Origin: an uncultured bacterium
GTDB lineage: Bacteria > Patescibacteriota > Minisyncoccia > Phycocordibacterales > Zambryskibacteraceae
Length of the DNA: 64,000 bases
Assembly: GCA_963789635.1 (NCBI GenBank)
Contig: CAWBLF010000003.1
Location: forward strand, 2,372-66,371
Direction of reading: 5' to 3'
Each line of letters opens with the position of its first letter. Positions within the stretch are counted from its first letter, which is position 1. A model generated the notes under the pieces. It was given only the letters and a program-made list of their open reading frames with translations. It had not been told where the DNA came from and ran no database searches. Both the position numbers and the translations under genes were made by a program. This document shows, one piece after another, positions 1 to 64,000 of the stretch.

Positions 1-93
1 TGTGAGTTGCCAATCTTTTTCAACATCAGATGTGCAACCAACATACAACTTCTTGTCCCTGCTACTCAGCAATATGTAAACAGAGTAGGGCAT
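1..93 (-). pseudogene. 5' fragment of GIY-YIG nuclease-like gene (mirror copy of 11991-12083), cut by the window edge
   Basis: Reverse complement of 11991-12083. The start-codon complement cat is at 91-93. Confidence 0.5.
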
Positions 94-99
94 ACATGT

Positions 100-541
100 T
101 ATTCATATTTCAAAGTGCGTCTTGTCTCTCGGTCTGTCTCGCGTTTCTTTATAGTCTGACGTTTATCAAACCTTTTCTTACCGCGGGCGATACCGAGCTC
201 TACTTTCAATTTTCTACCTTTATTATACACCGAAATAGGCACGATTGTCAATCCTTTTTGATGCTCCACCCCTTCCAATTCTTTGAGCTCTTTCTTAGTA
301 GTAATAGTCGGCGGTTGCGAGTCGGATTGTAACTTTCCGGTGTATTGGCGCTTTGAAATGGCGGAATTTGCATACCTATCAGGTACGCTTCCTTGCCTCG
401 GATGGTGACATGCGAACCCTCAAGGTTGCCCTGCCCTTTCCTCAAGCTTTTTACTTCAAGGCCGATAAGCTCGATACCGGCTTCGAGCTTTTCTGTAATT
501 TCATAATTAAAATGCGCCTTTTTGTTTTGGATAAGACTCAT
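100..541 (-). pseudogene. smpB: smpB pseudogene (decayed mirror copy of 11542-11985)
   Basis: ORF 248-541(-) matches the SmpB N-terminus MSLIQNKKAHFNYEI...NPTRNRRLLL, then loses frame near 300 through a 1-nt deletion plus substitutions relative to the right copy. Confidence 0.8.
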
Positions 542-685
542 ACAAACATGATAGCAGAATTCAAAAAAACCGGCTTAGGCCGGTCTTTCTTGTCTCGTTT
601 TTTAGACTTAATCAAAAAGTCAGTGGTCTTTTGGACGTTTGATAGAGCTTTGGCTCTTTTCCATCCGGATTTTTCTTTTTGGGCC

Positions 686-1063
686 ATTTATCTTCCTGAT
701 ACCACATTTCCAAAAACCAATTTCAACGGCGCGGCGTTTCGGTGAACCTCTCTTCTGACAACACTACATCGTGTCTGGAAAATGAAAAACGGTGAAATGG
801 CCAGCACCTGGAAAAAATTATAGGGAGATTCCTTTCGTTCAGCATGCGAAGTGATCTTGTGCAATGAGTCATCAAAGCACCGGCAATGACTATCGCGCTT
901 TTTATAACGGGAACCTGTTATGAAATCACGTCCCGCATCAATACATCCACTTTTGAGGTGTACACGATGGATTTTCTTGATAAGTCGTTACACCGATCAG
1001 GAACGAACCACAACGGGATTGATTTTGGAAAAAATCGTATCCAGTTTTAGGTTTCTAAAATAA
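686..1063 (+). pseudogene. 3' fragment of the hypothetical secreted protein gene (mirror of 10055-~10430), with the 5' half deleted
   Basis: Aligns with the reverse complement of 10055-10430 with indels. It encodes remnants of ...IYLPDTTFPKTNFNGA... and ends with the same ...SSFRFLK stop context at 1061-1063. Confidence 0.7.
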
Positions 1064-1136
1064 ATTTAATCTAGCACAAATGCGCTACATCACACCGTTT
1101 TTTATTGACGCTTAGTGATATAATTTTAGTCTATTA

Positions 1137-1545
1137 ATGAACAAAACTATGATATACCTGGCTATTTTCGTTGGTGCGCTTTTGGCTACCGCTTTCGGTT
1201 TCATATGGCATATGCCATTCGCCTTCGTAAACAATGGATGGAACTTTCTGAATAACATGCTGGGTGCAGCCAACGCTTGCTTATGTGGCAAAGATATACG
1301 GCGCAAAACTCCTGACAGCTCTGGTATCGGTATTTGTCATATACCGTTTTTTTGATCTACTGCAGATAAATTCTGTAATCGGGGCGTGCGAATTTATATT
1401 GTGGGTGTGGCTCGGGTTTATTGTCCCAATTGAGCTCGGTCAAACATTATTGACTGGCAGGTGGAAACTTTTTATCATCAACTCCTTTCAATATTTTGGG
1501 TCATATCTTTTGGCCGCTGTCCTTCTCATACTCATGACTTGTTAA
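1137..1545 (+). pseudogene. DUF1761-like membrane protein pseudogene (mirror of 9561-9980)
   Basis: Split into ORFs 1137-1355 and 1264-1545. Both match parts of the 139-aa protein MNKTMIYLAIFVGALLATAFGFIWHMPFAF... Confidence 0.75.
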
Positions 1546-2600
1546 AAAAAGGACACACCCACATGTTGGCATTTTGATCTGAAAACCGAGGAGGCGTGGG
1601 CCTCCATGAAAACTGGCTTGCTTGAATGCCAAAACCTCCATAGATGTGGAGCAATATATTTTGGAACGCGACGAAATCGGTCAAGAATTCTTGGAATTGC
1701 TTATATCCAAGCGCAAACAAGGCATTCACGTCCGAATATTGTGCGACATGGCCGGAAGTTATGGATTGTTTGCCTCCAATTTGCCAAGTACCTTGAAGGA
1801 TATCGGCATTGAAATCCGTTTTTTTATGCTTATCAGCTGTGGAGACTTTTAAATTTCTTTTCATGGTTTTTGCGTGATCACCGCAAACTGATGGTGGTAG
1901 ACGGGGCCACCGGCTTCATAGGCGGAGTGGGATTTCGCAAGGACATGCAGTTTTGGCGCGACACCCACTTGCAGATAACTGGCCCGATAGTCGGTGAAAT
2001 GCGTTTCGCCTTTGAGGAAATGTGGGAGAGGCGCTGAAAATTTCCGTCGAATAATAGAACTCGAAAATTCATAAAAGGTTTCAATTTTGTCACAAACTTC
2101 TCCTATATTCGAAACGTTTTATGTACCGAATTTTTATAGAAGCAATTCAAAACGCCCAAAAATATATTTGCATTACCACGCCATATTTCATACCTGACCG
2201 AAGGTTGCGCCGAGTCCTGAGGCCGAGACGCGGTGTGGAAGTAAAAATTCTCATTTGACAGAAGTTATTACAAAAGTGTGGATTTGGCCTCACGGACTTG
2301 CTTCTAAAAACTACTTTCATTCGGTGTCAAAATATTTTTTGTATACCAACGAAATGATACACGCCAAAACAGCCGGTCATACAATGACGAATGGCTACCG
2401 CTGGGCAGTTCAAACTTCTTCGAGTTTTTCTCATAATTACGAGGAAAATATTGTCAGTACCAAAAAAGATTTTGCTATGGAAGCTGAAAAAAAATATTTT
2501 GATGTAGATTCGGACTATGCAAAAAAAGGGCTCATATTGGCCGAATGAGCGTGTCCTAATTTTCGTGAAACTATAATGTTACGCTTACGGTATCCCTCAA
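1541..2600 (+). pseudogene. cls: Cardiolipin synthase (PLD family) pseudogene (mirror of 8477-9568)
   Basis: Fragments 1622-1852 and 2255-2548 and antisense pieces match the Cls protein. Multiple frameshifts and stops are present. Confidence 0.75.
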
Positions 2601-3758
2601 CTGAAAGTGAAAGTGTAGGCCTGAAGTCCGGGGGTTTCGATAATAAACTGTAGTGTATGCGTTCCGGTTGAGCTATCTTGAATTATGTTATAAAGTGCAT
2701 CGTCTTTTACTAACATGCCTTCCGTCTGTGGTTGTCACAACATCGCTCCCTTTCTCGACACCAAGACGTCACGAAGAATTTCCACAGTTGTATCGGTATT
2801 CGCTCCGGCAACAAAAAATACATTGGTGGCGGTGTATTGATATTCTATTTGTGCATTTCGCGATTTATTTTGCGCATACTGGTCAAAAAATTCCAATCAC
2901 CAGAAAGATAGAACGTATCCGGATTAATTGTTTGTGGAATTACCAGTTCCGGCTTGTAGACCAGCCAGACTCTGCATGCCATTGCCAAAAAATTCGTTTC
3001 TAGCTGAACCAAAATACGTCTGGGCTCATCGGTCCACTTGGAGTTTGGCTCACGTCTGTGGTCAAAGGTTGTGCTATCCCTGTCGTAGGAAGACCAAGTA
3101 CCACTGCACGTTCTACAAGAGCCTTTTTGAATCTCTTGTTCAGTTTCTTGGTAATTACCTTCCCACTCTGGTCGTGGACCACATAGCCATCTATATCTAT
3201 AAGATATTCGTGTGGCCAATACTGGTTGTCGTACGCTTTCCATGTGCCGTAATTACTGTCAAGAATGATGGGGTACGATGCGCAAACGAGTCACTGCCTT
3301 CGTAACGTTGTTAATATCTTTTTCAATTAATTGGCCGCACTCCGATAATCTCAAGTCCATATTTTGCATATTTGCTATACGAGCTGTTTAGATACGAAAT
3401 AGCGCGCGTACAATCGACAGCTGTAAGTCCAGAAGTCTATGAGAATTACTTTCTTGCCAACCAAACTTGAAATGGTAACAGGCTTTCCGCCTGTATTTAT
3501 AAATCCCGTTGGATTGGTTGTGAGCTAAAACGCTCGTGCCTTTTGCTGCGGAGTAAAACACGTGTAACCGGTCGTTGTGGTTGTAGTTGATGAAACCGCC
3601 ACATCTGTCGAGCTCGTAGCTGATCGCGCTGGCACCACGGAGACAGCGTCTACCCCACCGGAGCCAATGCGTGACTGGCGAGAACTTAGAAATATTATGG
3701 CGCTTACAATGATGATAACGACGAGCGCAAGAGTCAGTCTGCGTGTAGAGGTATTCAT
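2597..3758 (-). pseudogene. Thioredoxin-like (TlpA/DipZ-type) protein pseudogene (mirror of 7284-8480)
   Basis: ORFs 3525-3758(-), 2845-3243(-) and 3000-3182(-) each match separate segments of the 398-aa protein in different frames. Confidence 0.75.
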
Positions 3759-3759
3759 G

Positions 3760-4474
3760 TTATCTAAGCAAAATATTATTTATAAAATCAAAATTAGCGA
3801 TGAGTGGTAAACTTTGTGTAAACACCAAAACTCCAAGAGCAAGAAGGACGATACCAAACACAATATTTACAATTTTTAATGCTTTCGGTGCGTGAATTAA
3901 TGAAGCGACTGGCTCTGTGCGGTAGAATAACTGACAATCAAGAACGGTACGCCAAGCCCCAGTAGATAGACCGAGAAGAAGGACAAAGGCTACTGGGTTC
4001 GGTGTAGTGCAATTCCGAGTATTACACCGAGGGCCGGGCGAGCACACGGCGTCCATCCCGCCGACAAATGCTAGACCAAAAAGAAACGACGTTATAACGG
4101 GAAGAAAATTTTCTTTTAACTCCAAACTTGTATTCCTTTTCTAGGAATGGAATCTTGATAAGCCCGACAAGAAAAAGACCAAAAACAATTATGAGTAGCC
4201 TGCTAATGCGCGAAAGCCATGTCTGCACGTCGTATGCCACGTGAGTAAGTACGGTATTTAGAAGAACACCTAGAATGGCAAAAACAAAAGAGAAACCAAA
4301 AACAAAAAAAAACGCTGTTGAGAAAAATGACTTTACGCTTGTTTCATCGTTTGGTGCGGCGCCTGCAAGATATGCCAAAAAACCGGGCAATAATAGGCAA
4401 CACACAAGGAAGAAGAGGAATGAGACAAGACCTGCGACAAACGCAGCAATGAGTGAAATAGAATGTCCGAACAT
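3760..4474 (-). pseudogene. ccdA: ccdA pseudogene (mirror of 6572-7282)
   Basis: ORFs 4022-4489(-) and 3760-4125(-) match CcdA in two frames. The SPCVLP cysteine motif is replaced by out-of-frame sequence. Confidence 0.8.
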
Positions 4475-4581
4475 AAAAAAACAGATCAAACTTTTAAGTT
4501 ACTAATTATATCAGAGGGCCATTGAAAATTGCTGTATTAACGATATAATTGGGAGGTCAATTAATCAAACACACAAATATC

Positions 4582-5090
4582 TTGAGTAACGTACGCATCA
4601 ACCACCGAATCAAAGCGCCAGAACTTCTCGTATTATCGGCCCGAAGGAGGAAACTTCGCGTTATCACGACGCTCTCCGTGGCTCTGGCCAAAGCTCACGA
4701 GCTTGATAGTGACCTTATTGAAATCTCCCCCCACCGCCACTCCGCCTATCGAAAAATTATGGACTATGGGGATCAATATGCCGAAAATAAAAAGCAAAAA
4801 GTCGCCAAGGCCAAAACTCATTCTCCGTAGAAGTTAAAAATATTCAAATCAAAGCGGACCGGAGAAACACGATGGCTCAAAAGCCAAAAAAGCTTCCGAG
4901 TGGCTTAGCGAGGGACATCGTGTAAACTCGATTTATTCTTGCCTGGACGAACCAAATATATGGACAGAAAATTCCTCGAGGAACGAATGGAGCGGGTCTT
5001 CAAACTTTTTACCTGTGGGACAAAATAGCCTCTCCCCCCACAGAAGAGTTCTCAAAGGACTGACTTGTTATTGTTGAAAGAGTTAAATAA
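4582..5090 (+). pseudogene. infC: infC pseudogene (mirror of 5959-6468)
   Basis: ORF 4549-4830 starts like IF-3 (..SNVRINHRIKAPEL) and then frameshifts repeatedly. The terminal ..VERVK stop context is kept at 5088-5090. Confidence 0.8.
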
Positions 5091-5225
5091 GCTGGAAAGT
5101 TTAGAAGTTATATAAGTTAAATAAGTTTTGAACCGGAAGACTAACTTCGTCCCAGCTAGCAAGCCAGGCTATAAAGTTGCAAAAAATCCTCAAATCTGTA
5201 AGATATAAGCCCTACGTTAAATATT

Positions 5226-5420
5226 TTGAATATGGCCATAAAGACCAACAAATCCTATAGCAAGCGCCTCAAAGTCACCAAAAAGTGGCAAATATTTTCG
5301 TCGCAAGGCAGGTCAAAACCACTTCAACGCCAAAAGGCAAGCAAACAACTCGCCAAGAAACGCGGACAAAAATTCATCATAACCAATAAATCCGCCAGTC
5401 GTTATCTAGTAAATATTTAA
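5226..5420 (+). pseudogene. rpmI: Degenerate rpmI copy (mirror of 5624-5821)
   Basis: The 64-aa ORF matches L35 at both ends, but residues ~20-39 are out of frame through compensating indels. Confidence 0.6.
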
Positions 5421-5461
5421 AATAATTCCATGACTAGAGTTAAAAGGGGGTTAATGCAATC

Positions 5462-5614
5462 TCAATATGCTCGAAAATTCTTGCTTAAAACACTACCAAG
5501 GGTTCTTATACCGTTTTTGCTCATGGCCGAACGTCCATGCCTATAACCCTTGGTGGCTTTAAGCAAGTTTCGACGGTATTTGAGTGCATTAACCCCCTTT
5601 TTAACTCTAGTCAT
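5462..5614 (-). pseudogene. rplT: rplT (ribosomal protein L20) truncated after 50 codons at the palindrome hinge
   Basis: ATG is at 5614. MTRVKKGVNALKYRRNLLKATKGYRHGRS... resembles an L20 N-terminus. A stop falls at 5462-5464, where the sequence meets the inverted copy of its own first 29 nt (5430-5458). Confidence 0.7.
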
Positions 5615-5623
5615 GGAATTATT

Positions 5624-5821
5624 TTAAATATTTACTAGATAACGACTGGCGGATTTATTGGTTATGATGAATTTTTGTCCGCGTTTCTTGGCGAGTTGTT
5701 TGCTTCGACTCTCCTTGGCGTTGAAGTGGTTTTGACCTGCCTTGCGAGACAAAATCTTGCCACTTTTGGTGACTTTGAGGCGCTTGCTATAGGATTTGTT
5801 GGTCTTTATGGCCATATTCAA
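5624..5821 (-). CDS. rpmI: 50S ribosomal protein L35
   Basis: 65-aa basic protein MNMAIKTNKSYSKRLKVTKSGKILSRKAGQNHF... located between infC and rplT. Confidence 0.9.
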   Translation of the reverse strand: MNMAIKTNKSYSKRLKVTKSGKILSRKAGQNHFNAKESRSKQLAKKRGQKFIITNKSASRYLVNI

Positions 5822-5958
5822 AATATTTAACGTAGGGCTTATATCTTACAGATTTGAGGATTTTTTGCAACTTTATAGCCTCACTTGTAGGCTCGGCTTC
5901 CAAGTTAGTCTTCCGGTTCAAAACTTATTTAACTTATATAACTTCTAAACTTTCCAGC

Positions 5959-6468
5959 TTATTTAACTCTTTCAACAATAACAGTCAGTCCTTTGAGACT
6001 CTTTTGTGGGGGAGAGGCTATTTTGTATTCCACGGTAAAAAGTTTGAAGACCCGCTCCATTCGTTCCTCGAGGAATTTTCTGTCCATATATTTGGTTCGT
6101 CCAGGCAAGAATAAATCGAGTTTTACACGATGTCCCTCGCTAAGCCACTCGGAAGCTTTTTTGGCTTTTAGAGCAAGATCGTGTTCTCCGGTGCCCACTT
6201 TGATTTGAATATTTTTAACTTCTACGGAATGAGTTTTGGCCTTGGCGACTTTTTGCTTTTTATTTTCGGCGTATTGATACTTGCCATAGTCCATAATTTT
6301 TCCGATAGGCGGAGTGGCGGTGGGGGAGATTTCAATAAGGTCACTATCAAGCTCGTGAGCTTTGGCCAGAGCCACGGAGAGCGTCATAACGCCGAAGTTT
6401 TCTCCTTCAGGGCCGATAATACGAAGTTCTGGCGCTTTGATTTGGTGGTTGATGCGTACGTTACTCAA
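5959..6468 (-). CDS. infC: Translation initiation factor IF-3
   Basis: 169 aa with INHQIKAPELRIIGPEGENFGV N-terminus and IF-3 C-domain pattern. TTG start. infC-rpmI-rplT gene order. Confidence 0.9.
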   Translation of the reverse strand: MSNVRINHQIKAPELRIIGPEGENFGVMTLSVALAKAHELDSDLIEISPTATPPIGKIMDYGKYQYAENKKQKVAKAKTHSVEVKNIQIKVGTGEHDLALKAKKASEWLSEGHRVKLDLFLPGRTKYMDRKFLEERMERVFKLFTVEYKIASPPQKSLKGLTVIVERVK

Positions 6469-6571
6469 TATTTGTGTGTTTAATTAATTAACCTGCCAAT
6501 TATATCGTTAATACAGCAATTTTTCAATGGCCCTCTGATATAATTAGTAACTTAAAAGTTTAATATATTTT

Positions 6572-7282
6572 ATGTTCGGAACAAGTATCTCACTCATTGC
6601 TGCGTTTGTCGCAGGTCTTGTCTCATTCCTCTCTCCTTGTGTGTTGCCTATTATTCCCGGTTTTTTGGCATATCTTGCAGGCGCCGCACCAAACGATGAA
6701 ACCAAGCGTAAAGTCATTTTTCTCAACAGCGTTTTTTTTGTTTTTGGTTTCTCTTTTGTTTTTGCCATTCTAGGTGTTCTTCTAAATACCGTACTTACTC
6801 ACGTGGCATACGACGTGCAGACATGGCTTTCGCGCATTGGCGGGCTACTCATAATTGTTTTTGGTCTTTTTCTTGTCGGGCTTATCAAGATTCCATTCCT
6901 AGAAAAGGAATACAAGTTTGGAGTTAAAAGAAAATTTTCTTCCCGTTATATAACGTCGTTTCTTTTTGGTCTAGCATTTGTGGCAGGATGGACGCCGTGT
7001 GTCGGCCCGGCCCTCGGTGTAATACTCGGAATTGCGGCTACACAACCGGGGTCAGCCTTTGTCCTTCTTCTCGTCTATGCTCTGGGGCTTGGCGTACCGT
7101 TCTTGATTGTCGGTTACTTTACCGCACAAGCCAGTCGCTTCATTGATTCACACACGAAAGCATTAAAAATTGTAAATATTGTGTTTGGTATCGTCCTTCT
7201 TGCTCTTGGAGTTTTGGTGTTTACACAAAGTTTACCGCTCATCGCTAATTTTGATTTTATAAATAATATTTTGCTTAGATAA
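6572..7282 (+). CDS. ccdA: Cytochrome c biogenesis/thiol-disulfide transporter CcdA (DsbD family)
   Basis: Polytopic membrane protein carrying the two conserved Cys motifs LSPCVLP and GWTPCVGP. Confidence 0.85.
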   Translation: MFGTSISLIAAFVAGLVSFLSPCVLPIIPGFLAYLAGAAPNDETKRKVIFLNSVFFVFGFSFVFAILGVLLNTVLTHVAYDVQTWLSRIGGLLIIVFGLFLVGLIKIPFLEKEYKFGVKRKFSSRYITSFLFGLAFVAGWTPCVGPALGVILGIAATQPGSAFVLLLVYALGLGVPFLIVGYFTAQASRFIDSHTKALKIVNIVFGIVLLALGVLVFTQSLPLIANFDFINNILLR

Positions 7283-7283
7283 C

Positions 7284-8480
7284 ATGAATACCTCTACACG
7301 CAGACTGACTCTTGCGCTCGTCGTTATCATCATTGTAAGCGCCATAATATTTCTAAGTTCTCGCCAGTCACGCATTGGCTCCGGTGGGGTAGACGCTGTC
7401 TCCGTGGTGCCAGCGCGATCAGCTACGAGCTCGACAGATGTGGCGGTTTCATCGACTACAACCACAACGACCGGTTACACGTTTCTTACTCCCGCACAAA
7501 AGGCACAACAGTTTAGCTTGGCAAAAGAGATTACCGATCCAACGGGATTTATAAATACAGGCGGAAAGCCTGTTACCATTTCAAGTTTGGTTGGCAAGAA
7601 AGTAATTCTCATAGACTTCTGGACTTACAGCTGTATCAATTGTCAGCGCACTATTCCGTATCTAAACAGCTGGTATAGCAAATATGCAAAATATGGACTT
7701 GAGATTATCGGAGTGCACAGCCCGGAGTTTGATTTTGAAAAAGATATTAACAACGTTACGAAGGCAGTGACTCGTTTCGGCATTGAGTACCCCGTCGTTC
7801 TTGACAGTAATTACGGCACATGGAAAGCGTACGACAACCAGTATTGGCCACACGAATATCTTATAGATATAGATGGCTATGTGGTCCACGACCAGATTGG
7901 GGAAGGTAATTACCAAGAAACTGAACAAGAGATTCAAAAAGCTCTTGTAGAACGTGCAGTGGTACTTGGTCTTCCTACGACAGGGATAGCACAACCTTTG
8001 ACCACAGACGTGAGCCAAACTCCAAGTGGACCGATGAGCCCAGAAACATATTTTGGTTCAGCTAGAAACGAATTTTTTGGCAATGGCATGCAGAGTCTGG
8101 CTGGTCTACAAGCCGGACTGGTGATTCCACAAACAATTAATCCGGATACGTTCTATCTTTCTGGTGATTGGAATTTCTTTGACCAGTATGCGCAAAATAA
8201 ATCGGCAAATGCACAAATAGAATATCAATACACCGCCACCAATGTATTTTTTGTTGCCGGCGCGAATACCGATACAACTGTGGAAATTCTTCGTGACGGG
8301 AAACCTCTTGGTGTCGAGAAAGGGAGCGATGTTGTGACAACCACAGACGGAAAGACAGTGGTTCACATAAAAGACAATCGGCTTTATAACATAATTCAAG
8401 ATAGCTCAACCGGAACGCATACACTACAGTTTATTATCGAAACCCCCGGACTTCAGGCCTACACTTTCACTTTTGGTTAA
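7284..8480 (+). CDS. Membrane-anchored thioredoxin-like protein (TlpA/ResA fold with DipZ-like C-terminal domain)
   Basis: N-terminal TM helix and a CxxC motif in FWTYSCINCQRT. Located immediately downstream of ccdA (stop/start 1 nt apart). Confidence 0.75.
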   Translation: MNTSTRRLTLALVVIIIVSAIIFLSSRQSRIGSGGVDAVSVVPARSATSSTDVAVSSTTTTTTGYTFLTPAQKAQQFSLAKEITDPTGFINTGGKPVTISSLVGKKVILIDFWTYSCINCQRTIPYLNSWYSKYAKYGLEIIGVHSPEFDFEKDINNVTKAVTRFGIEYPVVLDSNYGTWKAYDNQYWPHEYLIDIDGYVVHDQIGEGNYQETEQEIQKALVERAVVLGLPTTGIAQPLTTDVSQTPSGPMSPETYFGSARNEFFGNGMQSLAGLQAGLVIPQTINPDTFYLSGDWNFFDQYAQNKSANAQIEYQYTATNVFFVAGANTDTTVEILRDGKPLGVEKGSDVVTTTDGKTVVHIKDNRLYNIIQDSSTGTHTLQFIIETPGLQAYTFTFG

Positions 8481-9568
8481 AGAAATCTTCGTAACGGTAA
8501 CATTATAGTTTCACGAAATTTTTGGTGCAGAGGACGCGCTTGCCATTCGGCCAATTCAGCCCTTTTTGCATAGTCCAAATCTACATCAAAATATTTTTTG
8601 ACTTCCATAGCAAAATCTTTTTTGGTACTGACAATATTTGCCTCGTAATTATAAAAAAAACTCAAAGAATCAAGGTTGAAACTGCCCACGGTGGCCCATT
8701 CGTCATCTATGACCGCTGTTTTGGCGTGTATCATTTCGTTGGTATACAAAAATATTTTGACACCGGATGAAAGTAGTTTTTCAAAGCAAGTCCGTGAGGC
8801 CAAATCCACACTTTTGTAGTTTGATGACTCTGGAATGAGAATTTTTACTTCCACACCGCGTCTCGCCGCCAGCCTCAGGACTCGGCGCAACCTTCGGTCA
8901 GGTATGAAATATGGCGTGGTAATGCAAATATATTTTTGGGCGTTTTGAATTGCTTCTATAAAAATTCGGTACATAAAACGTTTGCGAATATAGGGAGAGT
9001 TTGTGACAAAATTGAAACCTTTTATGAATTTTCGAGTTCTATTCATTCGACGGAAGAAATTTTCAGCGCCTGCCGTCTCCCACATTTCCTCAAAGGCGAA
9101 ACGCATTTCACCGACTATCGGGCCAGTTATCTGCAAGTGGGTGTCGCGCCAAAACTGCATGTCCTTGCGAAATCCCACTCCGCCTATGAAGCCGGTGGCC
9201 CCGTCTACCACCATCAGTTTGCGGTGATCACGCAAAAACCATGAAAAGAAATTTAAAAGTCTCCACGGCTTGATGACATTAAAAAAACGGATTTCAATGC
9301 CGATATCCTTCAAGGTACTTGGCAAATTGGAGGCAAACAATCCATAACTTCCGGCCATGTCGCACAATATTCGGACGTGAATGCCTTGTTTGCGCTTGGA
9401 TATAAGCAATTCCAAGAATTCTTGACCGATTTCGTCGCGTTCCAAAATATATTGCTCCACATCTATGGAGGTTTTGGCATTCAAGCAAGCCGTTTTCATG
9501 GAGGCCCACGCCTCCTCGGTTTTCAGATAGAAATGCCAACGTGTGGGTGTGTCCATTTTTTTAACCAA
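8477..9568 (-). CDS. cls: Cardiolipin synthase / phospholipase D family protein
   Basis: Two HKD motifs: HRKLMVVDG and HAKTAVIDDEWATVGSFNLD. Confidence 0.85.
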   Translation of the reverse strand: MVKKMDTPTRWHFYLKTEEAWASMKTACLNAKTSIDVEQYILERDEIGQEFLELLISKRKQGIHVRILCDMAGSYGLFASNLPSTLKDIGIEIRFFNVIKPWRLLNFFSWFLRDHRKLMVVDGATGFIGGVGFRKDMQFWRDTHLQITGPIVGEMRFAFEEMWETAGAENFFRRMNRTRKFIKGFNFVTNSPYIRKRFMYRIFIEAIQNAQKYICITTPYFIPDRRLRRVLRLAARRGVEVKILIPESSNYKSVDLASRTCFEKLLSSGVKIFLYTNEMIHAKTAVIDDEWATVGSFNLDSLSFFYNYEANIVSTKKDFAMEVKKYFDVDLDYAKRAELAEWQARPLHQKFRETIMLPLRRFL

Positions 9569-9980
9569 TCATCAGTATGAGAAGGACAGCGGCCAAAAGA
9601 TATGACCCAAAATATTGAAAGGAGTTGATGATAAAAAGTTTCCACGATTTGCCAGTCAATAATGTTTGACCGAGCTCGATTGGGACAATAAACCCGAGCC
9701 ACACCCACAATATAAATTCGCACGCCCCGATTACAGAATTTATCTGCAGTAGATCAAAAAAACGGTATATGACAAATACCGATACCAGAGCTGTCAGGAG
9801 GTTTGCGCCGTATATCTTTGCCATATAGCGAGCGTTGGCTCGGCCCATTTTTTCCGGTGTTATTCCAGAAAGTTCCATCCATTGTTTACCGAAGGCGAAT
9901 GGCATATGCCATATGAAACCGAAAGCGGTAGCCAAAAGCGCACCAACGAAAATAGCCAGGTATATCATAGTTTTGTTCAT
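9561..9980 (-). CDS. DUF1761-like small membrane protein
   Basis: 139 aa with 4 predicted TM helices. The family assignment is from overall pattern only. Confidence 0.55.
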   Translation of the reverse strand: MNKTMIYLAIFVGALLATAFGFIWHMPFAFGKQWMELSGITPEKMGRANARYMAKIYGANLLTALVSVFVIYRFFDLLQINSVIGACEFILWVWLGFIVPIELGQTLLTGKSWKLFIINSFQYFGSYLLAAVLLILMIG

Positions 9981-10054
9981 TAATAGACTAAAATTATATC
10001 ACTAAGCGTCAATAAAAAACGGTGTGATGTAGCGCATTTGTGTCAGATTTAAAT

Positions 10055-10831
10055 TTATTTTAGAAACCTAAAACTGGATACGATTTTTTCCAAAATCAAT
10101 CCCGTTGTGGTTCGTTCCTGATCGGTGTAACGACTTATCGATCCATCCGTGTACACCTCAAAAGTGGATGTATTGATGCGGGTTGTGATTTCATAACAGG
10201 TTCCGTTATAAAAAGCGCGATAGTCATTGCCGGTGCTTTGATGACTCATTGCCGCATCACTTGCGGTGTATGAGACGAAAGGAATACTGCCTATAATTTT
10301 TTCCGAGGTGCTGGCCATTTCACCGTTTTTCATTTCCAGACACGATGTAGTGTTGTCGGAGGTTACGTTGACCGAAACGCCGGCGCCGTTGAAATTGGTT
10401 TTTGGAAATGTGGTATCAGGAAGATAAATGCAAACGATGCCGGTATCGGGGTTGCACGTCGGCAAATAGCTGACCGCGCTCATGCTAGCTTTGTCCGCAA
10501 TGACACGGGCGATGTCTGGGGTGTCTATAGTAAAGCGCCCTCCACTATCGCCAAATCTTGTCCATTCCTGATCAAGGACGGCCGGCCCTCCGATAGGCAT
10601 GCCCGATTGCTCATACTGCAACATTTGTTGTTGTGTTTGCGGTGCCCCTGTTTTTGTCTGGCTGGAGCCTTGATGCGTCGCCCAAACTATACCTGAAACA
10701 ATCACGACTATGCAGGCTGTGATAATCAATGACAAAATGATTTCCTCTCTCTTGGTCATTTCCGTTTTGTCTCTCGGTGTCTGAGCAGGGTCGACTTTAT
10801 CTGAAGGAGATGGGTTTTGGGGTATTTCCAT
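10055..10831 (-). CDS. Hypothetical membrane-anchored extracytoplasmic protein
   Basis: 258-aa ORF with one N-terminal TM helix and a Cys-containing soluble domain. No motif recognised. Confidence 0.5.
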   Translation of the reverse strand: MEIPQNPSPSDKVDPAQTPRDKTEMTKREEIILSLIITACIVVIVSGIVWATHQGSSQTKTGAPQTQQQMLQYEQSGMPIGGPAVLDQEWTRFGDSGGRFTIDTPDIARVIADKASMSAVSYLPTCNPDTGIVCIYLPDTTFPKTNFNGAGVSVNVTSDNTTSCLEMKNGEMASTSEKIIGSIPFVSYTASDAAMSHQSTGNDYRAFYNGTCYEITTRINTSTFEVYTDGSISRYTDQERTTTGLILEKIVSSFRFLK

Positions 10832-11006
10832 ATAAGTAGTATACGATTTTTAAATCTAAAACCAACTGCTCAAAATATCGGCGGTCTTTTGTGAGCTTAA
10901 AAACAAAACCACCCCCGCAGTCGCGGGGGTGGTTTTGAAAAGGGAGACAATGTCCTGATCCGATAAATCGAACCGGGGTTCTCAATTTCGTAAACGAAAT
11001 CGGGAA

Positions 11007-11204
11007 TTACGCGCGTTGCACGTTCACTGCACTCATACCTTTTGGACCTTCTTCAGTTTCGAAAGAGACAGCGTCACCTTCGCGTAGCTCGTCAAACTGT
11101 ACGCCGACGAGGCCATTCTTGTGGAAGAAAAGATCTTTTGCAAGACCTTCTGCGGTGATGAAACCGAATCCTTGTTCTTTGAGGGTCTTAATAGTACCGG
11201 TCAT
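11007..11204 (-). CDS. cspA: Cold-shock domain protein
   Basis: MTGTIKTLKEQGFGFITAEG...FFH matches the CSD RNP1/RNP2 pattern (GFGFI, FFH). I chose the internal ATG at 11204 over the ORF-track start at 11243. Confidence 0.9.
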   Translation of the reverse strand: MTGTIKTLKEQGFGFITAEGLAKDLFFHKNGLVGVQFDELREGDAVSFETEEGPKGMSAVNVQRA

Positions 11205-11497
11205 TGAATGATTGTTTAAGATTAAATTACAAAAAGACGACAAAATCGACTACTTCTTCGAGCTTCTTTGTACTCTACAATACTATCATATCTCATATAA
11301 TTTGTCAACCCAAAAATCGTGGAGAGTAAATCGTTGAGCGTAAAACGTGTGTAATGGCTAGAAATATGGAATTTTGAGGCTATGGTATAATACCTGCATG
11401 CCCAAAGAAAAATCCGGATGGAAAAGAGCCAAAGCTCTATCAAACGTCCAAAAGACCACTGACTTTTTGATTAAGTCTAAAAAACGAGACAAGAAAA

Positions 11498-11521
11498 GAC
11501 CGGCCTAAGCCGGTTTTTTTG
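11498..11521. terminator. Strong GC hairpin flanked by A-run and T-run (bidirectional terminator-like), orphan between divergent csp and smpB
   Basis: gaccggc-ctaa-gccggt followed by ttttttt, with an A-run upstream. A mirror copy lies at ~566-590. Confidence 0.5.
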
Positions 11522-11541
11522 AATTCTGCTATCATGTTTGT

Positions 11542-11985
11542 ATGAGTCTTATCCAAAACAAAAAGGCGCATTTTAATTATGAAATTACAGAAAAGCTCGA
11601 AGCCGGTATCGAGCTTATCGGCCTTGAAGTAAAAAGCTTGAGGAAAGGGCAGGGCAACCTTGAGGGTTCGCATGTCACCATCCGAGGCAAGGAAGCGTAC
11701 CTGATAGGTATGCAAATTCCGCCATTTCAAAGCGCCAATACACCGGAAAGTTACAATCCGACTCGCAACCGCCGACTATTACTGACCAAGAAAGAGCTCA
11801 AAGAATTGGAAGGGGTGGAGCATCAAAAAGGATTGACAATCGTGCCTATTTCGGTGTATAATAAAGGTAGAAAATTGAAAGTAGAGCTCGGTATCGCCCG
11901 CGGTAAGAAAAGGTTTGATAAACGTCAGACTATAAAGAAACGCGAGACAGACCGAGAGACAAGACGCACTTTGAAATATGAATAA
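11542..11985 (+). CDS. smpB: SsrA-binding protein SmpB
   Basis: 147 aa with NKKAHFNYEI..LEAGIELIGLEVKS..., typical of SmpB. The tmRNA gene lies 390 nt downstream. Confidence 0.95.
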   Translation: MSLIQNKKAHFNYEITEKLEAGIELIGLEVKSLRKGQGNLEGSHVTIRGKEAYLIGMQIPPFQSANTPESYNPTRNRRLLLTKKELKELEGVEHQKGLTIVPISVYNKGRKLKVELGIARGKKRFDKRQTIKKRETDRETRRTLKYE

Positions 11986-11990
11986 CATGT

Positions 11991-12259
11991 ATGCCCTACT
12001 CTGTTTACATATTGCTGAGTAGCAGGGACAAGAAGTTGTATGTTGGTTGCACATCTGATGTTGAAAAAGATTGGCAACTCACAACAATGGACTGGTGCCT
12101 GCGACTCAGCGTCGCCGACCGCTAGAATTGATTCACATGGAAAAGTTTGATGACAAAGGTCAGGCCTTCCAACGTGAGCGATTCCTGAAAAGTTTATGGT
12201 CGGCGAGAGAGAAAAAGAAAATTCTCAAAGAATATTTACACAGAGTAGGGCGTAACTAA
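11991..12259 (+). pseudogene. GIY-YIG nuclease family gene interrupted by a -1 frameshift in an A5 run (12064-12068)
   Basis: Frame 1 reads MPYSVYILLSSRDKKLYVGCTSDVEK. It continues in another frame (ORF 12071-12259) as (R)LATHNNGLVPATQRRRPLELIHMEKFDDKGQAFQRERFLKS, the usual GIY-YIG/URI layout. Confidence 0.6.
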
Positions 12260-12371
12260 TTTGTAATACACAAATTTTGTTTGCCCTACCATTATGTGAC
12301 AGGGTGATCTGGGGCTAAAACATCTGCAGTAGCAGATGTTCGCCCGATCATTTTGTACTCAAAATGATTTA

Positions 12372-12772
12372 GGGAGTGATCGGCCTAGACAGTAGGATTC
12401 ATTTGGAATATGCAGGAGAGAGCTGTGGTGACTCTAAAATCCGCCACAAAGACTAACTGCAAACAGCACAGTCGCACGAGCAAACGTTTCTCCATATTTT
12501 GGAGCTAACGATTTTGCTTTCGCTTACGCTTCGGCCTAAACGACGTCAACTCTTACAAAGTCTGTAAGCAAGATGTTGGTGGAATAATGACGGACTCTAG
12601 AACACAACCGCTTCGGTGTGTTCTGAACTGTAGAAGCTCGGCATAATGAGGTTTTGTTTACTTCCTACTCATTACGCTCAAATCTGTCTTCGACAGGTGA
12701 AATAAACTAACTCTTGTAGAAATATTTCAAATACCTTATTGCACCGCGGTTCGATTCCGCGCACTTCCACCA
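12372..12772 (+). ncRNA. ssrA: tmRNA (ssrA), one-piece form
   Basis: The 5' GGGAGUG pairs perfectly with the 3' CACUUCC, including G3:U70. T-arm is CGCGG-UUCGAUU-CCGCG, followed by ACCA. A candidate tag ORF starts at GCA 12459 and ends ...FAYASA with TAA at 12537-12539. Adjacent to smpB. Confidence 0.8.
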
Positions 12773-12919
12773 GCAAAATGATGCCGCTCGAAAGAGCGGT
12801 TTTCATTTTGCTGGTGGAAGCTATTCTAGGAATCGAACGGCCGGAGCGCGACGGCGCGAGACGGGGTCGCGGAAATTTTTAGCAAAAAATTATCCGTGAC
12901 TCATTCCGCGCACTTCCAC
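12773..12919 (+). repeat. tRNA/tmRNA-end-associated element, copy A (appended to the tmRNA 3' end)
   Basis: 17-nt direct repeat attccgcgcacttccac at 12754-12770 and 12903-12919. 18-bp hairpin 12764-12781/12803-12820. Inverted T-loop copy at 12829-12838. GC-rich core at 12839-12880 shared with copies B, C and E. Confidence 0.55.
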
Positions 12920-13085
12920 AAAAATAAGGAACATAGTGACTATATTTTTGTAGGATACCGCTGTACTCAGTGGTGCCACTTCCAGTTGTGTTTTCTAATA
13001 CTTTTTACAGTGTTGATAGTTCGGTGTATAATCCATTTGGAAAGACGTTGAAAGTTCTTCATAACAACAATCAGGGAGAATCTAT

Positions 13086-13436
13086 ATGGCCACCTCGCTC
13101 TGTAAGGTTTCTTCTGACCCAAAACTTACCAAAGAGGCTCAATTTGAATTGGATTGCGTGACTATCGCGGGACTGATTGGTTTCATTTCTGAAGCAATCT
13201 TTTTAGCTTTTCGGATTAACGAGATCGTGGGGGTATTCTGGGCGGTACTGTTCGCCATCCTAACCGTTTTCATTCTTGGATTCTTACGGTTGCGACTGCT
13301 CTTGTTGTTTTCAGTGCCGTCTGAACAAGGTTCGGTACTTTTGACAAGTACCCGTCACACAATTGAATTGTTTGCCGTAGTATTTCCCATCTTCATCTGG
13401 TTTTTGGTATCTGTTTATGTTTTAAAAATTCTGTAG
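13086..13436 (+). CDS. Hypothetical small membrane protein
   Basis: 116-aa ORF with 3 hydrophobic segments. No motif recognised. Confidence 0.35.
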   Translation: MATSLCKVSSDPKLTKEAQFELDCVTIAGLIGFISEAIFLAFRINEIVGVFWAVLFAILTVFILGFLRLRLLLLFSVPSEQGSVLLTSTRHTIELFAVVFPIFIWFLVSVYVLKIL

Positions 13437-13532
13437 GATTCAGTAGCACTGCCTAGCCGCCCGTGAAAACGAGCGGCTATGTTTTGCAAATTTTCCAAAA
13501 TCCACTATACTTTCAGTACTTTTTGGTGATAT

Positions 13533-15488
13533 ATGCCCACAAAACCCAATAAACAAAGCCCTAAAAAGCAACCCAACGGTCTTTTCCCGGGAAATTGGAA
13601 CAAAAGGCCCAACGGCTCAGGTTCTTTGGTTCGGAATATTATTTCCACCATTCTTATTTTTTTGATTCTTTCCAGCATTTATTCGCTCATTCTCGGCAAC
13701 CAAAGCACTGTCCAGACAATTCCAATCTCCCAATTGGCCGGTGATATTATTTCCGGCGGAGTGAAGACGGTCACAGTGACAGGAGATAATTTGGATGTTG
13801 TCTATACAAACGGGGCAGATAAGCAGTCGCAGAAAGAAGCGGGTGTGGCGCTCACCCAAACTCTTGTCGATTATGGCGTGACTCCGGCGGAATTGGCGAA
13901 AGTCAGTATCAATGTCGGCAACGATCGGGGAATCGGATTTTGGCTTCTCAATTTCGGGCCAACCATCATATCTATTCTTTTTGTTTTATTTTTTGTTTGG
14001 TTTCTTTCAAGACAAGTCAAAGGCGCAGGCATGCAAGCATTTACCTTCGGTCAATCCAAGGCTAGAATCACGGCTCCTGATGATAAAAAACAAAGGGTGA
14101 CATTCAAAGATGTCGCTGGAGCCAAAGAAGCCAAGCAGGAACTTTCTGAAATTGTAGATTTTTTAAAAAGTCCGAAAAAGTTTTTGGAAATTGGTGCAGT
14201 CATACCTAAAGGCGTGCTCCTTATGGGCGCACCCGGCACCGGCAAGACTTTGCTTGCTCGCGCCGTAGCGGGGGAAGCATCTGTCGCATTCTTCTCTATT
14301 TCGGGTTCGGAGTTTGTGGAAATGTTTGTCGGTGTCGGAGCCTCGCGGGTGCGTGATCTTTTCCAACTGGCCAAGCGCGCGGCGCCAGCCATTATTTTTG
14401 TAGATGAAATTGACGCAGTTGGAAGAGTTCGCGGGGTGGGAGCTGGCGGAGGCAATGACGAACGTGAACAAACGTTGAACCAGATTCTTGTGGAAATGGA
14501 CGGCTTTGAGCCCAATGAAAAAGTGATTGTCATGGCGGCGACCAACAGACCGGATGTTCTAGACCCGGCGCTTCTTCGCCCGGGACGATTTGATCGTCGA
14601 GTGACTATTGATTTGCCGGACCGCAATGACCGGGAAGAAATTTTGCAAATCCATTCACGCAAGAAGCCTTTTGCAGAAGACGTGAACCTACGAGTGATTG
14701 CAGAGCGTACCCCTGGTTTTTCTGGTGCAGATTTATATTCGCTGATGAACGAAGGGGCGATACTGGCGGCACGCGAAAATCGGCAGAAAGTTTCTCAATA
14801 CGACCTTGTGCGTTCTATTGAGAAAGTAATGCTCGGTCCCGAGCGCAAAAGTCATTTGCTTTCCAAAAAAGAAAAAGAAATTACCGCTTACCATGAAGCT
14901 GGACACGCGCTAGTGTCTTCGGTATTGGAACATTCAGACCCGGTGCACAAAATTTCTATCATTTCCCGTGGTCGGGCGGCAGGTTATACACTCAATCTTC
15001 CTTTGGAAGACCGCAAGCTTCAGTCCAAGAAGGAATTTCTTGACGATATCGCTATGTCACTCGGTGGCTACGTGGCGGAAAAAATGATTTTTGGCGATAT
15101 CACCACCGGTCCTTCCAACGACCTGCAGGTTTCCACCGCTCTTGCCCGTGATATGGTAACAAAGTACGGGATGGCTGATGATATCGGTCCTATTGCTCTG
15201 GAGGGCCAGAGTGGGAGAACTCTTTTTGGAAAAGGCATTGACGACAAAGATTATTCCGAAAAAGTTGGCGCAAAAATTGACGAAGAAGTTTCTAAAATTA
15301 TGAATACGGCGCTTAGTCGAGCGGAGAGGGTGCTGACTGATCATCGAAAAGTGCTTGAGGCTATATCCAAACGTTTGATAGAAGTAGAAACAATTGAACG
15401 TGACGAGTTTGAATCAATACTTGTAGCGAATGGCATTGCTGTGAAGAGGTCACCTCATCCTACTGAAGACTTGGTGATAACGGGGTAG
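13533..15488 (+). CDS. ftsH: ATP-dependent zinc metalloprotease FtsH
   Basis: Walker A GAPGTGKT, Walker [10 protein letters not shown], second region of homology, and HEAGH zinc motif. Two N-terminal TM helices. Confidence 0.95.
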
Positions 15489-15542
15489 AGAAGTTGTATA
15501 ATTTGAATAAGTAAATACAGGGTAAAAAATTAAGAAAACAAA

Positions 15543-15833
15543 ATGTCAGAAGAGGGAATAAAAAAATATGAGAGCCATGAAGAAAGGGAAGCTCGTTTGG
15601 AAAGGGAAGGATTTGTTCATTTCGGAGTTGTAGCACGAGATATACTGCAACAGCAATCTCAATATGCGAGTCGTTATGTGGACGGTGAAATTCCTGGTTA
15701 TCCAAATTTAGGAGAAGGATTGCGTTTTGATGGTCACGCATACGACTATCATTCTCTGGCAATTCATAAGGATGATGTGGAAGAATTTGTAAGACGAGTG
15801 AAGGAATATAAAAAATCTAGAAGTTTTGAATAA
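15543..15833 (+). CDS. Hypothetical protein
   Basis: 96-aa acidic ORF followed by a terminator. No motif recognised. Confidence 0.4.
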   Translation: MSEEGIKKYESHEEREARLEREGFVHFGVVARDILQQQSQYASRYVDGEIPGYPNLGEGLRFDGHAYDYHSLAIHKDDVEEFVRRVKEYKKSRSFE

Positions 15834-15842
15834 AAAACAAAA

Positions 15843-15865
15843 ACGACCCAGAAAGGTCGTTTTTT
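15843..15865. terminator. Bidirectional intrinsic terminator between convergent genes
   Basis: acgacc-cagaaa-ggtcgt followed by ttttt, with an A-run upstream. Confidence 0.65.
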
Positions 15866-15886
15866 GTTTTGCTAGCTAAAATGAAA

Positions 15887-16114
15887 CTATGCGTTTCCCG
15901 GTGTTGGGCTATTTTTTGCGTTGCAAATTTTGCAGTTTGCCTTGTGCGTGAAAAGTTCATACAACGCAGAGAGACCGACAACGATGTAAATAACTTTTGT
16001 AATGATGCTATCTGCTCCTATCCAATCTCCGATGCCCTGACCGATTACTCCGATCAAAAGCCAGTTTAGACCTCCGATGATTAGGAGAATCCAAGCTACC
16101 ATGTGTAATTTCAT
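15887..16114 (-). CDS. DUF378-like small membrane protein
   Basis: 75 aa. The pattern WILLIIGGLNWLLIG...VIYIVVGLSALY is typical of DUF378. Confidence 0.65.
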   Translation of the reverse strand: MKLHMVAWILLIIGGLNWLLIGVIGQGIGDWIGADSIITKVIYIVVGLSALYELFTHKANCKICNAKNSPTPGNA

Positions 16115-16277
16115 AATGTTCTATAATATTACTAATAAATAATTGCCTGCTTCTATTGTATCAAAAAATAAACGTATTGTGGCAGTTCTCCACAGGTAAA
16201 ATCATTTGCTTGTCGATAGGTATAAATTAGCTCTAAAAAGGGCTATTATGCTATAGTTTTAGGGGTTTCCTCACATT

Positions 16278-16526
16278 CCGCCCTTAGCTCAGTTGGTTAG
16301 AGCACAGAGCTTATAATTACTAGCGAGAGGAGAAATTGTAAGCTATGCTTACATATTTCAACCGAGCGACGTAATTATATGAAAGTGTTTTTGGTGCGAG
16401 TATAGCTCAGTTGGTAGAGCGCCGAGCTTATACCTCGGTGGTCCTAGGTTCGAATCCTAGTACTCGCACCAAAAACGTTTCCATATACCTCTGCGGTCCT
16501 TGGTTCGAATCCAAGAGGGCGGACCA
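16278..16526 (+). tRNA. tRNA-Ile(UAU) gene split after position 37 by a 172-nt insert (16316-16487)
   Basis: The 5' half CCGCCCT-TA-GCTC..GAGC-A-CAGAG-CTTATA and the 3' half C-CTCTG-CGGTC-CTTGG-TTCGAAT-CCAAG-AGGGCGG-A-CCA form a perfect cloverleaf only when joined. Confidence 0.55.
16396..16471 (+). tRNA. tRNA-Ile(UAU), complete with encoded CCA, nested inside the split tRNA
   Basis: GCGAGTA/TACTCGC acceptor, canonical D and T arms, anticodon loop CTTATAC. Flanks gtttttggt/accaaaaac extend the acceptor helix to 16 bp. Confidence 0.8.
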
Positions 16527-16548
16527 ATATATTCTGACGAAGGTCTTC

Positions 16549-16570
16549 TGACGGACATCCGACGCCGTCA
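16549..16570. repeat. Degenerate copy of the GGACRTCGGAYGTCC palindrome family
   Basis: tgacggacatccgacgccgtca differs at three positions from the perfect palindrome tgacggacgtcggacgtccgtca at 20759-20781. Confidence 0.4.
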
Positions 16571-16580
16571 TAAGATTAAG

Positions 16581-19187
16581 TTATTCAAAATGGATTTTGT
16601 TTTCGGTTTTTCTTAGGTGATCTGTGAGGAGAGGGAAGTTTGAGAGAGACGGGTTTTCGGCAATAATTCTTGTCGCTTCTGTCCGTGCCGCTTCCACCAT
16701 CTTAATGTTGCGTATGGCTTCCATTGCCAAATCCGAGATACCCCATTGTTTGCCACCGTACAATTCGCCGGCGCCACGTTGTTGCAAGTCAAACTCGGCC
16801 AGTTCAAAACCATTGGCGGCTTTTTTCAGCGCGTTTAGCCGTTCCGAGGTTTTTTCATTCGAAGATTCTGTGAACACAAAACAATACGGTTGGTATGTGC
16901 TTCTTTGGACACGCCCGCGCAGTTGGTGAAGTTGGGCTAGACCGAACCTTTCGCCTCCTTCAATGATTATGACGGTGGCGTTTGGCACATTGACTCCCAC
17001 TTCAACCACCGATGTTGCTACCAGAATATCAATCTTATGGGTATTGAAATCGTTCATCACTTTTTCTTTTTCTGCCGGAGTCATTTTTCCGTGAAGAATG
17101 GCAATTTCAAATTCCGGAAAAACTTCTTTTTTGAGCCGTTTGGTCTCCTCCGTCACAGACTTGGCAAGGATAGAATTTTCTTTTGTTGGATCCGGCTCAT
17201 TGATGCGCGGGCAAATGACATATGCTTGACGGCCAGATTGTATTTCGTGTCGCACTTTTTCGTAGATATCTTTTCTTTGTTTTGGCAGGACAATTTCTGT
17301 AATGATTTTCTTTCTTCCCGGTGGCATTTCATCGAGCAAGCTTAGATCCAGATCACCATAAAGTGTCAAAGCGAGAGTCCTCGGTATTGGCGTGGCGGTC
17401 ATAGACAATAGATGCGGAACGGACGCGGAACTATGCTGAACATACGCGGAACCACGTGCTTTATCGTAGATAATCCTTTGAATAGTAAGTTCTGACGGGC
17501 CGAAATTTGCTAGTAGTGCTAGACGATAATCTGAACCTTTTAAATAATTCCAAAGCTGCTTTTTTTCCGTAGTTCCAACAAAAGAAAGTGCTTTCAGTTC
17601 AACAATTATTTTTTCATCAATTACAAAATCTGGAATATATACACCAACTTTCTTTTTGTTATAAAAAATTGGAATTTGTTTCTCGCGATTATATGAAATA
17701 TTTCGTTTTGTAAATTCCTCCGCTAGTGCTTTTTGGTAGACAACTTCCTTATGACCAGAACCGAGTTGTTTTTTTACTTCAAATATTGCTTGTCTAACCA
17801 TATACGATAAATCTTTGTACAAAAGTTCTGGACTGGTTTTTTCTTCTGCGACGTTCGGCGTTTGTTCCGCGCTAGTTCCGCGAGCCAGCGCCGCGCGCTG
17901 GCTTACTCCAAATCGGTGTTGTTCATCAATAATGACATAGGCCAGATGTTTGAACTTTACAGATTTTTGGATAAGGGTATGCGTTCCGATAAGAATGGGT
18001 ATCTCTCCACTGGCTACCCATTTGAGAAGCTGGGCGCGTGAAATAGTAGTGTAGCCGTTCGGATTTACTTTTGATGGAAATTTTTTACAACCACTACCCG
18101 TGATTAGACCTATAGAGATTCCCGTTCCCACAAAGAATTTTATAAACGATTCAAAATGTTGTTGGGCTAATATTTCCGTAGGCACCATATAGGCGGTCTG
18201 AAGATTGCCAAAGTCTTGACCATTTGGCCGTGTGGTGGTAACCACAAATGTGCTTGTGGCGGCTACCGCTGTCTTGCCACTTCCCACATCACCTTCGAGC
18301 AAACGGGACATCGGGTGACCTTTTTTGAAATCATAAAGAACGTGTTCAAGAGTTTTTTCTTGAGCTTTTGTGAGAGGAAATGGCAATCGATTGACAAAGT
18401 CTGACAACGTACTTTGATTTGGTTCGATAATAAACCCCTTTTCGTGTTGCCAACGAGCACGGTTTTGTTGTTTTTCCAGTTGAATAAAAAATATTTCCTC
18501 AAATGCAAACCTTTTTCTAGCCGAAAGCGCGTCGTCGGTCTTGTGCGGTGTGTGAATCCAGATGAGTGAAGTTTTTAGATTGGGAAGCTTGTAGGTTTTT
18601 AGAATATTTTCCGGTATTGGGTCATTGATGGTGTCCAATAGACCAGATAAGAAAATTCTTTGTACGGTGTGATACATCCAGTTGGAAGTGATGCCACGAC
18701 TCTCCGGGTAAACAGGATAAAGCGTGTGGTCAGGTACCCCCTCATTCCAAAGTGAATCACCAACTGCCAGTGGAATCTTGGTGACGGTTTCTATTTTTGG
18801 GTTACTCATATAAAGCTCTCCTTTTCTTTCACTTACTTTGCCTTCGGCCCGTACGAGCGAGCCCTCTCCAATCATTTTTGCCAAGTAGGCCTGATGAAAC
18901 CAAATAATTTTCATCCTACCTGTTTCGTCTTCAATCACCCCTTCAGCCATTGGGATTTTTTTGCGAAAAGCCTTGCTGGTTTTGAGTCCGGAAATTTTGC
19001 CAAAGATCACAGCACTACTTCCTTTTGACAATGAACCGATATTCATTTTTGATGCCGTGTCGCCGTATCGGATGGGGAAGTGATAGAGCATATCCGCCAC
19101 GGTTTCAATATGTAAGTTTTTTAGAGCTTTGGCTTGAGCTGGCAAAACTCTAGTTACATCAGAAATTTTTGTTTCAAGATTTATCAT
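16581..19187 (-). CDS. recG: ATP-dependent DNA helicase RecG with an in-frame ~142-aa insertion
   Basis: GDVGSGKT, DEQHRFGV, SMTATPIPRT and QLHQLRGRVQR motifs with an N-terminal wedge/OB region. At 868 aa it is longer than typical because of the insert between motifs II and III. Confidence 0.9.
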   Translation of the reverse strand: MINLETKISDVTRVLPAQAKALKNLHIETVADMLYHFPIRYGDTASKMNIGSLSKGSSAVIFGKISGLKTSKAFRKKIPMAEGVIEDETGRMKIIWFHQAYLAKMIGEGSLVRAEGKVSERKGELYMSNPKIETVTKIPLAVGDSLWNEGVPDHTLYPVYPESRGITSNWMYHTVQRIFLSGLLDTINDPIPENILKTYKLPNLKTSLIWIHTPHKTDDALSARKRFAFEEIFFIQLEKQQNRARWQHEKGFIIEPNQSTLSDFVNRLPFPLTKAQEKTLEHVLYDFKKGHPMSRLLEGDVGSGKTAVAATSTFVVTTTRPNGQDFGNLQTAYMVPTEILAQQHFESFIKFFVGTGISIGLITGSGCKKFPSKVNPNGYTTISRAQLLKWVASGEIPILIGTHTLIQKSVKFKHLAYVIIDEQHRFGVSQRAALARGTSAEQTPNVAEEKTSPELLYKDLSYMVRQAIFEVKKQLGSGHKEVVYQKALAEEFTKRNISYNREKQIPIFYNKKKVGVYIPDFVIDEKIIVELKALSFVGTTEKKQLWNYLKGSDYRLALLANFGPSELTIQRIIYDKARGSAYVQHSSASVPHLLSMTATPIPRTLALTLYGDLDLSLLDEMPPGRKKIITEIVLPKQRKDIYEKVRHEIQSGRQAYVICPRINEPDPTKENSILAKSVTEETKRLKKEVFPEFEIAILHGKMTPAEKEKVMNDFNTHKIDILVATSVVEVGVNVPNATVIIIEGGERFGLAQLHQLRGRVQRSTYQPYCFVFTESSNEKTSERLNALKKAANGFELAEFDLQQRGAGELYGGKQWGISDLAMEAIRNIKMVEAARTEATRIIAENPSLSNFPLLTDHLRKTENKIHFE
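17451..17876 (-). other. GxxExxY / PD-(D/E)xK-like (PDDEXK_3-type) module inserted in-frame in recG (residues ~438-579)
   Basis: LGSGHKEVVYQKAL (GxxExxY-like), DFVIDEKIIVELK (D..E.K) and QLWNYLKGSDYRLALLANFG. Bounded by inverted repeats cgcggaac (17424, 17445) and gttccgcg (17864, 17875). Confidence 0.7.
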
Positions 19188-19195
19188 TCATTTAC

Positions 19196-19287
19196 TGGCG
19201 GAGACGGACGGATTCGAACCGTCGAGGGGTTTTAAAGCCCCTGCCTCTTTAGCAAAGAGGTACGTTAGACCACTCTGACACGTCTCC
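19196..19287 (-). tRNA. tRNA-Ser(GCU), type II, CCA encoded
   Basis: The reverse complement reads GGAGACG..., anticodon loop TTGCTAA, long variable arm GCAGGGGCTTTAAAACCCCTCG, T-arm GACGG-TTCGAAT-CCGTC, G73, CCA. Confidence 0.9.
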
Positions 19288-19446
19288 AATATGTATTCTG
19301 TTACTCTACTGCATTGTTTTTAACAGAAGGTACGTTAGGTCAGGAGTATTTTCCTATTGAAAAATCTCCCGACCCGGACTCGTGCCGTCGCACTCCGTCT
19401 TTGATTTGCTACGTATCCTCGCAAATCAACACTCTGACACGTCTCC
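19288..19446 (-). repeat. tRNA-end-associated element, copy E (upstream of tRNA-Ser), with a partial 5' tRNA duplicate
   Basis: The 17-nt repeat cactctgacacgtctcc is at 19271-19287 and 19430-19446. Hairpin 19401-19409/19421-19429. The core at 19361-19400 aligns with copy A in the same orientation as the host gene. A 13-nt D-arm remnant lies at 19329-19341. Confidence 0.5.
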
Positions 19447-19531
19447 AAGTGCTTGTCACACTATCATAATTATTTTACCTTTTCTATGGTAACTTTTTAT
19501 TATCAATAAAATGGGTTAAAGTTGTCTGGTT

Positions 19532-19618
19532 GGAGGGTTGGGTGAGTGGTTTAAACCAACAGTTTACTAAACTGTCGTCCTTTAATTGGGACCGTGAGTT
19601 CGAATCTCACACCCTCCG
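19532..19618 (+). tRNA. Type II tRNA with Ser-like identity elements, anticodon reading ACU
   Basis: GGAGGGT/ACCCTCC acceptor, G73, long variable arm, T-arm GTGAG-TTCGAAT-CTCAC. The anticodon stem ACAGT/ACTGT encloses the loop TTACTAA. Confidence 0.7.
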
Positions 19619-19706
19619 CAATTACCAAACACCTCAACAAAAGTTGAGGTGTTTGGTAATTTATGAGGGGGCTCGGTAAATTAAAATAGGATGTTAGAAT
19701 ACAAAG

Positions 19707-20750
19707 ATGAAAGCGAGGCACTCACTTAAAATCTTTTTTTATTTTGCGGTAATTATGTCTATGAGCGGTTTTTTCCCTGCCAGGGCAGATGCGATTGGCG
19801 TCATAAAACCGTCATACAATAGACTTTTTTATTTTCGAGACAACTCTCTGGCGCGCCAATCTTTTTTTAAACACTACGATTCAATAGATATTTTTGCCCC
19901 ACAATCGTATGCTCTGGACGCTAATGGTAAATTGAGTGGTTCTATCGACCCGGATATTCTGGCATTTGCCCATATCAGTAATATAAAAATAATGCCGTTG
20001 GTGACAAACGGCGCTTTTAGCCAAGCCTCATATCAAGGAATTCTTGACAATCCTGGAGCGCAAGATATTGCTATTGCTTCGCTTGTGAACGAAGCAAAAT
20101 TAAACGGTTATTATGGTTGGCAGATTGATTTTGAACAGATGGATGTTACTTACCGAGACAAATTTTCAGCATTTATAAAAAAGGCAGGTGATGAAATGAA
20201 AAAAAATAATCTGGCTTTGAGCGTGTCCGTCATAGCCAGATTCTCCGATAATCCGGTAGATTATCCAAACAATCTTTGGACCAATTTGATCGGCGTCTAT
20301 GATTATGCCTCTCTCGCTTCCAGTACCGATTTTGTCAGCATTATGTCTTATGACGACCCCGATTCCAAAGGCCCTGTGGTTGAATTCCCTTGGCTTAGAC
20401 TGGTTCTTGATTACAGTCTCAAATATATTCCATCGGGAAAATTATCACTCGGCATTCCTCTCTACTATTGGCAATGGAATGACAACACTGGGAAGCTTGT
20501 CGGTATCGGTGGTAATGAGGGGATAGATAACGTTTTCAAAAAGCGCAGAGTGACAGTGAACTACAGCATCACCCAGGAAGAACCTTATCTGACCTATAAA
20601 GTTGGCAGAACCAAATACACAATTTGGTATGAGAATGCCAGAAGTGTGAAGAATAAAGTCAATCTAATTACCGAAAATAAATTGAATGGTTTTTCAGCGT
20701 GGGTGCTTGGGTTGGAACTCCCCAGCATTTACAACGTTATCAAAAAATAA
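19707..20750 (+). CDS. Secreted glycoside hydrolase family 18 (chitinase-like) protein
   Basis: Signal peptide and GH18 catalytic motif YGWQIDFEQ (DxxDxDxE-type). Confidence 0.75.
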   Translation: MKARHSLKIFFYFAVIMSMSGFFPARADAIGVIKPSYNRLFYFRDNSLARQSFFKHYDSIDIFAPQSYALDANGKLSGSIDPDILAFAHISNIKIMPLVTNGAFSQASYQGILDNPGAQDIAIASLVNEAKLNGYYGWQIDFEQMDVTYRDKFSAFIKKAGDEMKKNNLALSVSVIARFSDNPVDYPNNLWTNLIGVYDYASLASSTDFVSIMSYDDPDSKGPVVEFPWLRLVLDYSLKYIPSGKLSLGIPLYYWQWNDNTGKLVGIGGNEGIDNVFKKRRVTVNYSITQEEPYLTYKVGRTKYTIWYENARSVKNKVNLITENKLNGFSAWVLGLELPSIYNVIKK

Positions 20751-20755
20751 AAGTT

Positions 20756-20786
20756 CATTTGACGGACGTCGGACGTCCGTCAAATG
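20756..20786. terminator. Perfect 31-nt palindrome (GGACGTCGGACGTCC core) between convergent genes, terminator/REP-like
   Basis: catttgacggacgtc-g-gacgtccgtcaaatg. It sits between the stops of 19707-20750(+) and 20800-21579(-). Confidence 0.6.
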
Positions 20787-20799
20787 AGAATTGTGTTAT

Positions 20800-21579
20800 T
20801 TAAAACGAAATTGCCACGAGCTTGGAAGTGCCGAGTCCCTCCATATTTGGCTTTTTGATACCCAGTACATTTTGCCAGTATGAGTCGTCTTTGAGCACAT
20901 CGATAATCCAAGGGAAGTGTCCGTCCTGCGAGAAAATTATTCCACCTTTTTCCATATGTGGAGACAGATATTTCAAACAGTCTTTGGTAGACTGCACCAA
21001 GTCGGCGTTTATGCAAGCCACAGCAACCTTTTGATTGAGTTGGGGCAACGTGTCTTTGAACCAACCTTTGTGAAATTGGCATCGGCTGATATCTCCGTAT
21101 GCCAAAACATTTCGTTTTACAGTCTCTAGAGAAACAGCATGGCTTCCTTTCGGGAAATGATGCTCTCTTTTGAAAATACTTTTGCCGTGAGTTTCACTGT
21201 TTTCAGGCATACCTTCAAATGAATCAAAAACTTCCAATTTACGTTCACAAAGATGGGCAACCAGACTAAGCTTGGCGGTGCTTCCGCCGTAGTAAGATCC
21301 GGCTTCTACAATGACGCCTTCCACATCTTTGCCGAGGTTAAGAATTTTTCTGGCAATGGTGAATAACTCGTGTTCGGTATGGGGGCAGTCAACTTTGTAT
21401 GAAATCAAATAGAACATACACACCAGCTTGAGCCGTTTTGAAAAAGAGGTTGATGACTTTGTTTGGTGAAACAAAAAGCCGATGATGGCCGGAGCATCTT
21501 TTGGAAGATAATATATTTTTCTGTAGACATACAAAGCTGTCCAAGGAGTATATTTTTTTACAATACTTCTGATTTTCAT
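20800..21579 (-). CDS. TylF/MycF-like class I SAM-dependent O-methyltransferase
   Basis: VIVEAGSYYGGSTAKLS (SAM-binding loop) and FDSFEGMPE resemble the macrocin-O-methyltransferase family. Confidence 0.65.
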   Translation of the reverse strand: MKIRSIVKKYTPWTALYVYRKIYYLPKDAPAIIGFLFHQTKSSTSFSKRLKLVCMFYLISYKVDCPHTEHELFTIARKILNLGKDVEGVIVEAGSYYGGSTAKLSLVAHLCERKLEVFDSFEGMPENSETHGKSIFKREHHFPKGSHAVSLETVKRNVLAYGDISRCQFHKGWFKDTLPQLNQKVAVACINADLVQSTKDCLKYLSPHMEKGGIIFSQDGHFPWIIDVLKDDSYWQNVLGIKKPNMEGLGTSKLVAISF

Positions 21580-21589
21580 TGTATAGACA

Positions 21590-22312
21590 TTAATTTACTT
21601 TTCTGACTAGTACGAACGGAGTCATTTTGTTGCCCTGGCCGAGCGGGTTATCAAGAAGAATTTTTCTGACGGTCTTTTTGTCCAGTCCCACGCCACTGCT
21701 CACCCCCAAGATTTTTACATTGATGAAATTTGCGTCGGCAGTTACTGTCGGCATTCCCAGTTGTTTTTCGACTTTATTGCAATCACTTTGCGGGTCAGGG
21801 GGGGGAAGCACAGCCCATTCTGTGTAAGGATACATATCCTCTGGTATGAATCCATCAATTTCTGAAACTCTGCTACCGGCGACAATCCAAAATATGCCCC
21901 GCATACCGACAAGCTTGCCGAGACCGCCCAGTATCATTGCAGGTATGATGCGATAAATTCCGGCTTCTTCTATTGCCACCTGAACCTTTTCGGGTTTGGA
22001 CCACGCCGTCATGTTTTTGTGTTTTTTTACACCCTTTGTTATGAGTTTCGCAAGCCAAGTCACTTTTACGGTGGAAATATGTCGCACTCTGTTTTGCGAA
22101 ACGGAGATAAGTTTTTCTGAAAGTGCTACCCAGTCGCCGGTCTTATAATGTGGCAAAACAAATTTTTTTAAAACGCTATTAAGATCTTCTCCAAATTCAA
22201 TCAGTCGTGACATTTTTATCGGGAAACGCTCGTACGTTATGCCGTCTACCGTGATTTTTCGGCCCGGTTGTATGGTTGAAAAGCCCCTGTCTTTGTTTTG
22301 TTCTTGTTCCAT
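21590..22312 (-). CDS. F420-0:gamma-glutamyl ligase (CofE)-like family protein
   Basis: 240 aa. The GDWVALSEKLISVSQNRV pattern resembles the CofE-fold family. The assignment is tentative. Confidence 0.45.
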   Translation of the reverse strand: MEQEQNKDRGFSTIQPGRKITVDGITYERFPIKMSRLIEFGEDLNSVLKKFVLPHYKTGDWVALSEKLISVSQNRVRHISTVKVTWLAKLITKGVKKHKNMTAWSKPEKVQVAIEEAGIYRIIPAMILGGLGKLVGMRGIFWIVAGSRVSEIDGFIPEDMYPYTEWAVLPPPDPQSDCNKVEKQLGMPTVTADANFINVKILGVSSGVGLDKKTVRKILLDNPLGQGNKMTPFVLVRKVN

Positions 22313-22401
22313 GAGGGTTGATTATAATATATATACGAATTGGTAACTAGTTGGTAATTATGCACAATTTTATCTAACAAAATCTGTTAGAATATCCACA
22401 T

Positions 22402-22746
22402 ATGGGATACGAACAAATGTATACACCCCCGCCGGAAAGAGGAGCGGAAAAAATATCTAATAATGAAAACCTTGGCATCGAAGCCAGAGTGGTCTTTGAT
22501 AAATTGCGCACCGAGGAAGAAGTGCCTGAGGGGACGGAAGGGGAAGTTAGAACGGGGTATGCTTTCTATGAAGTTGGCGAAGACGATAATTTAAGTGATG
22601 AACCCCTTACGGTAGATATCACAGACAAGCCCGAATTGGTGGTTCTTAAAGAAGACGACTATGTAAAATTGAAGGACAAAAAAATTATTGCCAAACCGGT
22701 GCGTTTTGTCTGGAGCAAGGGTGGTAAGTGGCAAATTGAATATTAG
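22402..22746 (+). CDS. Hypothetical acidic protein
   Basis: 114-aa ORF. No motif recognised. Confidence 0.4.
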   Translation: MGYEQMYTPPPERGAEKISNNENLGIEARVVFDKLRTEEEVPEGTEGEVRTGYAFYEVGEDDNLSDEPLTVDITDKPELVVLKEDDYVKLKDKKIIAKPVRFVWSKGGKWQIEY

Positions 22747-23384
22747 TGGGCTATAGCGAGAGCAATGATTTTTTTGGCACCAGCTTCTTTGAGGGCGCGC
22801 CTCGCTTCTATCATGGTGGCACCTGTCGTGATAACGTCGTCGATAATTATAATATTCTTTCCGGCGACTTCTTCCGATGCTGTAAAAGAATTATGAAGAT
22901 TGTTTAGTCTGGCATGACGGTTACTCACTTTTACCTGAGCTTCGGTTTCTTTGATTTTTCTTAGACCATTTTCAATATACTCTAAGTTAGTATCTACCCC
23001 CAATTTTATTATTGCGCGAGCCATGTCATCCGCCTGATTGAATCCCTTTTCTTTTGCGTGAGCGCTTCCCGTCGGTATTGATATCAATGTCCAACGTGTC
23101 GTGTCGAAAGCGCCATAGTCTTCAGCTAGAGAAATAATGTCTTCATAAAAAAGGGTAGCTACGGCGTCAAGAAGAATTTTATTGCGTGAGTATTTGATTT
23201 CCAAAACTAAAGCGCGGGCCATCTTGTCTTTGTAGTGAAACAACGCCCGCATCCACGGTTTTGGGGTGTCAAAAGACGGGGTAATGTCACCAAGCTGTCC
23301 GGAATTTGCCAGTGTTTCGAGCTTTGTCACCTCATATTTTTTGGGGAAAATAATATCTAAAACCTGTGAGATAAATGAGAGCAT
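22743..23384 (-). CDS. comFC: ComF family phosphoribosyltransferase-like competence protein
   Basis: C-terminal PRTase motif NIIIIDDVITTGATM. Sits next to the pilus locus. Confidence 0.8.
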   Translation of the reverse strand: MLSFISQVLDIIFPKKYEVTKLETLANSGQLGDITPSFDTPKPWMRALFHYKDKMARALVLEIKYSRNKILLDAVATLFYEDIISLAEDYGAFDTTRWTLISIPTGSAHAKEKGFNQADDMARAIIKLGVDTNLEYIENGLRKIKETEAQVKVSNRHARLNNLHNSFTASEEVAGKNIIIIDDVITTGATMIEARRALKEAGAKKIIALAIAH

Positions 23385-23451
23385 ATAAGCATAATATCAA
23401 ATATTTTGAACTTAATTTCAGTTTTTCTTATGCTATAATTGAAACAAAATA

Positions 23452-24588
23452 ATGGCTAATCCCCTTAAAAAATTATTTTCTTTCGGCAAAAAATCTTCAA
23501 GCGTACTTGGAATTGATATAGGTTCGTCGGCAATCAAAGTTGTGCAGTTACGCAAGAAAAACGACAAAGCTGTACTTGAAACATACGGCGAACTTTCTTT
23601 GGGTCCATATGGAGGAATGGAGATTGGCCAAGCGACCTCTCTTTCAACGGACAAACTCGTAGAAGCATTGACCGATTTGATGGCAGAAAAGGAGGTAAAT
23701 CTTACTACCAATTCTGCCGGTATGGCTATTCCATTTTCATCCAGTCTTATGGCTCTTATGGAGATGCCACTAGTCAGTTATCAGCAACTTTCGGTTATGA
23801 TTCCGCTTGAAGCCAGAAAGTATATTCCGGTTCCCATTTCAGAAGTGACACTTGATTGGACAGTAATTCCAAAAGAAGAAAATGAAGACGATGCAAAAGA
23901 AGAAGTGAACGATACCTCAAAAGAAAAAGAACCGACCAAAATCAAAAAAACGGATGTTTTGCTTGTGGCCATACACAACGAAACCCTGGCGCGTTACCAA
24001 GAAATTATTCGTAAGACAAATTTGCAATCCAGTTTTTTTGAAATTGAGATTTTTAGCACGATGCGCGCAATTCTAGAGGACGACCAAGCGCCGGTGATGA
24101 TTTTTGATATCGGAGCAGCATCGAGCAAACTTTATATTGTGGAGAGGGGGATTGTCCGCTTGTCACACACTATCAATCGTGGTTCGCAGGATATCACGCA
24201 GACAGTTTCAAAATCGTTGGGTATTCCTATGGCGCAAGCCGAAGTGATTAAGCGCACATCGGGGGCGCTTCCAAATTCAAGTGTCGATATCAGAAATTTA
24301 ACCAGGCTATCGCTGGATTACATTTTTTCCGAAGCCAACCAAGTAGTGCTCAATTATGAGCGAAAATACAAAAAAACTATCGGTAGAATAATGATGGTAG
24401 GAGGCGGTTCGTCGCTCAAAGGTCTTGCAGATTTGGCGAAAGAAAGTTTCCAAACCCCGGTGGTGGCTGGGAATCCTTTTGCCAAGACGGAAGCCCCGGC
24501 ATTTCTAGAAGATATTTTGCGTGAAACCGGTCCCGAGTTTGCAGTGGCTGTAGGTGTGGCACTTAGGAAGCTTCAGGAATTGGATTAA
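23452..24588 (+). CDS. pilM: Type IV pilus assembly protein PilM (actin-like ATPase fold)
   Basis: The N-terminus ..VLGIDIGSSAIKVVQL.. is typical of PilM. First gene of the pilMNO block. Confidence 0.85.
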   Translation: MANPLKKLFSFGKKSSSVLGIDIGSSAIKVVQLRKKNDKAVLETYGELSLGPYGGMEIGQATSLSTDKLVEALTDLMAEKEVNLTTNSAGMAIPFSSSLMALMEMPLVSYQQLSVMIPLEARKYIPVPISEVTLDWTVIPKEENEDDAKEEVNDTSKEKEPTKIKKTDVLLVAIHNETLARYQEIIRKTNLQSSFFEIEIFSTMRAILEDDQAPVMIFDIGAASSKLYIVERGIVRLSHTINRGSQDITQTVSKSLGIPMAQAEVIKRTSGALPNSSVDIRNLTRLSLDYIFSEANQVVLNYERKYKKTIGRIMMVGGGSSLKGLADLAKESFQTPVVAGNPFAKTEAPAFLEDILRETGPEFAVAVGVALRKLQELD

Positions 24589-24604
24589 TGCATTATCTGA
24601 TTTC

Positions 24605-24629
24605 CACTTGGACATCGGATGTCCAAGTG
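24605..24629. repeat. Palindrome cacttGGACATCgGATGTCCaagtg (GGACRTCGGAYGTCC family), downstream of pilM
   Basis: Perfect 12-bp arms. It shares its core with 32778-32800, 20756-20786 and 16549-16570. Confidence 0.6.
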
Positions 24630-24760
24630 TTTGTAACGTGCGCTTCGCACTGTTGTGCTCAGCACCTTCGGCCTCGACGGCCTCGGTGTGGATTAGATTG
24701 GCTATATTATTTTAGTTTGTTGTATAATAAACGGGAATTGGTGTCTTGTTAGCAACCAAA

Positions 24761-25459
24761 ATGGATCCCCAAAATACATCCTCGTTCATTCCAAAGAAAA
24801 CAATGGTGCCGGGAGGCGCCTTTCCCCGCTCATCAAGTTTGTTTTCGTTTGCGGCAAATTTAATTTTTGTTGTAGCCATTATTTCTTTGGTTGTGGTTTT
24901 TTTGTACCAAAAATACTTGGAAGGGCAGGTCTCACAAATGAGCGCCAATCTTTCTTCTACCCGAGTCGCTTTACAGCCAAATGTCATCACCGAATTGTCA
25001 CGTTCTGATGAACGTATTATTTCTGCGAACGATCTTTTGAATAAACACGTTGCTCTTTCAGATTTCTTTGCCTTGTTGCAATCACTGACTCTTCAAAACC
25101 TCCGATTTACCAGTTTTTCTTACTCAGAAAACGCTCAAGGAGTTTTGACGGTTTCGATGAAAGGTCAGGCCCCCACATATTCCACTGTCGCTGTCCAGGA
25201 AAATATTTTTAACAACAACAACAATTTCATCAATCCAACGTTTTCAAACCTCGATCTTGATGACAAGGGAAATGTCGTTTTTGATTTTCAAAGTCAATTG
25301 AATCCTAAAGCCGTTTCTTACAAGGAACAGTTTGACGCCGCCAACGCGGGCACCGTTACAGCACCGCCTGCGAACAACTCAAGTCCAGCAAGTCCTGCAA
25401 CTACATCAACTACAGCAACCACGACTGTGAAGACTTCTTCTACTACACCCACCCAATAA
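24761..25459 (+). CDS. pilN: PilN-like pilus assembly membrane protein
   Basis: Single TM helix followed by a coiled/fimbrial-assembly-like region and a Ser/Thr/Pro-rich tail. Positioned after pilM. ATG at 24761 preferred over the ORF-track start at 24746. Confidence 0.6.
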   Translation: MDPQNTSSFIPKKTMVPGGAFPRSSSLFSFAANLIFVVAIISLVVVFLYQKYLEGQVSQMSANLSSTRVALQPNVITELSRSDERIISANDLLNKHVALSDFFALLQSLTLQNLRFTSFSYSENAQGVLTVSMKGQAPTYSTVAVQENIFNNNNNFINPTFSNLDLDDKGNVVFDFQSQLNPKAVSYKEQFDAANAGTVTAPPANNSSPASPATTSTTATTTVKTSSTTPTQ

Positions 25460-25463
25460 ATTT

Positions 25464-26021
25464 ATGAGAAACTTATTACCAATTATTCTAATAGTGTTAT
25501 CAATCGGATTGTTTTATCTTTATATTAATCCGAGCTTTATGAATGTGCAGACGCTGATTGGGACAGAACACCAATATCAGGACGCACTGAGCAAAGCAAG
25601 CGAACTTGGCGCGCGCCGTGACCAACTATTGACCAAATATAATTCCTTTTCTCAAGATGAAATAAATCGTCTAAATCGTATTCTTCCGGACTCTGTGGAC
25701 ACGGTAAAACTTATCACCGACCTAGACAGCGTTGCCGGCAAATATGGCATAACTTTGCATTCAATCAACGTTACCCAAGCCCTGTTGGATAATTCTCAGT
25801 CAATTAATACAAACGAAGCATCTACGACGCCATACAATACCACCACCATCAATTTTGGTTTTTCTGCGACCTATCCCAATCTTGTGTTATTTCTAAAAGA
25901 TATGGAAAAAAGTCTTCAAATGGTCGATATCAAATCCGTTAGTTTTGACGTTCCCCAGGGAGGACTATCGGCAAATATGTATAATTACAATGTATCTCTA
26001 GACACGTACTCGCTAAAATAA
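25464..26021 (+). CDS. pilO: PilO-like pilus assembly protein
   Basis: N-terminal TM helix, coiled-coil and C-terminal ferredoxin-like pattern. Positioned after pilN. Confidence 0.6.
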   Translation: MRNLLPIILIVLSIGLFYLYINPSFMNVQTLIGTEHQYQDALSKASELGARRDQLLTKYNSFSQDEINRLNRILPDSVDTVKLITDLDSVAGKYGITLHSINVTQALLDNSQSINTNEASTTPYNTTTINFGFSATYPNLVLFLKDMEKSLQMVDIKSVSFDVPQGGLSANMYNYNVSLDTYSLK

Positions 26022-26026
26022 ATCGT

Positions 26027-26377
26027 ATGCAATCAGAAAGTAACATTCCAATAAAAAAAATTATTACGATTGTCGTGACAGTCGCGGTTTTATTGATTGC
26101 AATCTATTACTTCTTTTTTCGTTCCCCCGCTCCTGCTGTCACTTTGGATCAGTTTGGCAATCCGGTCGCGACTCAAGTGGTAGGTCAAGATCTGATTGAT
26201 CTATTGAACAAACTTCAAAATGTTACCTTGGATGACTCAATCTTTCATGATCCGGCGTTTATAAACCTGACCGACTACACAGTGACCCTGCCCAATCTTC
26301 CAGAAGGTCGTTCAAATCCTTTTGATCCATTTGCCGGTCAGGTGATATCCACCCCCGTCCCCGCCAAAGGTAAATAA
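26027..26377 (+). CDS. Hypothetical small membrane protein of the pilus locus
   Basis: 116 aa with one TM helix. Tightly spaced after pilO. Confidence 0.4.
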   Translation: MQSESNIPIKKIITIVVTVAVLLIAIYYFFFRSPAPAVTLDQFGNPVATQVVGQDLIDLLNKLQNVTLDDSIFHDPAFINLTDYTVTLPNLPEGRSNPFDPFAGQVISTPVPAKGK

Positions 26378-26494
26378 TTTTCTGTTTGGTTTTTAGAAAT
26401 TAAGCCAACACCCGGAAGCATTTTTATGGTTGTATGCTAGTTTGTCTGATATTTTTTGAGCTATAATTGATGTGTCCAAATTAAATTTTAAATA

Positions 26495-28279
26495 ATGAGC
26501 ATACTTGATGTTTTGGCGGAAAAGAAAATTATTGATAAAGGAGATATCTCTGTTATTTTGGATGAGGCTGAAAATGACAATCTGACTGTCGAGCAAGTCC
26601 TGATACGTCGCGGTATTGATCCGGAAGAAATTCTCAAATCAAAGAGTGAATTTTTGGATATTCCTACCCGCTCGCTAAAAAACAAGGAAATACCTGGAAA
26701 AATATTGGAATATATTCCTGAAGAGTCGGCGCTTCACTACGGGTTTGTACCAATCGGTGTTCGAGATGGGGTGCTCGAGGTCGGAATTGTAGACCCTGAC
26801 AACATAGAAGCGCGAGACGCGCTCAATTTTATATCATCGAAGATTGGAATGCCCTTTAAGATTTTTCTTATCAGTCAGGTCGATTTTGAATCGGTAATTT
26901 CTTCATACAAAGGTTTGTCGGGCGAAGTTACCAAGGCCCTATCCGAGTTGGAAACCGAGCTTGACACAAAACACCCGGTCAAAAAAAATAAAGAAGGCGA
27001 AAGTGAAAGCACGGAAGAAGAAAATTCCGTTATTGACAATGAAATCAATGCTTCTGATATCCAAGAAATAAAAGAAGGCAAGGGAGGCACAAGAATCATA
27101 GAAGACGCTCCTGTTACAAAGATTGTAGCCACTATTTTGCGTTACGCCACCGACGGCAACGCTTCGGATATACACATAGAACGAATGCGTGAAAATGTCC
27201 GTGTTCGCTTTCGAGTAGATGGAGTGATGAACACCTCTCTGGTGTTGCCGACCAAGATTCATTCGGCAGTGGTAGCTCGCATCAAGATACTTTGCAATAT
27301 GCGTTTGGATGAAAAAAGGAAGCCCCAAGACGGACGATTCAGCGCCAAGCTGGGGGATAGAACGATTGATTTTCGTGTTTCCACTTTTCCGACATATTTT
27401 GGAGAAAAGGTGGTTATGCGTATCCTCGACCAAGAAAAAGGACTCAAAAAAATTGATGATTTGGGTTTAACAGATGAAAATGTTGCTACTATCAGGAGGG
27501 CACTCAAACGTCCTTATGGTCTCATTCTTATTTCCGGTCCTACTGGTTCCGGAAAATCCACGTCGCTCTACTCTATGTTGAATGAGGTCGATCGTGATCA
27601 CAAAAATGTTTTGTCGCTTGAAGACCCTATCGAATACAACATTGAAGGAGTGAGTCAATCACAGGTGAGACCAGAAATCGGATACACTTTTGCCACTGGA
27701 CTTCGCACCACACTTCGTCAAGACCCAGACATTATCATGGTCGGAGAAATTCGTGACAAAGAAACCGCCCAGTTGGCAATTCAGGCGGCTCTTACCGGTC
27801 ACCTAGTGTTTTCCACTATTCACACCAACAATGCAATCGGAGTGATACCCAGACTAATGGATATGGGTGTGGATCCGTATCTCATTGCTCCGACACTTGT
27901 ACTGACTATCGCACAGCGTCTGGTAAGAGCGCTGTGTCCCGGTGCGGGTAAGCCGATTGCTGTAGACGGCAGTATTAAAGTCATGTTGGAAAAGCAATTT
28001 GCCGATTTGCCGGAAAAATATCGCAAAAATATCCAAATCGGGAAAGAGTTGTTTGAAATTTCTCCGACCGAGGAGTGTCCCAATGGTACCCGTGGACGAT
28101 ACGCTGTTATGGAAATGTTGGAGATGGATGACGAAATTGAACAAATCATTCTAAGAAGCGGTACCGAAGTTGAACTGGCAAAGGCCGCTCGGGAGAAGGG
28201 TATGTTTAGCATGAAAGAAGACGCTATATTCAAAGCGTTTAAGAGGATGATTCCCTTTGAAGAGGTCGGGACATTATAG
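26495..28279 (+). CDS. pilB: Type IV pilus assembly ATPase PilB (GspE family)
   Basis: Walker A SGPTGSGKST, Asp box, Walker B MVGEIRD, His box, and a tetracysteine-like region. Confidence 0.9.
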   Translation: MSILDVLAEKKIIDKGDISVILDEAENDNLTVEQVLIRRGIDPEEILKSKSEFLDIPTRSLKNKEIPGKILEYIPEESALHYGFVPIGVRDGVLEVGIVDPDNIEARDALNFISSKIGMPFKIFLISQVDFESVISSYKGLSGEVTKALSELETELDTKHPVKKNKEGESESTEEENSVIDNEINASDIQEIKEGKGGTRIIEDAPVTKIVATILRYATDGNASDIHIERMRENVRVRFRVDGVMNTSLVLPTKIHSAVVARIKILCNMRLDEKRKPQDGRFSAKLGDRTIDFRVSTFPTYFGEKVVMRILDQEKGLKKIDDLGLTDENVATIRRALKRPYGLILISGPTGSGKSTSLYSMLNEVDRDHKNVLSLEDPIEYNIEGVSQSQVRPEIGYTFATGLRTTLRQDPDIIMVGEIRDKETAQLAIQAALTGHLVFSTIHTNNAIGVIPRLMDMGVDPYLIAPTLVLTIAQRLVRALCPGAGKPIAVDGSIKVMLEKQFADLPEKYRKNIQIGKELFEISPTEECPNGTRGRYAVMEMLEMDDEIEQIILRSGTEVELAKAAREKGMFSMKEDAIFKAFKRMIPFEEVGTL

Positions 28280-28359
28280 AAAACGTTAATACAAATTTGT
28301 GAACACGGTTAGCGGCAAAAAAGCCTTTTGTATATGATATACTTTTAAGCAACGCCATT

Positions 28360-28755
28360 ATGCAAGACGACAAAAAATACAAACTACTTTTGGTTGACGA
28401 CGACAAATTCTTACTGGATATGTATGCTATGAAGTTTAAAACTTCCGGGCATACGGTCTCCACTGCCGTGGGAGGGAACGATGCCTTGACCAAACTGCGC
28501 GCGGGAGAATCTCCAGACGCGCTGATTTTGGACATCATTATGCCGGTCATGGACGGTCTGGAGCTTTTGGAAACCATACGCAAAGAAAACCTTTGCCCGC
28601 AATCGGCTGTCATTATGTTGACCAATGAAACCGATCCCGCAAAAATTGAAAAAGCCAAGAGTTTGAGTGTGGCCGGTTACATTGTGAAGGCCACCTCCAT
28701 CCCTTCGGAGGTTGTTACAGAAGTAATTAGTATTTTAAATAATAAAAAGAGCTAA
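28360..28755 (+). CDS. Stand-alone response-regulator receiver domain protein
   Basis: LLVDDD acidic pocket, phospho-acceptor D in LILDIIMP, MLTN and IVKA motifs. 131 aa with no output domain. Confidence 0.85.
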   Translation: MQDDKKYKLLLVDDDKFLLDMYAMKFKTSGHTVSTAVGGNDALTKLRAGESPDALILDIIMPVMDGLELLETIRKENLCPQSAVIMLTNETDPAKIEKAKSLSVAGYIVKATSIPSEVVTEVISILNNKKS

Positions 28756-28756
28756 T

Positions 28757-29818
28757 ATGGCAGATCGCACACAACTTTTGAATTCATTTATTGAGATCGT
28801 TGTCAATGAAAACGGTTCGGACATCCATCTGTCTGAAGGCCGCACCCCATTTATTCGTGTTTCCAGTTTTCTCATTCCTCTATTGAAGGAAAAAGTTTTG
28901 ACACACGAAGATATGGAAGGAATACTTGATATTCTTTTCAAACCAAAAATGAAAGAAGAATTTGCCAAGTCAAAACAAGTTGACTTTTCTTTTTCTCACG
29001 ACAGCACTCGTTTTCGTTGCAACGCTTTTCTGCATTTCGGGAAAATTTCTGTGGCAATGCGTTTAATTCCCACACGCATTCGCACATTGGAAGAATTGAA
29101 CCTTCCTCCAATATTGGAAACTTTCACAAAAAAACAACAAGGTTTTTTCTTGACGGTAGGACCAGCGGGTCAGGGTAAGTCGACGACTCTCGCCACCCTC
29201 ATAGAAATGATTAATCTTGAAAGACTAGAACATATCGTCACAATAGAGGACCCGATTGAATATCTTTTTGAGACCAAAAAAGCCATTATCGACCAACGTG
29301 AAGTGGGTTTTGACACGCCAGATTTTCATTCCGGTCTCTGGAGTGTCTTTCGACAGGACGCAGACGTGGTGATGATTGGTGAAATGCGTGACCCAGAAAC
29401 TATAGCGACAGCTGTTACGGCCGCAGAAACAGGCCATCTCGTTTTTTCAACATTGCACACAAATACAGCCGCTCAGACCATAGACCGTATTATTGACTCT
29501 TTTCCTTCGGACCAGCAGTCACAAATTCGCGTTCAGCTTGCCGGTTCTCTGGCGGGTATTTTTTCGCAAAGACTTATTCCGCGGGTTTCTGGCGGGCTTA
29601 TACCGGCGTACGAACTTTTGTTCAACAACAACGCAGTTGCCAATCTTATCCGTGACAGCAGAACGCACGAAATCAATGCTGTCATTGAGACCAGTTCGGG
29701 AGACGGAATGATTGATCTCAACCGCTCCCTTGCCACTCTGGTGCAGAAAGGTGAGATTTCGGTAGAAAACGCTTATATGTTCTCTACCAATCCGGCAACA
29801 TTGGAAAAGATGATTTAA
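28757..29818 (+). CDS. pilT: Twitching-motility/retraction ATPase PilT
   Basis: Walker A GPAGQGKST, MIGEMRD and HLVFSTLHT motifs. ~350 aa, typical of PilT. Confidence 0.9.
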   Translation: MADRTQLLNSFIEIVVNENGSDIHLSEGRTPFIRVSSFLIPLLKEKVLTHEDMEGILDILFKPKMKEEFAKSKQVDFSFSHDSTRFRCNAFLHFGKISVAMRLIPTRIRTLEELNLPPILETFTKKQQGFFLTVGPAGQGKSTTLATLIEMINLERLEHIVTIEDPIEYLFETKKAIIDQREVGFDTPDFHSGLWSVFRQDADVVMIGEMRDPETIATAVTAAETGHLVFSTLHTNTAAQTIDRIIDSFPSDQQSQIRVQLAGSLAGIFSQRLIPRVSGGLIPAYELLFNNNAVANLIRDSRTHEINAVIETSSGDGMIDLNRSLATLVQKGEISVENAYMFSTNPATLEKMI

Positions 29819-29831
29819 TTTCTAAGATTCT

Positions 29832-31034
29832 ATGTTATTCAATTATAAAGCCCTTGATCAAAATGGAGAAAAGAAGGAAGGCACGATTGAGGCAGTGTCC
29901 ATAGACATTGCCATAAGTTCCATTCAAAAAAGAGGTCTCATTATTTCCGCTATTAATCCAGCGGAAAACAAAGGGCTCGCTCATAATCTTTTTATAACCA
30001 AAAGAGTTTCCAACAAAGACATCGTCATCCTGTCTCGCCAACTAGCTACTCTATTTGACGCTCAGGTCTCGGCTTTACGTGTTTTCAAACTAATCGCAGG
30101 GGAGACAGACAACCCCACCCTTCGCAAAGCCCTGACCCAAGTGGCCGACGATCTCCAAGGAGGAAGTTCTATCTCCAAAGCTCTTTCAGAGCATCCTAAA
30201 ATATTTTCAGATTTTTATGTAAACATGATTAAATCCGGAGAAGAGACCGGAAAATTGAATGAAACATTTAGCTACCTTGCGGATTATCTTGATCGCACTT
30301 ATGAGGTAGTGGCCAAGGCCCGCAACGCTCTCATCTATCCTGCTTTTGTCATTACCATATTTATCGGTGTTATGGTTTTGATGTTTACTTTTATCGTTCC
30401 AAAAATTTCGGCAATTTTGCTGGATTCTGGCCAAGATTTGCCTATTTATACCAAAATTATAATCGGCATTAGCGGATTTTTTGTAAATTATGGAATTTTT
30501 CTTTTAGTGGCAATAATCATCGGAGCATACTTTTTTATTCGCTTTGTTCGCACTCCGCAAGGTTCTTACGCCTTTGACAACTTTAAAATAGATATTCCTT
30601 ATGTCGGTGAACTATATAGAAAGCTCTATCTTTCTATGATTGCCGACAATTTGCACACTATGATTGTGTCTGGTATTCCTATGCTCAAAGCTATAGAGGT
30701 GACATCATCCGTGGTCGACAGCGATGTCTATAAAAGAATTTTAAATGAAAGTATGGTAGCGGTAAAAGGAGGCAGTTCGCTTTCAAGCGCATTTTCCCAA
30801 TACCCAGAAATTCCCGGTATTATGGTCCAAATGATAAAGGTGGGGGAAGAGACAGGAGAACTCGGCAACATATTGAACACTTTGGCCAAGTTTTATCAAC
30901 GAGAGGTGACAAATGCTATAGATACTATCGTCAGTCTGATTGAGCCGGTAATGATTGTCGTTTTGGGAGTAGGAGTAGGTATTCTCATGGCTTCAGTGCT
31001 TTTGCCAATATACAATATGGCGTCTGCCAGCTAG
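29832..31034 (+). CDS. pilC: Type IV pilus platform protein PilC (GspF family)
   Basis: 400 aa with duplicated GspF domains (..MIKSGEETGKL.. and ..MIKVGEETGEL..). Confidence 0.9.
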   Translation: MLFNYKALDQNGEKKEGTIEAVSIDIAISSIQKRGLIISAINPAENKGLAHNLFITKRVSNKDIVILSRQLATLFDAQVSALRVFKLIAGETDNPTLRKALTQVADDLQGGSSISKALSEHPKIFSDFYVNMIKSGEETGKLNETFSYLADYLDRTYEVVAKARNALIYPAFVITIFIGVMVLMFTFIVPKISAILLDSGQDLPIYTKIIIGISGFFVNYGIFLLVAIIIGAYFFIRFVRTPQGSYAFDNFKIDIPYVGELYRKLYLSMIADNLHTMIVSGIPMLKAIEVTSSVVDSDVYKRILNESMVAVKGGSSLSSAFSQYPEIPGIMVQMIKVGEETGELGNILNTLAKFYQREVTNAIDTIVSLIEPVMIVVLGVGVGILMASVLLPIYNMASAS

Positions 31035-31180
31035 ACCGTTTCGGCTGTCCACAGCGTTCTGTTGCAATGGTCTTTTTTAGACTATAATAAGGGTACTCGT
31101 TTTTAAACAAAACGGCTCCCCCCTAAAAAATGCAAATGGGTGGGTCATTAACAGAGTATTAATAGTTAATTTTTAAAGTA

Positions 31181-31672
31181 ATGAAAAGACTAGAAAGAGG
31201 TTTCACCCTCATAGAACTATTGGTGGTTATCGCCATCATCGGTATTCTTTCGTCCATCGTTTTGGCCAGTCTAAACACCGCTCGCGCCAAAGGAGCTGAT
31301 GCCGCTACCAAATCAAACTTGGACAGCGCAAGAGCTCAAGCTGAGCTTTACTATGATTCCAATGGTCAGAGCTATCTCAATGTTTGTAGTTCTACAACGG
31401 GAGCAAATGGAGTTAGAGGTGTAATTACCAACCTTGTTGCCGCCGCGCAATCAGGTGGTTTTACAGCAACACCAGTCACTTTGGCATCAACTGCAGGAAA
31501 CTGGCAGACCACAACTTGCCATGATTCACAAAATGCTTGGGCAGCAGAAGCACCACTAAAGGCAAGTGTTTCTGGTACTCCGGACATGTGGTGTATTGAT
31601 AATACTGGCAAATCAGTTGAAGAAAAAACCGGAACTACCAATCTCGCCGCTTCATCGTACACGTGTCAATAA
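31181..31672 (+). CDS. Type IV pilin (class III signal peptide)
   Basis: Prepilin motif RG/FTLIELLVVIAIIGIL with Glu at +5. Confidence 0.85.
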   Translation: MKRLERGFTLIELLVVIAIIGILSSIVLASLNTARAKGADAATKSNLDSARAQAELYYDSNGQSYLNVCSSTTGANGVRGVITNLVAAAQSGGFTATPVTLASTAGNWQTTTCHDSQNAWAAEAPLKASVSGTPDMWCIDNTGKSVEEKTGTTNLAASSYTCQ

Positions 31673-31690
31673 TTTTAAGTTTTTTGATAC

Positions 31691-31718
31691 AAAAAAACCG
31701 CCTTGTGGCGGTTTTTTT
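31691..31718 (+). terminator. Rho-independent terminator after the first pilin gene
   Basis: aaaaaaaccgcc-ttgt-ggcggttttttt. Confidence 0.8.
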
Positions 31719-31772
31719 GTAAAAGAAGTTTAAAGATTAAACAATTATTATGTATAATTAGGCGTAGTATTT

Positions 31773-32218
31773 ATGCATAAAAAAATTGACTCAAAAAGAG
31801 GGTTCACACTTATGGAGCTACTGATTGTCATAGCAATTATCGGTATTTTTTCTGCGGTTATCTTGGCAAGTCTTGATCAGAGCAGGGTGAACGCCTCTGA
31901 CGCTTCCATCAAGGAAAATTTGATAACTATCAGGTCACAGGCGGCGATTTACTTTGATACGAATGCTTCATATGGTGCTGGGGCGTTCTATGTACCACCA
32001 ACAATTCAATGTTCAGAGACCCTACTATTACAAGTGCCCTTATTGCCATTGCGCAGGCCAACGGCGGTAACACGGCAATATGCAAATCAAGCGCTAATTC
32101 TTGGGTAGTATTGGCCCCGCTAAAAAGTAGCGGATTTTGGTGTGTAGATTATACTGGCGCCTCTGTGCCCGAGGGGTCAAGTTCTTCATACAACGCAACT
32201 TTTTATACTTGTAATTAG
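31773..32218 (+). pseudogene. Type IV pilin paralogue interrupted by a frameshift in a G4 run (31980-31983)
   Basis: ORF 31773-32108 carries the prepilin motif RGFTLMELLIVIAIIGIF. The C-terminal half, CTTNNSMFRDPTITSALIAIAQANGGNTAICKSS.., is in the frame of ORF 32009-32218 and aligns with pilin 32291-32773. Confidence 0.7.
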
Positions 32219-32290
32219 TCTGTTTTCGTGTGTTATGATTAAGTTAGTGTCTGGTTTTTGTAAATCATTTATTTTTTTTATTTTAATCAT

Positions 32291-32773
32291 ATGAAAATCC
32301 CTAAAAGAGCCACCCCGCACGATTTCTTTAATGAAGAAAGCAGGGAAGGTTTCACTCTCATCGAACTGTTGGTGGTTATTGCTATCATAGGTATTTTGTC
32401 TGCGGTGGTTTTGGCAAGTCTAAACTTGGCACGGGGCAAAGGAAATAATGCTGCTGTTCAGTCTTCATTTATACAACTCCGCACTCAAACCAGTCTTTAT
32501 TACACAAATGGTGGAAATTATGGCACGGCAAACGCCAGTGGCTCATGTACCACCGCTAACACCGTGTTTAATGATCCAAAAGTTCAAACCATCATATCTC
32601 AAATTCAGAGTAATACAGGAAATACGGCAATTTGTTCAAATTCTAGCTCAGCATGGGCTCTGTCGGCAAAACTTCCACAAGCTATAGGCGCCAACAACTA
32701 CATTTGCACCGATGCAAACAACGCCATCAAATATTACGCAAGTTCACCAGGCAATGTGACAGCCTGTCCATAA
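32291..32773 (+). CDS. Type IV pilin paralogue
   Basis: Prepilin motif EGFTLIELLVVIAIIGIL. The C-terminal Cys pattern is shared with the neighbouring pilins. Confidence 0.85.
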   Translation: MKIPKRATPHDFFNEESREGFTLIELLVVIAIIGILSAVVLASLNLARGKGNNAAVQSSFIQLRTQTSLYYTNGGNYGTANASGSCTTANTVFNDPKVQTIISQIQSNTGNTAICSNSSSAWALSAKLPQAIGANNYICTDANNAIKYYASSPGNVTACP

Positions 32774-32777
32774 CGAG

Positions 32778-32800
32778 TTTTGGACATCGGATGTCTAAAA
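32778..32800. repeat. Palindrome ttttGGACATCgGATGTCTaaaa (GGACRTCGGAYGTCC family), downstream of the pilin gene
   Basis: 11-bp arms with one G:T position. Overlaps the TTG start proposed by the ORF track for pilD. Confidence 0.55.
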
Positions 32801-32821
32801 CAAACAGGGTATAATGAGTCC

Positions 32822-33673
32822 ATGCCAATCACGTCAGTTCTCATATTCGTTTTCATCCTCGGTACTATTATCGGAAGTTTTCTCAATGTGGTCATATTGC
32901 GTTTTAACAGTGGTAAGACGGTTCTCGGTCGCTCAGGATGTTTTTCCTGTGGTAACGAACTAAAGTGGTATGAACTAGTTCCCATTCTCAGTTTTCTTTT
33001 TTTGAAGGGTAAATGCTTGCATTGTAAAGCTCGTATTTCCATACAATATCCTCTGGTAGAGCTAATCTCAGGACTTTTATTTGTTTTTTTGTTCCTGAAA
33101 TCTTTTCCAGCCTTGGATTCATCATCATTTCTTATTTCTAATTTATTATTATTTGCTTTTTCTCTTGTCCTGTGGTCTTCTCTCCTCGTCATCGCGGTTT
33201 ATGACATTCGTCATCAGATTATTCCCAATTTTTTTTCACTAATTTTTTTTATAACGGCAATTTTAATTACCTGCATTGAAGGTACACAAGGAGGAAATGC
33301 ATTAATCCGTGACCATATTTTCGGAGCTCTCATTGTCGGCGGTTTTCTTTTTCTTGTTTGGCTTATCACTCGGGGCAGGGGAATGGGTTTTGGTGACGTG
33401 AAGCTGGCCACCTCCATTGGTGTATACCTTGGTGTGGCGGAAGGCCTTTCGGCCATGGCTTTTGCTTTCTGGATTGGCGCAGTTTATGCCCTTACTATGC
33501 TCGGGTGGAGCAGGTATTCCGTAAAAGTGAGCAGAAATCAATTGAGTTCGGGCAAAAAACAGCTTACAATGAAGAGTAAAGTACCGTTCGGACCATTTCT
33601 AATTATCGGAACTTTTTTGGCTCTTGCTTTCGGAAGTGATATTTTTCATATAGCCCTTCTTTTCAATGTTTAA
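32822..33673 (+). CDS. pilD: Prepilin peptidase / N-methyltransferase PilD (A24 family)
   Basis: CxxC..CxxC zinc motif (CFSCGNEL..CLHCKA), polytopic membrane protein, conserved GFGDVKL aspartate motif. ATG at 32822 preferred. Confidence 0.85.
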   Translation: MPITSVLIFVFILGTIIGSFLNVVILRFNSGKTVLGRSGCFSCGNELKWYELVPILSFLFLKGKCLHCKARISIQYPLVELISGLLFVFLFLKSFPALDSSSFLISNLLLFAFSLVLWSSLLVIAVYDIRHQIIPNFFSLIFFITAILITCIEGTQGGNALIRDHIFGALIVGGFLFLVWLITRGRGMGFGDVKLATSIGVYLGVAEGLSAMAFAFWIGAVYALTMLGWSRYSVKVSRNQLSSGKKQLTMKSKVPFGPFLIIGTFLALAFGSDIFHIALLFNV

Positions 33674-34382
33674 AAGTTTTTTTGATAAAAATTTTAGGAT
33701 TTATCAATCTTTTGCGACATACGGCAAAAAGGCAAATTCCAGTACAGGATTTACCATACTCGAACTTATGGTTTCGGTGGCAATCATAGTTGTCATAACC
33801 GCCGTAGTTATGTTCAACCAAAATAATTTAAGCGAACAAATCTCACTGACAAATCTGGTTAGTGATATTTCTCTGCGCATCAGACAAGCTCAGGTTTACG
33901 GTATCAGCGTCAAGGAATTTAACCCTTCAGCCAGCCAGTTTTCTTTTAACACTGCATATGGGGTGGATTTCAATATAGGTAGCACAAATCCAAGCAACGC
34001 GGGGTACTTTCTCTTTGCCGATCTAAATGCCGATGGATACTATGATGGCACCTATACGTGGAATACTCCTCCTACATGCACCAACGGCGCCACATCTGAA
34101 TGTATAGCTTGGAATGCTCTTCCTGGTAGCAATACCATTACTAAGCTATGTGTTCTTCCATCAGGCGGAGGCCCGGGAATTTGTACCATAAAAAGGTTGG
34201 CAATTACTTTTTTGTGTCCGAGTCCATCGGCTAATATGGTGTTTTGGGACAGCACTGGAGCAATAAATCCTTACACACTGGTTATCTTGGGGCAGAGTAT
34301 TCGGTCACTTCTCCGCATTCACTCACCCAACTCATTATCGTATATACTACGGTCAAATTTCTATTTCGTGATCACAATTTAA
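33666..34382 (+). CDS. Minor pilin/pseudopilin-like protein whose 3' end appears frameshifted
   Basis: Prepilin motif TGFTILELMVSVAIIVV. After ~34250 the plausible C-terminus (..AEYSVTSPHSLTQLIIVYTT / GQISIS) lies in the two other frames. Confidence 0.55.
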   Translation: MFKSFFDKNFRIYQSFATYGKKANSSTGFTILELMVSVAIIVVITAVVMFNQNNLSEQISLTNLVSDISLRIRQAQVYGISVKEFNPSASQFSFNTAYGVDFNIGSTNPSNAGYFLFADLNADGYYDGTYTWNTPPTCTNGATSECIAWNALPGSNTITKLCVLPSGGGPGICTIKRLAITFLCPSPSANMVFWDSTGAINPYTLVILGQSIRSLLRIHSPNSLSYILRSNFYFVITI

Positions 34383-35000
34383 ATGCGAAATTTTTTTAAA
34401 AAAAGAAAAAATAGTCAAAATGGTTTACCTGGTGGAGCCTCCGTAAGCATCAATTGTTTGCTCATTGTGCCACTATCAAGTCGGTTCTATCTTAAGTAGA
34501 CCAGACGCCGGACGCAAAGCTTGTTTCACTGGAACCAGTAATGACCAATTCGAAATTTCACAATCTTCGATACTGATGACTTGTGAAATGAAATTTGGTT
34601 CGCATTATCACTGTATTTGAGTTCAGATGCTCAATTTCGGCTGTATTCTACTCCTCAAAACTGCAGTGGAAGCCCAAATCCGCTCTATTCGGCAGTAGCT
34701 TTATTTCCGTGGACGGCGAAAGACATCGTTTACAAACTTAGCGGTACACAAATCTTTAAGTCGACTGATGGTGGTGTGACTTTTACAGGAGTTACCGCGC
34801 CGGAAGTGCTGATCAACAGCTTGAAATTTTACGTTTTCAATTCTTTTCCGCAAACCTATTGTCCTGGGGTAAATTGCGACAATGCCCAACCACGAATTTT
34901 TATGGTGGTTAATGGTCAGGCAGGAACAAAGGCCGGGACGCAGACCAATTTTGTCATTCAGACGACAGTATCACAACGCGAGCTTGATCTTGGACCATAA
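34383..35000 (+). pseudogene. Minor pilin gene with a decayed 5' part
   Basis: ATG at 34383 gives MRNFFKKRKNSQNG, then a damaged prepilin motif and stops. ORF 34617-35000 encodes a pseudopilin-like C-terminal domain. Confidence 0.5.
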
Positions 35001-35616
35001 TGAAACAACTTATACAAAAAAATATTAATAGTTTTACGAGTCGTTATGTTTTTGATGTGAAAAACAATGACGGGTTTACCCTTATAGAGACAATGGTTGC
35101 AATCACTGTCCTTATGTTTGCGATTGTTGCCACATTTACCGCTGCACAAAGTGGACTATCAAGTGCGCTCGAGTCAAAGAATCAGGTGGTCGGATATTAT
35201 TTGGCCCAAGAAGCAGTAGAAGCTGTTAGAAATATGCGCGATAGTAATGGTCTTTTAAATATGTCGACCCCGACGAACTGGCTTTCCGGAATTGCCGCCT
35301 TGAATACCGACCCGTGCTACACAGGAAAAACTTGTACCATCGATACCACCACGTCTTCAGGTATCCAATTGATCAACTGCAGTGGAGGAAATACGACCTG
35401 TCCTAATATCGCTCAGGACCAAACATCTCCTAGTTCATTGACTTATGGTATGTATGGAATTCAGTCTTTGCACTCTACATGGACTGCCACAAGTTTCAAC
35501 CGGCAAATCCAAATCAATGTAATCAACGGCAATGAAGCGGAAATGACCGTGACAGTAACTTGGAGCAAAGGTTCACAACCACTGCAAACTTTTAGGATTC
35601 ACGAATCGCTTTTCAA

Positions 35617-35629
<13 letters not shown>
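35000..35629 (+). CDS. Minor pilin / pseudopilin
   Basis: Prepilin motif DGFTLIETMVAITVLMFAIVA. Confidence 0.7.
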
Positions 35630-38307
<2,678 letters not shown>

Positions 38308-38335
38308 ATAAGTAAAAAATGTTAATATAGTTCAT

Positions 38336-40033
38336 ATGATTACTTCTGAAGAAGTACAAAAACTTGCTGATTTATCAAGACTGGAGCTTTCTTCCGCGGA
38401 AAAAGCCACTTTTGCCAAAGAAATTGATTCTATCCTTGGTTATGTCAGTCAAATCTCAAATCTCAAATCTGAAATCTCAAGCCAGAAAATACCGGAGCGT
38501 AGAAATGTTTTTCGCACAGATGATAAACCACACGAGAGCGGTATTTATACTGAGGCCATTCTCTCGCAAGCGCCAAAGAGAGACGGTGATTACTTGAAAG
38601 TAAAGAAAATTTTCAAAATGATTGATCTTAATAATCTCACAATAAAAAAAGCCAACGAAGCTTTCAGGAAAAAAGAATTTTCTCCACGCGAGTTGGCAGA
38701 AGAATATTTGAAAGTCATAGACAAACGTGACAGAACCGTACATGCATTTAGAGAGGTTTTTCGCGCCGACGCGCTTGCTCGGGCAGATAAGGCGGGAGAT
38801 TTGTTTGCAAAAAATAAAGCCAATATTCTTACCGGTATCCCAATAGCTACCAAAGACAACATTTTGATTGAAGGTCATATTGCAGGAGCCTCATCAAAGA
38901 TTCTTGAAAATTTTGTGGCTCCATATGATGCCACGGCTATTGCCCGCTTGCGAGAGGCAGGGACAGTATTTATCGGCAGGACAAATATGGATGAATTTGC
39001 TATGGGTTCCTCAACCGAAAATTCTGCCTACGGTCCTACCCATAATCCGTTGGATGAAACCAGAGTCCCAGGGGGCTCCTCTGGAGGATCTGCGGCGGCT
39101 GTGGCTATGAATGGGGCTCTCGTGGGGCTAGGAACCGACACGGGGGGCTCGGTACGTCAGCCGGCTGCCCTTTGTGGCCTTGTGGGATTTAAACCTACCT
39201 ATGGGGCAATTTCACGTAATGGACTTATCGCTATGGGCAGTTCGCTTGATCAGCTTGGCACTTTGACTAAGAGCGTAGATGACGCGGAAATCATTTTCAA
39301 TGTGGTAAAGGGGACAGACAGTATGGACAGCACATCATTTTATCCAGACACGAAACACAAAGTCCCGGCAAAAATGACCATAGGCGTGCCAAGAAACTTA
39401 TTGGAAGGTTTGGATTCGAAAGTGACAGATAATTTTGAAGAAGCGATAGCAAAGTTCGAAGACAACGGTTTTGTAATTAAAGATATTTCACTTCCAAACT
39501 TGAAATACGCACTTGCTGTCTATTATGTCATTATGCCCGCCGAAGTTTCATCCAATTTGGCGCGCTTTGACGGTATGCGCTACGGTCTTCATGTAGATGG
39601 GGATGATTTGCTTCAAGATTATATAAAGAGTAAATCCGAAGGTTTTGGTCGCGAAGTAAGACGTCGTATTATGCTCGGTACTTATGTATTGTCTTCCGGA
39701 TACTACGACGCCTATTACAACAAAGCGACGGCGGTAAAGGACCTCATCCGAGCAGACTACGACAAAGCGTTTCAAGAGGTCGATTTGGTGCTTACTCCCA
39801 CCACACCATCGGTCGCATTTTTACTCGGAGAAAAAACAAACGACCCGCTACAGATGTATTTGGAAGATGTCTTCACCGTGCCGGCCAATATTTCAGGCAA
39901 TCCGGCCATTTCTCTCCCTTCGGGGACAGTCAAAACGGGAGAAGTAGAATTACCACTTGGTGTACAATTGGTAGCACCACATTACAGAGAAGATCTTTTG
40001 TTTAAGGCTTCTAAGAACTTTTTTGGAGAATAA
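38336..40033 (+). CDS. gatA: Asp/Glu-tRNA(Asn/Gln) amidotransferase, GatC fused in-frame to GatA
   Basis: Residues 1-94 look like GatC (EEVQKLADLSRLELS..). From M95 (ATG 38618) it is GatA with the amidase signature GGSSGGSAAAVA. No stop codon lies between them. Confidence 0.85.
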   Translation: MITSEEVQKLADLSRLELSSAEKATFAKEIDSILGYVSQISNLKSEISSQKIPERRNVFRTDDKPHESGIYTEAILSQAPKRDGDYLKVKKIFKMIDLNNLTIKKANEAFRKKEFSPRELAEEYLKVIDKRDRTVHAFREVFRADALARADKAGDLFAKNKANILTGIPIATKDNILIEGHIAGASSKILENFVAPYDATAIARLREAGTVFIGRTNMDEFAMGSSTENSAYGPTHNPLDETRVPGGSSGGSAAAVAMNGALVGLGTDTGGSVRQPAALCGLVGFKPTYGAISRNGLIAMGSSLDQLGTLTKSVDDAEIIFNVVKGTDSMDSTSFYPDTKHKVPAKMTIGVPRNLLEGLDSKVTDNFEEAIAKFEDNGFVIKDISLPNLKYALAVYYVIMPAEVSSNLARFDGMRYGLHVDGDDLLQDYIKSKSEGFGREVRRRIMLGTYVLSSGYYDAYYNKATAVKDLIRADYDKAFQEVDLVLTPTTPSVAFLLGEKTNDPLQMYLEDVFTVPANISGNPAISLPSGTVKTGEVELPLGVQLVAPHYREDLLFKASKNFFGE

Positions 40034-40072
40034 CTTATTCACTTCCAAACTTATTAAACTTATTAACTTCGT

Positions 40073-40771
40073 ATGGCTGACGACAAAAAAGGACCACCAA
40101 AAGGAGGGGCAAAGGGAGGAGGGAAAAAAGAGTCAAAACCGGCTACTGGTTGGTTTACGGACCCATTCGAAGTTTTTATTGTTGTAATTATCATCGCTGC
40201 GATAGTCGGCAAGATTTCGGCTGTATTGGAGTCCTCCGGACCAAGCGGTATTTCTTTGCTTTTTTCAGGTCCATCGGATTATTTTTCAAATAATATTTTA
40301 CCCAAAGTTTCTTTTCTTTCTTTTACTCTTTCTGTCGTGTTTTTATTCGGCATAGTATGGAATGTCGTAAGACTGACTTCACTAAACAAAATCGTGTATA
40401 CCACTTTTCACCCGAGACAACCAAGCGGTGGTAATTCCCAAGTGGCAGGCGCAGATAAAAATCCGCGTTGGGAGAGGGTGCTTGAGCATCTAAATTCCGC
40501 CAATCCAAATGATTGGAAATTTTCTATTTTGGAAGCTGATATCATGCTTTCCGATCTTTTGGATACCATGCAATACAAAGGCGACACTATGGCCGACAAA
40601 TTGAAAGCGGTGGATAAAAGCGATTTTACAACCATTGAATCCGCTTGGGAGGCTCACAAAATTCGCAATATGGTGGCCCACACGGGCGGAGACTTTGTCC
40701 TTACAGAAAGAGAGGCTCGCCGTGTCATTGATCTGTATAAAGATGTTTTCAGTGAATTCAAAATTATTTAG
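40073..40771 (+). CDS. Hypothetical membrane protein with a C-terminal HEPN-like (Rx4H) region
   Basis: Lys/Gly-rich N-terminus and 2-3 TM helices. The C-terminus ..AWEAHKIRNMVAHTGGDF.. contains an R-x4-H motif. Confidence 0.4.
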   Translation: MADDKKGPPKGGAKGGGKKESKPATGWFTDPFEVFIVVIIIAAIVGKISAVLESSGPSGISLLFSGPSDYFSNNILPKVSFLSFTLSVVFLFGIVWNVVRLTSLNKIVYTTFHPRQPSGGNSQVAGADKNPRWERVLEHLNSANPNDWKFSILEADIMLSDLLDTMQYKGDTMADKLKAVDKSDFTTIESAWEAHKIRNMVAHTGGDFVLTEREARRVIDLYKDVFSEFKII

Positions 40772-40780
40772 TTACAAGAA

Positions 40781-40808
40781 AAAACCACCGAAAATCTAGT
40801 GGTTTTTT
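40781..40808 (+). terminator. Rho-independent terminator
   Basis: aaaaccac-cgaaaatcta-gtggtttttt. Confidence 0.6.
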
Positions 40809-40889
40809 CATGCACACGAATCGTACGCAGTGAGTCAAACGTGTTGCGTAAACGCATTTCTACTGTATAATATGTTTTTCTACACAGTT

Positions 40890-40983
40890 GGTTGCCGTCT
40901 ACGTACCTGATCATAATGAAGTGTAGTATATATAGCGGGTTGCCGTACGTACCTGATCATAATGAAGTGTAGTATATATAGCG
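40890..40983 (+). repeat. Tandem duplication (48 + 46 nt) abutting and overlapping the 5' end of the tRNA-like gene
   Basis: ggttgccgt(ct)acgtacctgatcataatgaagtgtagtatatatagcg occurs twice. Each unit junction recreates agcgggttg, the first 9 nt of the tRNA at 40980. Confidence 0.8.
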
Positions 40984-41050
40984 GGTTGGAGGAGTAGTAC
41001 CTCGACAGGCTCATAACCTGTAGGCATCAGTGCAATTCTGATACCCGCAA
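40980..41050 (+). tRNA. tRNA(CAU) with initiator-like marks but non-canonical D and T loops
   Basis: Acceptor AGCGGGT/ACCCGCA with an A1:A72 mismatch. D stem GAGG/CCTC (A11:T24). Anticodon arm ACAGG-CTCATAA-CCTGT. T arm ATCAG-TGCAATT-CTGAT lacks TTC, and the D loop AGTAGTA lacks GG. Confidence 0.45.
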
Positions 41051-41116
41051 CAAGCACTCGTGGGTGACAGACACGAAACGAAAAATATCTAGTCACCCAT
41101 GGGATGTGAGACAATT

Positions 41117-41293
41117 GTCGAGGTAGCTGTTTTGGTAGTTAAACTGTAACGTTTTGTTTTTGTAAGTTTTCGTATGTCGAGGTAGCTGTTTTGGTAGTTA
41201 AACTGTAACGTTTTGTTTTCGTTAGTTTTCGTATGTCGAGGTAGCTGTTTTGGTAGTTAAACTGTAACGTTTTGTTTTCGTAAGTTTTCGTAT
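41117..41293 (+). repeat. 3 x 59-nt tandem repeat immediately upstream of tRNA-Met, each unit starting with the tRNA 5' end
   Basis: Units at 41117-41175, 41176-41234 and 41235-41293 differ by 2-3 substitutions. Each begins gtcgaggtagct (the first 12 nt of the tRNA) and retains ggtag at the D-loop position. Confidence 0.9.
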
Positions 41294-41366
41294 GTCGAGG
41301 TAGCTCAGTCGGTAGAGCACAGCACTCATAAAGCTGCGGTCGTGAGTTCGATTCTCACCCTCGACA
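41294..41366 (+). tRNA. tRNA-Met(CAU), elongator-type (or Ile2 if lysidinylated)
   Basis: GTCGAGG/CCTCGAC acceptor, GCTC-AGTCGGTA-GAGC D arm, anticodon loop CTCATAA, T-arm GTGAG-TTCGATT-CTCAC, A73. No CCA encoded. Confidence 0.85.
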
Positions 41367-41536
41367 CAATATTAAAAAACTTAATCATTAAATTTTTTAA
41401 TATTGTGACGAGCAAAGAAGCGTAAGCTTCTGTGGGAGAATCGAAAGCCGGAGCATATCGCCTTGGCGATGCGAGGCGGGGTCGCGACCGAGCACAGCAG
41501 TGCGAGAGTTGTGACCGATTCTCACCCTCGACACCA
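41367..41536 (+). repeat. tRNA-end-associated element, copy B (after tRNA-Met)
   Basis: 17-nt direct repeat gattctcaccctcgaca at 41350-41366 and 41517-41533, with the second copy followed by cca. 13-bp hairpin 41367-41379/41393-41405. Inverted T-loop copy at 41436-41445. Core at 41446-41489. Confidence 0.55.
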
Positions 41537-41555
41537 GAATTAAAAATTCGAAATT

Positions 41556-41629
41556 GCGGTCGTAGCTCAACTGGTTAGAGCACTCGCCTGTCACGCGAGA
41601 GGTTGCCGGTTCAAGTCCGGTCGGCCGCG
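41556..41629 (+). tRNA. tRNA-Asp(GUC)
   Basis: GCGGTCG/CGGCCGC acceptor, anticodon loop CTGTCAC, T-arm GCCGG-TTCAAGT-CCGGT, G73. Confidence 0.9.
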
Positions 41630-41809
41630 CAAAAGAAAAGGTCACAGAAGTGGCTTTTTCTGCGGGTGCCGGACTTGAACCGGGGAAGGGGGTCGGGGAA
41701 AAGGGACTTTCCCCGTGGAGGAAAACAGCGAAGCGTTAGAAACCGCGGGTTTCTAAAACGCAGTCCTGAGTTTACGATGGCGAGTAGTGAAATTCCGGTC
41801 GGCCGCGCA
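41630..41809 (+). repeat. tRNA-end-associated element, copy C (after tRNA-Asp)
   Basis: 16-nt direct repeat tccggtcggccgcgca at 41616-41631 and 41794-41809. Perfect inverted T-arm copy ccggacttgaaccgg at 41669-41683. GGGGGTCGGGGAAAA core-like motif at 41688-41702. Confidence 0.45.
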
Positions 41810-41828
41810 ATATCCGGAATTATAAAAT

Positions 41829-41855
41829 AAAGACCGCTCCTCTGGGCGGTCTTTA
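41829..41855 (-). terminator. Intrinsic terminator of the minus-strand ORF 41884-42333
   Basis: agaccgc-tcctctgg-gcggtct, with a T-run on the minus strand (reverse complement ...gcggtctttatttta). Confidence 0.6.
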
Positions 41856-41883
41856 GGGGTAGTTTTGGTCGTACACATCACTT

Positions 41884-42333
41884 TCAAACTCCTGATTGCT
41901 TTAGACCCTCCTCAACCAAGACGTTGAGGAACGAACGGAGTTTTCTGATTCCTGGCAATTTGCCGCCGACCACGGTCTGACCAGCTCGCAGTTCCTTGAG
42001 CTTTGAAATCAGTTTAAGATTTCTTTCTGCCCAATGCTTCACTTGAGCTGTGTTCAGTGGCACTTTGCGGTTTTTGTTCAGCAAATTTGTGGCAACAGAG
42101 AGGGCGGATTTACCGGTCATTTCGGCCATCAAAGAATTTCTTTCTTGATGCTCATTAGCCGCAACTTCTTCAAGTATCATATTGAAGAAAAGTTCAATGT
42201 CGCAAAGTGCATCCTGGTTTGTAGTCACCAGTGGTTTGCCGAGACCCAATACGAGTAATTCCTCAGATACTGATGTTGCCGCCGTTATCCAATGCGGGGT
42301 GTATTGTCGCCCCAAAGGGACAGTGTGTGACAT
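41884..42333 (-). CDS. Hypothetical protein inside the tRNA island
   Basis: 149-aa ORF with its own terminator. No motif recognised. Confidence 0.45.
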   Translation of the reverse strand: MSHTVPLGRQYTPHWITAATSVSEELLVLGLGKPLVTTNQDALCDIELFFNMILEEVAANEHQERNSLMAEMTGKSALSVATNLLNKNRKVPLNTAQVKHWAERNLKLISKLKELRAGQTVVGGKLPGIRKLRSFLNVLVEEGLKQSGV

Positions 42334-42462
42334 ATTCTTCTCCTTCGGTCGCTAAGTGTGTACGAGGTTCTTGGCTTATCCTATACACCTCGGTTTACCA
42401 AGTCAATTTTGCAAAATAGGCTGAAATTATATAGGATAAACGGATATTCTTTTAGATTTTAA

Positions 42463-42535
42463 GCCGTTGTAGCTCAGTTGGTAGAGCACGTCATTGGTAA
42501 TGACGAGGTCAACAGTTCAATCCTGGTCAACGGCT
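42463..42535 (+). tRNA. tRNA-Thr(GGU)
   Basis: GCCGTTG/CAACGGC acceptor, anticodon loop TTGGTAA, T-loop TTCAATC. Confidence 0.85.
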
Positions 42536-42556
42536 CAAGTGTTGATATAGGCGCAC

Positions 42557-42629
42557 GCCACCTTAGCTCAGTTGGTAGAGCACCACTTTCGTAAAGTGGG
42601 GGTCCCCGGTCCGATTCCGGGAGGTGGCT
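42557..42629 (+). tRNA. tRNA-Thr(CGU)
   Basis: GCCACCT/AGGTGGC acceptor, anticodon loop TTCGTAA. The T-arm CCCGG-TCCGATT-CCGGG has C at position 55. Confidence 0.8.
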
Positions 42630-42690
42630 CACTGGCTTAAGTGAAAAAATATAGCAAGCGAAAACGCCGGGATGTTCTCCGGCGTTCGGG

Positions 42691-43512
42691 TTATTTGCTG
42701 AACCTTAGGATTCCACGCGCGATTATGTCCGCGTATCTTTGACGGTCAATCGGATTAAGCATCCAAGACCTGTCCAGACTGTTTGTGACATTACCGAGTT
42801 CCAATAGGACCATATTTTTGACCGGAGAATTTTTGAGTATCAGAATGTGCTTGATACCGCAGGTGCCGGTGGTGACAATGATGGTAGGTCTTTTGCAGAA
42901 ATTTTGCCCAAGACCTGCACTATTGAATTCCTCGGCCAGACTTGTGGCCAAAGGGTCCTTTGTTTTTCCGCGAGGAACGATGATGTATGCTCCATGCAAT
43001 TTCTTGGAAATAGCCGAATCGAAATGAATGGAAACATAGATTGTTTTTTCAGACGGATGCAATATTACTGCCTGCTCGGCAAGATGGATTCTTTCCATCA
43101 GACCGGAACTGTCGCCACGGACTTCCTTTCCCGTGGTGGTAAAAAATTCATCCGGTTTTTGATTGCGAACGATTGATGACGGCAGATTCTTCTGCGGATG
43201 TTCCAAGCATGAACCTTGGATAGTGCTTACCACTTGAGCTCCAAGATTTTCCAAGAGCCTGATCAGTCTGGCCGACACATCACAGGTGTATACTTTTTCC
43301 ACGAAAACTTTCTTTTCTCTGCCAGAGACAAAATGGTATCGCACCCCTGGGTTTAGGCCACCGTGGCCTGGGTCCACTACCACCTGAATATTGACCAAAG
43401 GCAAGTGCGCTTTTGGCGCTTTCTGAGATTGACCCACCAAGAGGGCCTGAATCAAGAGAAACATCCTCATTTGGACCTCGTGTGTAAAGGGGACAAAGAG
43501 CATTCTGTCCAT
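42691..43512 (-). CDS. N-acetylmuramoyl-L-alanine amidase (Amidase_3 family)
   Basis: VVVDPGHGG motif and a signal-like N-terminus. Start at ATG 43512 (or 43470) is preferred over the ORF-track 43605, which would overlap prfB. Confidence 0.75.
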   Translation of the reverse strand: MDRMLFVPFTHEVQMRMFLLIQALLVGQSQKAPKAHLPLVNIQVVVDPGHGGLNPGVRYHFVSGREKKVFVEKVYTCDVSARLIRLLENLGAQVVSTIQGSCLEHPQKNLPSSIVRNQKPDEFFTTTGKEVRGDSSGLMERIHLAEQAVILHPSEKTIYVSIHFDSAISKKLHGAYIIVPRGKTKDPLATSLAEEFNSAGLGQNFCKRPTIIVTTGTCGIKHILILKNSPVKNMVLLELGNVTNSLDRSWMLNPIDRQRYADIIARGILRFSK

Positions 43513-43569
43513 AGTATGGCACAATTTTATTAGTATGAAAGTGACCGAAGTTCCTGATATAATCGCTTG

Positions 43570-44475
43570 ATGGCAAGTTCGGAGGAAATAAACAAGAAAA
43601 TACAACTACTTGAAGAGGAGATGTCCCGACCTGATTTTTGGGTAGATAAGGATCGTGCCCAGATAACCATAAAGGAATTACAAAATTTGAAAGATTCAGC
43701 CGCCGGTGTGGGCAAATATGACAAAGGTGACGCGATAGTGACGATTTTCTCCGGGGCGGGAGGAGATGACGCTGAAGATTTTTCAGCCATACTTTTCAAT
43801 ATGTATCTCAAATACATTACGAAAAAAGGATGGGGTTTTACCTTACTTCACGAGAATCAAAACGACCACGGAGGATATCGCAATGTGACGTTTGAGATAA
43901 ATGGACCAACTAAAGCTAAAGCCGAAGGAGGCCAAGGCCCATACGGGACGTTGAAAAATGAATCAGGGGTACATCGCCTGGTGCGTATTTCGCCGTTCAA
44001 TGCAAAACAGCTTCGTCATACTTCATTTTCGCTTGTAGAAGTAATACCAAAATTTGAAAAGACAGGCGAGATAAACATTCCGGAAACAGATATACGAGTG
44101 GAACTTTCAAGATCGGGCGGACCCGGTGGCCAAAATGTCAACAAACGCGAGACAGCGGTCCGTGTCGTGCATATACCCTCAAACCTTTCTGCTCATGTCA
44201 CCAGTGAACGGAGTCAGGCGCAAAACAAAGAAAAAGCATTGGCCATACTTACCGGCAAACTATATAAAAAAATGGAAGAAGAACGTGTCGCCAAGGAAAA
44301 GGGTATGTATATTTCAAAAACCACCCAAATAGAGTGGGGGAATCAGATTCGTTCATACGTTATGCACCCGTATAAAATGGTTAAAGACCATCGCACTAAT
44401 ATTGAAACATCAAAGATTGACTCTGTTTTGAACGGCGAAATAGATGAATTCATTGAAGCGGAAAAGGGGCTATAA
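43570..44475 (+). CDS. prfB: Peptide chain release factor 2 (short N-terminal domain)
   Basis: SPF tripeptide (RISPFNA) and GGQ motif (SGGPGGQNVNK). Confidence 0.85.
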   Translation: MASSEEINKKIQLLEEEMSRPDFWVDKDRAQITIKELQNLKDSAAGVGKYDKGDAIVTIFSGAGGDDAEDFSAILFNMYLKYITKKGWGFTLLHENQNDHGGYRNVTFEINGPTKAKAEGGQGPYGTLKNESGVHRLVRISPFNAKQLRHTSFSLVEVIPKFEKTGEINIPETDIRVELSRSGGPGGQNVNKRETAVRVVHIPSNLSAHVTSERSQAQNKEKALAILTGKLYKKMEEERVAKEKGMYISKTTQIEWGNQIRSYVMHPYKMVKDHRTNIETSKIDSVLNGEIDEFIEAEKGL

Positions 44476-44614
44476 TACCCTGACTTAATTTCAAGCTGAA
44501 CACTATCCGATAAATTCAAATTAGGGCTTGGAAATCTTTTGTTTTCAAGCTAGCATAGGGTTTATGAAAATAATGCCGTTTTTATCTCAATTTTAAACCG
44601 TTTTTTCTGAATTT

Positions 44615-45631
44615 ATGAAGAAATACTTGATTCCAAATGCAGAAAACGACTACAAACCCCACCTTTTTCGCAAAGGGGGTATTGCTCTAGTTTTGGCCCT
44701 CACTGTAGCAGTTTTCGCAATCGGTATTTTTCAAAACGCAATTTTTTTTAATACAGATTTTTTGGGCGCAGTTTTACCTGGAGTGTTGGTTGATTTTGCC
44801 AACCAGGACAGGATGCAAAACCAGCTTTCATCTTTGACCGTTAATCCGACACTTCAGGAAATTGCTCAGAACAAAGCAAATGATATGGCGGCGAATGGCT
44901 ATTTTTCTCACGACAGTCCCAGTGGCAAAATATGGTGGAGTTGGTTTTCCGATGCCGGATATCAATATGCTTACGCCGGTGAGAACCTCGCGGTCAACTT
45001 TTCTGACTCGGATGCCGTAAATCAAGCTTGGATGAATTCTCCCGAGCATAGAGCAAATCTTTTGAATGGCAAATTTACAGAAATTGGTATCGCTACCGCA
45101 CAAGGCATATATCAAGGTCAGCAAACTATATTTGTGGTGGAAGAATTTGGCCGTCCACTTTCTCCCGCCGTTACCATTGCTAGATCGATAAACAACTTTA
45201 TATCTACACCAACTGCAAAGGCATCGACCAATCAATCTGCGACGAAGGAACCATCGGTCAATACAACCAAAGTTTTGGGCGAATCCACCGTTCCACCTTC
45301 AAAACAAACTATTTTAGTGGACACTCCCACTTTTGTAGCAATACAAAATAACGACGCTTCTACCACCGATCATCTTGGTACGCAAAACGCCTTCTCCATG
45401 CCAGTGTCATCATCACTGGCGAAACTATTAACAGAACCTCAAAAAATTTATTCCGTCTTTTATATTAGTTTGGCCGTTTTTATTCTCATCGCTATTTTGC
45501 TCATGATTTTCATAGAGATACGTCATCAGCATCCAAGAAACGTCATTGCTGGATTCTTTCTTATATTTTTTATCCTTCTCCTTCTTTATATTTTTAGAAC
45601 GATTGTGTTTGGGCCAGTGATTGTCGCGTAA
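44615..45631 (+). CDS. CAP/SCP (YkwD-like) domain protein with N- and C-terminal TM segments
   Basis: NGYFSHDSP...GENLA...WMNSPEHRANLL is typical of the CAP domain. Confidence 0.75.
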   Translation: MKKYLIPNAENDYKPHLFRKGGIALVLALTVAVFAIGIFQNAIFFNTDFLGAVLPGVLVDFANQDRMQNQLSSLTVNPTLQEIAQNKANDMAANGYFSHDSPSGKIWWSWFSDAGYQYAYAGENLAVNFSDSDAVNQAWMNSPEHRANLLNGKFTEIGIATAQGIYQGQQTIFVVEEFGRPLSPAVTIARSINNFISTPTAKASTNQSATKEPSVNTTKVLGESTVPPSKQTILVDTPTFVAIQNNDASTTDHLGTQNAFSMPVSSSLAKLLTEPQKIYSVFYISLAVFILIAILLMIFIEIRHQHPRNVIAGFFLIFFILLLLYIFRTIVFGPVIVA

Positions 45632-45687
45632 CAACCAAAAGGAAAAGCCGAAACATATAGCTTTGATTATTAGATTTTTGTTTCTGG

Positions 45688-46617
45688 TTACTTTGTGTGT
45701 AGATGCAAATAGATATCTTCCAAAGCTCTGACCCCGTCGCCTGCAGCTATGTTGTTTTGGTGATAGAGAGTGTCGGTGCAGTCACCGGCAGCCCAAATAC
45801 CCGGGGTTTCGGTGGTGCCGGTACGCGGGTCGGTGATTATTTGCCCATATTTGTTTAGGTGCACAAGATTTTTAATATAATCGGTTGAAGGGACGAGCCC
45901 AATTTCCACGAAAATACCGCCAACTTTGAGCTCGGTAACCGCTTTGGTAACAACGTCTTCGTATTTAATTTTCGTGACAAATTTATCCCCGCTAATTTCA
46001 ATGGGGTAAGCGTTCATTACCAACTTCATATTTGGGTTTGATAGAACTTTTTTTACCGTAATGGGGTCCGCTTTTAATTCATTACTTCTGTTGAGTAATG
46101 TGACAGTAGGGCAGTATGCAAGAAGCTGTGCCGCAGTTTCAAATCCGGCATTGCCTCCTCCCACAACCACCGCATCTTTGCCGGCAAAAAGAGGCCCGTC
46201 ACAAGAAGCGCAATATGAAATCCCTTTATTTTCGTATTCGTCAGCGCCCTTAATTGTGAGTTTTCGACGAGAACTACCGGTTGTCACCAAAACGGTTCTT
46301 GCGCTATATTCACCAAGGTTTGTTTTTATTATGAACGCTCCGGTATTGTCTCTGTCCACGGACGTGACCCTTTCGCCTTCGCGAATATTTACAATGGTAT
46401 CGGCATATTCTTTCAAGTGCCTTTTTAGCTCATCAGCCAGTTTTGGACCAGGAATGGAAACTGTACCAATCCAGTTTTGAATGTTATCTGAGACAACACT
46501 TTGTCCCCCCCAAACATCGGTGATAAAGACCGTTTGAAGCTGTTTGCGCGCCGCATATATTCCAGCAGCTACTCCGGCTGGTCCTCCTCCAATTATTGCC
46601 AAATCGTATAAATTCAT
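45688..46617 (-). CDS. trxB: Thioredoxin-disulfide reductase-like flavoprotein
   Basis: GGGPAG FAD motif, redox centre CASCDG, GGGNAG NADPH motif. 309 aa. Confidence 0.85.
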   Translation of the reverse strand: MNLYDLAIIGGGPAGVAAGIYAARKQLQTVFITDVWGGQSVVSDNIQNWIGTVSIPGPKLADELKRHLKEYADTIVNIREGERVTSVDRDNTGAFIIKTNLGEYSARTVLVTTGSSRRKLTIKGADEYENKGISYCASCDGPLFAGKDAVVVGGGNAGFETAAQLLAYCPTVTLLNRSNELKADPITVKKVLSNPNMKLVMNAYPIEISGDKFVTKIKYEDVVTKAVTELKVGGIFVEIGLVPSTDYIKNLVHLNKYGQIITDPRTGTTETPGIWAAGDCTDTLYHQNNIAAGDGVRALEDIYLHLHTK

Positions 46618-46679
46618 AAAATAGAAGTAAGTAGTTAGTAATAAGTAGTCAGTATACTAACACATAAAATTTATTCATC

Positions 46680-46706
46680 AAAAAATGCCCTTTCCGGGCA
46701 TTTTTT
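46680..46706 (-). terminator. Intrinsic terminator downstream of ftsZ
   Basis: aaaaaatgccc-tttcc-gggcatttttt, symmetric with T-runs on both strands. Confidence 0.7.
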
Positions 46707-46733
46707 GATACTGGTTACCATATAGTTCACTTG

Positions 46734-47906
46734 TTACTTTAGCTTTGATCTTCGAAGGAAGGCTGGTACTGCTCCCCAGTCGTCATCCTCATCTTTTGTC
46801 TTTGCAGCTGGGGCAGAGGTAGCAGGAACTTCAATCTTCTTTTCCTCAGTTTTTGCCTCCTTGCTTGCTCCAAAGGTGGGCATTGCGTTATAAATTTTAC
46901 CCTTTTTGTCGTCGTCGCCACCAATGGAAAACAGACTTTTCTTAATCAAGTTTTCTGGGAAGCCGGAAGCAATGACGGTGATTTTGATTTCACCTTTTTT
47001 AAGTTTATCATCTCGCACGGTTCCGAAGATGATCTTGGCATTTGGGTCAACAGATTCGGTAATAACCTTGGCAGCATCTTGAATTTCAAACATAGTCAGG
47101 TCTTCACCTCCGGAGATAGAGAATAGTACTCCTTTGGCGCCGGCTATGGATACTTCCAACAGTGGTGAATTGATAGCAGCACGAGCTGCGTCTTCTGCGC
47201 GCTTTTCACCTGTGCCGTAGCCGATTCCCATGAGTGCCGGGCCGGCATTTTCCATAATTGCCCGAATATCGGCAAAGTCGATGTTTATGATACCAGGAGT
47301 GGTGACGAGATCAGAAATACCTTCTACTGCTTGGCGAAGAATATCATCGCACATCGCAAAAGCATTTTTGGCAGTAGTTTCTTTATCAATGGTGGAAAGC
47401 AAACGGTCGTTGGGAATAATGATAATGGCATCCACCGATTGGCGAAGCTCGTCTATACCTTGTTCGGCAATACGCATACGCTGTGTTCCTTCAAAGAAGA
47501 ATGGTTTGGTGACCACGGCCACAGTGAGACATCCAGAATCCTTGGCTACACGCGCTAAAGCCGGAGCGGCGCCACTACCTGTTCCTCCTCCCATACCGCA
47601 AGCGATGAAGACCATATCTGCCCCTTTGGTAGCTTCTTGGATTTCCTCTTTAGTTTCTTCTGCTGCGCGTTTGCCTACCTCAGGGTTCATTCCTGTTCCG
47701 AGACCCTTGGTAAGATTTTTACCGATGTGAATTTTCTTCTTGGCCAGAGAGTGATGGAGGTCCTGAGCGTCAGTGTTTACTGCAATAAAGTCAACTCCGC
47801 GAACTTTGGAATTGATCATATGATTGACCGCGTTCTTGCCGGATCCGCCGACTCCTATAACCTTGATGCGGGCGAATGATTCAACGTCTGGTTTGATTTG
47901 AGGCAT
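46734..47906 (-). CDS. ftsZ: Cell division GTPase FtsZ
   Basis: Tubulin signature GGGTGSGAAP and NTDAQ. The C-terminal tail DDDWGAVPAFLRR is an FtsA-binding peptide. Confidence 0.95.
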   Translation of the reverse strand: MPQIKPDVESFARIKVIGVGGSGKNAVNHMINSKVRGVDFIAVNTDAQDLHHSLAKKKIHIGKNLTKGLGTGMNPEVGKRAAEETKEEIQEATKGADMVFIACGMGGGTGSGAAPALARVAKDSGCLTVAVVTKPFFFEGTQRMRIAEQGIDELRQSVDAIIIIPNDRLLSTIDKETTAKNAFAMCDDILRQAVEGISDLVTTPGIINIDFADIRAIMENAGPALMGIGYGTGEKRAEDAARAAINSPLLEVSIAGAKGVLFSISGGEDLTMFEIQDAAKVITESVDPNAKIIFGTVRDDKLKKGEIKITVIASGFPENLIKKSLFSIGGDDDKKGKIYNAMPTFGASKEAKTEEKKIEVPATSAPAAKTKDEDDDWGAVPAFLRRSKLK

Positions 47907-48136
47907 GGTTAAAAGTTTATAAATTTAATAAGTTGTAAAGGTTTTATAAGTTTAGAGGGCTCAAAATAGGGTTCAAAAGCCCGATTCGCTTAGTAGAGGT
48001 ATCATAGCAAAGGCTTAAAAAAAGAAAAGGGAGTTGACACTCGTAATATTTTCGTGCTGTAGATTTTCTATTTTCAAACAAAAATAATTGGTTTTAATTT
48101 GGGTCCGAACGGCAATATTTTTTGTAGCGAAACAAC

Positions 48137-49327
48137 TTATGGCAGAAATGGTTTTACAATGTCGCGGACCTTTTTGAAAAGGTTTTTGGGAGTTTTGATG
48201 ATTATAGAACCGCGATTTTCACTTTCAATTTCACTCATACCGAGAATACATAGGCCGATGGCAACAGCAAAAAATGCTTCTTTAATTTTGCCTTTTTCTT
48301 TGTCGGGCATATTTATGTGTGCTACGCGGGATGGAAGTTTGAGAGATGTTTTGGCAAGGTCGATGAGTGCCCCCATCGATGATCCGCCTCCTGTGATAAT
48401 AATGCCTGCGGGCAACAAACCGTTGCGACCGATTTTTTTCAAATGTGCTTCAATGAGCTCAAACATATCGGAAAGTCTGGCGTTTATGATTTCGTCCAGC
48501 TTCTTTTTTGAATAATCAGTGCGTGTTATGCCACCAAGTTTGATACTTTCCGCTTCTTCCAAAGAAATACGCAAACCTAGAGCAATGTCATTTGTAATGT
48601 CCGTACCGCCGAGAGGGAACACCTCGAGAGAAATCGGTATGTTGTTTTCAAAAACAACTATTGAAAGTGTTTCGGCGCCAAGGTTTGCCAATACGCAACC
48701 AGCAATTTTTTGAGCTTTTGTGAGTGTTACAAAACTGGCGGCTATAGGCGATGCCACAACATCAATAACTTCAATGCCGGCATCTTCGACAGCGTCGATG
48801 AGATCTTTTAGATGACTCTCAAGGCACATAACAAAAAGAGCTTTGACTTCAAGTTTCATTCCCTTGAGACCGAGAGGGTGATTGCCGAGCACGTCTTTGC
48901 CATCCACCCTGTATTTGACCGGAATTTCATAAATAATTCTGCGATTTTGAGACAGTGCGGAAGGAATGGCCTCGCGCGCAAGATCCATAGCTTTAGCGGT
49001 ATCAAGCTCCGCCACCTCAGAGTCACCACGTGAAATCATTACTGTTCCTGTAGAGACAATGCTCGAGAGTCCTATCCCGCCGACAGAAACATAGGCCCTT
49101 TTAATTTGGATGCCTGACATTTTTGAAGCCTGGGCGATTGCCGTTTGCAATCCCTTGTTCACTTCATTTGGGTTTACAATATAACCATGTCGAAGACCCC
49201 TAGACTCGGCAAAACCGGTTCCAAGAATATGGGGGTGAGACTTTTCATTGTCATCTCCTTCCTCGGCCACAACCACTTTGATTTGGTACGTGCCGATATC
49301 AACGCCGACGGTAATATTTCGTGACAT
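48137..49327 (-). CDS. ftsA: Cell division protein FtsA
   Basis: Actin-like ATPase with VGVDIGTYQIKVVV phosphate-1 motif. Located upstream of ftsZ. Confidence 0.9.
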   Translation of the reverse strand: MSRNITVGVDIGTYQIKVVVAEEGDDNEKSHPHILGTGFAESRGLRHGYIVNPNEVNKGLQTAIAQASKMSGIQIKRAYVSVGGIGLSSIVSTGTVMISRGDSEVAELDTAKAMDLAREAIPSALSQNRRIIYEIPVKYRVDGKDVLGNHPLGLKGMKLEVKALFVMCLESHLKDLIDAVEDAGIEVIDVVASPIAASFVTLTKAQKIAGCVLANLGAETLSIVVFENNIPISLEVFPLGGTDITNDIALGLRISLEEAESIKLGGITRTDYSKKKLDEIINARLSDMFELIEAHLKKIGRNGLLPAGIIITGGGSSMGALIDLAKTSLKLPSRVAHINMPDKEKGKIKEAFFAVAIGLCILGMSEIESENRGSIIIKTPKNLFKKVRDIVKPFLP

Positions 49328-49374
49328 CTCCTCATATCATAGCAGAAAAGTGCTTCAAGCAATGTTTTTTCTGT

Positions 49375-49776
49375 TCAAAACTCATTCTTTTTTAGATATC
49401 TATTTTCAAGTTTCTCCATCGTTTTGCCGTGTTCAAATCCTTTTAAGTGCAAAAGTCCGTGAATGAACAGATATTTAATAAATGGTTCAAATTGTAAGTT
49501 GTGTTGGGGCGCTTCGCGTTTGGCCAAGCCAAGATTTATAAAAATTTCTCCTTCATTTTTTGATAACCCAAACGAAAGTATGTTGGTCGGTTTATTTTTT
49601 TGACGGTATGCATAATTGAGTTTTTTTGAAATAGCGTTGCCCACAAAAACAAGGGAAAGATCGTATGATTTTCCCAGAATGGCGTTTTTTATGCGCTCAA
49701 AAGGCAAGGCGGGCGCCTTGCCTTTGGTGGTGTTTTTGACATCAAAACCTCCTTTCTTACCGGCGCTTCTTACCAT
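49375..49776 (-). CDS. ybeY: rRNA maturation endoribonuclease YbeY
   Basis: HGLLHLKGFEH zinc-binding motif. Confidence 0.85.
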   Translation of the reverse strand: MVRSAGKKGGFDVKNTTKGKAPALPFERIKNAILGKSYDLSLVFVGNAISKKLNYAYRQKNKPTNILSFGLSKNEGEIFINLGLAKREAPQHNLQFEPFIKYLFIHGLLHLKGFEHGKTMEKLENRYLKKNEF

Positions 49777-50011
49777 TGGCGCGTGTGGTTTCTACAAGTT
49801 TACCAAGTTTAATTTGTTCTTGAATATAGGCGCGAGCTCGAATTTTTTTCAGGGTTTTTTTCTTTTTTACTATTTCAGAAAGATGTCGCGATGAGTAGCG
49901 GATTGAGCGGACGCGAGGAAGAACACCAGACCCTTGAACTCGTTTGGTGAAACGGCGCAATAGTGAAAGGCTGTTTTCGGTATTTTCGCGTTGAACTTCA
50001 ACATTTATCAT
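49757..50011 (-). CDS. rpsU: 30S ribosomal protein S21-like
   Basis: 84-aa basic protein. The pattern ..SLSLLRRFTKRVQGSGVLPRVR.. resembles S21. Confidence 0.55.
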   Translation of the reverse strand: MINVEVQRENTENSLSLLRRFTKRVQGSGVLPRVRSIRYSSRHLSEIVKKKKTLKKIRARAYIQEQIKLGKLVETTRANGKKRR

Positions 50012-50089
50012 AGACTCGTCATACTAACATAGGTATTTGGAGCTGACAAGGAGATGTGGTTTTATTTGAAAAAGCGAGCGAAGTTTTGA

Positions 50090-52195
50090 TTAGTGAGTTT
50101 TAAGATAATCTGTCAGAGCATTCAAGAGATTTTGGAATCCTTGAATTACACTTGCAACTTGTGCTGTGTCACTATTCGGGGCAAAGGATACTGAGTAATT
50201 TGTACCTCCAGTACTACCTCCTCCACCACTGGGTTGATTGGAATTATTTGTACTACTTACTGTGACTGTCACACCTTGTGACACTGTTCCGGATGTTCCG
50301 GTACAAGTGAGTGTATATGAGGTTGTCTGAGTAGGTTTAACTAGGAGTGAACCGTTAACACCACTACTTCCCAGTCCAAAACAACTTGTCGCATTTGTCG
50401 AAGACCAAGATATTGTGGAACTTTGTCCGGTTTGAATGGTTGTCGGGTTGGCAGAAATGGTAATGGAGATGTTTCCCGGATTGTTTACGGTGTTTGAACT
50501 TGAAACCACACTGACTGCTCTAGTCTTGATGGTTGTTAAACCAGCAGAGTTTGTGACCGAGTACGTGACGGTGTATGTGCCAACAGAGCCGGTGGTAACG
50601 GTGTCTTTGGTGGTAATCTTTCCGGTAATATTTCCATCAACGGCATCAAACGCGGTAGCTCCAGGATCAACGTAACCATTTCCGACAGTCACGATTACAG
50701 GGTTGGCACCCAACAGGGTTAGGGTTGGGGCAGCCGAGTTCGAAGAAGCTGAACAAGGAGCTCCAGTCACCGTGTTGTAGAGTTCATTGTTTGCACATGG
50801 TGTTGTGTTTGAACTTGAAACCACACTGACTGCTCTAGTCTTGATGGTTGTTAAACCAGCAGAGTTTGTGACCGAGTACGTGACGGTGTATGTGCCAACA
50901 GAGCCGGTGGTAACGGTGTCTTTGGTGGTAATCTTTCCGGTAATATTTCCATCAACGGCATCAAACGCGGTAGCTCCAGGATCAACGTAACCATTTCCGA
51001 CAGTCACGATTACAGGGTTGGCACCCAACAGGGTTAGGGTTGGGGCAGCGCTGGTGGATGTACCTGTAGTCGGAGTGTTTGTGCTAGCCACAACATTATA
51101 AGCTCCTATCACAGAACTATATGCACAATTTGGTACCCATGAAAGTGATGGGATAGTAAAGTTTGTGTCTTTTATAAGAAAACCGCATTCGTTAAATAGT
51201 TCGTATGAACTAAGGTTTGGATGAATCCAAGTGTCGTTTCCATTTTGGATTTTCTCGCTGTACCACGATGCGTTTTGTGGGTTATATCCGATATCGTAGG
51301 TTGCTCCAACCAATGAAGGTAGGGTAGCTTTGAAAACAACTTGTTTGGGCACTGAACTTGCGGCGAGATAGTAGTTGGAAGTCAAAACTTGGATTGAAGC
51401 CGGAACGGCTGTGTACATACAAATTGGTCTACCGCTTTCGGCGTCAACTAGACCGCAGTTGTCGCTATTCCCGAGGTCGTTTATGTTTGTAATTGGGCCA
51501 TGGGACCAGTCAATTCCACCGGATTTGTCATCAGTTTTTTTGATTATCCAAGTACGGCTACTTGGTGAGTAGTACACATGCCATGTTTTATTGTAGTTGT
51601 GTTGAGTATATACCTCTGTATAACCTTGAGGAGTATAGGGGTTTGATGCGGAAGAAACAGTGGATGGAGGGGTATTTGTAGAAGTTGTTTGTTCAGATTG
51701 TATTAATGCGGAAAGCTGAGCTTGCAAAGCGGTAATCTGAGCAGTTATCTGCTGAATAAGAGAGGCGTTTGTCGGTTGATTTGCATTTACTGATGCGGTT
51801 GTTTGAGTGATTGCGGCGCTACCGTTTGTTGTTTCGTTTGGTAGCGTAACTGAACCAATCACATTAACTGTGGCGCTTGAGGTTTTATTTAATCCGCTGG
51901 CATTTGAACACGTCAGTGTATATGAGGTTGTTTGAGATGGTGTCACAGCGGTACTGCTTATAGGGGACTGATTGCCCAGATATAATGGCGCACCCAAAGA
52001 ACAACTAGTGGTATCGAAAGACGTGGCCCATGATAGCGTGGATGATTCACCAGTGGAAATTGAAGAAGGAGTGGCTGTAAAATAAATTATAATCGGAGGG
52101 GTGGGATTGGTTTGAGCACTTGCATTTTGTATAAAGGCAAAGCCAAAAACTAAGAATGGCGCAACAAACAACGTCAACATTCTTCTTGAGTTCAT
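50090..52195 (-). CDS. Large secreted protein with Ig-like repeats (two identical DUF5011-like modules)
   Basis: Signal peptide, Thr/Ser-rich beta-type repeats, and a duplicated 81-aa block APTLTLLGANPVIVTVGNGYVDPGATAFDAVDGNITGKI... Confidence 0.7.
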   Translation of the reverse strand: MNSRRMLTLFVAPFLVFGFAFIQNASAQTNPTPPIIIYFTATPSSISTGESSTLSWATSFDTTSCSLGAPLYLGNQSPISSTAVTPSQTTSYTLTCSNASGLNKTSSATVNVIGSVTLPNETTNGSAAITQTTASVNANQPTNASLIQQITAQITALQAQLSALIQSEQTTSTNTPPSTVSSASNPYTPQGYTEVYTQHNYNKTWHVYYSPSSRTWIIKKTDDKSGGIDWSHGPITNINDLGNSDNCGLVDAESGRPICMYTAVPASIQVLTSNYYLAASSVPKQVVFKATLPSLVGATYDIGYNPQNASWYSEKIQNGNDTWIHPNLSSYELFNECGFLIKDTNFTIPSLSWVPNCAYSSVIGAYNVVASTNTPTTGTSTSAAPTLTLLGANPVIVTVGNGYVDPGATAFDAVDGNITGKITTKDTVTTGSVGTYTVTYSVTNSAGLTTIKTRAVSVVSSSNTTPCANNELYNTVTGAPCSASSNSAAPTLTLLGANPVIVTVGNGYVDPGATAFDAVDGNITGKITTKDTVTTGSVGTYTVTYSVTNSAGLTTIKTRAVSVVSSSNTVNNPGNISITISANPTTIQTGQSSTISWSSTNATSCFGLGSSGVNGSLLVKPTQTTSYTLTCTGTSGTVSQGVTVTVSSTNNSNQPSGGGGSTGGTNYSVSFAPNSDTAQVASVIQGFQNLLNALTDYLKTH
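50490..51049. repeat. Intragenic tandem duplication with a 315-bp period and 245 bp perfectly identical
   Basis: 50490-50734 is identical to 50805-51049 when read directly. ORFs 50436-50675 and 50787-50990 share the same antisense peptide. Confidence 0.85.
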
Positions 52196-52294
52196 AGTTA
52201 TAGGTTAATTTTTAATTTAATAAACTGCAAAAAACTTACAGTTTAATTGTAACATTTTTAAAGATAATTCTGTTTACATCTTTATTTGATTTTC

Positions 52295-53512
52295 CTACTT
52301 CAATTTTTTCAAATATACCACTATGTCTTTTATGGGAACACTTTCCTGAGCGTGGGTGGACATATTTCGCACCATTACCGATTTTTCGAGAGCTTCTTTT
52401 TGGCCAATGATTAATACATACGGGGTCTTCAAATATTCCGCATTCTGCATTTGGCTTCCCAATTTGTCCTTGGCTAGTGAGTGGGCGACTGATAATTTTG
52501 CCTTACGAAGGTTTTCTATAACTGTTAGCGTGGAAATTTTGGCACCCATGCCAAGTTGGATCAAATAAAACTTCGGTTTCGGTATGCCCTTGAAAGAGGC
52601 ATGAAGATTTTTCTTTTTTAATGAAATTGTGACACCAACCGCCGGTATTTCACGTTTCATGCCTATTTTTTTTGATAATCGTGAATACCAATATCCTTGA
52701 GCCAGTAACTCGTTTCCAGATTCGGCATTGGTTCTTATTTCAAAAATGGTATGAGAACAAAATGTTGGAGAACCGATGAGATTTGGGGCAATATCGTATT
52801 GAATATCAAATGATTCAATATATTCCAAAACTTCTTTAAAATGATTTCGGGATTCTTCCGAAAGGAAACTCATTGATTTGGGGGCCTGTTCCTGGACTGT
52901 GGCATGTTTTTCTTCAGTATTTCGTAAAATTTCAAATACGTCGTGCTTGGCCATTTTGCGAATGTCGGCCGAGAAACTATTCATATTTTTTCGCACAAAC
53001 ACATTCACAACCCGCCCGAATTCGGATATGGATTCTTTGTCACCAAGACTGTTGATGGTGATAGCAAGATTTTCATAACCCTCTTCGGTGAGGATGGAGA
53101 GTGTTGTTCTTATAAGTAGAGCTTCCGCAACACTTCCAGAGAGTCCAAAAATTTCCAAACCAAAAGTAAAGTCAGTAGTTTTTTTTGAAAAGGTGCCAGC
53201 AAGGGGTTTTTTGTAAGATATCAATATTGGCCAAGATTTGTTTTCAATGTTTCCATTTTCGATGTTGCGTAAAAGTGAAATTTTTTCCAGCAAATCAAAT
53301 GTAAACGGTGATTCTGCTTGAATACGTTTAGGGTCGTAATATGGGTCGTGCACAGCACGCAAACAAGCGAGATCATCTTTACCCACGGAAGGAGTCTTGA
53401 TAGGAGTAAAGCCAAAATAAAGGCCGATTTCAAAGGGTTTTTCCAAAATTCGCCCCCTTTTTTCGTTGCTTTTTTTGGGTTTTGATTTTTGCGTTAACTG
53501 TTTTTTCGTCAT
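52295..53512 (-). CDS. Histidyl-tRNA synthetase-like (HisS/HisZ family) protein with divergent catalytic motifs
   Basis: Class II HisRS architecture and a C-terminal anticodon-binding-like domain (PYVLIIGQKEALEKSVMVRNM). Motif 2 and motif 3 equivalents are degenerate (YKKPLAG.., AQGYWYSRL). Confidence 0.6.
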   Translation of the reverse strand: MTKKQLTQKSKPKKSNEKRGRILEKPFEIGLYFGFTPIKTPSVGKDDLACLRAVHDPYYDPKRIQAESPFTFDLLEKISLLRNIENGNIENKSWPILISYKKPLAGTFSKKTTDFTFGLEIFGLSGSVAEALLIRTTLSILTEEGYENLAITINSLGDKESISEFGRVVNVFVRKNMNSFSADIRKMAKHDVFEILRNTEEKHATVQEQAPKSMSFLSEESRNHFKEVLEYIESFDIQYDIAPNLIGSPTFCSHTIFEIRTNAESGNELLAQGYWYSRLSKKIGMKREIPAVGVTISLKKKNLHASFKGIPKPKFYLIQLGMGAKISTLTVIENLRKAKLSVAHSLAKDKLGSQMQNAEYLKTPYVLIIGQKEALEKSVMVRNMSTHAQESVPIKDIVVYLKKLK

Positions 53513-53591
53513 AGTTTGGATTTTAAGAGTGGGGTCAACCGCAGGTCGCAAAAGTGAAATTTTTTAGAGTAGTCTCGGTTTTTGCGGTTTT

Positions 53592-54242
53592 TTATTTTCC
53601 TGTTATTACTCCCGTTTCATCACCCGGAAGCACTCCAATTTCCGTCAGTGGAAATAGACGCAGTATAGGACGACCGACAATGTCTTTGGCGGGTAACGGT
53701 CCCCAAATTCTAGAGTCGGCCGAGCCAAGTCGGTTGTCACCCATGACAAAGTACTCGTCACTGCCAAGAGTTTTTGAATAGTTTTCTATTTTAGGAAATT
53801 TGATATACGGTTCATTGAGAGTCAGCATGGTGCCGTCTGTTTTAGTGATTGTAACCACGCCGTCCTTGATTGTTACTGTTTCTCCTGGAAGCCCGATAAC
53901 TCGCTTGATAAAATACCAAGATGTATTTAAAGGATATTTGAATATTATTACCGAGCCACGAGCGGGGGTAGTGAAACGGTAAGAAAGTTGGTCCACGATA
54001 AGATAATTGTCGGTTTCGAAAGTAGGGGACATACTGGCGCCATTTACTATGTATGGTTGAGCGATGAATATGCGGAATGGAACGACGATGAGGATAGCAA
54101 TAAGAGCAAATTCCACCAGCTCTCTCCAAAAGCTTTTGTCTTTGCGTTTTTTGGTTTCTTTTTTTATTTGGGCAACTTCTTTTTGAATCGCATCAGGCAA
54201 TATTTCGGGAGTGGGAGAATTTTGAATGTCGTTTTCTTTCAT
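53592..54242 (-). CDS. lepB: Signal peptidase I
   Basis: Catalytic Ser box GASMSPTF, a Lys box, and GDNRLGSADSR. Confidence 0.85.
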   Translation of the reverse strand: MKENDIQNSPTPEILPDAIQKEVAQIKKETKKRKDKSFWRELVEFALIAILIVVPFRIFIAQPYIVNGASMSPTFETDNYLIVDQLSYRFTTPARGSVIIFKYPLNTSWYFIKRVIGLPGETVTIKDGVVTITKTDGTMLTLNEPYIKFPKIENYSKTLGSDEYFVMGDNRLGSADSRIWGPLPAKDIVGRPILRLFPLTEIGVLPGDETGVITGK

Positions 54243-54381
54243 GTTGAAGTGGTGTAAAGGAAATTTTGTTCTGAAGATTGTAGCTTATTGGATGTATTGA
54301 CATAAAGTGATTATATGTGTTTTGGTAATTTATTTGAAATTAAAGATAGAATGACGCAATAATTTTTGTTAAACTTTGCGC

Positions 54382-54969
54382 ATGCATATTATCGTTGGCC
54401 TTGGAAATCCGGGGGAGGGGTATGTCAAGACTCGTCACAACACGGGTCGTATTGTGCTTGGAAAATTTGTCAAAGAACATACGAATGGCGAGATGGTATT
54501 TTCAAAAAAACACAAAGCACTTGTCTCGGAAGGGAAAATTAAAAGTGATAAATTTATTGTTGTCTTTCCGGAAACATATATGAATAAGTCTGGAATGAGC
54601 GTTGCCAGTCTGGTGACAAACAAAAAAAAGGCGGAATCTCTGGTGGTAGTACACGACGACTTGGATTTGCCGATTGGTAAAATCAAAATTTCGTTCAATC
54701 GTGGTACCGGCGGTCATCGCGGAGTGCTTTCCATAGTTAAAGCTCTCAAAACGGAAGGATTTGTACGTATTCGAGTCGGCATAAGCCCATCCACCCCGTC
54801 TGGCAAGACGAAAAAGCCTTCGGGCGAAAGCGCGGTCGAGCGTCACATTCTCGGAAAGTTTTCTTCAAAAGAAGAAGAGTTAATCAAAAAAATTACCAAA
54901 AGAGTGGAAGAAGCCCTAGTTGTCTTGATTACCGAGGGCAGGGAGTCGGCCATGAGCAAATTCAACTAA
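54382..54969 (+). CDS. pth: Peptidyl-tRNA hydrolase
   Basis: MHIIVGLGNPG...TRHNTG..., typical of the Pth N-terminus. Confidence 0.9.
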   Translation: MHIIVGLGNPGEGYVKTRHNTGRIVLGKFVKEHTNGEMVFSKKHKALVSEGKIKSDKFIVVFPETYMNKSGMSVASLVTNKKKAESLVVVHDDLDLPIGKIKISFNRGTGGHRGVLSIVKALKTEGFVRIRVGISPSTPSGKTKKPSGESAVERHILGKFSSKEEELIKKITKRVEEALVVLITEGRESAMSKFN

Positions 54970-54977
54970 ACAAAAAA

Positions 54978-55000
54978 ACGAGGCCTCGCCTCGTTTTTTT
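54978..55000. terminator. Bidirectional intrinsic terminator between pth and rpsA
   Basis: acgagg-cctcg-cctcgt flanked by an A-run and a T-run. Confidence 0.65.
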
Positions 55001-55010
55001 GTTTTGAATT

Positions 55011-56147
55011 TTATTTGTTTGCCTCAGTGTAGGAGAGCGCCATTTTTTGTTCCTTTGGATCAAAAAGTGTGATTTTGAAATTATAAGTCTTACCCAATTC
55101 AAGCTTGTTTCGTAATTTTTCTTCACTACCAAACTCGGAAATGTGCACGAGCCCGGCTACTCCCTCTTCAATGGAAGCAAGAGCTCCGTGTTTGTTGAAT
55201 TTGATGATAACCCCTTTGACCAAATCGTCTTTTTTATACTTCTTTTCGGCTTCTCTCCAAGGGTTTTCTTTTAGAGCTTTGATTGAAAGAGAAATTTTGC
55301 CGTCTTTGATATCAATTACTTTTACCTTAACTTTATCTCCAATTTTGTATAACGTGCGTGGGTTTTCTACGAGCGCCCAGTCAATTTCAGAAATGTGCAC
55401 TAGTCCTTCCAGTCCTTCCTCAAGTTTTATGAAGATGCCGAAGTCTACGATACCGGTCACCTCCCCGGTAATCTCGTCACCCAAAACATATTTATCAATA
55501 ATAAGTTTTTTGTCTTTGTTTTCAGGATTTTTCTCGGAGAATATAAGTTTGCCTTCTTTTGGAATGGCAGCAATGATAGCAACCGAGATACGAGTGCCGA
55601 CAAGTTTTTTCAATTCCTCCAAAATTTTGTCTTTATCACCGTCTGAAACTCTTGGGTAATGTTCGGTCTTTAGCTGAGAGGCGGGCAAAAATCCTTGGAT
55701 ACCTTGCCATGCCAAAATAAGGCCACCCTTGTTTGCTTCTTGAATTGGCAAATCGTAGATAGTCCTGCTTCGGATTGCTTCCTCGGCTTCACTCCATATG
55801 AGAGCTTGGCGGGCTTCTTTGAGTGAGATTTCGATATAACCATCCTTGTTGTCCAGAGATACAACTTTACCTGCAACACCGTCACCTATATTTATTTTAC
55901 GAATAATATCGCGGGCGTTGAGATATTCACGTCCATAGATAATACCCGTCCCAAAAGGGAACAGATCTATGTAAACAGCACCTTTGTCTATGCCAATTAC
56001 GACGCCTTCGACGAGATCGTCCACGGACGGAGGAGTAGCGCTGTCCTCCATTAGTTTCCCCATAGGGGTATCTCTTTTTGCCGCTTTTTCTTTTTCCTCC
56101 AACACCTTTTCTTCATCCACTTGAACAGAATCTTTGAGTTCTTTCAT
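55011..56147 (-). CDS. rpsA: 30S ribosomal protein S1 (four S1 domains)
   Basis: Repeated S1 OB-fold motifs (G.V..I...G.F..L..G..GL.H.SE). Confidence 0.85.
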   Translation of the reverse strand: MKELKDSVQVDEEKVLEEKEKAAKRDTPMGKLMEDSATPPSVDDLVEGVVIGIDKGAVYIDLFPFGTGIIYGREYLNARDIIRKINIGDGVAGKVVSLDNKDGYIEISLKEARQALIWSEAEEAIRSRTIYDLPIQEANKGGLILAWQGIQGFLPASQLKTEHYPRVSDGDKDKILEELKKLVGTRISVAIIAAIPKEGKLIFSEKNPENKDKKLIIDKYVLGDEITGEVTGIVDFGIFIKLEEGLEGLVHISEIDWALVENPRTLYKIGDKVKVKVIDIKDGKISLSIKALKENPWREAEKKYKKDDLVKGVIIKFNKHGALASIEEGVAGLVHISEFGSEEKLRNKLELGKTYNFKITLFDPKEQKMALSYTEANK

Positions 56148-56381
56148 TAAGTTTGTCCCGTAAATGTTTCCGCCTCGCTATTTCGGTCATGACTCCGACG
56201 GAAGGTTAATTTGACGGTTAATAATGTTTAAACGAAACATCTTTGCTTAAAAAACAAAGAGAGCGATATACTACTAAAAAATGATAGTAATGTCCATACT
56301 GAAGATTTTACGAATAATTTTGGGCATAAATAAATCAAATTTTGGGTGGAAAAAGTATTTGTAATATGCTAGAATACAGCC

Positions 56382-57017
56382 ATGATTATCACGTATCAGG
56401 GCGTTGAGTCGCTCAAAATCCAGTTTGGCGACACCACGGTTTCCTATAACCCAGTTTCAAAGGACTCCTCATTTCCGGCTACGCGTTTTGGCGCAGATAT
56501 TGTCCTTATTTCACTCAATGACCCGGATATGAACGGCGCCGATTCGGCTTCCCGTGGTGACAGGAAGGCTTTTGTAATTTCCGGTTCTGGCGAGTACGAG
56601 ATTGGCGGGGTTTTTATTCGAGGGTTTCAATCACACTCCAACTATAAAGGCGCTGACAGACTTAACACCATTTATCTTATGAACCTTGAAGGTATGAATC
56701 TATGTTTTCTGGGGGCCTTGGATTCCGTGGAATCCATTGATTCGGCCACTACCGAAGAGCTCGAGGACATTGATGTGCTTTTTGTCCCTATTGGTGGTGA
56801 CGGAGTTTTGACGGCATCGCAGGCAGAAAACCTTTCCGTTAAACTTGAACCGCGACTCATTGTTCCTATTCATTATGGAGAAAAGCTTAACCAGGGTGCC
56901 TTAAAAGCGTTTCTAAAAGAAACCGGAGAAGACAGCAAACCTGTAGACAAGCTCACTATCAAAAAAAAGGATTTGGAAGGCAAAGAAGGGGAGGTTGTTG
57001 TATTATCAGAGGTATAA
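56382..57017 (+). CDS. MBL-fold metal-dependent hydrolase-like protein
   Basis: 211 aa. The beta-lactamase-fold-like pattern (MIITYQGVESLKIQF.., ..VPIHYG) gives a tentative assignment. Confidence 0.55.
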   Translation: MIITYQGVESLKIQFGDTTVSYNPVSKDSSFPATRFGADIVLISLNDPDMNGADSASRGDRKAFVISGSGEYEIGGVFIRGFQSHSNYKGADRLNTIYLMNLEGMNLCFLGALDSVESIDSATTEELEDIDVLFVPIGGDGVLTASQAENLSVKLEPRLIVPIHYGEKLNQGALKAFLKETGEDSKPVDKLTIKKKDLEGKEGEVVVLSEV

Positions 57018-57035
57018 TGTATTGCGCACAATAAT

Positions 57036-57386
57036 ATGTATACATATATAGAACAATTGAGAAGAAGTCCTGAAAGTCGAAAGCGTCGTTTCACCCTTGT
57101 GGCGACTAGTGTAATAACCGGAGGAATTTTTCTTGTATGGATTTCAGTGCTTTTTCCGCAAAACATTTCCACTGTGATAGCCGAAAACAATCAGGCGCAA
57201 GTGCCAGAAGAGGTCACTCCAGTTCAAACGCTCCAAAATTCGGTAGCGCAAGTGTATACAGCAATCCAATCTCTTTTTGGAAACACGGTAAAAACCGTAT
57301 CCGATGTCAATTTGCAAGATCAGTATTCAAAAATCAAAGACCAGGTGCAGAACGGGCAAATTCAGTTGACTCCTCAGAATCCGTAA
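57036..57386 (+). CDS. Hypothetical membrane-anchored protein
   Basis: 116-aa ORF with one TM helix. No motif recognised. Confidence 0.4.
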   Translation: MYTYIEQLRRSPESRKRRFTLVATSVITGGIFLVWISVLFPQNISTVIAENNQAQVPEEVTPVQTLQNSVAQVYTAIQSLFGNTVKTVSDVNLQDQYSKIKDQVQNGQIQLTPQNP

Positions 57387-57389
57387 ACT

Positions 57390-59861
57390 ATGGCTAAACA
57401 AAAAACTCCAGAAGAAAAAGATTCTCCTATTGTTCCGCGTGTCAGCGTGCTTCGCCGCAGTATCGTCACCGAAATGAAGGAGTCATTTATAGACTATGCT
57501 ATGTCGGTCATTACTGACCGAGCGCTTCCTGATGTGCGGGATGGATTGAAGCCAGTTCATCGCAGGATCCTTTTCTCCATGAACCAGATGGGACTGACAG
57601 CAAGTGCCAAATTTCGCAAATCGGCAACTGTAGTCGGAGACGTGCTCGGAAGTTATCACCCGCATGGCGACGCATCCGTATATGAGGCAATGGTAAAGCT
57701 TGCGCAGGATTTTTCCACCCGTTATCCGCTTGTTATCGGCCAGGGAAACTTCGGCTCAATAGACGGAGACAACGCTGCCGCTTACCGATACACCGAAGCA
57801 AAAATGTCACGAATTACCAGCGAGCTTCTGCGTGATATAGAAAAGGAAACCGTAGACACACGACCAAATTACGACGGCACCAAACAAGAGCCAGTCGTTC
57901 TTCCTTCAGCCGTTCCGAATTTACTTTTAAACGGTACTTTGGGTATCGCCGTTGGTATGGCCACAAACATTCCTCCTCACAATCTTCGTGAGGTGGCCGA
58001 TGCCGTATCTTTTCTTGTAGATAATGAAGATGCCACTACGGAAGATTTGTTGCAGTTTATCAAGGGCCCAGATTTTCCGACTGGCGGAATAGTTTTTAAC
58101 CAAAAAGACATCAATCACGCTTACGCTACCGGTCGTGGCGGGGTAGTCACTCGTGGGGTTGCCGAAATCAGCGAAACAAAACTTGGGGCATTTCAGATTA
58201 TCATTACAGAGATTCCATACCGCGTAAATAAAGCTGTCTTACTTGAACGCATTGCCGAACTTGTTCACGATAAGAAAATTGACGGAATTAAAGCATTGCG
58301 TGACGAATCGGCAAAGGACATTCGTATTGTTATTGATCTTAAAAACGGCAGCCAACCTCAAAAAATTCTTAATACTCTTTATAAACACACCCAACTGGAA
58401 GAGACTTTTCATTACAATTTGGTCGCTCTTGTTGGCGGTGTACCGCAAACGCTTTCACTCAAAACGATTCTTGAACAGTTTGTGGCGCATCGTAAAATTG
58501 TTATTCGTCGAAGAACAGAATTTGATTTGCGCAAGGCGGAGGAGCGTGAACATATTTTGCTAGGTTTAAAGAAAGCGCTAGATCACATAGACGCCATCAT
58601 TAAGCTCATCAGAGCTTCTAAAACGGTCACGGATGCTCATGCCAACCTTGTAAAAACTTTTAAGTTTTCACCCATTCAAGCAACGGCTATTCTTGAAATG
58701 CGTTTACAGAAACTGGCCGGTTTGGAGCGCCAAAAAGTGGAAGATGATTTGAAAGATGTCCAAGCTTTGATAGAAGAACTCAAAGGCATTCTCGGCAGTG
58801 CAAAGAAAATAATATCGATTATCAAAAAGGAAATGGCGGAAATTCAGGAAAAATACGGAGATGACAGGAGGACTAAAGTTGTCAAAGGAGGCGCGCAGGT
58901 ATTTTCTGTCGAGGACTTGATTGCCGATGAAGAACAAGCCCTCGTTCTAACTGCCGGAGGATACATAAAGAGGACCAATCCAGCCGAATACAAAGCTCAA
59001 AAACGTGGAGGTGTGGGGGTGGTCGATCTAGACACAAAGGAAGAAGATTTTGTCACTCATTTTTTGACAGCGTCCACTCATAGCGATTTACTGTTTTTCA
59101 CCGATAAAGGTAAAGTTTATCAAATAAAGATGTATGACATTGCCGAGGGCAAACGGGCTACCCGTGGCAAATCAATTATGAATTTCATTTCTCTCGGAAG
59201 CGAAGAGAAAATTACTTCCATACTCCCGGTGCCAAAGCAGGAGAAAGGAAAAGAGGGGAGCTCCCTCATTATGGTTACTCGAAACGGAGTGGGCAAACGC
59301 GTCGCGGCAAAAAGTTTTGCAGACGTGCGTTCTTCGGGAATTATTGCCATTAGACTTTCTCCGGACGACCTGCTTGTTTCGGTGTCGCTCGTTGAGGCAG
59401 GTGACACTGTTTCGGTAGTTTCTTCGAAGGGTCAATCTATTAGATTTAAAGAAAGTGATGTGCGCGAAATGGGTAGAAACGCCGGTGGAGTGCGCCTGAT
59501 TAAACTCAGTAAAAATGATTTCGTCATTGGGGCGCAAGTGGCCAAGAAAGGGGCATCCAAGCCTATGCTACTGGCTGTTTATCAAAATGGTTACGGCAAA
59601 AAGACTGACCTTGAAGAATACAAAGTGCAGAATCGTGGCGGGTCGGGCATAAAGACCGGCAATGTCACCGCTAAAACCGGTTCGGTCATTGCCTCGGCGA
59701 TTTTGACTCAAACCGAAGAAGAAATAGTGGCAATTTCCAAGAAAGGTCAAGTTATCCGCACCTCAATAAACGAAATTCCGGAACTTGGTCGCCAGACACA
59801 AGGTGTGCGAATCATGAAGCTTCGAGAAGGTGACAATCTGGCCTCAGTCATTTGTTTTTAA
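57390..59861 (+). CDS. gyrA: DNA gyrase subunit A
   Basis: [16 protein letters not shown], the catalytic Tyr region AAYRYTEAK, and a C-terminal beta-pinwheel domain containing a GyrA-box-like QNRGGSG. Confidence 0.95.
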
Positions 59862-59862
59862 C

Positions 59863-60477
59863 ATGAGTGCAATAAAGTTTTCACCAAAAAAAGCATCAAT
59901 AATCGTGGATGCTTTTTTGATTTTGCTTTACGTTTTGTTTATATACTCGCAAATTTCTGCCTTCCTAACTTTTCATATATGGAGTTTACTTGTCTTTGTG
60001 CTTTCCGAAACTATTGTTGTTTTACTTTTCTTTTTTCGTTCCAAAGCTCAGATACTTTCTGACGACGTAGAAGATTACGTAGTCGCCGTAGCAGCCACAC
60101 TTTCAGCGCTCTTATTTCGCCCTTTTGTCGGCTCTCATATCATGGCTGGTGATCTGTTGGTATTACTGGGAATTGTTCTCCAGGTGGCATCACTTATTTC
60201 TTTGAACACAAGTTTTGGAGTTGCTCCAGCCAATCGGGGAGTAAAAACGACAGGGCTGTACAAGTTTGTGCGTCATCCCATATACGCAAGTTATCTTGTC
60301 TTATACATAGGTTATGTTTTAAATAATCAGACATTAGAAAATTTGCTTATATTTGTTTTTGCCATGAGTTTGCAAATTTGGCGCATAGAAAACGAAGAGA
60401 GGTTGTTGTCAAAAAGCCCTGAATACGAAAGCTATATGAGCAAGACGCGTTGGAAACTTATTCCTGGTGTGTTTTGA
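59863..60477 (+). CDS. Isoprenylcysteine carboxyl methyltransferase (ICMT/PEMT) family membrane protein
   Basis: GLYKFVRHPIYASYLVLYIG motif in a polytopic protein. ATG at 59863 avoids overlap with gyrA. Confidence 0.7.
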   Translation: MSAIKFSPKKASIIVDAFLILLYVLFIYSQISAFLTFHIWSLLVFVLSETIVVLLFFFRSKAQILSDDVEDYVVAVAATLSALLFRPFVGSHIMAGDLLVLLGIVLQVASLISLNTSFGVAPANRGVKTTGLYKFVRHPIYASYLVLYIGYVLNNQTLENLLIFVFAMSLQIWRIENEERLLSKSPEYESYMSKTRWKLIPGVF

Positions 60478-60605
60478 ATATCGGTTTCTACAGGTTGAAA
60501 GATGTGCCTATTCGTCAGTCTCATTGCGCGTTATAATAAAATAGGCAATTTGATGCAGAAGTGATTTTTTTATGGGAATGCATTATTTGTCATAAAAAAT
60601 TTAAA

Positions 60606-61133
60606 ATGTTTTCCGACCCGATAAAAAACGTTGAACAATTGGGAATTAAACCCGGCTCTATCGTGGCAGACTTTGGTTCCGGATCCGGGCATTACACAAT
60701 AGCTGCCGCAAAAGTAGTAGGTGATACTGGCAGGATATATTCCATAGATATCCAAAAGGATATTGCCACAAAGGTAAAAAATGAAGCAAATAAGCTTGGT
60801 ATTTTTCATGTTGAGGCAGTCTGGGGAGACGTAGAAAAGGTCGGTGGCACAAAGCTTCGTGATGCCTCCGTAGACGATGTCATTATTTCCAATCTTATGT
60901 TTCAGGTTGAGGACAAAGTTTCCACAGCAAAAGAGGCTTTCAGAATTTTGAAACCGCAAGGAAGGTTGCTGTTTGTTGATTGGAGCGAGTCTTTTGGCGG
61001 CATCGGTCCACATCCTGAATCGGTTTTTTCACACGAAAAAGCGCTCGAGCTTTTTCCAAGCACGGGATTCGTTTTGGATCACGAGATAGACGCCGGGTCG
61101 CACCATTACGGCATAGTTTATAAAAAGCCCTAA
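60606..61133 (+). CDS. Class I SAM-dependent methyltransferase
   Basis: SAM-binding motif I VADFGSGSGHY and a post-I acidic residue. Confidence 0.7.
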   Translation: MFSDPIKNVEQLGIKPGSIVADFGSGSGHYTIAAAKVVGDTGRIYSIDIQKDIATKVKNEANKLGIFHVEAVWGDVEKVGGTKLRDASVDDVIISNLMFQVEDKVSTAKEAFRILKPQGRLLFVDWSESFGGIGPHPESVFSHEKALELFPSTGFVLDHEIDAGSHHYGIVYKKP

Positions 61134-61282
61134 TATTTTGTACTAAATATGATCAATTCAGCAGTAGAAAACGATACTGAATAAGGTGTAGAATGATTGG
61201 AGACAGCCATATGTCGAACTTAATAATAAAATTTAATAATGAAAGGTCACTCTCATAGAGTGATTTCATTTTCCACTTCAGG

Positions 61283-62581
61283 ATGTCCAAGTTCCAAACA
61301 ATTTTGATAGGAGTATTCATAGCTTTTATGCTCATTGGCGTTATCGTTTTTTCTTTTTCCAAGGGAAGTTCCAAGGCTGCTGTCCCGATAATCGTTTGGG
61401 GTACCGTACCGTATGACGTATTTAGCACGGCCTTCAATCAAACAGCTTTTTCAAAAGACAAAACCATTTCAATAACTTATGTGCAAAAAGATCCTACCAC
61501 CTTCGACAATGATTTTTTAAACGCCTTGGCTATAGGGAAGGGACCTGACGTAGTTTTACTTCCGCAAGAGGAAATATTCAAAAACCAAGCAAAGCTTTTT
61601 ACAATTCCGTATACGGCATACTCCCAACGTGACTATTTGAATACGTATACGGAGGAAGGTGGTCTGTTTCTCGGGGCCAACGGAACTTTGGCGCTACCTG
61701 TTCTTGTCGACCCGCTGGTCATGTATTGGAATCGGGACATTTTCAACTCGGCAGCGATTCCTACTCCACCTTCATTTTGGGATCAGTTTTATAGTCTGGC
61801 TAGTTCTTTGACGGTAAAGGATGGTGCTTTCAATATTACCCAGGCGGCGGTGGCCCTTGGAGGATACAGCAATGTGACAAACGCCAAAGACATTATATCG
61901 GCACTTCTTTTGCAAGCCGGCACCCCGATAGTCGCCGCGCAATCAAACGGTGTTCTGACCAGTGTTTTGACTCAGGATTTTGGTTTGTCGGTGTCGCCGG
62001 CTGTTGCGGCAACAACCTTTTATACTGAATTTTCAAATCCGGCCAAAACAGATTATTCTTGGAATCGTTCGTTACCGAATTCACAAGATATGTTCACGGC
62101 CGGGAATTTGGCCATTTATTTTGGATTTGCCTCTGAACTAAACGTTTTACGACAAAAAAATCCAAATTTAAATTTTGATGTATTACCTTTGCCTCAATCC
62201 AGGACTTCGCAAAAAAAGGTTACTTTCGGTCGCATGCTGGCGTTTGCCATCGTTAAAAATTCTATAAAAATTAGTTCTGCGTATACCGCTGTTGTCGGTC
62301 TTACCTCCGCTGACAGTGCGGCTTCATTTTCCAAAACATTGGGAATACCCCCGGCTCGTCTAGATCTTTTGGCGATTGCGCCAAAAGACGCATACTCAAC
62401 AGTTTTTTATCAAAGTGCACTACAGTCTATGGGCTGGCTTGATATGGACAGTGTCCAAACTGGTTCAATCTTTCAAAATATGATTGAAAACATAACAAGT
62501 GGCAAGGCCACGGAACAGGCGGCTCTTGCTCAAGCTGACAACCAGCTGAAGGGGGTTGTCAGTTCATCTGCTCAACAGTAA
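61283..62581 (+). CDS. Extracellular solute-binding protein (ABC-type), membrane-anchored
   Basis: N-terminal TM anchor and a ~400-aa periplasmic-binding-protein-like domain pattern. No permease or ATPase gene is adjacent in the window. Confidence 0.6.
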   Translation: MSKFQTILIGVFIAFMLIGVIVFSFSKGSSKAAVPIIVWGTVPYDVFSTAFNQTAFSKDKTISITYVQKDPTTFDNDFLNALAIGKGPDVVLLPQEEIFKNQAKLFTIPYTAYSQRDYLNTYTEEGGLFLGANGTLALPVLVDPLVMYWNRDIFNSAAIPTPPSFWDQFYSLASSLTVKDGAFNITQAAVALGGYSNVTNAKDIISALLLQAGTPIVAAQSNGVLTSVLTQDFGLSVSPAVAATTFYTEFSNPAKTDYSWNRSLPNSQDMFTAGNLAIYFGFASELNVLRQKNPNLNFDVLPLPQSRTSQKKVTFGRMLAFAIVKNSIKISSAYTAVVGLTSADSAASFSKTLGIPPARLDLLAIAPKDAYSTVFYQSALQSMGWLDMDSVQTGSIFQNMIENITSGKATEQAALAQADNQLKGVVSSSAQQ

Positions 62582-62607
62582 GTTTGAAAAACTATTTTAT
62601 ATAAATT

Positions 62608-63060
62608 ATGCGACGGGCATCAAACATCGATATCAAAATTAGAAAAATTTCAATTCACTTTTTTGTTTTGGCAATTTTGGTTTTACCGGTATTCGTTCAA
62701 ACTCAAGCGTCCACTCAAAATCCGCCCCCTCCTCCCAATACAAATCTTATAGTGTGCAACACGCAGTTTAATTCCAGTAGTGGCGCCTTTAATGACCCGT
62801 GCACTTTTAATTCGCTTCTGACTCTCGCTAAAAATTTAATTAATTTCCTCATATATATAGCTATACCTTTGGTGGCATTTACTTTTGCATGGGCAGGATT
62901 CAAAATTTTGACCTCAGGTGGTAATACATCAAGAATGGAAGAAGGGAAAAAAATTCTTGAAAAAGTTGCCTACGGCTTACTTTTCCTATTGGCCGCATGG
63001 CTTATTGTCAACGTGCTTCTTTCATCGCTACTCAATACCGGGTATTCACTCTTGGGGTAA
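62608..63060 (+). CDS. Small secreted/membrane protein resembling the CPR-type type IV secretion pilin family
   Basis: Signal peptide, variable region, then two C-terminal TM helices separated by a short charged loop (..FKILTSGGNTSRMEEGKKIL..). Confidence 0.5.
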   Translation: MRRASNIDIKIRKISIHFFVLAILVLPVFVQTQASTQNPPPPPNTNLIVCNTQFNSSSGAFNDPCTFNSLLTLAKNLINFLIYIAIPLVAFTFAWAGFKILTSGGNTSRMEEGKKILEKVAYGLLFLLAAWLIVNVLLSSLLNTGYSLLG

Positions 63061-63080
63061 TCATGATATAATTTTGAGGT

Positions 63081-63638
63081 ATGGTAAATAAAAAAATCAC
63101 CGTAAACGTCGCAGTCTTCACCCTCATCGCCGTTATCCCTCTATCTTCCTTTCTTTTCGGAAGTCATAGGGTTTTAGCCCAGAACCCTGCCGGATGGTAT
63201 TACTTATCAAATGATACTCCTTGTTCAACGGCTGATCAGAATACTTCTCTTTGCTATTACTGGGATGGAACACAACCAACTTCTGGCCCAGGAACTACCG
63301 TAAACAATCCGCCAGCTAACGGGTCAAACACGGTCATAAATAATCCTGCCTCTTCTCCTGTAACGCTGTCTATTCCAAATCCGCTTAAGGGATCAAACAC
63401 ACTTTACGGTTTTATCAGTGATGTCATCAACGGTGTGGTCATTCCAATCGGTGGGGTATTGGCTGTTCTTTACATTATATATTCCGGTTTTCTTATGGTG
63501 ACCGCGCGGGGCAATGAAGACCAAATCAAAAAAGGAAGAGATGCGTTTACTCATGCCGCCATCGGGACAGCTATTCTTCTGGGTGCTTGGGTCATCGCCA
63601 CAGTGATTGAAAACACTATTAAAAGTCTCACCGGATAA
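63081..63638 (+). CDS. Paralogue of 62608-63060 (pilin-like two-TM C-terminus)
   Basis: Same architecture, with loop ..FLMVTARGNEDQIKKGRDAF.. between two TM helices. Confidence 0.5.
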   Translation: MVNKKITVNVAVFTLIAVIPLSSFLFGSHRVLAQNPAGWYYLSNDTPCSTADQNTSLCYYWDGTQPTSGPGTTVNNPPANGSNTVINNPASSPVTLSIPNPLKGSNTLYGFISDVINGVVIPIGGVLAVLYIIYSGFLMVTARGNEDQIKKGRDAFTHAAIGTAILLGAWVIATVIENTIKSLTG

Positions 63639-63641
63639 TTT

Positions 63642-64000
63642 ATGCGTAATCTTTCCGCCACATTTCTTATCATTATCCTTCTTTCAATGATGGCACCAAT
63701 GCCGGTTATGGGTGCTGGTTGCGCAGGGGAATTGGTGACGCCTCCCACTACCATCACCCAGACATTATGTTTGGGCATGTCCCTGATACAGTCGATAATT
63801 CCGATTATCATAGCCGCGACATTATTGGCATTTATATTTGGACTTATAAAGTTTATTCGCGCTTCCGGCGACGCCAAGGCTATCACAGAGGGTAAAAGTT
63901 TTATGATCTGGGGAGTTATTGCTCTCTTTGTGATGCTTTCAATCTGGGGGATTCTCAATCTTTTTTACAGCGATTTTTTTGGTGGGTCTGTAGGTATTCC
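63642..64000 (+). CDS. Third pilin-like paralogue, truncated by the window end
   Basis: My own translation from ATG 63642: MRNLSATFLIIILLSMMAPMPVMG..., then ..FIRASGDAKAITEGKSFMIWGVIALFV.. The frame stays open to the window end. Confidence 0.45.
   Translation, partial: MRNLSATFLIIILLSMMAPMPVMGAGCAGELVTPPTTITQTLCLGMSLIQSIIPIIIAATLLAFIFGLIKFIRASGDAKAITEGKSFMIWGVIALFVMLSIWGILNLFYSDFFGGSVGI

Follow-up and report, generated by a model that had tools for sequence, protein, structure and literature searches.

Does the large palindrome at the start of the 64,000-nt window analysed here (the whole stretch of DNA, from one contig of a Patescibacteria metagenome-assembled genome) belong to the genome, and if not, how did it arise? 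The inverted repeat itself, which the first-pass annotation had described at 1-12083, is indeed present. Positions 1-5528 are the reverse complement of 5529-12083, and self-alignments of the window to its own reverse complement are far above chance: 1-678 matches 12083-11404 with 99.56% identity, and 685-5504 matches 10430-5546 with ~93%. The arms join almost loop-free within rplT, the symmetry point being 5528/5529; the arm limits of 5458 and 5585 and the 126-nt spacer proposed at first give way to a noisy hinge of 24 nt. The outer segment of the left arm (1-678) is a near-clean, reversed copy of 11404-12083 (smpB and the 5' part of the GIY-YIG gene) that differs at 3 sites (1 substitution and 2 one-nt deletions). 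It ends at a deletion junction (676-686), at which 973 bp corresponding to right-arm positions 10431-11403 are absent, in agreement with an earlier estimate of ~970 bp. This deletion has GCAT microhomology at both ends, and its junction is also the boundary between clean and noisy sequence. The noisy segment that follows (685-5504, minus strand, 93% identity to the right arm) contains garbled copies of a hypothetical gene (hyp258), the DUF1761 gene, cls, the thioredoxin-like gene, ccdA, infC, rpmI, and the 5' end of rplT. The turn itself (5505-5528), as delimited by alignment of both strands to an independent assembly, consists of 24 garbled nt that contain no real spacer or adapter.

The right arm (5529-12083) is authentic genome: it is 99.98% identical to that independent assembly, and its Pfam matches agree with the gene order and identities assigned earlier. 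It begins with the first 86 nt of rplT (5529-5614, minus strand), not 29 nt as first reported, followed by rpmI (5624-5821, minus), infC (5959-6468, minus), ccdA (6572-7282, plus), the thioredoxin-like gene (7284-8480, plus), cls (8477-9568, minus), the DUF1761 gene (9561-9980, minus), the hypothetical gene (10055-10831, minus), smpB (11542-11985, plus), and the start of a GIY-YIG pseudogene (from 11991) that carries a frameshift in an A5 run. (The thioredoxin-like protein has only distant relatives, at no more than 58% amino-acid identity, in a scan of genome contigs, from which the affiliation with Patescibacteria was established.) The description of one intact arm and one broken arm is correct, and no full-length ORF survives in the left arm. 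The smpB copy loses its frame through a 1-nt deletion at position 300, where the loss had been placed, and translation likewise bears out that residues ~20-39 of the rpmI copy are out of frame. The SPCVLP motif reported as lost from the ccdA copy is, on a brief look at the translations, not deleted; it is displaced by frameshifts, and a shifted PCVLPII appears in one frame. The A5 frameshift of the GIY-YIG gene occurs in both arms, as had been observed, and in the independent assembly as well. Both arms have a truncated rplT, of which the left arm carries ~70-86 nt in garbled form.

The independent assembly is Logan contig L001 (ERR12035936, 15.9 kb), which aligns to window positions 5529-16308 with 99.98% identity over 10,780 bp; the sole local difference lies at 11127-11129. 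L001 has no palindrome. It gives no support to the fold-back junction and reads straight through into the remainder of an intact rplT (115 aa), which is followed by two hypothetical genes and the genes for RNase J, NDK, and Map. The proteins encoded by these five neighbours are listed in NCBI/ENA, with 100% identity, on a contig of 123,957 bp, and those of the window on a different contig, of 269,280 bp; an intact RplT is on record from Logan only. The location of the neighbour proteins on a separate contig shows, indirectly, that the assembly broke inside rplT. (The two contigs probably belong to one assembly, to judge from their shared sources and the identical proteins.) A comparison of synteny in close relatives, which had been proposed as a check, gives the same picture: in a related species (L084-L088, five assembly records whose sequences are identical here and at least two of which come from the same run), the order rplT-hypothetical-RNase J-NDK-Map is kept and there is no fold-back. 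The alignments of these records to the window, at 70-89% identity and with alignment-induced gap pairs, were used solely as a codon-position control. The lengths of smpB and infC are kept in the related species, and the small gaps that the raw DNA alignments show seem to be products of the alignment itself. With a terminal inverted repeat and a loop-free turn, the locus resembles natural palindromes and the hairpin telomeres of linear replicons. However, the turn falls within an essential gene, and a hairpin telomere was rejected since the genome does not end there: the sequence goes on past the turn in both L001 and the related species.

What kind of process has damaged the left arm? The segment 685-5504 departs from the right arm by 120 substitutions plus 133 small indels, of which 74 are deletions and 59 insertions; counted by bases, deletions (148) exceed mismatches (120), which exceed insertions (82), for a total of ~7%. 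The differences are clustered in bursts (index of dispersion 2.8, p = 5e-10), and the share of 1-nt deletions that fall in homopolymers is about that of the background (54% vs 51%). The density of damage is similar in coding and intergenic sequence, and differences fall at codon positions 1, 2, and 3 in the numbers 38, 28, and 38, with no third-position excess, which upholds the earlier impression of unselected damage. The pattern that the first-pass annotation had set against its duplication-and-decay reading, namely an accumulation of differences at third codon positions while frames stay intact, is thus not what is found.

These same numbers bear on the possibility that contigs from two diverged strains were mis-joined head to head. 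An identity of 93% would suit related strains or species, but natural divergence in this lineage, as seen between the window and the related species, places 77% of differences at third positions. In addition, just 13 of the 133 indels are multiples of 3, so that 120 break the frame, and the left arm retains no complete ORF. A mis-join of strains is consequently extremely improbable. The first-pass annotation had itself listed a mis-join and non-natural sequence as possibilities, and an assembly chimera as an outcome that would refute its reading.

The alternative that had been put forward first, an ancient inverted duplication with neutral decay of its left arm into pseudogenes, has in its favour that the damage is blind to coding potential and that more bases are deleted than inserted, as in bacterial pseudogene decay. 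Several features nevertheless leave it with next to no probability. The ratio of substitutions to indels is 120:133 (~1:1); for bacterial genome comparisons, Chen et al. (2009) reportedly found roughly ten times as many substitutions as indels. The spectrum of the substitutions follows one DNA strand rather than being symmetric, and the differences come in bursts. Adjacent parts of the same arm differ in event density per base, from ~0.4% in 1-678 to ~5.5% past the 676-686 junction, and such a ~12-fold unevenness is not expected from one duplication event. With ~2.4% substitutions, the duplication would have to predate the split between the window and L001, yet the intact arm is only 0.02% from L001, which does not have the duplication. 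Finally, rplT is truncated in both arms.

The substitutions are strand-specific. In 685-5504, C<->T changes outnumber A<->G changes by 52 to 18 (p = 6e-5), and the excess is seen whatever the orientation of the genes (24:9 and 22:7). Taken in minus-strand orientation, the arm has 26 A<->G changes per type and 9 C<->T changes per type, which is 4.2x and 1.4x, respectively, the 6.25 seen per transversion type. In Nanopore reads, A<->G errors occur at 3-5x the transversion rate and C<->T errors at 'a bit more'; the order of errors is deletions, mismatches, insertions, and their size is similar to that in the false arm (PMC8486125). The errors of the false arm would therefore match the Nanopore profile for a read that followed the minus strand. 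The spectrum is platform-typical, and its transition bias goes with a single DNA strand, as expected of single-read errors.

At the turn, the two halves lie on opposite strands and meet at 5504/5529, well inside the limit of 200 bp for a fold-back, the 24 nt between them being garbled continuation; the fold point, at nt ~86 of rplT, has a self-complementary ACGT core. Among ONT reads of genomic DNA, ~0.55-0.6% are fold-back artefacts, in most of which <11 nt separate the arms (Heinz, Meyerson & Li 2026, PMC12870357). As in those reads, the halves here derive from one locus on opposite strands, with essentially nothing between the arms, no adapter at the junction, and no support from other data at the site. 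Unlike those reads, the structure has been frozen into a published contig end, and its second arm seems longer than that of a symmetric template-complement read and has two kb-scale deletions. Local alignment of adapters to the hinge scores no better than the window background, the turn has no SMRTbell adapter of the kind that marks a missed adapter in PacBio data, and a 39-nt pattern adjacent to the hinge has no match in a scan of metagenome contigs. The absence of an adapter remnant is compatible with the published fold-back artefacts and gives no positive support. Taken together, these observations argue that the palindrome, although present in the sequence, is almost certainly no real genomic feature, and that the left arm is very probably a technical artefact, in which one fold-back long read forms a contig end of this Patescibacteria genome.

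The left arm extends beyond the window, as the first-pass annotation had observed. A public protein, P0003, starts at window position ~51 on the minus strand and runs past the left edge into a mirrored, frameshifted ftsH. When P0003 is mapped onto the window, the mirrored arm is seen to extend at least 2.1 kb left of position 1. The authentic sequence that is mirrored there (12084-14206, plus strand, from the P0003 mapping and a tmRNA call) contains the rest of the GIY-YIG gene, a tmRNA (12372-12772), a 116-aa ORF, and the 5' part of ftsH; its mirrored copy has a deletion of 1,438 bp (12131-13568) whose ends, to the extent that the protein allows them to be reconstructed, share little microhomology. 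No mirrored fragments of genes beyond ftsH were seen, which suggests that the contig starts ~2-4.5 kb left of the window. Both the 973-bp and the 1,438-bp deletions go beyond ordinary base-calling errors and call for an added assumption: stretches that were skipped, or additional template switches.

These deletions are relevant to two other origins. In whole-genome amplification by MDA, displaced 3' ends could have been re-primed to give a physical inverted chimera with deletions, which was then sequenced and assembled; this would still be an artefact, arising in library preparation instead of read splitting. Of known MDA chimeras, >85% consist of inverted sequence with deletions in between, priming having occurred at complementary stretches of 2-21 nt (Lasken & Stockwell 2007, PMC1855051), and the locus shares the inversion, the deletions, and junctions at short complementary sequences, i.e. 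the ACGT core at the turn and the GCAT microhomology of the 973-bp deletion. The occurrence of three rearrangement junctions in ~9 kb fits as well. On the other hand, there is no sign that the sample was amplified, the 1,438-bp deletion as reconstructed has little microhomology, and MDA alone does not produce base-level noise of 7%, so that a Nanopore second-arm effect or a raw read would still be required. An MDA origin is thus unlikely.

The other origin is a real and recent fold-back inversion-duplication, carried by a minority of the cells and produced by template switching during replication, in which only the noise of the second arm is technical. True inverted duplicates are in fact miscalled in just this manner: the second arm of such a duplicate suffers miscalls and shortening along a stretch that matches the first arm in length (Spealman, Burrell & Gresham 2020, PMC7229812). 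Moreover, microhomology (ACGT) is present at the turn, and the second arm exceeds the noisy stretch and has deletions, which a simple template-complement artefact does not predict. Nonetheless, the junction cuts an essential single-copy gene, rplT, the locus is normal both in the 99.98% identical L001 and in the related species, and artefacts are frequent enough (~0.5% of reads) that an event in a single molecule carries no evidential weight. Such an event is very improbable, and its fully specified form (a switch at the ACGT core in vivo plus further deletions, in a minority of cells, captured as one Nanopore molecule, with a base-calling failure garbling its second arm) is slightly more so.

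Under the preferred explanation of a fold-back read, the true chromosome would run from 5529 leftward through the rest of rplT to the two hypothetical genes, RNase J, NDK, and Map. Instead, the assembler would have taken a read, most likely from the Oxford Nanopore platform, that turned at nt ~86 of rplT and returned along the opposite strand, and this inverted-duplicate read would have become the terminal stretch of the 269-kb contig. Positions 685-5504 would then represent one read's second arm, left uncorrected, and this read probably ran 5'->3' along the minus strand of the contig; the strand-specific substitutions and the literature on second-arm miscalling independently point to one common read direction. 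Ordinary reads presumably fit the authentic arm better, and the false arm would thus have gone unpolished and kept its single-read errors. Two variants are conceivable. In the first, the chemistry would have been accurate, and only the part of the second arm able to re-pair with the already translocated first arm miscalled and partly skipped (PMC7229812); such re-pairing would account for the end of the noise ~5-6 kb from the turn. In the second, an older chemistry would have given a raw read of ~93% accuracy, the outer part of which was partly polished. As in the published inverted duplicates, one arm has normal accuracy, and the other has miscalled or missing bases over a length similar to, and under, that of its partner; in contrast to that work, this is known here from sequence alone, and 93% identity is also that of an ordinary raw read of older chemistry, so the re-pairing mechanism is not required. 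MDA chimeras differ in that they leave the base-level noise unexplained.

On this reading, one end of a public contig carries at least ~7.6 kb of false, inverted, and error-ridden sequence. Deposited pseudo-proteins have already resulted, such as P0003, a 242-aa GIY-YIG/FtsH fusion, and the essential rplT has been split over two contigs by the artefact. Contig ends of this kind inflate estimates of duplication and contamination, create spurious 'pseudogenes', and may lead searches for palindromes, hairpin telomeres, or gene decay astray. They can be flagged without reads from the substitution:indel ratio, a one-strand transition bias, the distribution over codon positions, and comparison with an independent assembly. 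For the biology of the organism the palindrome has no significance; its value is practical only.

The palindrome at the left end of the window is an artefact of the assembly of a Patescibacteria MAG; it is neither a biological palindrome nor a set of pseudogenes. The large inverted repeat itself, carefully described in the first-pass annotation, is borne out by self-comparison: positions 1-678 pair in inverted orientation with 12083-11404 (99.56% identity), and 685-5504 pair with 10430-~5546 (about 93% identity). In a global alignment, the left arm carries 121 substitutions, 79 deletions, and 62 insertions relative to the right arm, and it lacks right-arm positions 10431-11403 as a single 973-bp deletion. 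The arm ends, originally placed at 5458 and 5585, need revision, as the arms reach a symmetry point at 5528/5529 and the right arm includes the first 86 nt of rplT. The turn consists of 24 garbled nt (5505-5528) and contains a self-complementary ACGT core. Pfam matches the gene content previously assigned to the right arm [rpmI, infC, ccdA (DsbD_TM), a gene for a thioredoxin-like protein, cls (PLDc_2), DUF1761, a hypothetical protein, smpB, and a GIY-YIG fragment]; the tmRNA gene (12372-12772) lies just beyond the repeat.

Insight into the authentic locus comes from L001, an independent contig of 15,864 bp from the Logan assembly of run ERR12035936, which was found through a look-up of the CcdA protein. 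Window positions 5529-16308 are 99.98% identical to L001, while the left arm has only 93% identity. L001 has no fold-back left of the point matching 5529; rather, it continues into a complete rplT (115 aa), two hypothetical genes, an RNase J-like beta-CASP protein, NDK, and Map. The window contains nothing of this sequence, from the remainder of rplT to Map. Because L001 runs on past the turn, a hairpin telomere is ruled out. (Across 10.8 kb, the authentic sequence departs from L001 only at 11127-11129, where an A/G-rich stretch has a small indel and a substitution, GGAAGAAAAGATC in the window vs GGAAAGAAGATC in L001; one of these assemblies may retain a consensus error here.)

The normal locus, without the palindrome, also extends through rplT in a related species, where the order is ftsH ... 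GIY-YIG - smpB ... DUF1761 - cls - infC - rpmI - rplT - hypothetical gene - RNase J - NDK - Map - adk - secY. The five assembly records of this species are identical at the locus and at least two derive from run ERR1035437, so they represent one sequence and not five independent confirmations. Of its differences from the window, 77% are at the third codon position; smpB and infC have the same lengths, and the small gaps in the raw alignments of DNA seem to be alignment artefacts. The ccdA/thioredoxin-like pair (6572-8480, plus strand), located between cls and infC, is missing at that position in the related species (9023-9108 of its locus L084); these close lineages therefore differ by a small insertion or loss of genes. 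The GIY-YIG nuclease gene (11991-12259, plus strand) is frameshifted at an A5 run at ~12064; since L001 has the identical sequence and the related species has an intact gene of 84-89 aa, the lesion appears to be genuine, a pseudogene or frameshift rather than assembly noise.

Using the authentic sequence as reference, region 685-5504 of the left arm contains 120 substitutions, 74 deletions (148 bases), and 59 insertions (82 bases), and 13 of the 133 indels are multiples of 3. Damage is alike in coding and intergenic sequence, as had been judged by eye, and errors per 100 bp range from 0 to 16 (index of dispersion 2.8, p = 5e-10). Substitutions fall 38/28/38 at codon positions 1/2/3 (chi-square p = 0.38). 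A head-to-head mis-join of two strain variants, one of the options offered at first, predicts intact frames and a third-position excess; instead, the frames are broken and there is no such excess. C<->T changes outnumber A<->G changes 52 to 18 (binomial p = 6e-5), with ratios of 24:9 and 22:7 in genes on the arm's plus and minus strands, respectively; the transition bias follows one physical strand of the DNA, independently of transcription or coding.

These data are also incompatible with the proposal of an old duplication followed by neutral decay of one arm into pseudogenes. Such decay predicts a spectrum dominated by substitutions, but there are 120 substitutions and 133 indels; it predicts strand symmetry, but C<->T and A<->G differ as noted; and it predicts uniform divergence, but the outer 678 bp have 3 small differences (about 0.4%) and the sequence immediately inside the 973-bp deletion has about 5.5% events per base. 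In addition, given about 2.4% substitutions, the duplication would have to be older than the split from L001 (0.02%) but is absent from L001, and the essential rplT would be left truncated in both arms.

Nanopore reads have a total error of about 5.7-8%, with deletions > mismatches > insertions, and in read-strand-aware counts A<->G occurs at 3-5x the transversion rate and C<->T only a bit above transversions (Delahaye & Nicolas 2021, PMC8486125). The noisy arm likewise follows the order deletions > mismatches > insertions and, read as the contig minus strand, has 26 A<->G, 9 C<->T, and 6.25 transversions per type (4.2x and 1.4x relative to transversions). Its 1-nt deletions show no enrichment in homopolymers. 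For inverted duplicates in the pore, miscalling and partial skipping affect the second arm, over a stretch whose length follows that of the first (Spealman et al. 2020, PMC7229812). This mechanism likewise requires that the noisy arm was read second, i.e. as the contig minus strand, and would account for the end of the noise at about 5-6 kb from the turn. Among ONT genomic reads, about 0.55-0.6% carry fold-back artefacts, whose arms mostly lie <11 nt apart without detectable adapter (Heinz, Meyerson & Li 2026, PMC12870357); similarly, a search for adapter sequence at the hinge was negative. The sequencing platform and polishing history of the false arm are ones that we infer. A real, recent fold-back in a few cells, represented by a single molecule, has no positive support and is considered highly improbable.

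The false arm extends past the window. P0003, a deposited 242-aa member of the FtsH cluster on the 269-kb contig that carries the window's proteins, takes its first 17 codons from window 51-1 (minus strand) and continues with GIY-YIG sequence, where the use of two frames implies a 4-nt deletion. The protein then skips 1,438 bp, corresponding to right-arm 12131-13568 and including the tmRNA gene, resumes with FtsH residues 13-219 (206/207 identical), and terminates past a 1-nt insertion in a run of A. Consequently, the mirrored arm reaches at least 2.1 kb past position 1; no mirrored fragments of genes further right were seen in their protein clusters, which suggests a contig start roughly 2-4.5 kb to the left of the window. 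The false arm has two kb-scale deletions, one of 973 bp (junction 676-686, with GCAT microhomology) and one of 1,438 bp, which drops the mirrored tmRNA gene and joins GIY-YIG and ftsH fragments into this pseudo-protein. Neither deletion is an ordinary base-calling error; the missing stretches could have slipped through the pore or, alternatively, might reflect additional template switching like that in MDA chimeras, most of which combine inversion with deletions at complementary sequences of 2-21 nt (PMC1855051); the ACGT core at the turn fits an enzymatic strand switch.

Elsewhere in the window, a RecG-like helicase (16581-19187, minus strand; wedge, DEAD, Helicase_C, and RecG_dom3_C domains) has a PD-(D/E)XK_3 nuclease-superfamily domain (residues 459-571) between its helicase lobes. 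A 701-aa protein with two Bact_surface_Ig-like domains contains a 100% identical 245-bp direct repeat (50490-50734 and 50805-51049), which could be a very recent domain duplication or may reflect uncertain copy number in a long-read assembly. Short tandem and direct repeats (53-131 nt, 96-99% identical) at 40890-41412 surround two tRNA-Met genes (40980-41051 and 41294-41367). ARAGORN reports unusual anticodons for tRNA-Ile(TAT) (16396-16471) and tRNA-Ser(ACT) (19532-19619), both of which have good tRNA scores in Rfam.

Exact-sequence look-ups place the window's proteins on a 269,280-bp contig in NCBI and ENA, and the five proteins flanking rplT in L001 have 100% identical counterparts on a separate 123,957-bp contig in the same databases; the intact 115-aa RplT is recorded from Logan only. 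To judge from shared sources and identical proteins, the two contigs probably belong to one assembly. The simplest reading is that the contigs of the public MAG break apart inside rplT and that the fold-back, instead of the true neighbour, was used to extend one side. In practice, the outcome is a warning flag on this contig end.

Follow-up and report, generated by a model that had tools for sequence, protein, structure and literature searches.

We describe a short element, copy A, that follows the tmRNA gene of a Patescibacteria (CPR) bacterium and belongs to a family found phylum-wide across Patescibacteria, in which a conserved, strand-specific three-way junction is set between an inverted and a direct copy of the 3' end of the adjoining tRNA or tmRNA. 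The duplicated 3' end begins at T-loop position C56, and the copies are distributed patchily, at times in tandem or nested within one another. The reading we tentatively favour, at somewhat less than an even chance, is that copy A represents a phylum-wide family of gene-less, non-autonomous insertion cassettes that enter tRNA and tmRNA genes in the T-loop, between positions 55 and 56. An initial annotation had pointed to a structured, repeated element tied to tRNA and tmRNA termini, and such an element is real; it had also recognised nothing catalogued, and our scans agree. Against the 4227 covariance models of Rfam 15, the gathering scan of the window, by which we mean the whole 64-kb stretch of DNA analysed, finds only the tmRNA and the tRNAs, and scanning 12700-13000 and 41280-41880 at E up to 10 yields only chance microRNA and small-RNA matches. 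None of the self-cleaving ribozymes (hammerhead, twister, pistol, hatchet, HDV-like, hairpin) in Rfam matches copy A, and our full-text literature searches turned up no description of the motif.

The window comes from the chromosome of a bacterium of the Paceibacteria/Zambryskibacteria type. Encoded in it are SmpB, tmRNA, FtsH, RecG, LigA, GatCA, FtsZ, FtsA and GyrA, along with a type IV pilus cluster and nine tRNA/tmRNA genes (ARAGORN, Rfam, Pfam). The best SmpB relative in the one-genome-per-species GTDB set is 77% identical, and the close relatives are all CPR metagenome-assembled genomes. Among nearly all ORFs of at least 140 aa, Pfam identified no integrase, transposase, reverse transcriptase, homing endonuclease, recombinase or nuclease in the window, in keeping with the earlier statement that no integrase or transposase lies nearby; a Y1/HUH transposase (TnpA or RAYT) was likewise not seen within these 64 kb of the genome.

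Copy A and the other elements of the window

The tmRNA gene that hosts copy A spans 12372-12772 on the plus strand (ARAGORN; Rfam RF00023, 87.3 bits), with T54 of its T-loop at 12750 and C56 at 12752. All further parts of copy A lie on the same strand. The repeat search returns the 17-nt direct repeat of the initial annotation as it had been described: the final 17 nt of the tmRNA before its CA (L, 12754-12770) recur as a second copy of the tmRNA 3' end (L', 12903-12919), which is also the 3' strand of the closing helix P1. Between L and the inverted segment R stands t, an intrinsic-terminator-like hairpin, GCCGCTC-GAAA-GAGCGGT, with a U-tract (12783-12810; terminator scan and fold), and the terminator scan scores its hairpin at 12783-12800 as an intrinsic terminator. 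R is an inverted copy of the tmRNA 3' end (12803-12841; repeat search, fold of -56 kcal/mol). Its first part, 12803-12820, pairs with 12764-12781 at 18/18 positions, which is the perfect 18-bp hairpin noted before, and its second part, the inverted T-loop that had also been noted, occupies 12829-12841 and pairs with 12746-12758 (13 nt, 92%). What the initial annotation did not have is that these two parts make up a near-complete Watson-Crick copy of the tRNA 3' end, one that continues the terminator palindrome. Core A follows at 12840-12902 and consists of GCCGGAG, hairpin P2 (CGCGACGGCGCG), GAGACGGGG and hairpin P3 (GUCGCGG...CCGUGAC), arranged as a three-way junction (covariance model; structure); its covariance-model match, at 12829-12909, scores 81.5 bits with E = 1.9e-21. 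Copy A is present with identical spacing in the sole other assembly of the same organism (L299).

Two simpler origins for R were considered and rejected. It is not part of a minus-strand pseudo-tRNA, since the inverted T-loop has no complementary T-stem around it. Nor is it the vestigial 5' acceptor of a second tRNA copy: its register is shifted over the discriminator and CCA, and in copy A an A of R faces U70 of the tmRNA, where the 5' acceptor of the tmRNA has G3. That A, placed opposite U70, identifies R as the complement of the 3' end and not as a copy of the 5' acceptor strand.

The repeats at tRNA-Met, tRNA-Asp and tRNA-Ser that had been listed with copy A were all recovered at the coordinates given for them. 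A covariance model built from an alignment of 86 copies and run unfiltered over the whole window returns copies A (81.5 bits), E (74.6 bits) and B (70.4 bits), with the next best match at 13 bits. Of the four-copy family first proposed, A, B and E therefore hold one core, and the tRNA-Asp element, D, stands outside the family, with the flanking geometry alone in common, because the covariance model finds only the other three. The layout said to unite all four holds for the tmRNA and for tRNA-Met, and E departs from it. The cores of A, B and E differ much among themselves, while their flanking repeats are perfect.

Copy B follows tRNA-Met (CAU) at 41294-41367 (plus strand; ARAGORN, Rfam, repeat search), the last 19 nt of which are its L. 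That segment forms a 19-nt direct repeat, 41349-41367/41516-41534, whose second member is L' (plus strand; repeat search) and runs from C56 to the tRNA-Met 3' end with 18/18 identity; CCA follows L', and the tRNA-Met gene copy itself is without it. The spacer between gene and core (41368-41446, plus strand; repeat search and fold) contains an AT-rich hairpin (41360-41412), the anti-acceptor GTGACGAG at about 41406-41413, an inserted hairpin, P0 (41416-41431), and the anti-T-loop (41436-41445). Core B itself (41447-41515, plus strand; covariance-model match at 41436-41524) has a long P2 and a P3 of the tRNA-Met type.

Core E (19330-19410, minus strand; covariance model and inverted repeat) lies upstream of tRNA-Ser(GCU), 19196-19287, and is of a kind that we call 'type b', with its own 5' hairpin at 19401-19429, then AAAGACGGAG...CUGACC. 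E duplicates the 5' end of tRNA-Ser, and it lacks the inverted T-loop: a 19-nt copy of 19271-19289 is found upstream at 19430-19448 (minus strand; repeat search), and an 11-nt D-arm fragment at 19328-19338 repeats 19258-19268 of the tRNA-Ser locus.

Element D, after tRNA-Asp (41631-41810, plus strand; repeat search), has the same flanking geometry around an unrelated interior. Its direct repeat is 41613-41632/41791-41810, the entire T arm is present in inverted form at 41669-41683 (15/15), and a retained GGGGGUCGGGG...CCCCGUGG stretch resembles the base of P3. Its interior has no covariance-model match and no relative among all the loci fetched, and on both counts we rejected the idea that D is a diverged member of the family. 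A chance match to the Hairpin ribozyme model (E = 6) also falls inside D.

The tRNA-derived frame and the conserved core

Across the family the usual order is a tRNA, whose last ~20 nt are L, then the terminator hairpin t, R, the core and L'. In 72 of 140 pattern matches, a tRNA or tmRNA of almost any specificity precedes the match by 23-260 nt on the same strand; in 62 it does so within 130 nt. The hairpin t usually resembles a bidirectional intrinsic terminator, with a U-run in 41 of the 56 tRNA-linked copies, and R follows directly on its right arm as a Watson-Crick inverted copy of the tRNA from about position 74 back to about 54, extending the terminator palindrome and complementary through the discriminator and C74. 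When the 56 tRNA-linked copies are folded, R usually pairs with the tRNA 3' end around t, so that everything from T54 to the core becomes a single long hairpin (as in L171, L177, L075 and L145). Of the last 23 tRNA nucleotides, the median number paired with R is 11, and 36 of the 56 copies have at least 8 paired. R often bears the extra hairpin P0, exactly opposite the boundary between acceptor and T-stem (window copy B, L011, L017, L074, L082, L126, L155, L162 and L170). The unit is uniform in size, about 130-190 bp, and we found no credible gene inside the inserts, just two unconserved ORFs of 75-82 aa that overlap copies B and D.

L' begins exactly at T-loop C56, directly after GUGAC, and runs to the tRNA 3' end. 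Compared with the tRNA through the discriminator, it is identical at 18/18 positions in 18 of 56 copies and at 16/18 or more in 21 of 56, and several others differ by a 1-nt shift only. In the 12 nt beyond L', with four tandem cases excluded, about 5 of 12 positions match; as identity drops there, the duplication comprises tRNA segment 56-73/74 and nothing else. The free-length target duplication of the initial annotation thus does not stand, since in relatives the repeat runs exactly from C56 to the tRNA 3' end. P1 of the core consists of R and L', and L is an equally possible partner for R. The quality of L' ranges from perfect, as in the window, to decayed, as in L012, L020 and L027. The tRNA-Met copies of the window, L070 and L170 have a common subtype of P2 and P3, while each L' matches the tRNA-Met of its own genome; the copy lineages are target-specific. 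Because the cores have diverged, the tRNA-Met subtype is common to three genomes and L' tracks the tRNA of each genome, L' is no clock, and its identity is kept by selection on the pairings of R or by gene conversion. Overall, a staggered-cut footprint explains L' less well than does a replacement 3' end brought by the element or a pairing partner that is maintained, given the fixed start at C56, the stop at the tRNA end, the loss of identity in the next 12 nt and the tracking of each genome's tRNA.

The core itself is a three-way junction of about 65-80 nt: GCCGGAG, hairpin P2, CGAGGCGGGGUCGCG, hairpin P3 and GUGAC, with the consensus over 86 aligned copies being (A/G)GCCGGAG, P2, CGAGGCGGGGUCGCG and a P3 ending A-NNN-GUGAC(C). 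Within the closing helix P1, which is variable in sequence, a GCC/GGC stem with a GGA/GA internal loop leads to the covarying hairpin P2, followed by a GGG linker. P3 is a long hairpin whose basal G.U pair is present in 85 of the 86 copies, and its base also has a second pair, G.U or G-C, while an A is bulged out 8 nt before the 3' end. The junction is backed by RNAalifold and by explicit pair counts on the same 86 copies: paired cells amount to 87.3%, against 70.2% in shuffles, and the covariation score is 0.459, a value that none of 500 shuffles reaches, against 0.158 in shuffles. When the partners are slid by 1-3 columns, covariation falls to 0.06-0.13. P2 and P3 both covary and vary in length, and about 30 junction nucleotides are nearly invariant across genomes of 30-65% GC. 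Since the wobble pairs make the structure functional only on the tRNA-sense strand, the core is strand-specific, working as RNA or as single-stranded DNA of that strand. The pattern CGGAG-N(6-24)-GAGNNNGGGTCG occurs three times in the window and in none of 100 shuffles. The compensatory changes first noticed in the small internal hairpin hold on 86 copies. Two refinements of the structure were rejected: a kissing interaction between the loops of P0 (CUGC) and P3 (CAGCAG), which is inconsistent across copies, and a canonical K-turn at GCC-GGA/GA-GGC, where the bulge has the wrong size and the internal loop is merely tandem-GA-like.

Distribution and variants

A metagenome scan with a 20-base pattern gave at least 120 matching loci; among the matches listed, about 100 are low- to mid-GC contigs with the full motif, and about 20 are GC-rich chance matches. 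In relatives fetched by SmpB, the core pattern is present in L011, L012 (two in tandem after the tmRNA), L017, L020, L021 and L027, and the covariance model finds, beyond the three of the window, 16 copies in the SmpB loci, all in CPR genomes (L003-L027), and none in 29 non-CPR SmpB loci. The family is therefore not limited to the four copies first counted, and the covariance-model scan of related CPR genomes that had been proposed did find more, in CPR loci only. Viral contigs yielded a single weak covariance-model match, of 30 bits, in 100 of the 120 loci picked by a laxer pattern.

At orthologous positions, occupancy is patchy. Of 30 SmpB-tmRNA loci, only six have the core after the tmRNA (the window, L011, L012, L013, L020 and L027), with the L012/L013/L020 clade having its tmRNA-linked copy in common. 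The closest relative, L001, the one with 77% SmpB identity, has a plain terminator after its tmRNA, as do most others. In near-identical genomes no filled/empty pair was seen, the sole other assembly of this organism also carrying copy A. Five SmpB-tmRNA loci have a different cassette instead, a GIY-YIG gene with a conserved leader of its own, which is conserved after the tmRNA in L002, L010, L024 and L028. A GIY-YIG homing endonuclease as mobiliser was rejected, because the L017 ORF that seemed to lie in P3 belongs to this separate cassette, and the candidates for a long P3 with ORFs proved to be an artefact of the partner-finding rule.

Tandem or nested copies occur in L011, L012, L059 (66/66 repeated), L068, L086, L134 and L140. 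In L019, L129, L136 and window copy E, the core directly interrupts a partial tRNA copy, in its T-loop or D-loop, and an intact copy lies next to it. 'Type c' copies, such as L141, have a P1 of only 5-6 bp made from the tRNA end and the terminator start. 'Type b' copies, window copy E included, carry their own 5' hairpin before GCAAGG-CCGGAG and lie upstream of tRNA-Ser or in other intergenic places; the genes that follow show no relation to one another, being transketolase-like, DinB-like and UppS-like as judged from the N-terminal sequence, and for that reason we rejected a riboswitch role for 'type b'. Unrelated cores in the same R...L' frame are found in element D of the window and, as a 'type 2', at tRNA-Arg of L011. 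The 140 ORFs beside the metagenomic copies are ordinary housekeeping genes, with no recombinase, transposase, reverse transcriptase or nuclease among their 25 commonest Pfam families.

Mobility, function and relation to known systems

How might such an arrangement arise? If the family consists of insertion cassettes, the unit would be made of L, t, R and the core, lying between tRNA positions 55 and 56. L would stand in for the tRNA sequence between T-loop C56 and the 3' end, t would be its terminator, the upstream gene would now consist of positions 1-55 plus L and end at t, and the original 3' end would have been displaced beyond the core as L'. The upstream gene would stay intact because the unit sits between 55 and 56 and brings a 3' end and a terminator with it. 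We infer that the unit is, or was, mobile as a single strand, folded so that the L:R duplex mimics the double-stranded tRNA-gene target, an active form that would best account for R. The core hairpins P2 and P3 may then be the handle for a trans-acting enzyme whose gene lies elsewhere, putatively a tyrosine recombinase or an HUH/Y1 transposase of the kind that recognises hairpins. An insertion of this sort would leave no seam and do the host no harm, so that some 150 nt would follow the same logic as a tRNA-integrating island. The position of t between L and R would keep R out of most tRNA transcripts, where it would otherwise unfold the tRNA; with a terminator between them, R and the core are probably not read mainly within the tRNA transcript. 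A TnpB-type guide RNA, with the core as scaffold and L' as guide, was not adopted because the guide would target the intact upstream tRNA copy itself.

The layout, the junction at C56, the strand-specific core, the terminator ahead of R, the target-specific lineages, the simple-insertion forms, the patchiness, the tandem and nested copies and the unrelated cores in the same frame all argue for a cassette, and the range of L' from perfect to decayed fits turnover. Against it, there is no mobility enzyme in the window or among the commonest neighbour families, and no filled and empty pair of near-identical genomes; L' tracks the tRNA although the three window cores differ much, for which recent insertion is no better an explanation than gene conversion or selection acting on a functional helix; and some 30 near-invariant nucleotides across a phylum are more typical of a ribozyme, an aptamer or a protein-binding RNA. 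We saw no vehicle for horizontal spread, because the viral contigs sampled gave essentially nil. Of the explanations offered in the initial annotation, a miniature insertion element comes closest, although the long target duplications attached to it are probably wrong.

The structured trailer RNA of that annotation remains the main rival, and we consider it possible, if on the unlikely side, that the element is a resident functional RNA module. Transcribed R, core and L' would fold as a tRNA-like mimic that binds a protein or ligand, with R:L' as an acceptor-like helix, P0 at the boundary between acceptor and T-stem and the T-stem extended into the core; its putative roles include tRNA 3'-end processing, quality control, a decoy, or a riboswitch-like switching of R between L and L'. 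As in an aptamer or ribozyme, a variable closing helix goes with covarying P2 and P3 and with near-invariant nucleotides at the junction. The G.U pair works on the tRNA-sense strand only. L' stays identical to the tRNA and follows it between genomes, P0 is placed at the very point at which a real tRNA gives off its D and anticodon arms, the clade of L012, L013 and L020 with its common tmRNA copy looks like vertical inheritance, and R, L and L' compose a classic 1:2 versus 2:3 alternative-pairing design. Yet R usually comes after a terminator, and promoter prediction gave nothing for the core. Copies are patchy at orthologous tRNA and tmRNA genes, only some tRNAs of each genome carry them, and the genes downstream of 'type b' copies have nothing in common. 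Furthermore, the acceptor-like helix pairs the discriminator and C74 and so leaves no free NCCA end, and the tandem and nested copies, like the unrelated cores in the same frame, look selfish.

We consider it improbable that the element is an intron-like RNA, in which the two identical N|C56 junctions would be the sites where L, t, R and the core leave a read-through transcript and where they go back in. As an internal guide, R would pair with the 3' exon in the manner of P1/P10 or EBS-IBS, and the core would be a putative small ribozyme or a platform for an RNA ligase or nuclease. Both junctions do have the same 3' sequence (C56...), with R pairing across, and simple-insertion forms without L occur in L019, L129 and L136. 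The element ends in AC and has its bulged A 8 nt from that end, a position and an ending also seen in domain 6 of group II introns. The T-loop is a known tmRNA intron site (PMC11915505). On the other side, no intron or self-cleaving ribozyme family of Rfam 15 matches at E up to 10, Intron_gpI and Intron_gpII included; a core of about 80 nt is far below the size of any self-splicing intron; and the upstream tRNA copy is already complete, so that splicing is unneeded. About as doubtful is a bolder proposal with two variants. The core could be a small catalytic or guide-bearing nucleic acid, with R finding a specific tRNA 3' half and insertion at 55/56 supplying a spare 3' end, or the element could be an RNA devoted to mimicking the tRNA 3' end, with damage to tRNA 3' halves being what it senses, repairs or decoys. 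The first variant would be a self-complementing, retargetable 'T-loop intron' or an RNA-guided CPR mini-element.

Decayed attL/attR relics of integrase-borne islands or prophages, or by-products of palindrome-driven rearrangement, are highly improbable and, for the relics, largely refuted by the covariance-model and covariation results: direct repeats from T-loop to 3' end are the classic signature of tRNA-integrating elements, the tmRNA is a known genomic-island hotspot (PMC11915505) and other tRNA rearrangements are present in this genome, but relics would not share a core of about 65-80 nt with compensatory changes over hundreds of loci in many lineages, the att-site relics of the initial annotation leave a core almost invariant across genomes of 30-65% GC unexplained, the size is uniform at about 130-190 bp with no integrase remnants found, and rearrangement alone cannot supply a foreign core.

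We rate the element as probably a kind not yet described, because the known families that we considered fail at least one of the defining features tested and the core is absent from Rfam 15. Group I introns are known at 35/36 in Patescibacteria tRNAs (PMC13011429) and at four subsites of the tmRNA T-loop, where genomic islands also lie (PMC11915505). Like these introns of the tmRNA T-loop and tRNA anticodon loops (PMC11915505, PMC13011429), the element is structured, would invade a loop and has guide-like exon pairing; unlike them, it lacks a group I core, is 3-5 times smaller and has an intact gene copy upstream. With riboswitch aptamers and orphan three-way-junction RNAs it has in common a variable P1, two hairpins of variable length and a conserved junction, and also a P1 strand with an alternative partner. 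It differs in lying downstream of a tRNA and its terminator with no consistent regulated gene, and in building its P1 from the neighbouring tRNA's own sequence. It is no typical MITE either, as its arms vary and match each host tRNA in place of constant terminal inverted repeats, and its repeat runs from C56 to the tRNA end, 17-21 nt or more, and is not of a short fixed length.

Among mobile elements, the islands and prophages that use a tyrosine integrase of the T-loop class at tRNA and tmRNA genes likewise carry their own tRNA 3' segment and leave the gene intact, with the direct repeat from T-loop to 3' end that is also seen here and with the tmRNA as a favoured site. The present element, by contrast, is about 150 bp without integrase or cargo, and has two features in addition, a perfect inverted copy of its target and the conserved three-way-junction core. 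As a double-stranded circle, a unit of about 150 bp would be an unlikely integrase substrate. Folded single-strand sites are used by integron attC, by CTX-phi attP(+) with XerCD and by IS200/IS605 ends. As in attC and attP(+), an inverted repeat on one strand folds to mimic a double-stranded target, the hairpins are imperfect, with bulges or unpaired centres, and function is strand-specific. Here, however, a tRNA gene takes the place of attI or dif as the target, the mimic duplex has the junction at its end and not within it, and no link to an integron integrase or to Xer is shown. PATEs, which derive from IS200/IS605, and REP/REPIN-RAYT elements are also gene-less, hairpin-rich and strand-specific, with G.T pairs and bulges, and they too are intergenic near terminators, in multiple and sometimes tandem copies. 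If our element is a cassette, a trans-acting enzyme and seamless insertion next to a short motif would be further likenesses. Our element has hairpins at both ends and strand-specific G.U(T) pairs, and an insertion by the T-loop GGTT(C) would be compatible with an IS200/IS605-type origin. Its conservation is phylum-wide, though, as against species or genus in PATEs and REPINs, it has target-specific L and R arms of about 20 nt, which PATEs and REPINs lack, and no Y1 transposase was seen.

Regardless of which explanation is correct, duplicated 3' ends of this kind can mislead tRNA and tmRNA annotation, as well as island callers that seek repeats of tRNA fragments. CPR/Patescibacteria genomes are tiny, with little room for junk, and still a sizeable share of the tRNA loci we sampled carry the element, whose core matches a ribozyme or riboswitch in its conservation. 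Should it be mobile, it represents a new, harmless way to colonise essential RNA genes, by means of a 150-nt unit that brings its own 3' end, terminator and copy of the target, and because its arms appear to be retargetable to any tRNA, it would be of interest for programmable insertion. If it is resident, it adds a new class of regulatory or quality-control RNAs linked to tRNA genes, in organisms about whose RNA processing little is known.

A second core within the same frame

The three-way-junction core found beside tRNA and tmRNA genes shares its frame with a second, unrelated core, the type 2 core (...TTGAG, an AT-rich hairpin, CCAA...), which is likewise flanked by an inverted T-loop on its 5' side and by a repeat running from the T-loop to the tRNA 3' end on its 3' side. 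Among the comparison loci, type 2 cores lie at L011 7549-7714 (minus strand), at L011 ~11400-11560, and in the upstream copy at L152. Some L' arms, the direct copies of the tRNA 3' segment on the far side of the core, carry a small additional hairpin with a UAMU loop (AGCGTACTCGCG, TGCGTAATCGCG, CATGTACTCATG) within their T-loop-derived part; it lies directly 3' of GUGACCGA at L066 (~10010-10040), L111 (~625-650), L096 and L176.

A GIY-YIG cassette at the tmRNA 3' end

A cassette other than the core element is fused straight onto the tmRNA 3' end, where the joint reads ...CTCCAC/TCGACTCG, in the comparison loci L002 (~4090-4511), L010 (10931-11342), L017 (10862-11330), L024 (~11330-11722) and L028 (8427-8832). 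Its leader is structured and conserved (CGCTCGTGGTAAACCAC ... GAGTCGAGTGTCCCGAG ... GTCGAGGGAC), and 3' of this leader is encoded a GIY-YIG protein of ~89 aa (Pfam, 6e-18). At L017, the cassette seems to have taken the place of a core copy's 5' part.

Protein genes and an ORF-poor stretch

RecG (window 16581-19187, minus strand) contains a PD-(D/E)XK nuclease domain (PDDEXK_3, residues 459-571, 5.7e-31) inserted between the helicase lobes. The reading of ligA at 37500-37690 is split over two frames, with the first ORF stopping at 37520 and the zinc finger carried on in a different frame from ~37513; a frameshift, sequencing error or recoding could account for this arrangement. In the ~3 kb at 745-4000, no ORF exceeds 132 aa and Rfam gives no match.

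Palindromes, insertions and repeats at tRNA genes

The tRNA-Ser gene at 19532-19619 (ACU according to ARAGORN) has no core, and its terminator palindrome (19612-19669; 27-nt arms, 89% complementary) nonetheless reaches into the acceptor 3' strand; thus, long tRNA-end palindromes also occur without the core.

An older tRNA-Ile(UAU) gene (16276-16527) is interrupted in its anticodon loop by ~170 nt, within which lies another tRNA-Ile(UAU) gene (16396-16471) that differs from it, is complete and includes CCA. Of the older gene, the 5' half runs to ...CAGAGCTTATAA near 16316 and the 3' half reads ATACCTCTGCGGTCCTTGGTTCGAATCCAAGAGGGCGGAC (~16487-16527); the same displaced 3' fragment lies 3' of tRNA-Ile at L017, L019 and L024.

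Ahead of tRNA-Met, two tandem repeats (59 nt x 3.2, 41116-41305; 46 nt x 2.1, 40890-40988) include the 5' end of this downstream gene in every unit. They amount to partial duplications of the tRNA and lack the core.

Follow-up and report, generated by a model that had tools for sequence, protein, structure and literature searches.

A second complete tRNA-Ile(UAU) and a conserved hairpin between TATA tetranucleotides inside a split tRNA-Ile(UAU) gene of Paceibacteria: a putative protein-less mobile element

Described systems that interrupt or replace tRNA genes

PATEs (IS200/IS605 type) and REP/REPIN repeats, which are moved by HUH Y1 transposases, are small and protein-less and lack classical terminal inverted repeats. 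In IS608, cleavage occurs 10–20 nt away from the feet of the hairpins, at sites recognized through non-canonical pairing. We know of no PATE or REPIN with a tRNA gene. The protein-spliced tRNA introns of archaea and eukaryotes usually lie at 37/38 and form a BHB, in which two 3-nt bulges bear the splice sites with a 4-bp helix between them; some archaeal introns host other RNAs. Group I introns are marked by a P3–P9 core, by a U.G wobble pair where P1 contains the 5' splice site, and by a final G (omega-G).

Group I introns have been described in the anticodon loops of bacterial tRNAs, Patescibacteria included (Nakagawa et al. 2026, PMC13011429). [quoted passage not shown] SegB is described as a free-standing homing endonuclease of the T4 tRNA cluster (PMC2330249).

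Layout of the nested tRNA-Ile(UAU) locus

The analyzed window was the whole 64-kb stretch of DNA, about a quarter of a 269-kb genome contig. Related loci are cited by number (L004 and so on). The nested locus consisted of the following features:

16247..16257, + strand: promoter-like extended -10 TATGCTATAGT; the outer tRNA begins about 20 nt downstream (read from sequence)
16278..16315, + strand: 5' half of the outer (resident) tRNA-Ile(UAU), positions 1–37, ending CTTATA (ARAGORN on joined halves; homology)
16312..16315, + strand: TATA-1, the target in the anticodon loop (U34–A37), supplying the 4 outermost bp of the basal helix of X
16316..16375, + strand: hairpin 1 (X), reading ATTAC / TAGCGAGAGG / variable apical hairpin / CCGAGCGAC / GTAAT
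16376..16379, + strand: TATA-2, between hairpins 1 and 2, invariant in 8/8 X copies and able to pair with TATA-1 or TATA-3
16380..16395, + strand: leader TGAAAGTGTTTTTGGT, the 5' strand of hairpin 2, which pairs with 16469–16483 and stacks on the acceptor stem
16396..16471, + strand: inner tRNA-Ile(UAU) with encoded CCA (ARAGORN; Rfam tRNA, 77 bits)
16472..16483, + strand: trailer AAAACGTTTCCA, the 3' strand of hairpin 2, with the element terminus ...CA (sequence, pairing)
16484..16487, + strand: TATA-3, directly before the 3' outer half
16488..16526, + strand: 3' half of the outer (resident) tRNA-Ile(UAU), positions 38–76 including CCA (ARAGORN on joined halves; homology)

When the two outer halves were joined, they formed a 77-nt cloverleaf with an encoded CCA, which ARAGORN called as tRNA-Ile(UAU). 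The joined tRNA matched the tRNA-Ile(UAU) genes of the related Paceibacteria (Patescibacteria) L004 and L013, which are uninterrupted, at 73 of 74 positions (98.6%), and it adjoined RecG and DUF378, which is the ancestral, syntenic position; the halves are therefore not a chance resemblance. The proposal of the initial annotation that they belong to one genuine gene was thus confirmed, and all of its statements on the sequence itself held. No damaging substitution was found in the outer halves, and their sequence would fit either a recent insertion or continued function. ARAGORN in intron mode (0–400 nt) did not report the outer gene, which had to be joined in silico; default tRNA finders reported the inner gene alone.

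Because TATA is repeated at both junctions (16312–16315 and 16484–16487), the insertion could not be placed at 37/38, where it had initially been put; the registers from 33/34 to 37/38 all gave the identical joined product. An Ile tRNA with the anticodon UAU had been regarded as uncommon in bacteria. It was not unusual in this lineage, being found by ARAGORN in 57 of 80 related loci.

The extended -10 was absent from the consensus-scan list. The block GGCTATTATGCTATAGTTTTAGG of the promoter-like region was kept in L113, the closest relative found (RecG 80% identical), and the uninterrupted tRNA-Ile genes of L004, L013, L015, and L023 were preceded by TGCTATAGT-like boxes. Judged by its sequence, the predicted promoter probably drives the whole nested transcript.

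The second tRNA reported inside the insert was complete and is presumed to be the functional gene. It shared only 78% identity with the outer tRNA and was closer to the tRNA-Ile of L073 and L075 (90.5%, the nearest found), which indicates that it is foreign to its own locus. The extension of its acceptor helix (gtttttggt/accaaaaac) proved real and, together with TATATG/CATATA, gave a stem of about 26 bp. Leader and trailer also paired in L015, L117, and L082, where their sequences were different, and hairpin 2 (leader and trailer stacked on the acceptor stem, with TATATG/CATATA as bounds) was present in 4/4 X-bearing tRNA-Ile lineages. Hairpin 2 was the extended acceptor stem of the inner tRNA in the tRNA copies and an 8–10-nt tail elsewhere; the counterpart of AAAACGTTTCCA in the intergenic X copies was the short tail TGGTAATCCA or TAGTAAAC.

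The X module and nested loci in relatives

X made up the first 57–60 nt, approximately, of the 172-nt insert and folded as a rod (z = -5.3). Across five copies, 95.7% of cells were paired and 8 of 14 pairs showed compensatory changes; the observed pairing score was reached by 0 of 500 shuffles, and slid registers were likewise far off. The pairing of tataattac with gtaattata across the 5' junction, noted initially, was present and formed the basal helix of a hairpin that other genomes have also kept. The internal loops were conserved in all copies, and the conserved loop sequences of the two arms were unlike each other (TAGNGAG vs GARCGAC). Plain terminal inverted repeats were ruled out for X, because the arm loops differ and the terminal 5 nt vary between copies and covary instead of being conserved. 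No Rfam family matched X on either strand, known small ribozymes included. On the X-sense strand, G.U pairs outnumbered A.C pairs 3 to 1.

The grammar of the element was TATA-hairpin1-TATA-hairpin2-TATA, and its form at the tRNA site was CT-TATA-[X-TATA-TG..tRNA..CA]-TATA-CC. The empty tRNA site of relatives read CT-TATA-CC. TATA-3 is either a second copy of the target (target-site duplication) or the right-end tetranucleotide of the element.

Covariance-model searches of 935 kb of related DNA from 85 sources gave nine matches; the L116 and L117 loci share one copy, which left eight distinct copies, of which three lay outside tRNA-Ile loci. In the 64-kb window, a covariance-model search run without filters gave no copy beyond the known one (total 1), and X was rare in a metagenome scan (3 matches). 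With eight distinct copies in about 0.9 Mb from 85 sources, X is low-copy, which counts against a mobile element. The three intergenic copies, found by covariance model and flanked by TATA, were:

L055, 4192-4256: intergenic X
L041, 4592-4656: intergenic X
L074, 3572-3636: intergenic X

The L041 copy appeared as a clean 73-nt presence/absence difference (one extra TATA counted in) from the orthologous empty sites in L062 and L074. The empty site read ...TATAT-TATA-GCATA..., and the occupied site in L041 read ...TATAT-TATA-[X-TATA-TAGTAAAC]-TATA-GCATA.... The empty site of L062 had a single TATA; L041 had one on both sides of the block and one between hairpin and tail. These intergenic sites, one of them with orthologous empty sites, argue that X is inserted DNA. 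In L082, a second X lay inverted at the 3' junction, and each copy was 3' of CTTATA on its own strand; targeting by X therefore does not depend on how the tRNA is oriented, which would not be expected of an intron. The L041 copy resembled a MITE in being small, non-coding, and variable in presence, with an apparent target-site duplication, and the window insert likewise contained no ORF; conserved terminal inverted repeats and many copies per genome were not found (eight copies in 935 kb, one in the window).

X differed at 4 of 66 positions between L015 and L083, and the neighboring spacers were far more divergent (counted by eye); X may for this reason serve the cell and not be selfish DNA only. 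A purely cellular role for X in cis, as an RNA or DNA element that acts on the gene downstream (for example as a regulatory, processing, or leader hairpin), with selection rather than mobility preserving the nesting, is highly improbable. Such a role would agree with X being better kept than both the adjoining spacers and the outer half, with the conserved internal-loop sequences, and with X closely preceding the start of a gene in the tRNA loci and L041. It does not agree with the inconstant orientation of X to its neighbors (one L082 copy is inverted, and the L055 copy is antisense between two genes that, by eye, look like a histidine-kinase/response-regulator pair), with its absence from orthologous sites, or with the single copy in 64 kb.

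Nested or broken tRNA-Ile(UAU) loci were found in at least eight further lineages. X was intact in four tRNA-Ile lineages (the window, L015, L083/L117, and L082), each with a complete inner tRNA, and no X-only interruption of tRNA-Ile was among the loci found. The joined outer halves gave no tRNA in L113 or L072, and in L015 and L117 they gave one only after an additional D-loop hairpin was removed as well. The outer halves were often decayed in relatives, and the inner tRNA types varied among loci. In L072 and L113, the inner tRNA lay within X, not 3' of it, so the history of the nested loci would include further rearrangements. A gene of the 2H / 2'-5' RNA ligase family was located close to RecG in L116 and L117.

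The recurrence of the architecture also bears on whether two tRNA-Ile alleles of different community members were stitched together during assembly, which we regard as extremely unlikely. An independent Logan assembly of run ERR12035936 matched both flanks with 100% identity, up to 16308 and from 16495; its contigs ended there, inside both outer halves, and did not span the insert. These breaks would be compatible with an artefact and point to tRNA k-mers shared between organisms in the sample. However, a 5' half, X, a tRNA, a short tail, and a 3' half followed one another in this order in four more assemblies made independently from other samples and lineages (L015, L082, L083/L116/L117, and L113/L114/L115), L113 (JGI) and L114 (ENA) agreed exactly over the region, and a chimera would not make X or the TATA grammar.

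Alternative readings and the proposed insertion

The interruption had been compared with a tRNA intron. The split gene and the inserted tRNA were borne out, but an intron in the RNA sense was unsupported, as no group I core and no BHB were found and X also occurs between genes. The insert, judged initially to be too small for a group I intron, was also wrongly shaped for one. A cmscan of 16150-16650 on both strands (E<=10) gave no match to Intron_gpI; the matches over the inner tRNA were tRNA, Plastid-ycf2, SpF41, MIR7807, and mascRNA, and the one other match was a weak snoRNA hit to the outer 5' half in antisense. A separate Rfam scan of the window at gathering thresholds returned tRNAs and tmRNA only. 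The 3' end of the insert was A or U in 5/5 junction registers (...CCATATA) and never G, and exon U34–A37 formed Watson-Crick pairs with UAUA throughout, with no U.G at the 5' junction. A group I intron was ruled out on these grounds (no Rfam match at E<=10, no omega-G, no U.G pair). The locus shares with group I tRNA introns the interruption of an anticodon loop, the phylum, and a helix between the 5' exon end and the insert; unlike them, it has no P3–P9 core, the non-tRNA part of the insert is 96 nt only, and X is also found outside tRNA genes.

A BHB was drawn by hand in registers 37/38 and 36/37 and sought in predicted folds. No examined register had two 3-nt bulges flanking a 4-bp helix, and a BHB intron was ruled out; the junctions lay within or at the end of continuous helices, either the X basal helix or the TATATG/CATATA stem. 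As in archaeal and eukaryal tRNA introns, the site is compatible with 37/38 and the insert contains another stable RNA gene. Unlike in those introns, no BHB could be drawn, the site can be shifted over 4 nt, the host is bacterial (it has tmRNA and SmpB), and no splicing endonuclease was among the window ORFs.

A true tRNA intron, in which the 172 nt would be excised and the outer halves ligated so that one transcript yields two tRNA-Ile(UAU), is considered very unlikely. X would then be the recognition module, its internal UAUA pairing with the 5' exon end and afterwards with the 3' end of the intron. The flawless outer halves, the covarying basal helix that bridges the 5' junction, the one internal TATA able to pair with either junction, the 3-to-1 excess of G.U over A.C pairs, the RNA ligase family gene of L116 and L117, and the abundance of tRNA introns in Patescibacteria (PMC13011429) are all in keeping with splicing. 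The missing ribozyme match, 3' G, U.G pair, and BHB are set against these points. In addition, an intergenic X has no exons to join, and one such site has an empty orthologue; the antisense X at the L082 3' junction would sequester X(+) in a long duplex; a spare tRNA always accompanies X, which a spliced intron would not need; the outer genes of relatives decay though X stays conserved; and RtcB and EndA were not among the ORFs of the window, about a quarter of the genome contig. Removal at the RNA level, with X holding the UAUA of the 5' exon and then the 3' UAUA of the intron on one internal guide and with excision by a nuclease/ligase pair or by X itself, has a very slim chance of being correct. 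The junction sequence expected if the outer halves were spliced is CAGAGCUUAUACCUCUGCGG.

Pfam analysis of the roughly 55 ORFs of the 64-kb window detected no integrase, transposase, HUH protein, homing endonuclease, RtcB, EndA, or TilS; the initial annotation had suggested a search for tilS, a splicing endonuclease, and RtcB, and none was present in this quarter of the contig. Around other copies, a protein screen that took in the L082 ORF list, the called genes of L113-L120, and four ORFs of L014 and L074, and excluded the flanks of L015, L041, and L055, gave no transposase, recombinase, or nuclease. No Y1 HUH transposase (TnpA) was found in the window, the annotated L113-L120 flanks, or the L082 ORF list. 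In viral contigs, the Ile-context X pattern had 0 matches; the context-free core pattern had 27, of which 15 were one conserved phage sequence and none had the X architecture; and the tail 18-mer had 36, nearly all in a few conserved phage families and none preceded by an X hairpin. As no mobilizing enzyme was found in the regions screened, mobility rests on one empty/occupied comparison and on the distribution of X.

Several related loci showed other routes of change. In L074, the inner tRNA came with an 82-aa GIY-YIG ORF (Pfam 6.6e-15; weak PHROG 'homing endonuclease' match), and the insertion was in the D-loop region with a direct repeat of about 45 nt on its flanks. Small stand-alone GIY-YIG proteins are common and have no established role. 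In L014, a 231-aa HTH ORF lay directly 5' of a third-type tRNA that overwrote an earlier nested copy; it had a LAGLIDADG-like motif, seen by eye only, and a homing endonuclease was unsupported by Pfam, PDB sequences, and PHROGs. L077 carried a 3'-end duplication of the att-site type. Among close relatives, the orientation of the tRNA-Ile gene flipped and its acceptor-stem types varied widely.

All these loci are consistent with a reading in which X is not the driver: tRNA-Ile(UAU) would be repeatedly overwritten by incoming alleles, either by gene conversion at breaks made by homing endonucleases or by integration through an integrase and later deletion, leaving half-genes and X as an incidental hairpin repeat in the tract. 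Precedents are tRNA-dependent lysogeny (PMC10865867) and T4 SegB, through which a tRNA gene region is preferentially inherited or replaced (PMC2330249). Loci of the L074 and L014 types, in which the tRNA and a nuclease-like ORF would travel together, may have arisen by a SegB-like process. As the explanation of the window locus, however, overwriting is unlikely. Unlike in the SegB case, the window insert encodes no endonuclease and contains no ORF at all, the 64 kb yielded neither a nuclease nor an integrase, and the insert junctions conform exactly to the TATA grammar seen where X is intergenic. The 82-aa GIY-YIG ORF, moreover, stands alone without a DNA-binding domain (Pfam scan), and the L014 ORF lacks nuclease support.

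The preferred reading, to which we assign a probability of about 0.6, is that a TATA-targeting, protein-less hairpin element split the resident gene and supplies the replacement tRNA, as a DNA insertion and not a spliced intron. The insert would be a member of a small, low-copy Paceibacteria family of protein-less hairpin elements with the target tetranucleotide TATA. To our knowledge, from inspection of standard loop sequences, UAU followed by A37 (CT-TATA-CC) gives the sole tRNA anticodon loop containing TATA, and this TATA would be the chosen target. The window copy would be special in that a complete foreign tRNA-Ile(UAU) contributes its acceptor stem to hairpin 2, alongside the leader and trailer. 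After the split, transcription from the resident promoter would run from the 5' half through X, the leader, the inner tRNA, and the trailer into the 3' half; the inner tRNA would be freed by RNase P and 3' processing and would take over AUA decoding, and the outer halves would be relics, by chance still intact in this genome. We infer that the outer gene is inactive and that the nested locus is transcribed and processed by this route. By analogy with IS200/IS605-type elements, mobility would proceed via folded single-stranded DNA, with the mobilizing enzyme presumably acting in trans.

Two other modes of insertion were rejected. Single-crossover integration of a tRNA-bearing circle predicts two chimeric tRNAs, not a complete tRNA between halves. 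Retro-insertion of a mature tRNA does not fit the inner copies of L015 and L083, which lack CCA, or the inner tRNA of the window, which is unlike the outer one.

Insertion together with a spare tRNA is probably best viewed as a miniature analogue of phage tRNA-dependent lysogeny. In both, a mobile element would sit in an essential host tRNA gene that is not rebuilt (PMC10865867), and a complete tRNA of the same isotype accompanies the split gene. In lysogeny, a whole prophage is integrated by a tyrosine integrase at an attP/attB core of about 10 bp, whereas here 172 nt without an ORF were found, and no integrase for an attP x attB reaction in 64 kb. The spare tRNA, moreover, lies between the target halves, and the junctions are TATA beside structured hairpins.

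As in PATEs and REPINs, there is a hairpin near each end, structure is conserved over sequence, and the orientation of X in L082 is tied to the strand, which would fit strand-specific elements. A fixed tetranucleotide, the putative target, has a similar one at the other end, which may equally be a 4-bp target duplication, and an internal sequence can pair with both. Unlike in IS608, TATA abuts the hairpins and pairs canonically. The very low copy number and the lack of a Y1 transposase in the screened regions also differ from PATEs and REPINs.

If the preferred reading is true, this would be, as far as is known, the smallest described mobile element that destroys an essential tRNA gene and repays it with its own copy. 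The whole unit would be about 170 nt without a protein, the tRNA acceptor stem doubling as a terminal hairpin. It would account for the variable acceptor stems and orientation of tRNA-Ile(UAU) and for the leftover half-genes among close Paceibacteria. X would be a new structured hairpin family of about 60 nt, absent from Rfam. TATA-hairpin-TATA-hairpin-TATA inside CT-TATA-CC would be a pattern for annotating such loci, of which default tRNA finders report the inner gene only. Should the outer tRNA be spliced instead, the locus would represent a new system of RNA splicing in bacteria, one whose intron encloses a tRNA. The nested locus would offer a clean test of whether nested tRNA precursors can be processed in bacteria at all.

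The tRNA-Ile(UAU) locus and its resident gene

The nested locus consists of the two halves of an outer tRNA-Ile(UAU) separated by 172 nt, in which a hairpin module (X, hairpin 1) is followed by a second hairpin bearing a complete inner tRNA-Ile(UAU); its simplest account is an insertion of DNA.

Layout of the nested locus
16247–16257, +: promoter-like box, conserved and common to L113 (from the closest relative found) and others
16278–16315, +: 5' half of outer tRNA-Ile(UAU), ending CTTATA
16316–16375, +: X module, ATTAC-TAGCGAGAGG-apical hairpin-CCGAGCGAC-GTAAT
16376–16379, +: internal TATA between X and leader
16380–16395, +: leader of inner tRNA, TGAAAGTGTTTTTGGT
16396–16471, +: inner tRNA-Ile(UAU), ARAGORN and Rfam, 77 bits
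16472–16483, +: trailer, AAAACGTTTCCA
16484–16487, +: TATA at the 3' junction
16488–16526, +: 3' half of outer tRNA-Ile(UAU)

ARAGORN and Rfam searches of the locus returned the inner tRNA-Ile(UAU) only (77 bits), and ARAGORN called a perfect 77-nt tRNA-Ile(UAU) with encoded CCA when the outer pieces were joined in silico, confirming both tRNAs recognized in the initial annotation. Insertion at position 37/38, as proposed there, is compatible with the sequence but is not fixed, since TATA at both junctions allows any point from 33/34 to 37/38. The fold of the full 249 nt far exceeded those of shuffled sequences (z = −7.3). An independent Logan assembly broke at shared tRNA k-mers, and the insert itself was not spanned.

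A UAU-anticodon tRNA-Ile had been considered uncommon; in this lineage it is a normal tRNA, as ARAGORN placed one nearby in 57 of the 80 related loci fetched through RecG. Its usual neighbours are RecG and a DUF378 gene, and the window is no exception. An uninterrupted outer gene, which had been suggested as a check, was present in two relatives (L004 and L013), 73/74 identical to the joined outer tRNA. Identity between inner and outer tRNA was only 78%, and the closest matches of the inner one were the genes of L073 and L075 (90.5%). These identities make the outer halves the resident gene and the inner tRNA a foreign one at this locus. In close relatives, the tRNA-Ile(UAU) gene and its promoter had opposite orientations with respect to RecG/DUF378 (L001 vs L002; window and L113 vs L116/L117), and this small locus appears to be repeatedly inverted or re-inserted.

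The DNA of the window is unremarkable chromosomal sequence from a Paceibacteria (Patescibacteria/CPR) bacterium and encodes IF3, SmpB and tmRNA, FtsH, RecG, a type IV pilus operon, LigA, GatCA, FtsZ/FtsA, HisRS and GyrA; the nearest RecG relatives were Parcubacteria, Zambryskibacteria and Nomurabacteria MAGs. RecG (16581–19187, −) contained a PD-(D/E)XK 'GxxExxY' domain (PF13366, 5.7e-31) at about 17475–17813, between the helicase lobes. Many Paceibacteria RecG homologues carry this domain and P0002 (718 aa), from the closest relative found, lacks it, so the inserted, nuclease-like domain is polymorphic by gain or loss. The ligA gene (36228–38307, +) was split over two frames at about 37500–37520: the part with the adenylation and OB domains ends at 37520, and the zinc finger (CPECN...YCENPRCPA) and HhH/BRCT continue in the +1 frame. 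The frameshift lies near GAAGAAGATG and has three candidate causes: sequencing error, pseudogene formation or programming. The tmRNA (12372–12772, +), with SmpB just upstream (11542–11985), had an unusually long tag peptide, ANSTVARANVSPYFGANDFAFAYASA. The tRNA genes were located at 16278–16526, 19196–19287 and 40980–42630; a 3' CCA was encoded only by the two tRNA-Ile copies and tRNA-Ser(GCU) and was absent from the other six. A tRNA-Ser(ACU) (19532–19619, +) adjoins tRNA-Ser(GCU) and is kept in many relatives (L003, L011, L016, L027, L028, L032, L113 and others); an unmodified A34 is unusual in bacteria.

Nested and broken loci in relatives

A locus fetched as a RecG neighbour (L015) contained a 5' half, a 66-nt module, a complete tRNA-Ile(UAU), an 18-nt tail and a 3' half. 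The blocks in common (CTTATA-N-TAGNGAGAGG-N-CGARCGAC) were sought in a metagenome scan, which gave three more loci, of which L081 and L083 were the same sequence, recovered in full as L116/L117, and L082 was a separate lineage. The inner and outer halves of L082 were identical, and a second, inverted X copy abutted its 3' half; as the loop TTATAA is a palindrome, both X copies have CTTATA on their 5' side, each read on its own strand. A 2H phosphoesterase/2'-5' RNA ligase family gene (PF13563) lay two genes upstream of RecG (L116 3679–4221, L117 813–1355), in a genome with the L083-type nested tRNA.

Broken or nested loci from self-BLAST of tRNA-Ile against all loci
L072: inner tRNA inside a degenerate X module
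L047: locus cut off at the contig end
L014: third-type tRNA behind a 231-aa ORF; earlier nested copy overwritten
L074: 82-aa GIY-YIG ORF and tRNA in the D-loop region, flanked by ~45-nt direct repeats
L077: tRNA 3' end duplicated

The ORFs of L074 (7367–7615, −) and L014 (5495–6190, −; HTH, LAGLLLYWGEG motif) lay directly upstream of the inner tRNA-Ile and may encode nucleases of the homing type that move together with tRNA alleles. In L077, an 18–20-nt copy of the tRNA-Ile 3' end (GAATCCTAGCACGCGCAC, 7178–7197) lay downstream of the intact gene, 160 nt away, and looks like the scar of another kind of integration, one that targets the T-loop. The closest relative found (L113, L114, L115; RecG 80% identical) was nested at the same locus, with the promoter block conserved, the 5' half decayed, the module reduced to a remnant and an inner tRNA of yet another type.

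The first five X copies all folded into one rod (z −3.5 to −5.3). Its 9-bp basal helix is made of TATA and five variable nucleotides per side; above it follow a UA//GAC loop, two pairs (G-C, N-G), a purine-rich GAGA//GA loop and a variable apical hairpin. The pairing noticed earlier across the 5' junction is part of this basal helix, which was kept in all five copies. In the alignment, 95.7% of cells were paired and 8 of 14 pairs had compensatory changes, a covariation matched by none of 500 shuffles; slid registers all collapsed (26–54% paired). The excess of G.U over A.C pairs (3 vs 1, a small number) suggests that the X-sense strand is the folding strand.

Leader and trailer pair with each other in the four tRNA-bearing lineages alike, closed by TATATG/CATATA, and stack on the acceptor stem, so that the inner tRNA stands at the tip of hairpin 2, the sequence of which differed among the four. 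No comparable leader/trailer pairing was found on other tRNAs in the window.

X copies outside tRNA-Ile and empty sites

A covariance model from the five X copies, searched on 935 kb of related DNA, gave two more copies (L055 and L041).

Intergenic X copies and sites
X in L055, 4192–4256: antisense to flanking genes, 45.8 bits, E = 3e-7
X in L041, 4592–4656: between two divergent gene starts, 29.3 bits
X in L074, 3572–3636: adjoins tRNA-Ser, found by BLAST with the L041 region
Empty site, L062: CATGAGTATAT-TATA-GCATAAT-ATGG
Empty site, L074: CATGAGTATAT-CATA-ACATGAT-ATGG
Occupied site, L041: CATGGGTATAT-TATA-[ACAAT..X..ATTTT-TATA-TAGTAAAC]-TATA-GCATAT-ATGG

The L055 copy occupies the spacer between a histidine kinase gene and a response regulator gene, both recognized by eye. 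BLAST showed that the L041 insertion was absent from the orthologous intergenic regions of L062 and L074, and from this comparison the full element can be read as TATA, X, TATA, short tail and TATA. Two tails occurred, TGGTAATCCA (L055, L074) and TAGTAAAC (L041), and hairpin 2 in the intergenic copies was a mini-hairpin, TGG-TAAT-CCA, only. The layout amounts to a 4-bp duplication, or to a TATA target and a TATA right end. The tRNA site had the same grammar: empty CT-TATA-CC, occupied CT-TATA-[X-TATA-TG..tRNA..CA]-TATA-CC. With a rebuilt model, no more X copies came up in the related DNA, and a filter-free search found a single X in the window; the family is low-copy, and the eight copies known are a small sample. 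The alignments indicate that X is inserted DNA and not tRNA-specific, its mobility being read from one empty/occupied comparison.

Three readings: splicing, allele replacement and insertion of a hairpin element

Patescibacteria tRNA genes often hold group I introns (PMC13011429); nothing like the nested insert is described in that paper. No known intron kind was found: at E<=10, Rfam gave nothing outside the inner tRNA, bar one weak snoRNA match on the opposite strand over the outer 5' half. A terminal G of the insert was absent in every junction register and the exon end pairs with the insert through Watson-Crick pairs only; therefore, group I hallmarks are absent. To the initial annotation the insert had looked too small for a group I intron. 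No bulge-helix-bulge intron can be drawn, because the junctions sit in continuous helices. The 64-kb window encoded neither EndA nor RtcB, the splicing proteins for which a genome search had been proposed, and likewise lacked genes for an integrase, a transposase or a homing endonuclease.

Restoration of the outer tRNA by RNA splicing is a minority reading, favoured by the still perfect outer halves in the window. Joined halves also gave a tRNA in L082; those of L015 and L117 did so only after removal of an extra 37–49-nt D-loop hairpin, and those of L113 and L072 gave none. Conservation of X does not track outer-tRNA integrity, because L015 and L083 differed at 4/66 positions in X and 3/75 in the inner tRNA, and several-fold more in the outer 5' half, tail and spacers (own count). 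A full inner tRNA was present in every tRNA-Ile lineage with intact X, and neither the metagenome scan nor the loci without an ARAGORN tRNA-Ile yielded an interruption by X alone. The D-loop hairpins of outer 5' halves (L015 ~9172–9220; L117 ~8030–8070; L113, (rc) upstream of 7375; L072; L074) had similar bases (…CCGTA..TACGGG…CAGTTG) and different interiors, and may be a second hairpin-insertion family in the disabled gene.

The main rival, nuclease-linked or recombinational replacement of the tRNA-Ile allele, is probably a second process also acting on this gene in the clade; the L074- and L014-type loci are cases, and T4 SegB is a precedent. Hairpin insertion leaves unaccounted for the entry of tRNA-Ile into hairpin 2 and, in two loci (L072, L113), the location of the tRNA within X.

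Under the insertion account, a protein-less two-hairpin element targeting TATA would have entered the anticodon loop. To our knowledge, from inspection of standard loops, that of tRNA-Ile(UAU) is the only tRNA anticodon loop with TATA. The element resembles IS200/IS605-type single-strand transposition in its asymmetric hairpin ends, structure conserved over sequence, fixed tetranucleotide at the left flank and right end, strand-tied orientation, and internal TATA able to pair with the left-flank or right-end tetranucleotide, whereas its geometry differs from that of IS608. No Y1 transposase was found in the 64-kb window. The element would work like the IS200/IS605 type, of which it is at most a candidate member.

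Transcription from the promoter-like box at 16247–16257 would pass through the 5' half and X, and RNase P and 3' processing would free the inner tRNA. The insertion would be tolerable because the element copy carries a working tRNA-Ile(UAU). In phage tRNA-dependent lysogeny, demonstrated experimentally, the host tRNA gene is destroyed and a same-isotype tRNA of the element is required (PMC10865867); the principle would be the same here, shrunk to 172 nt.
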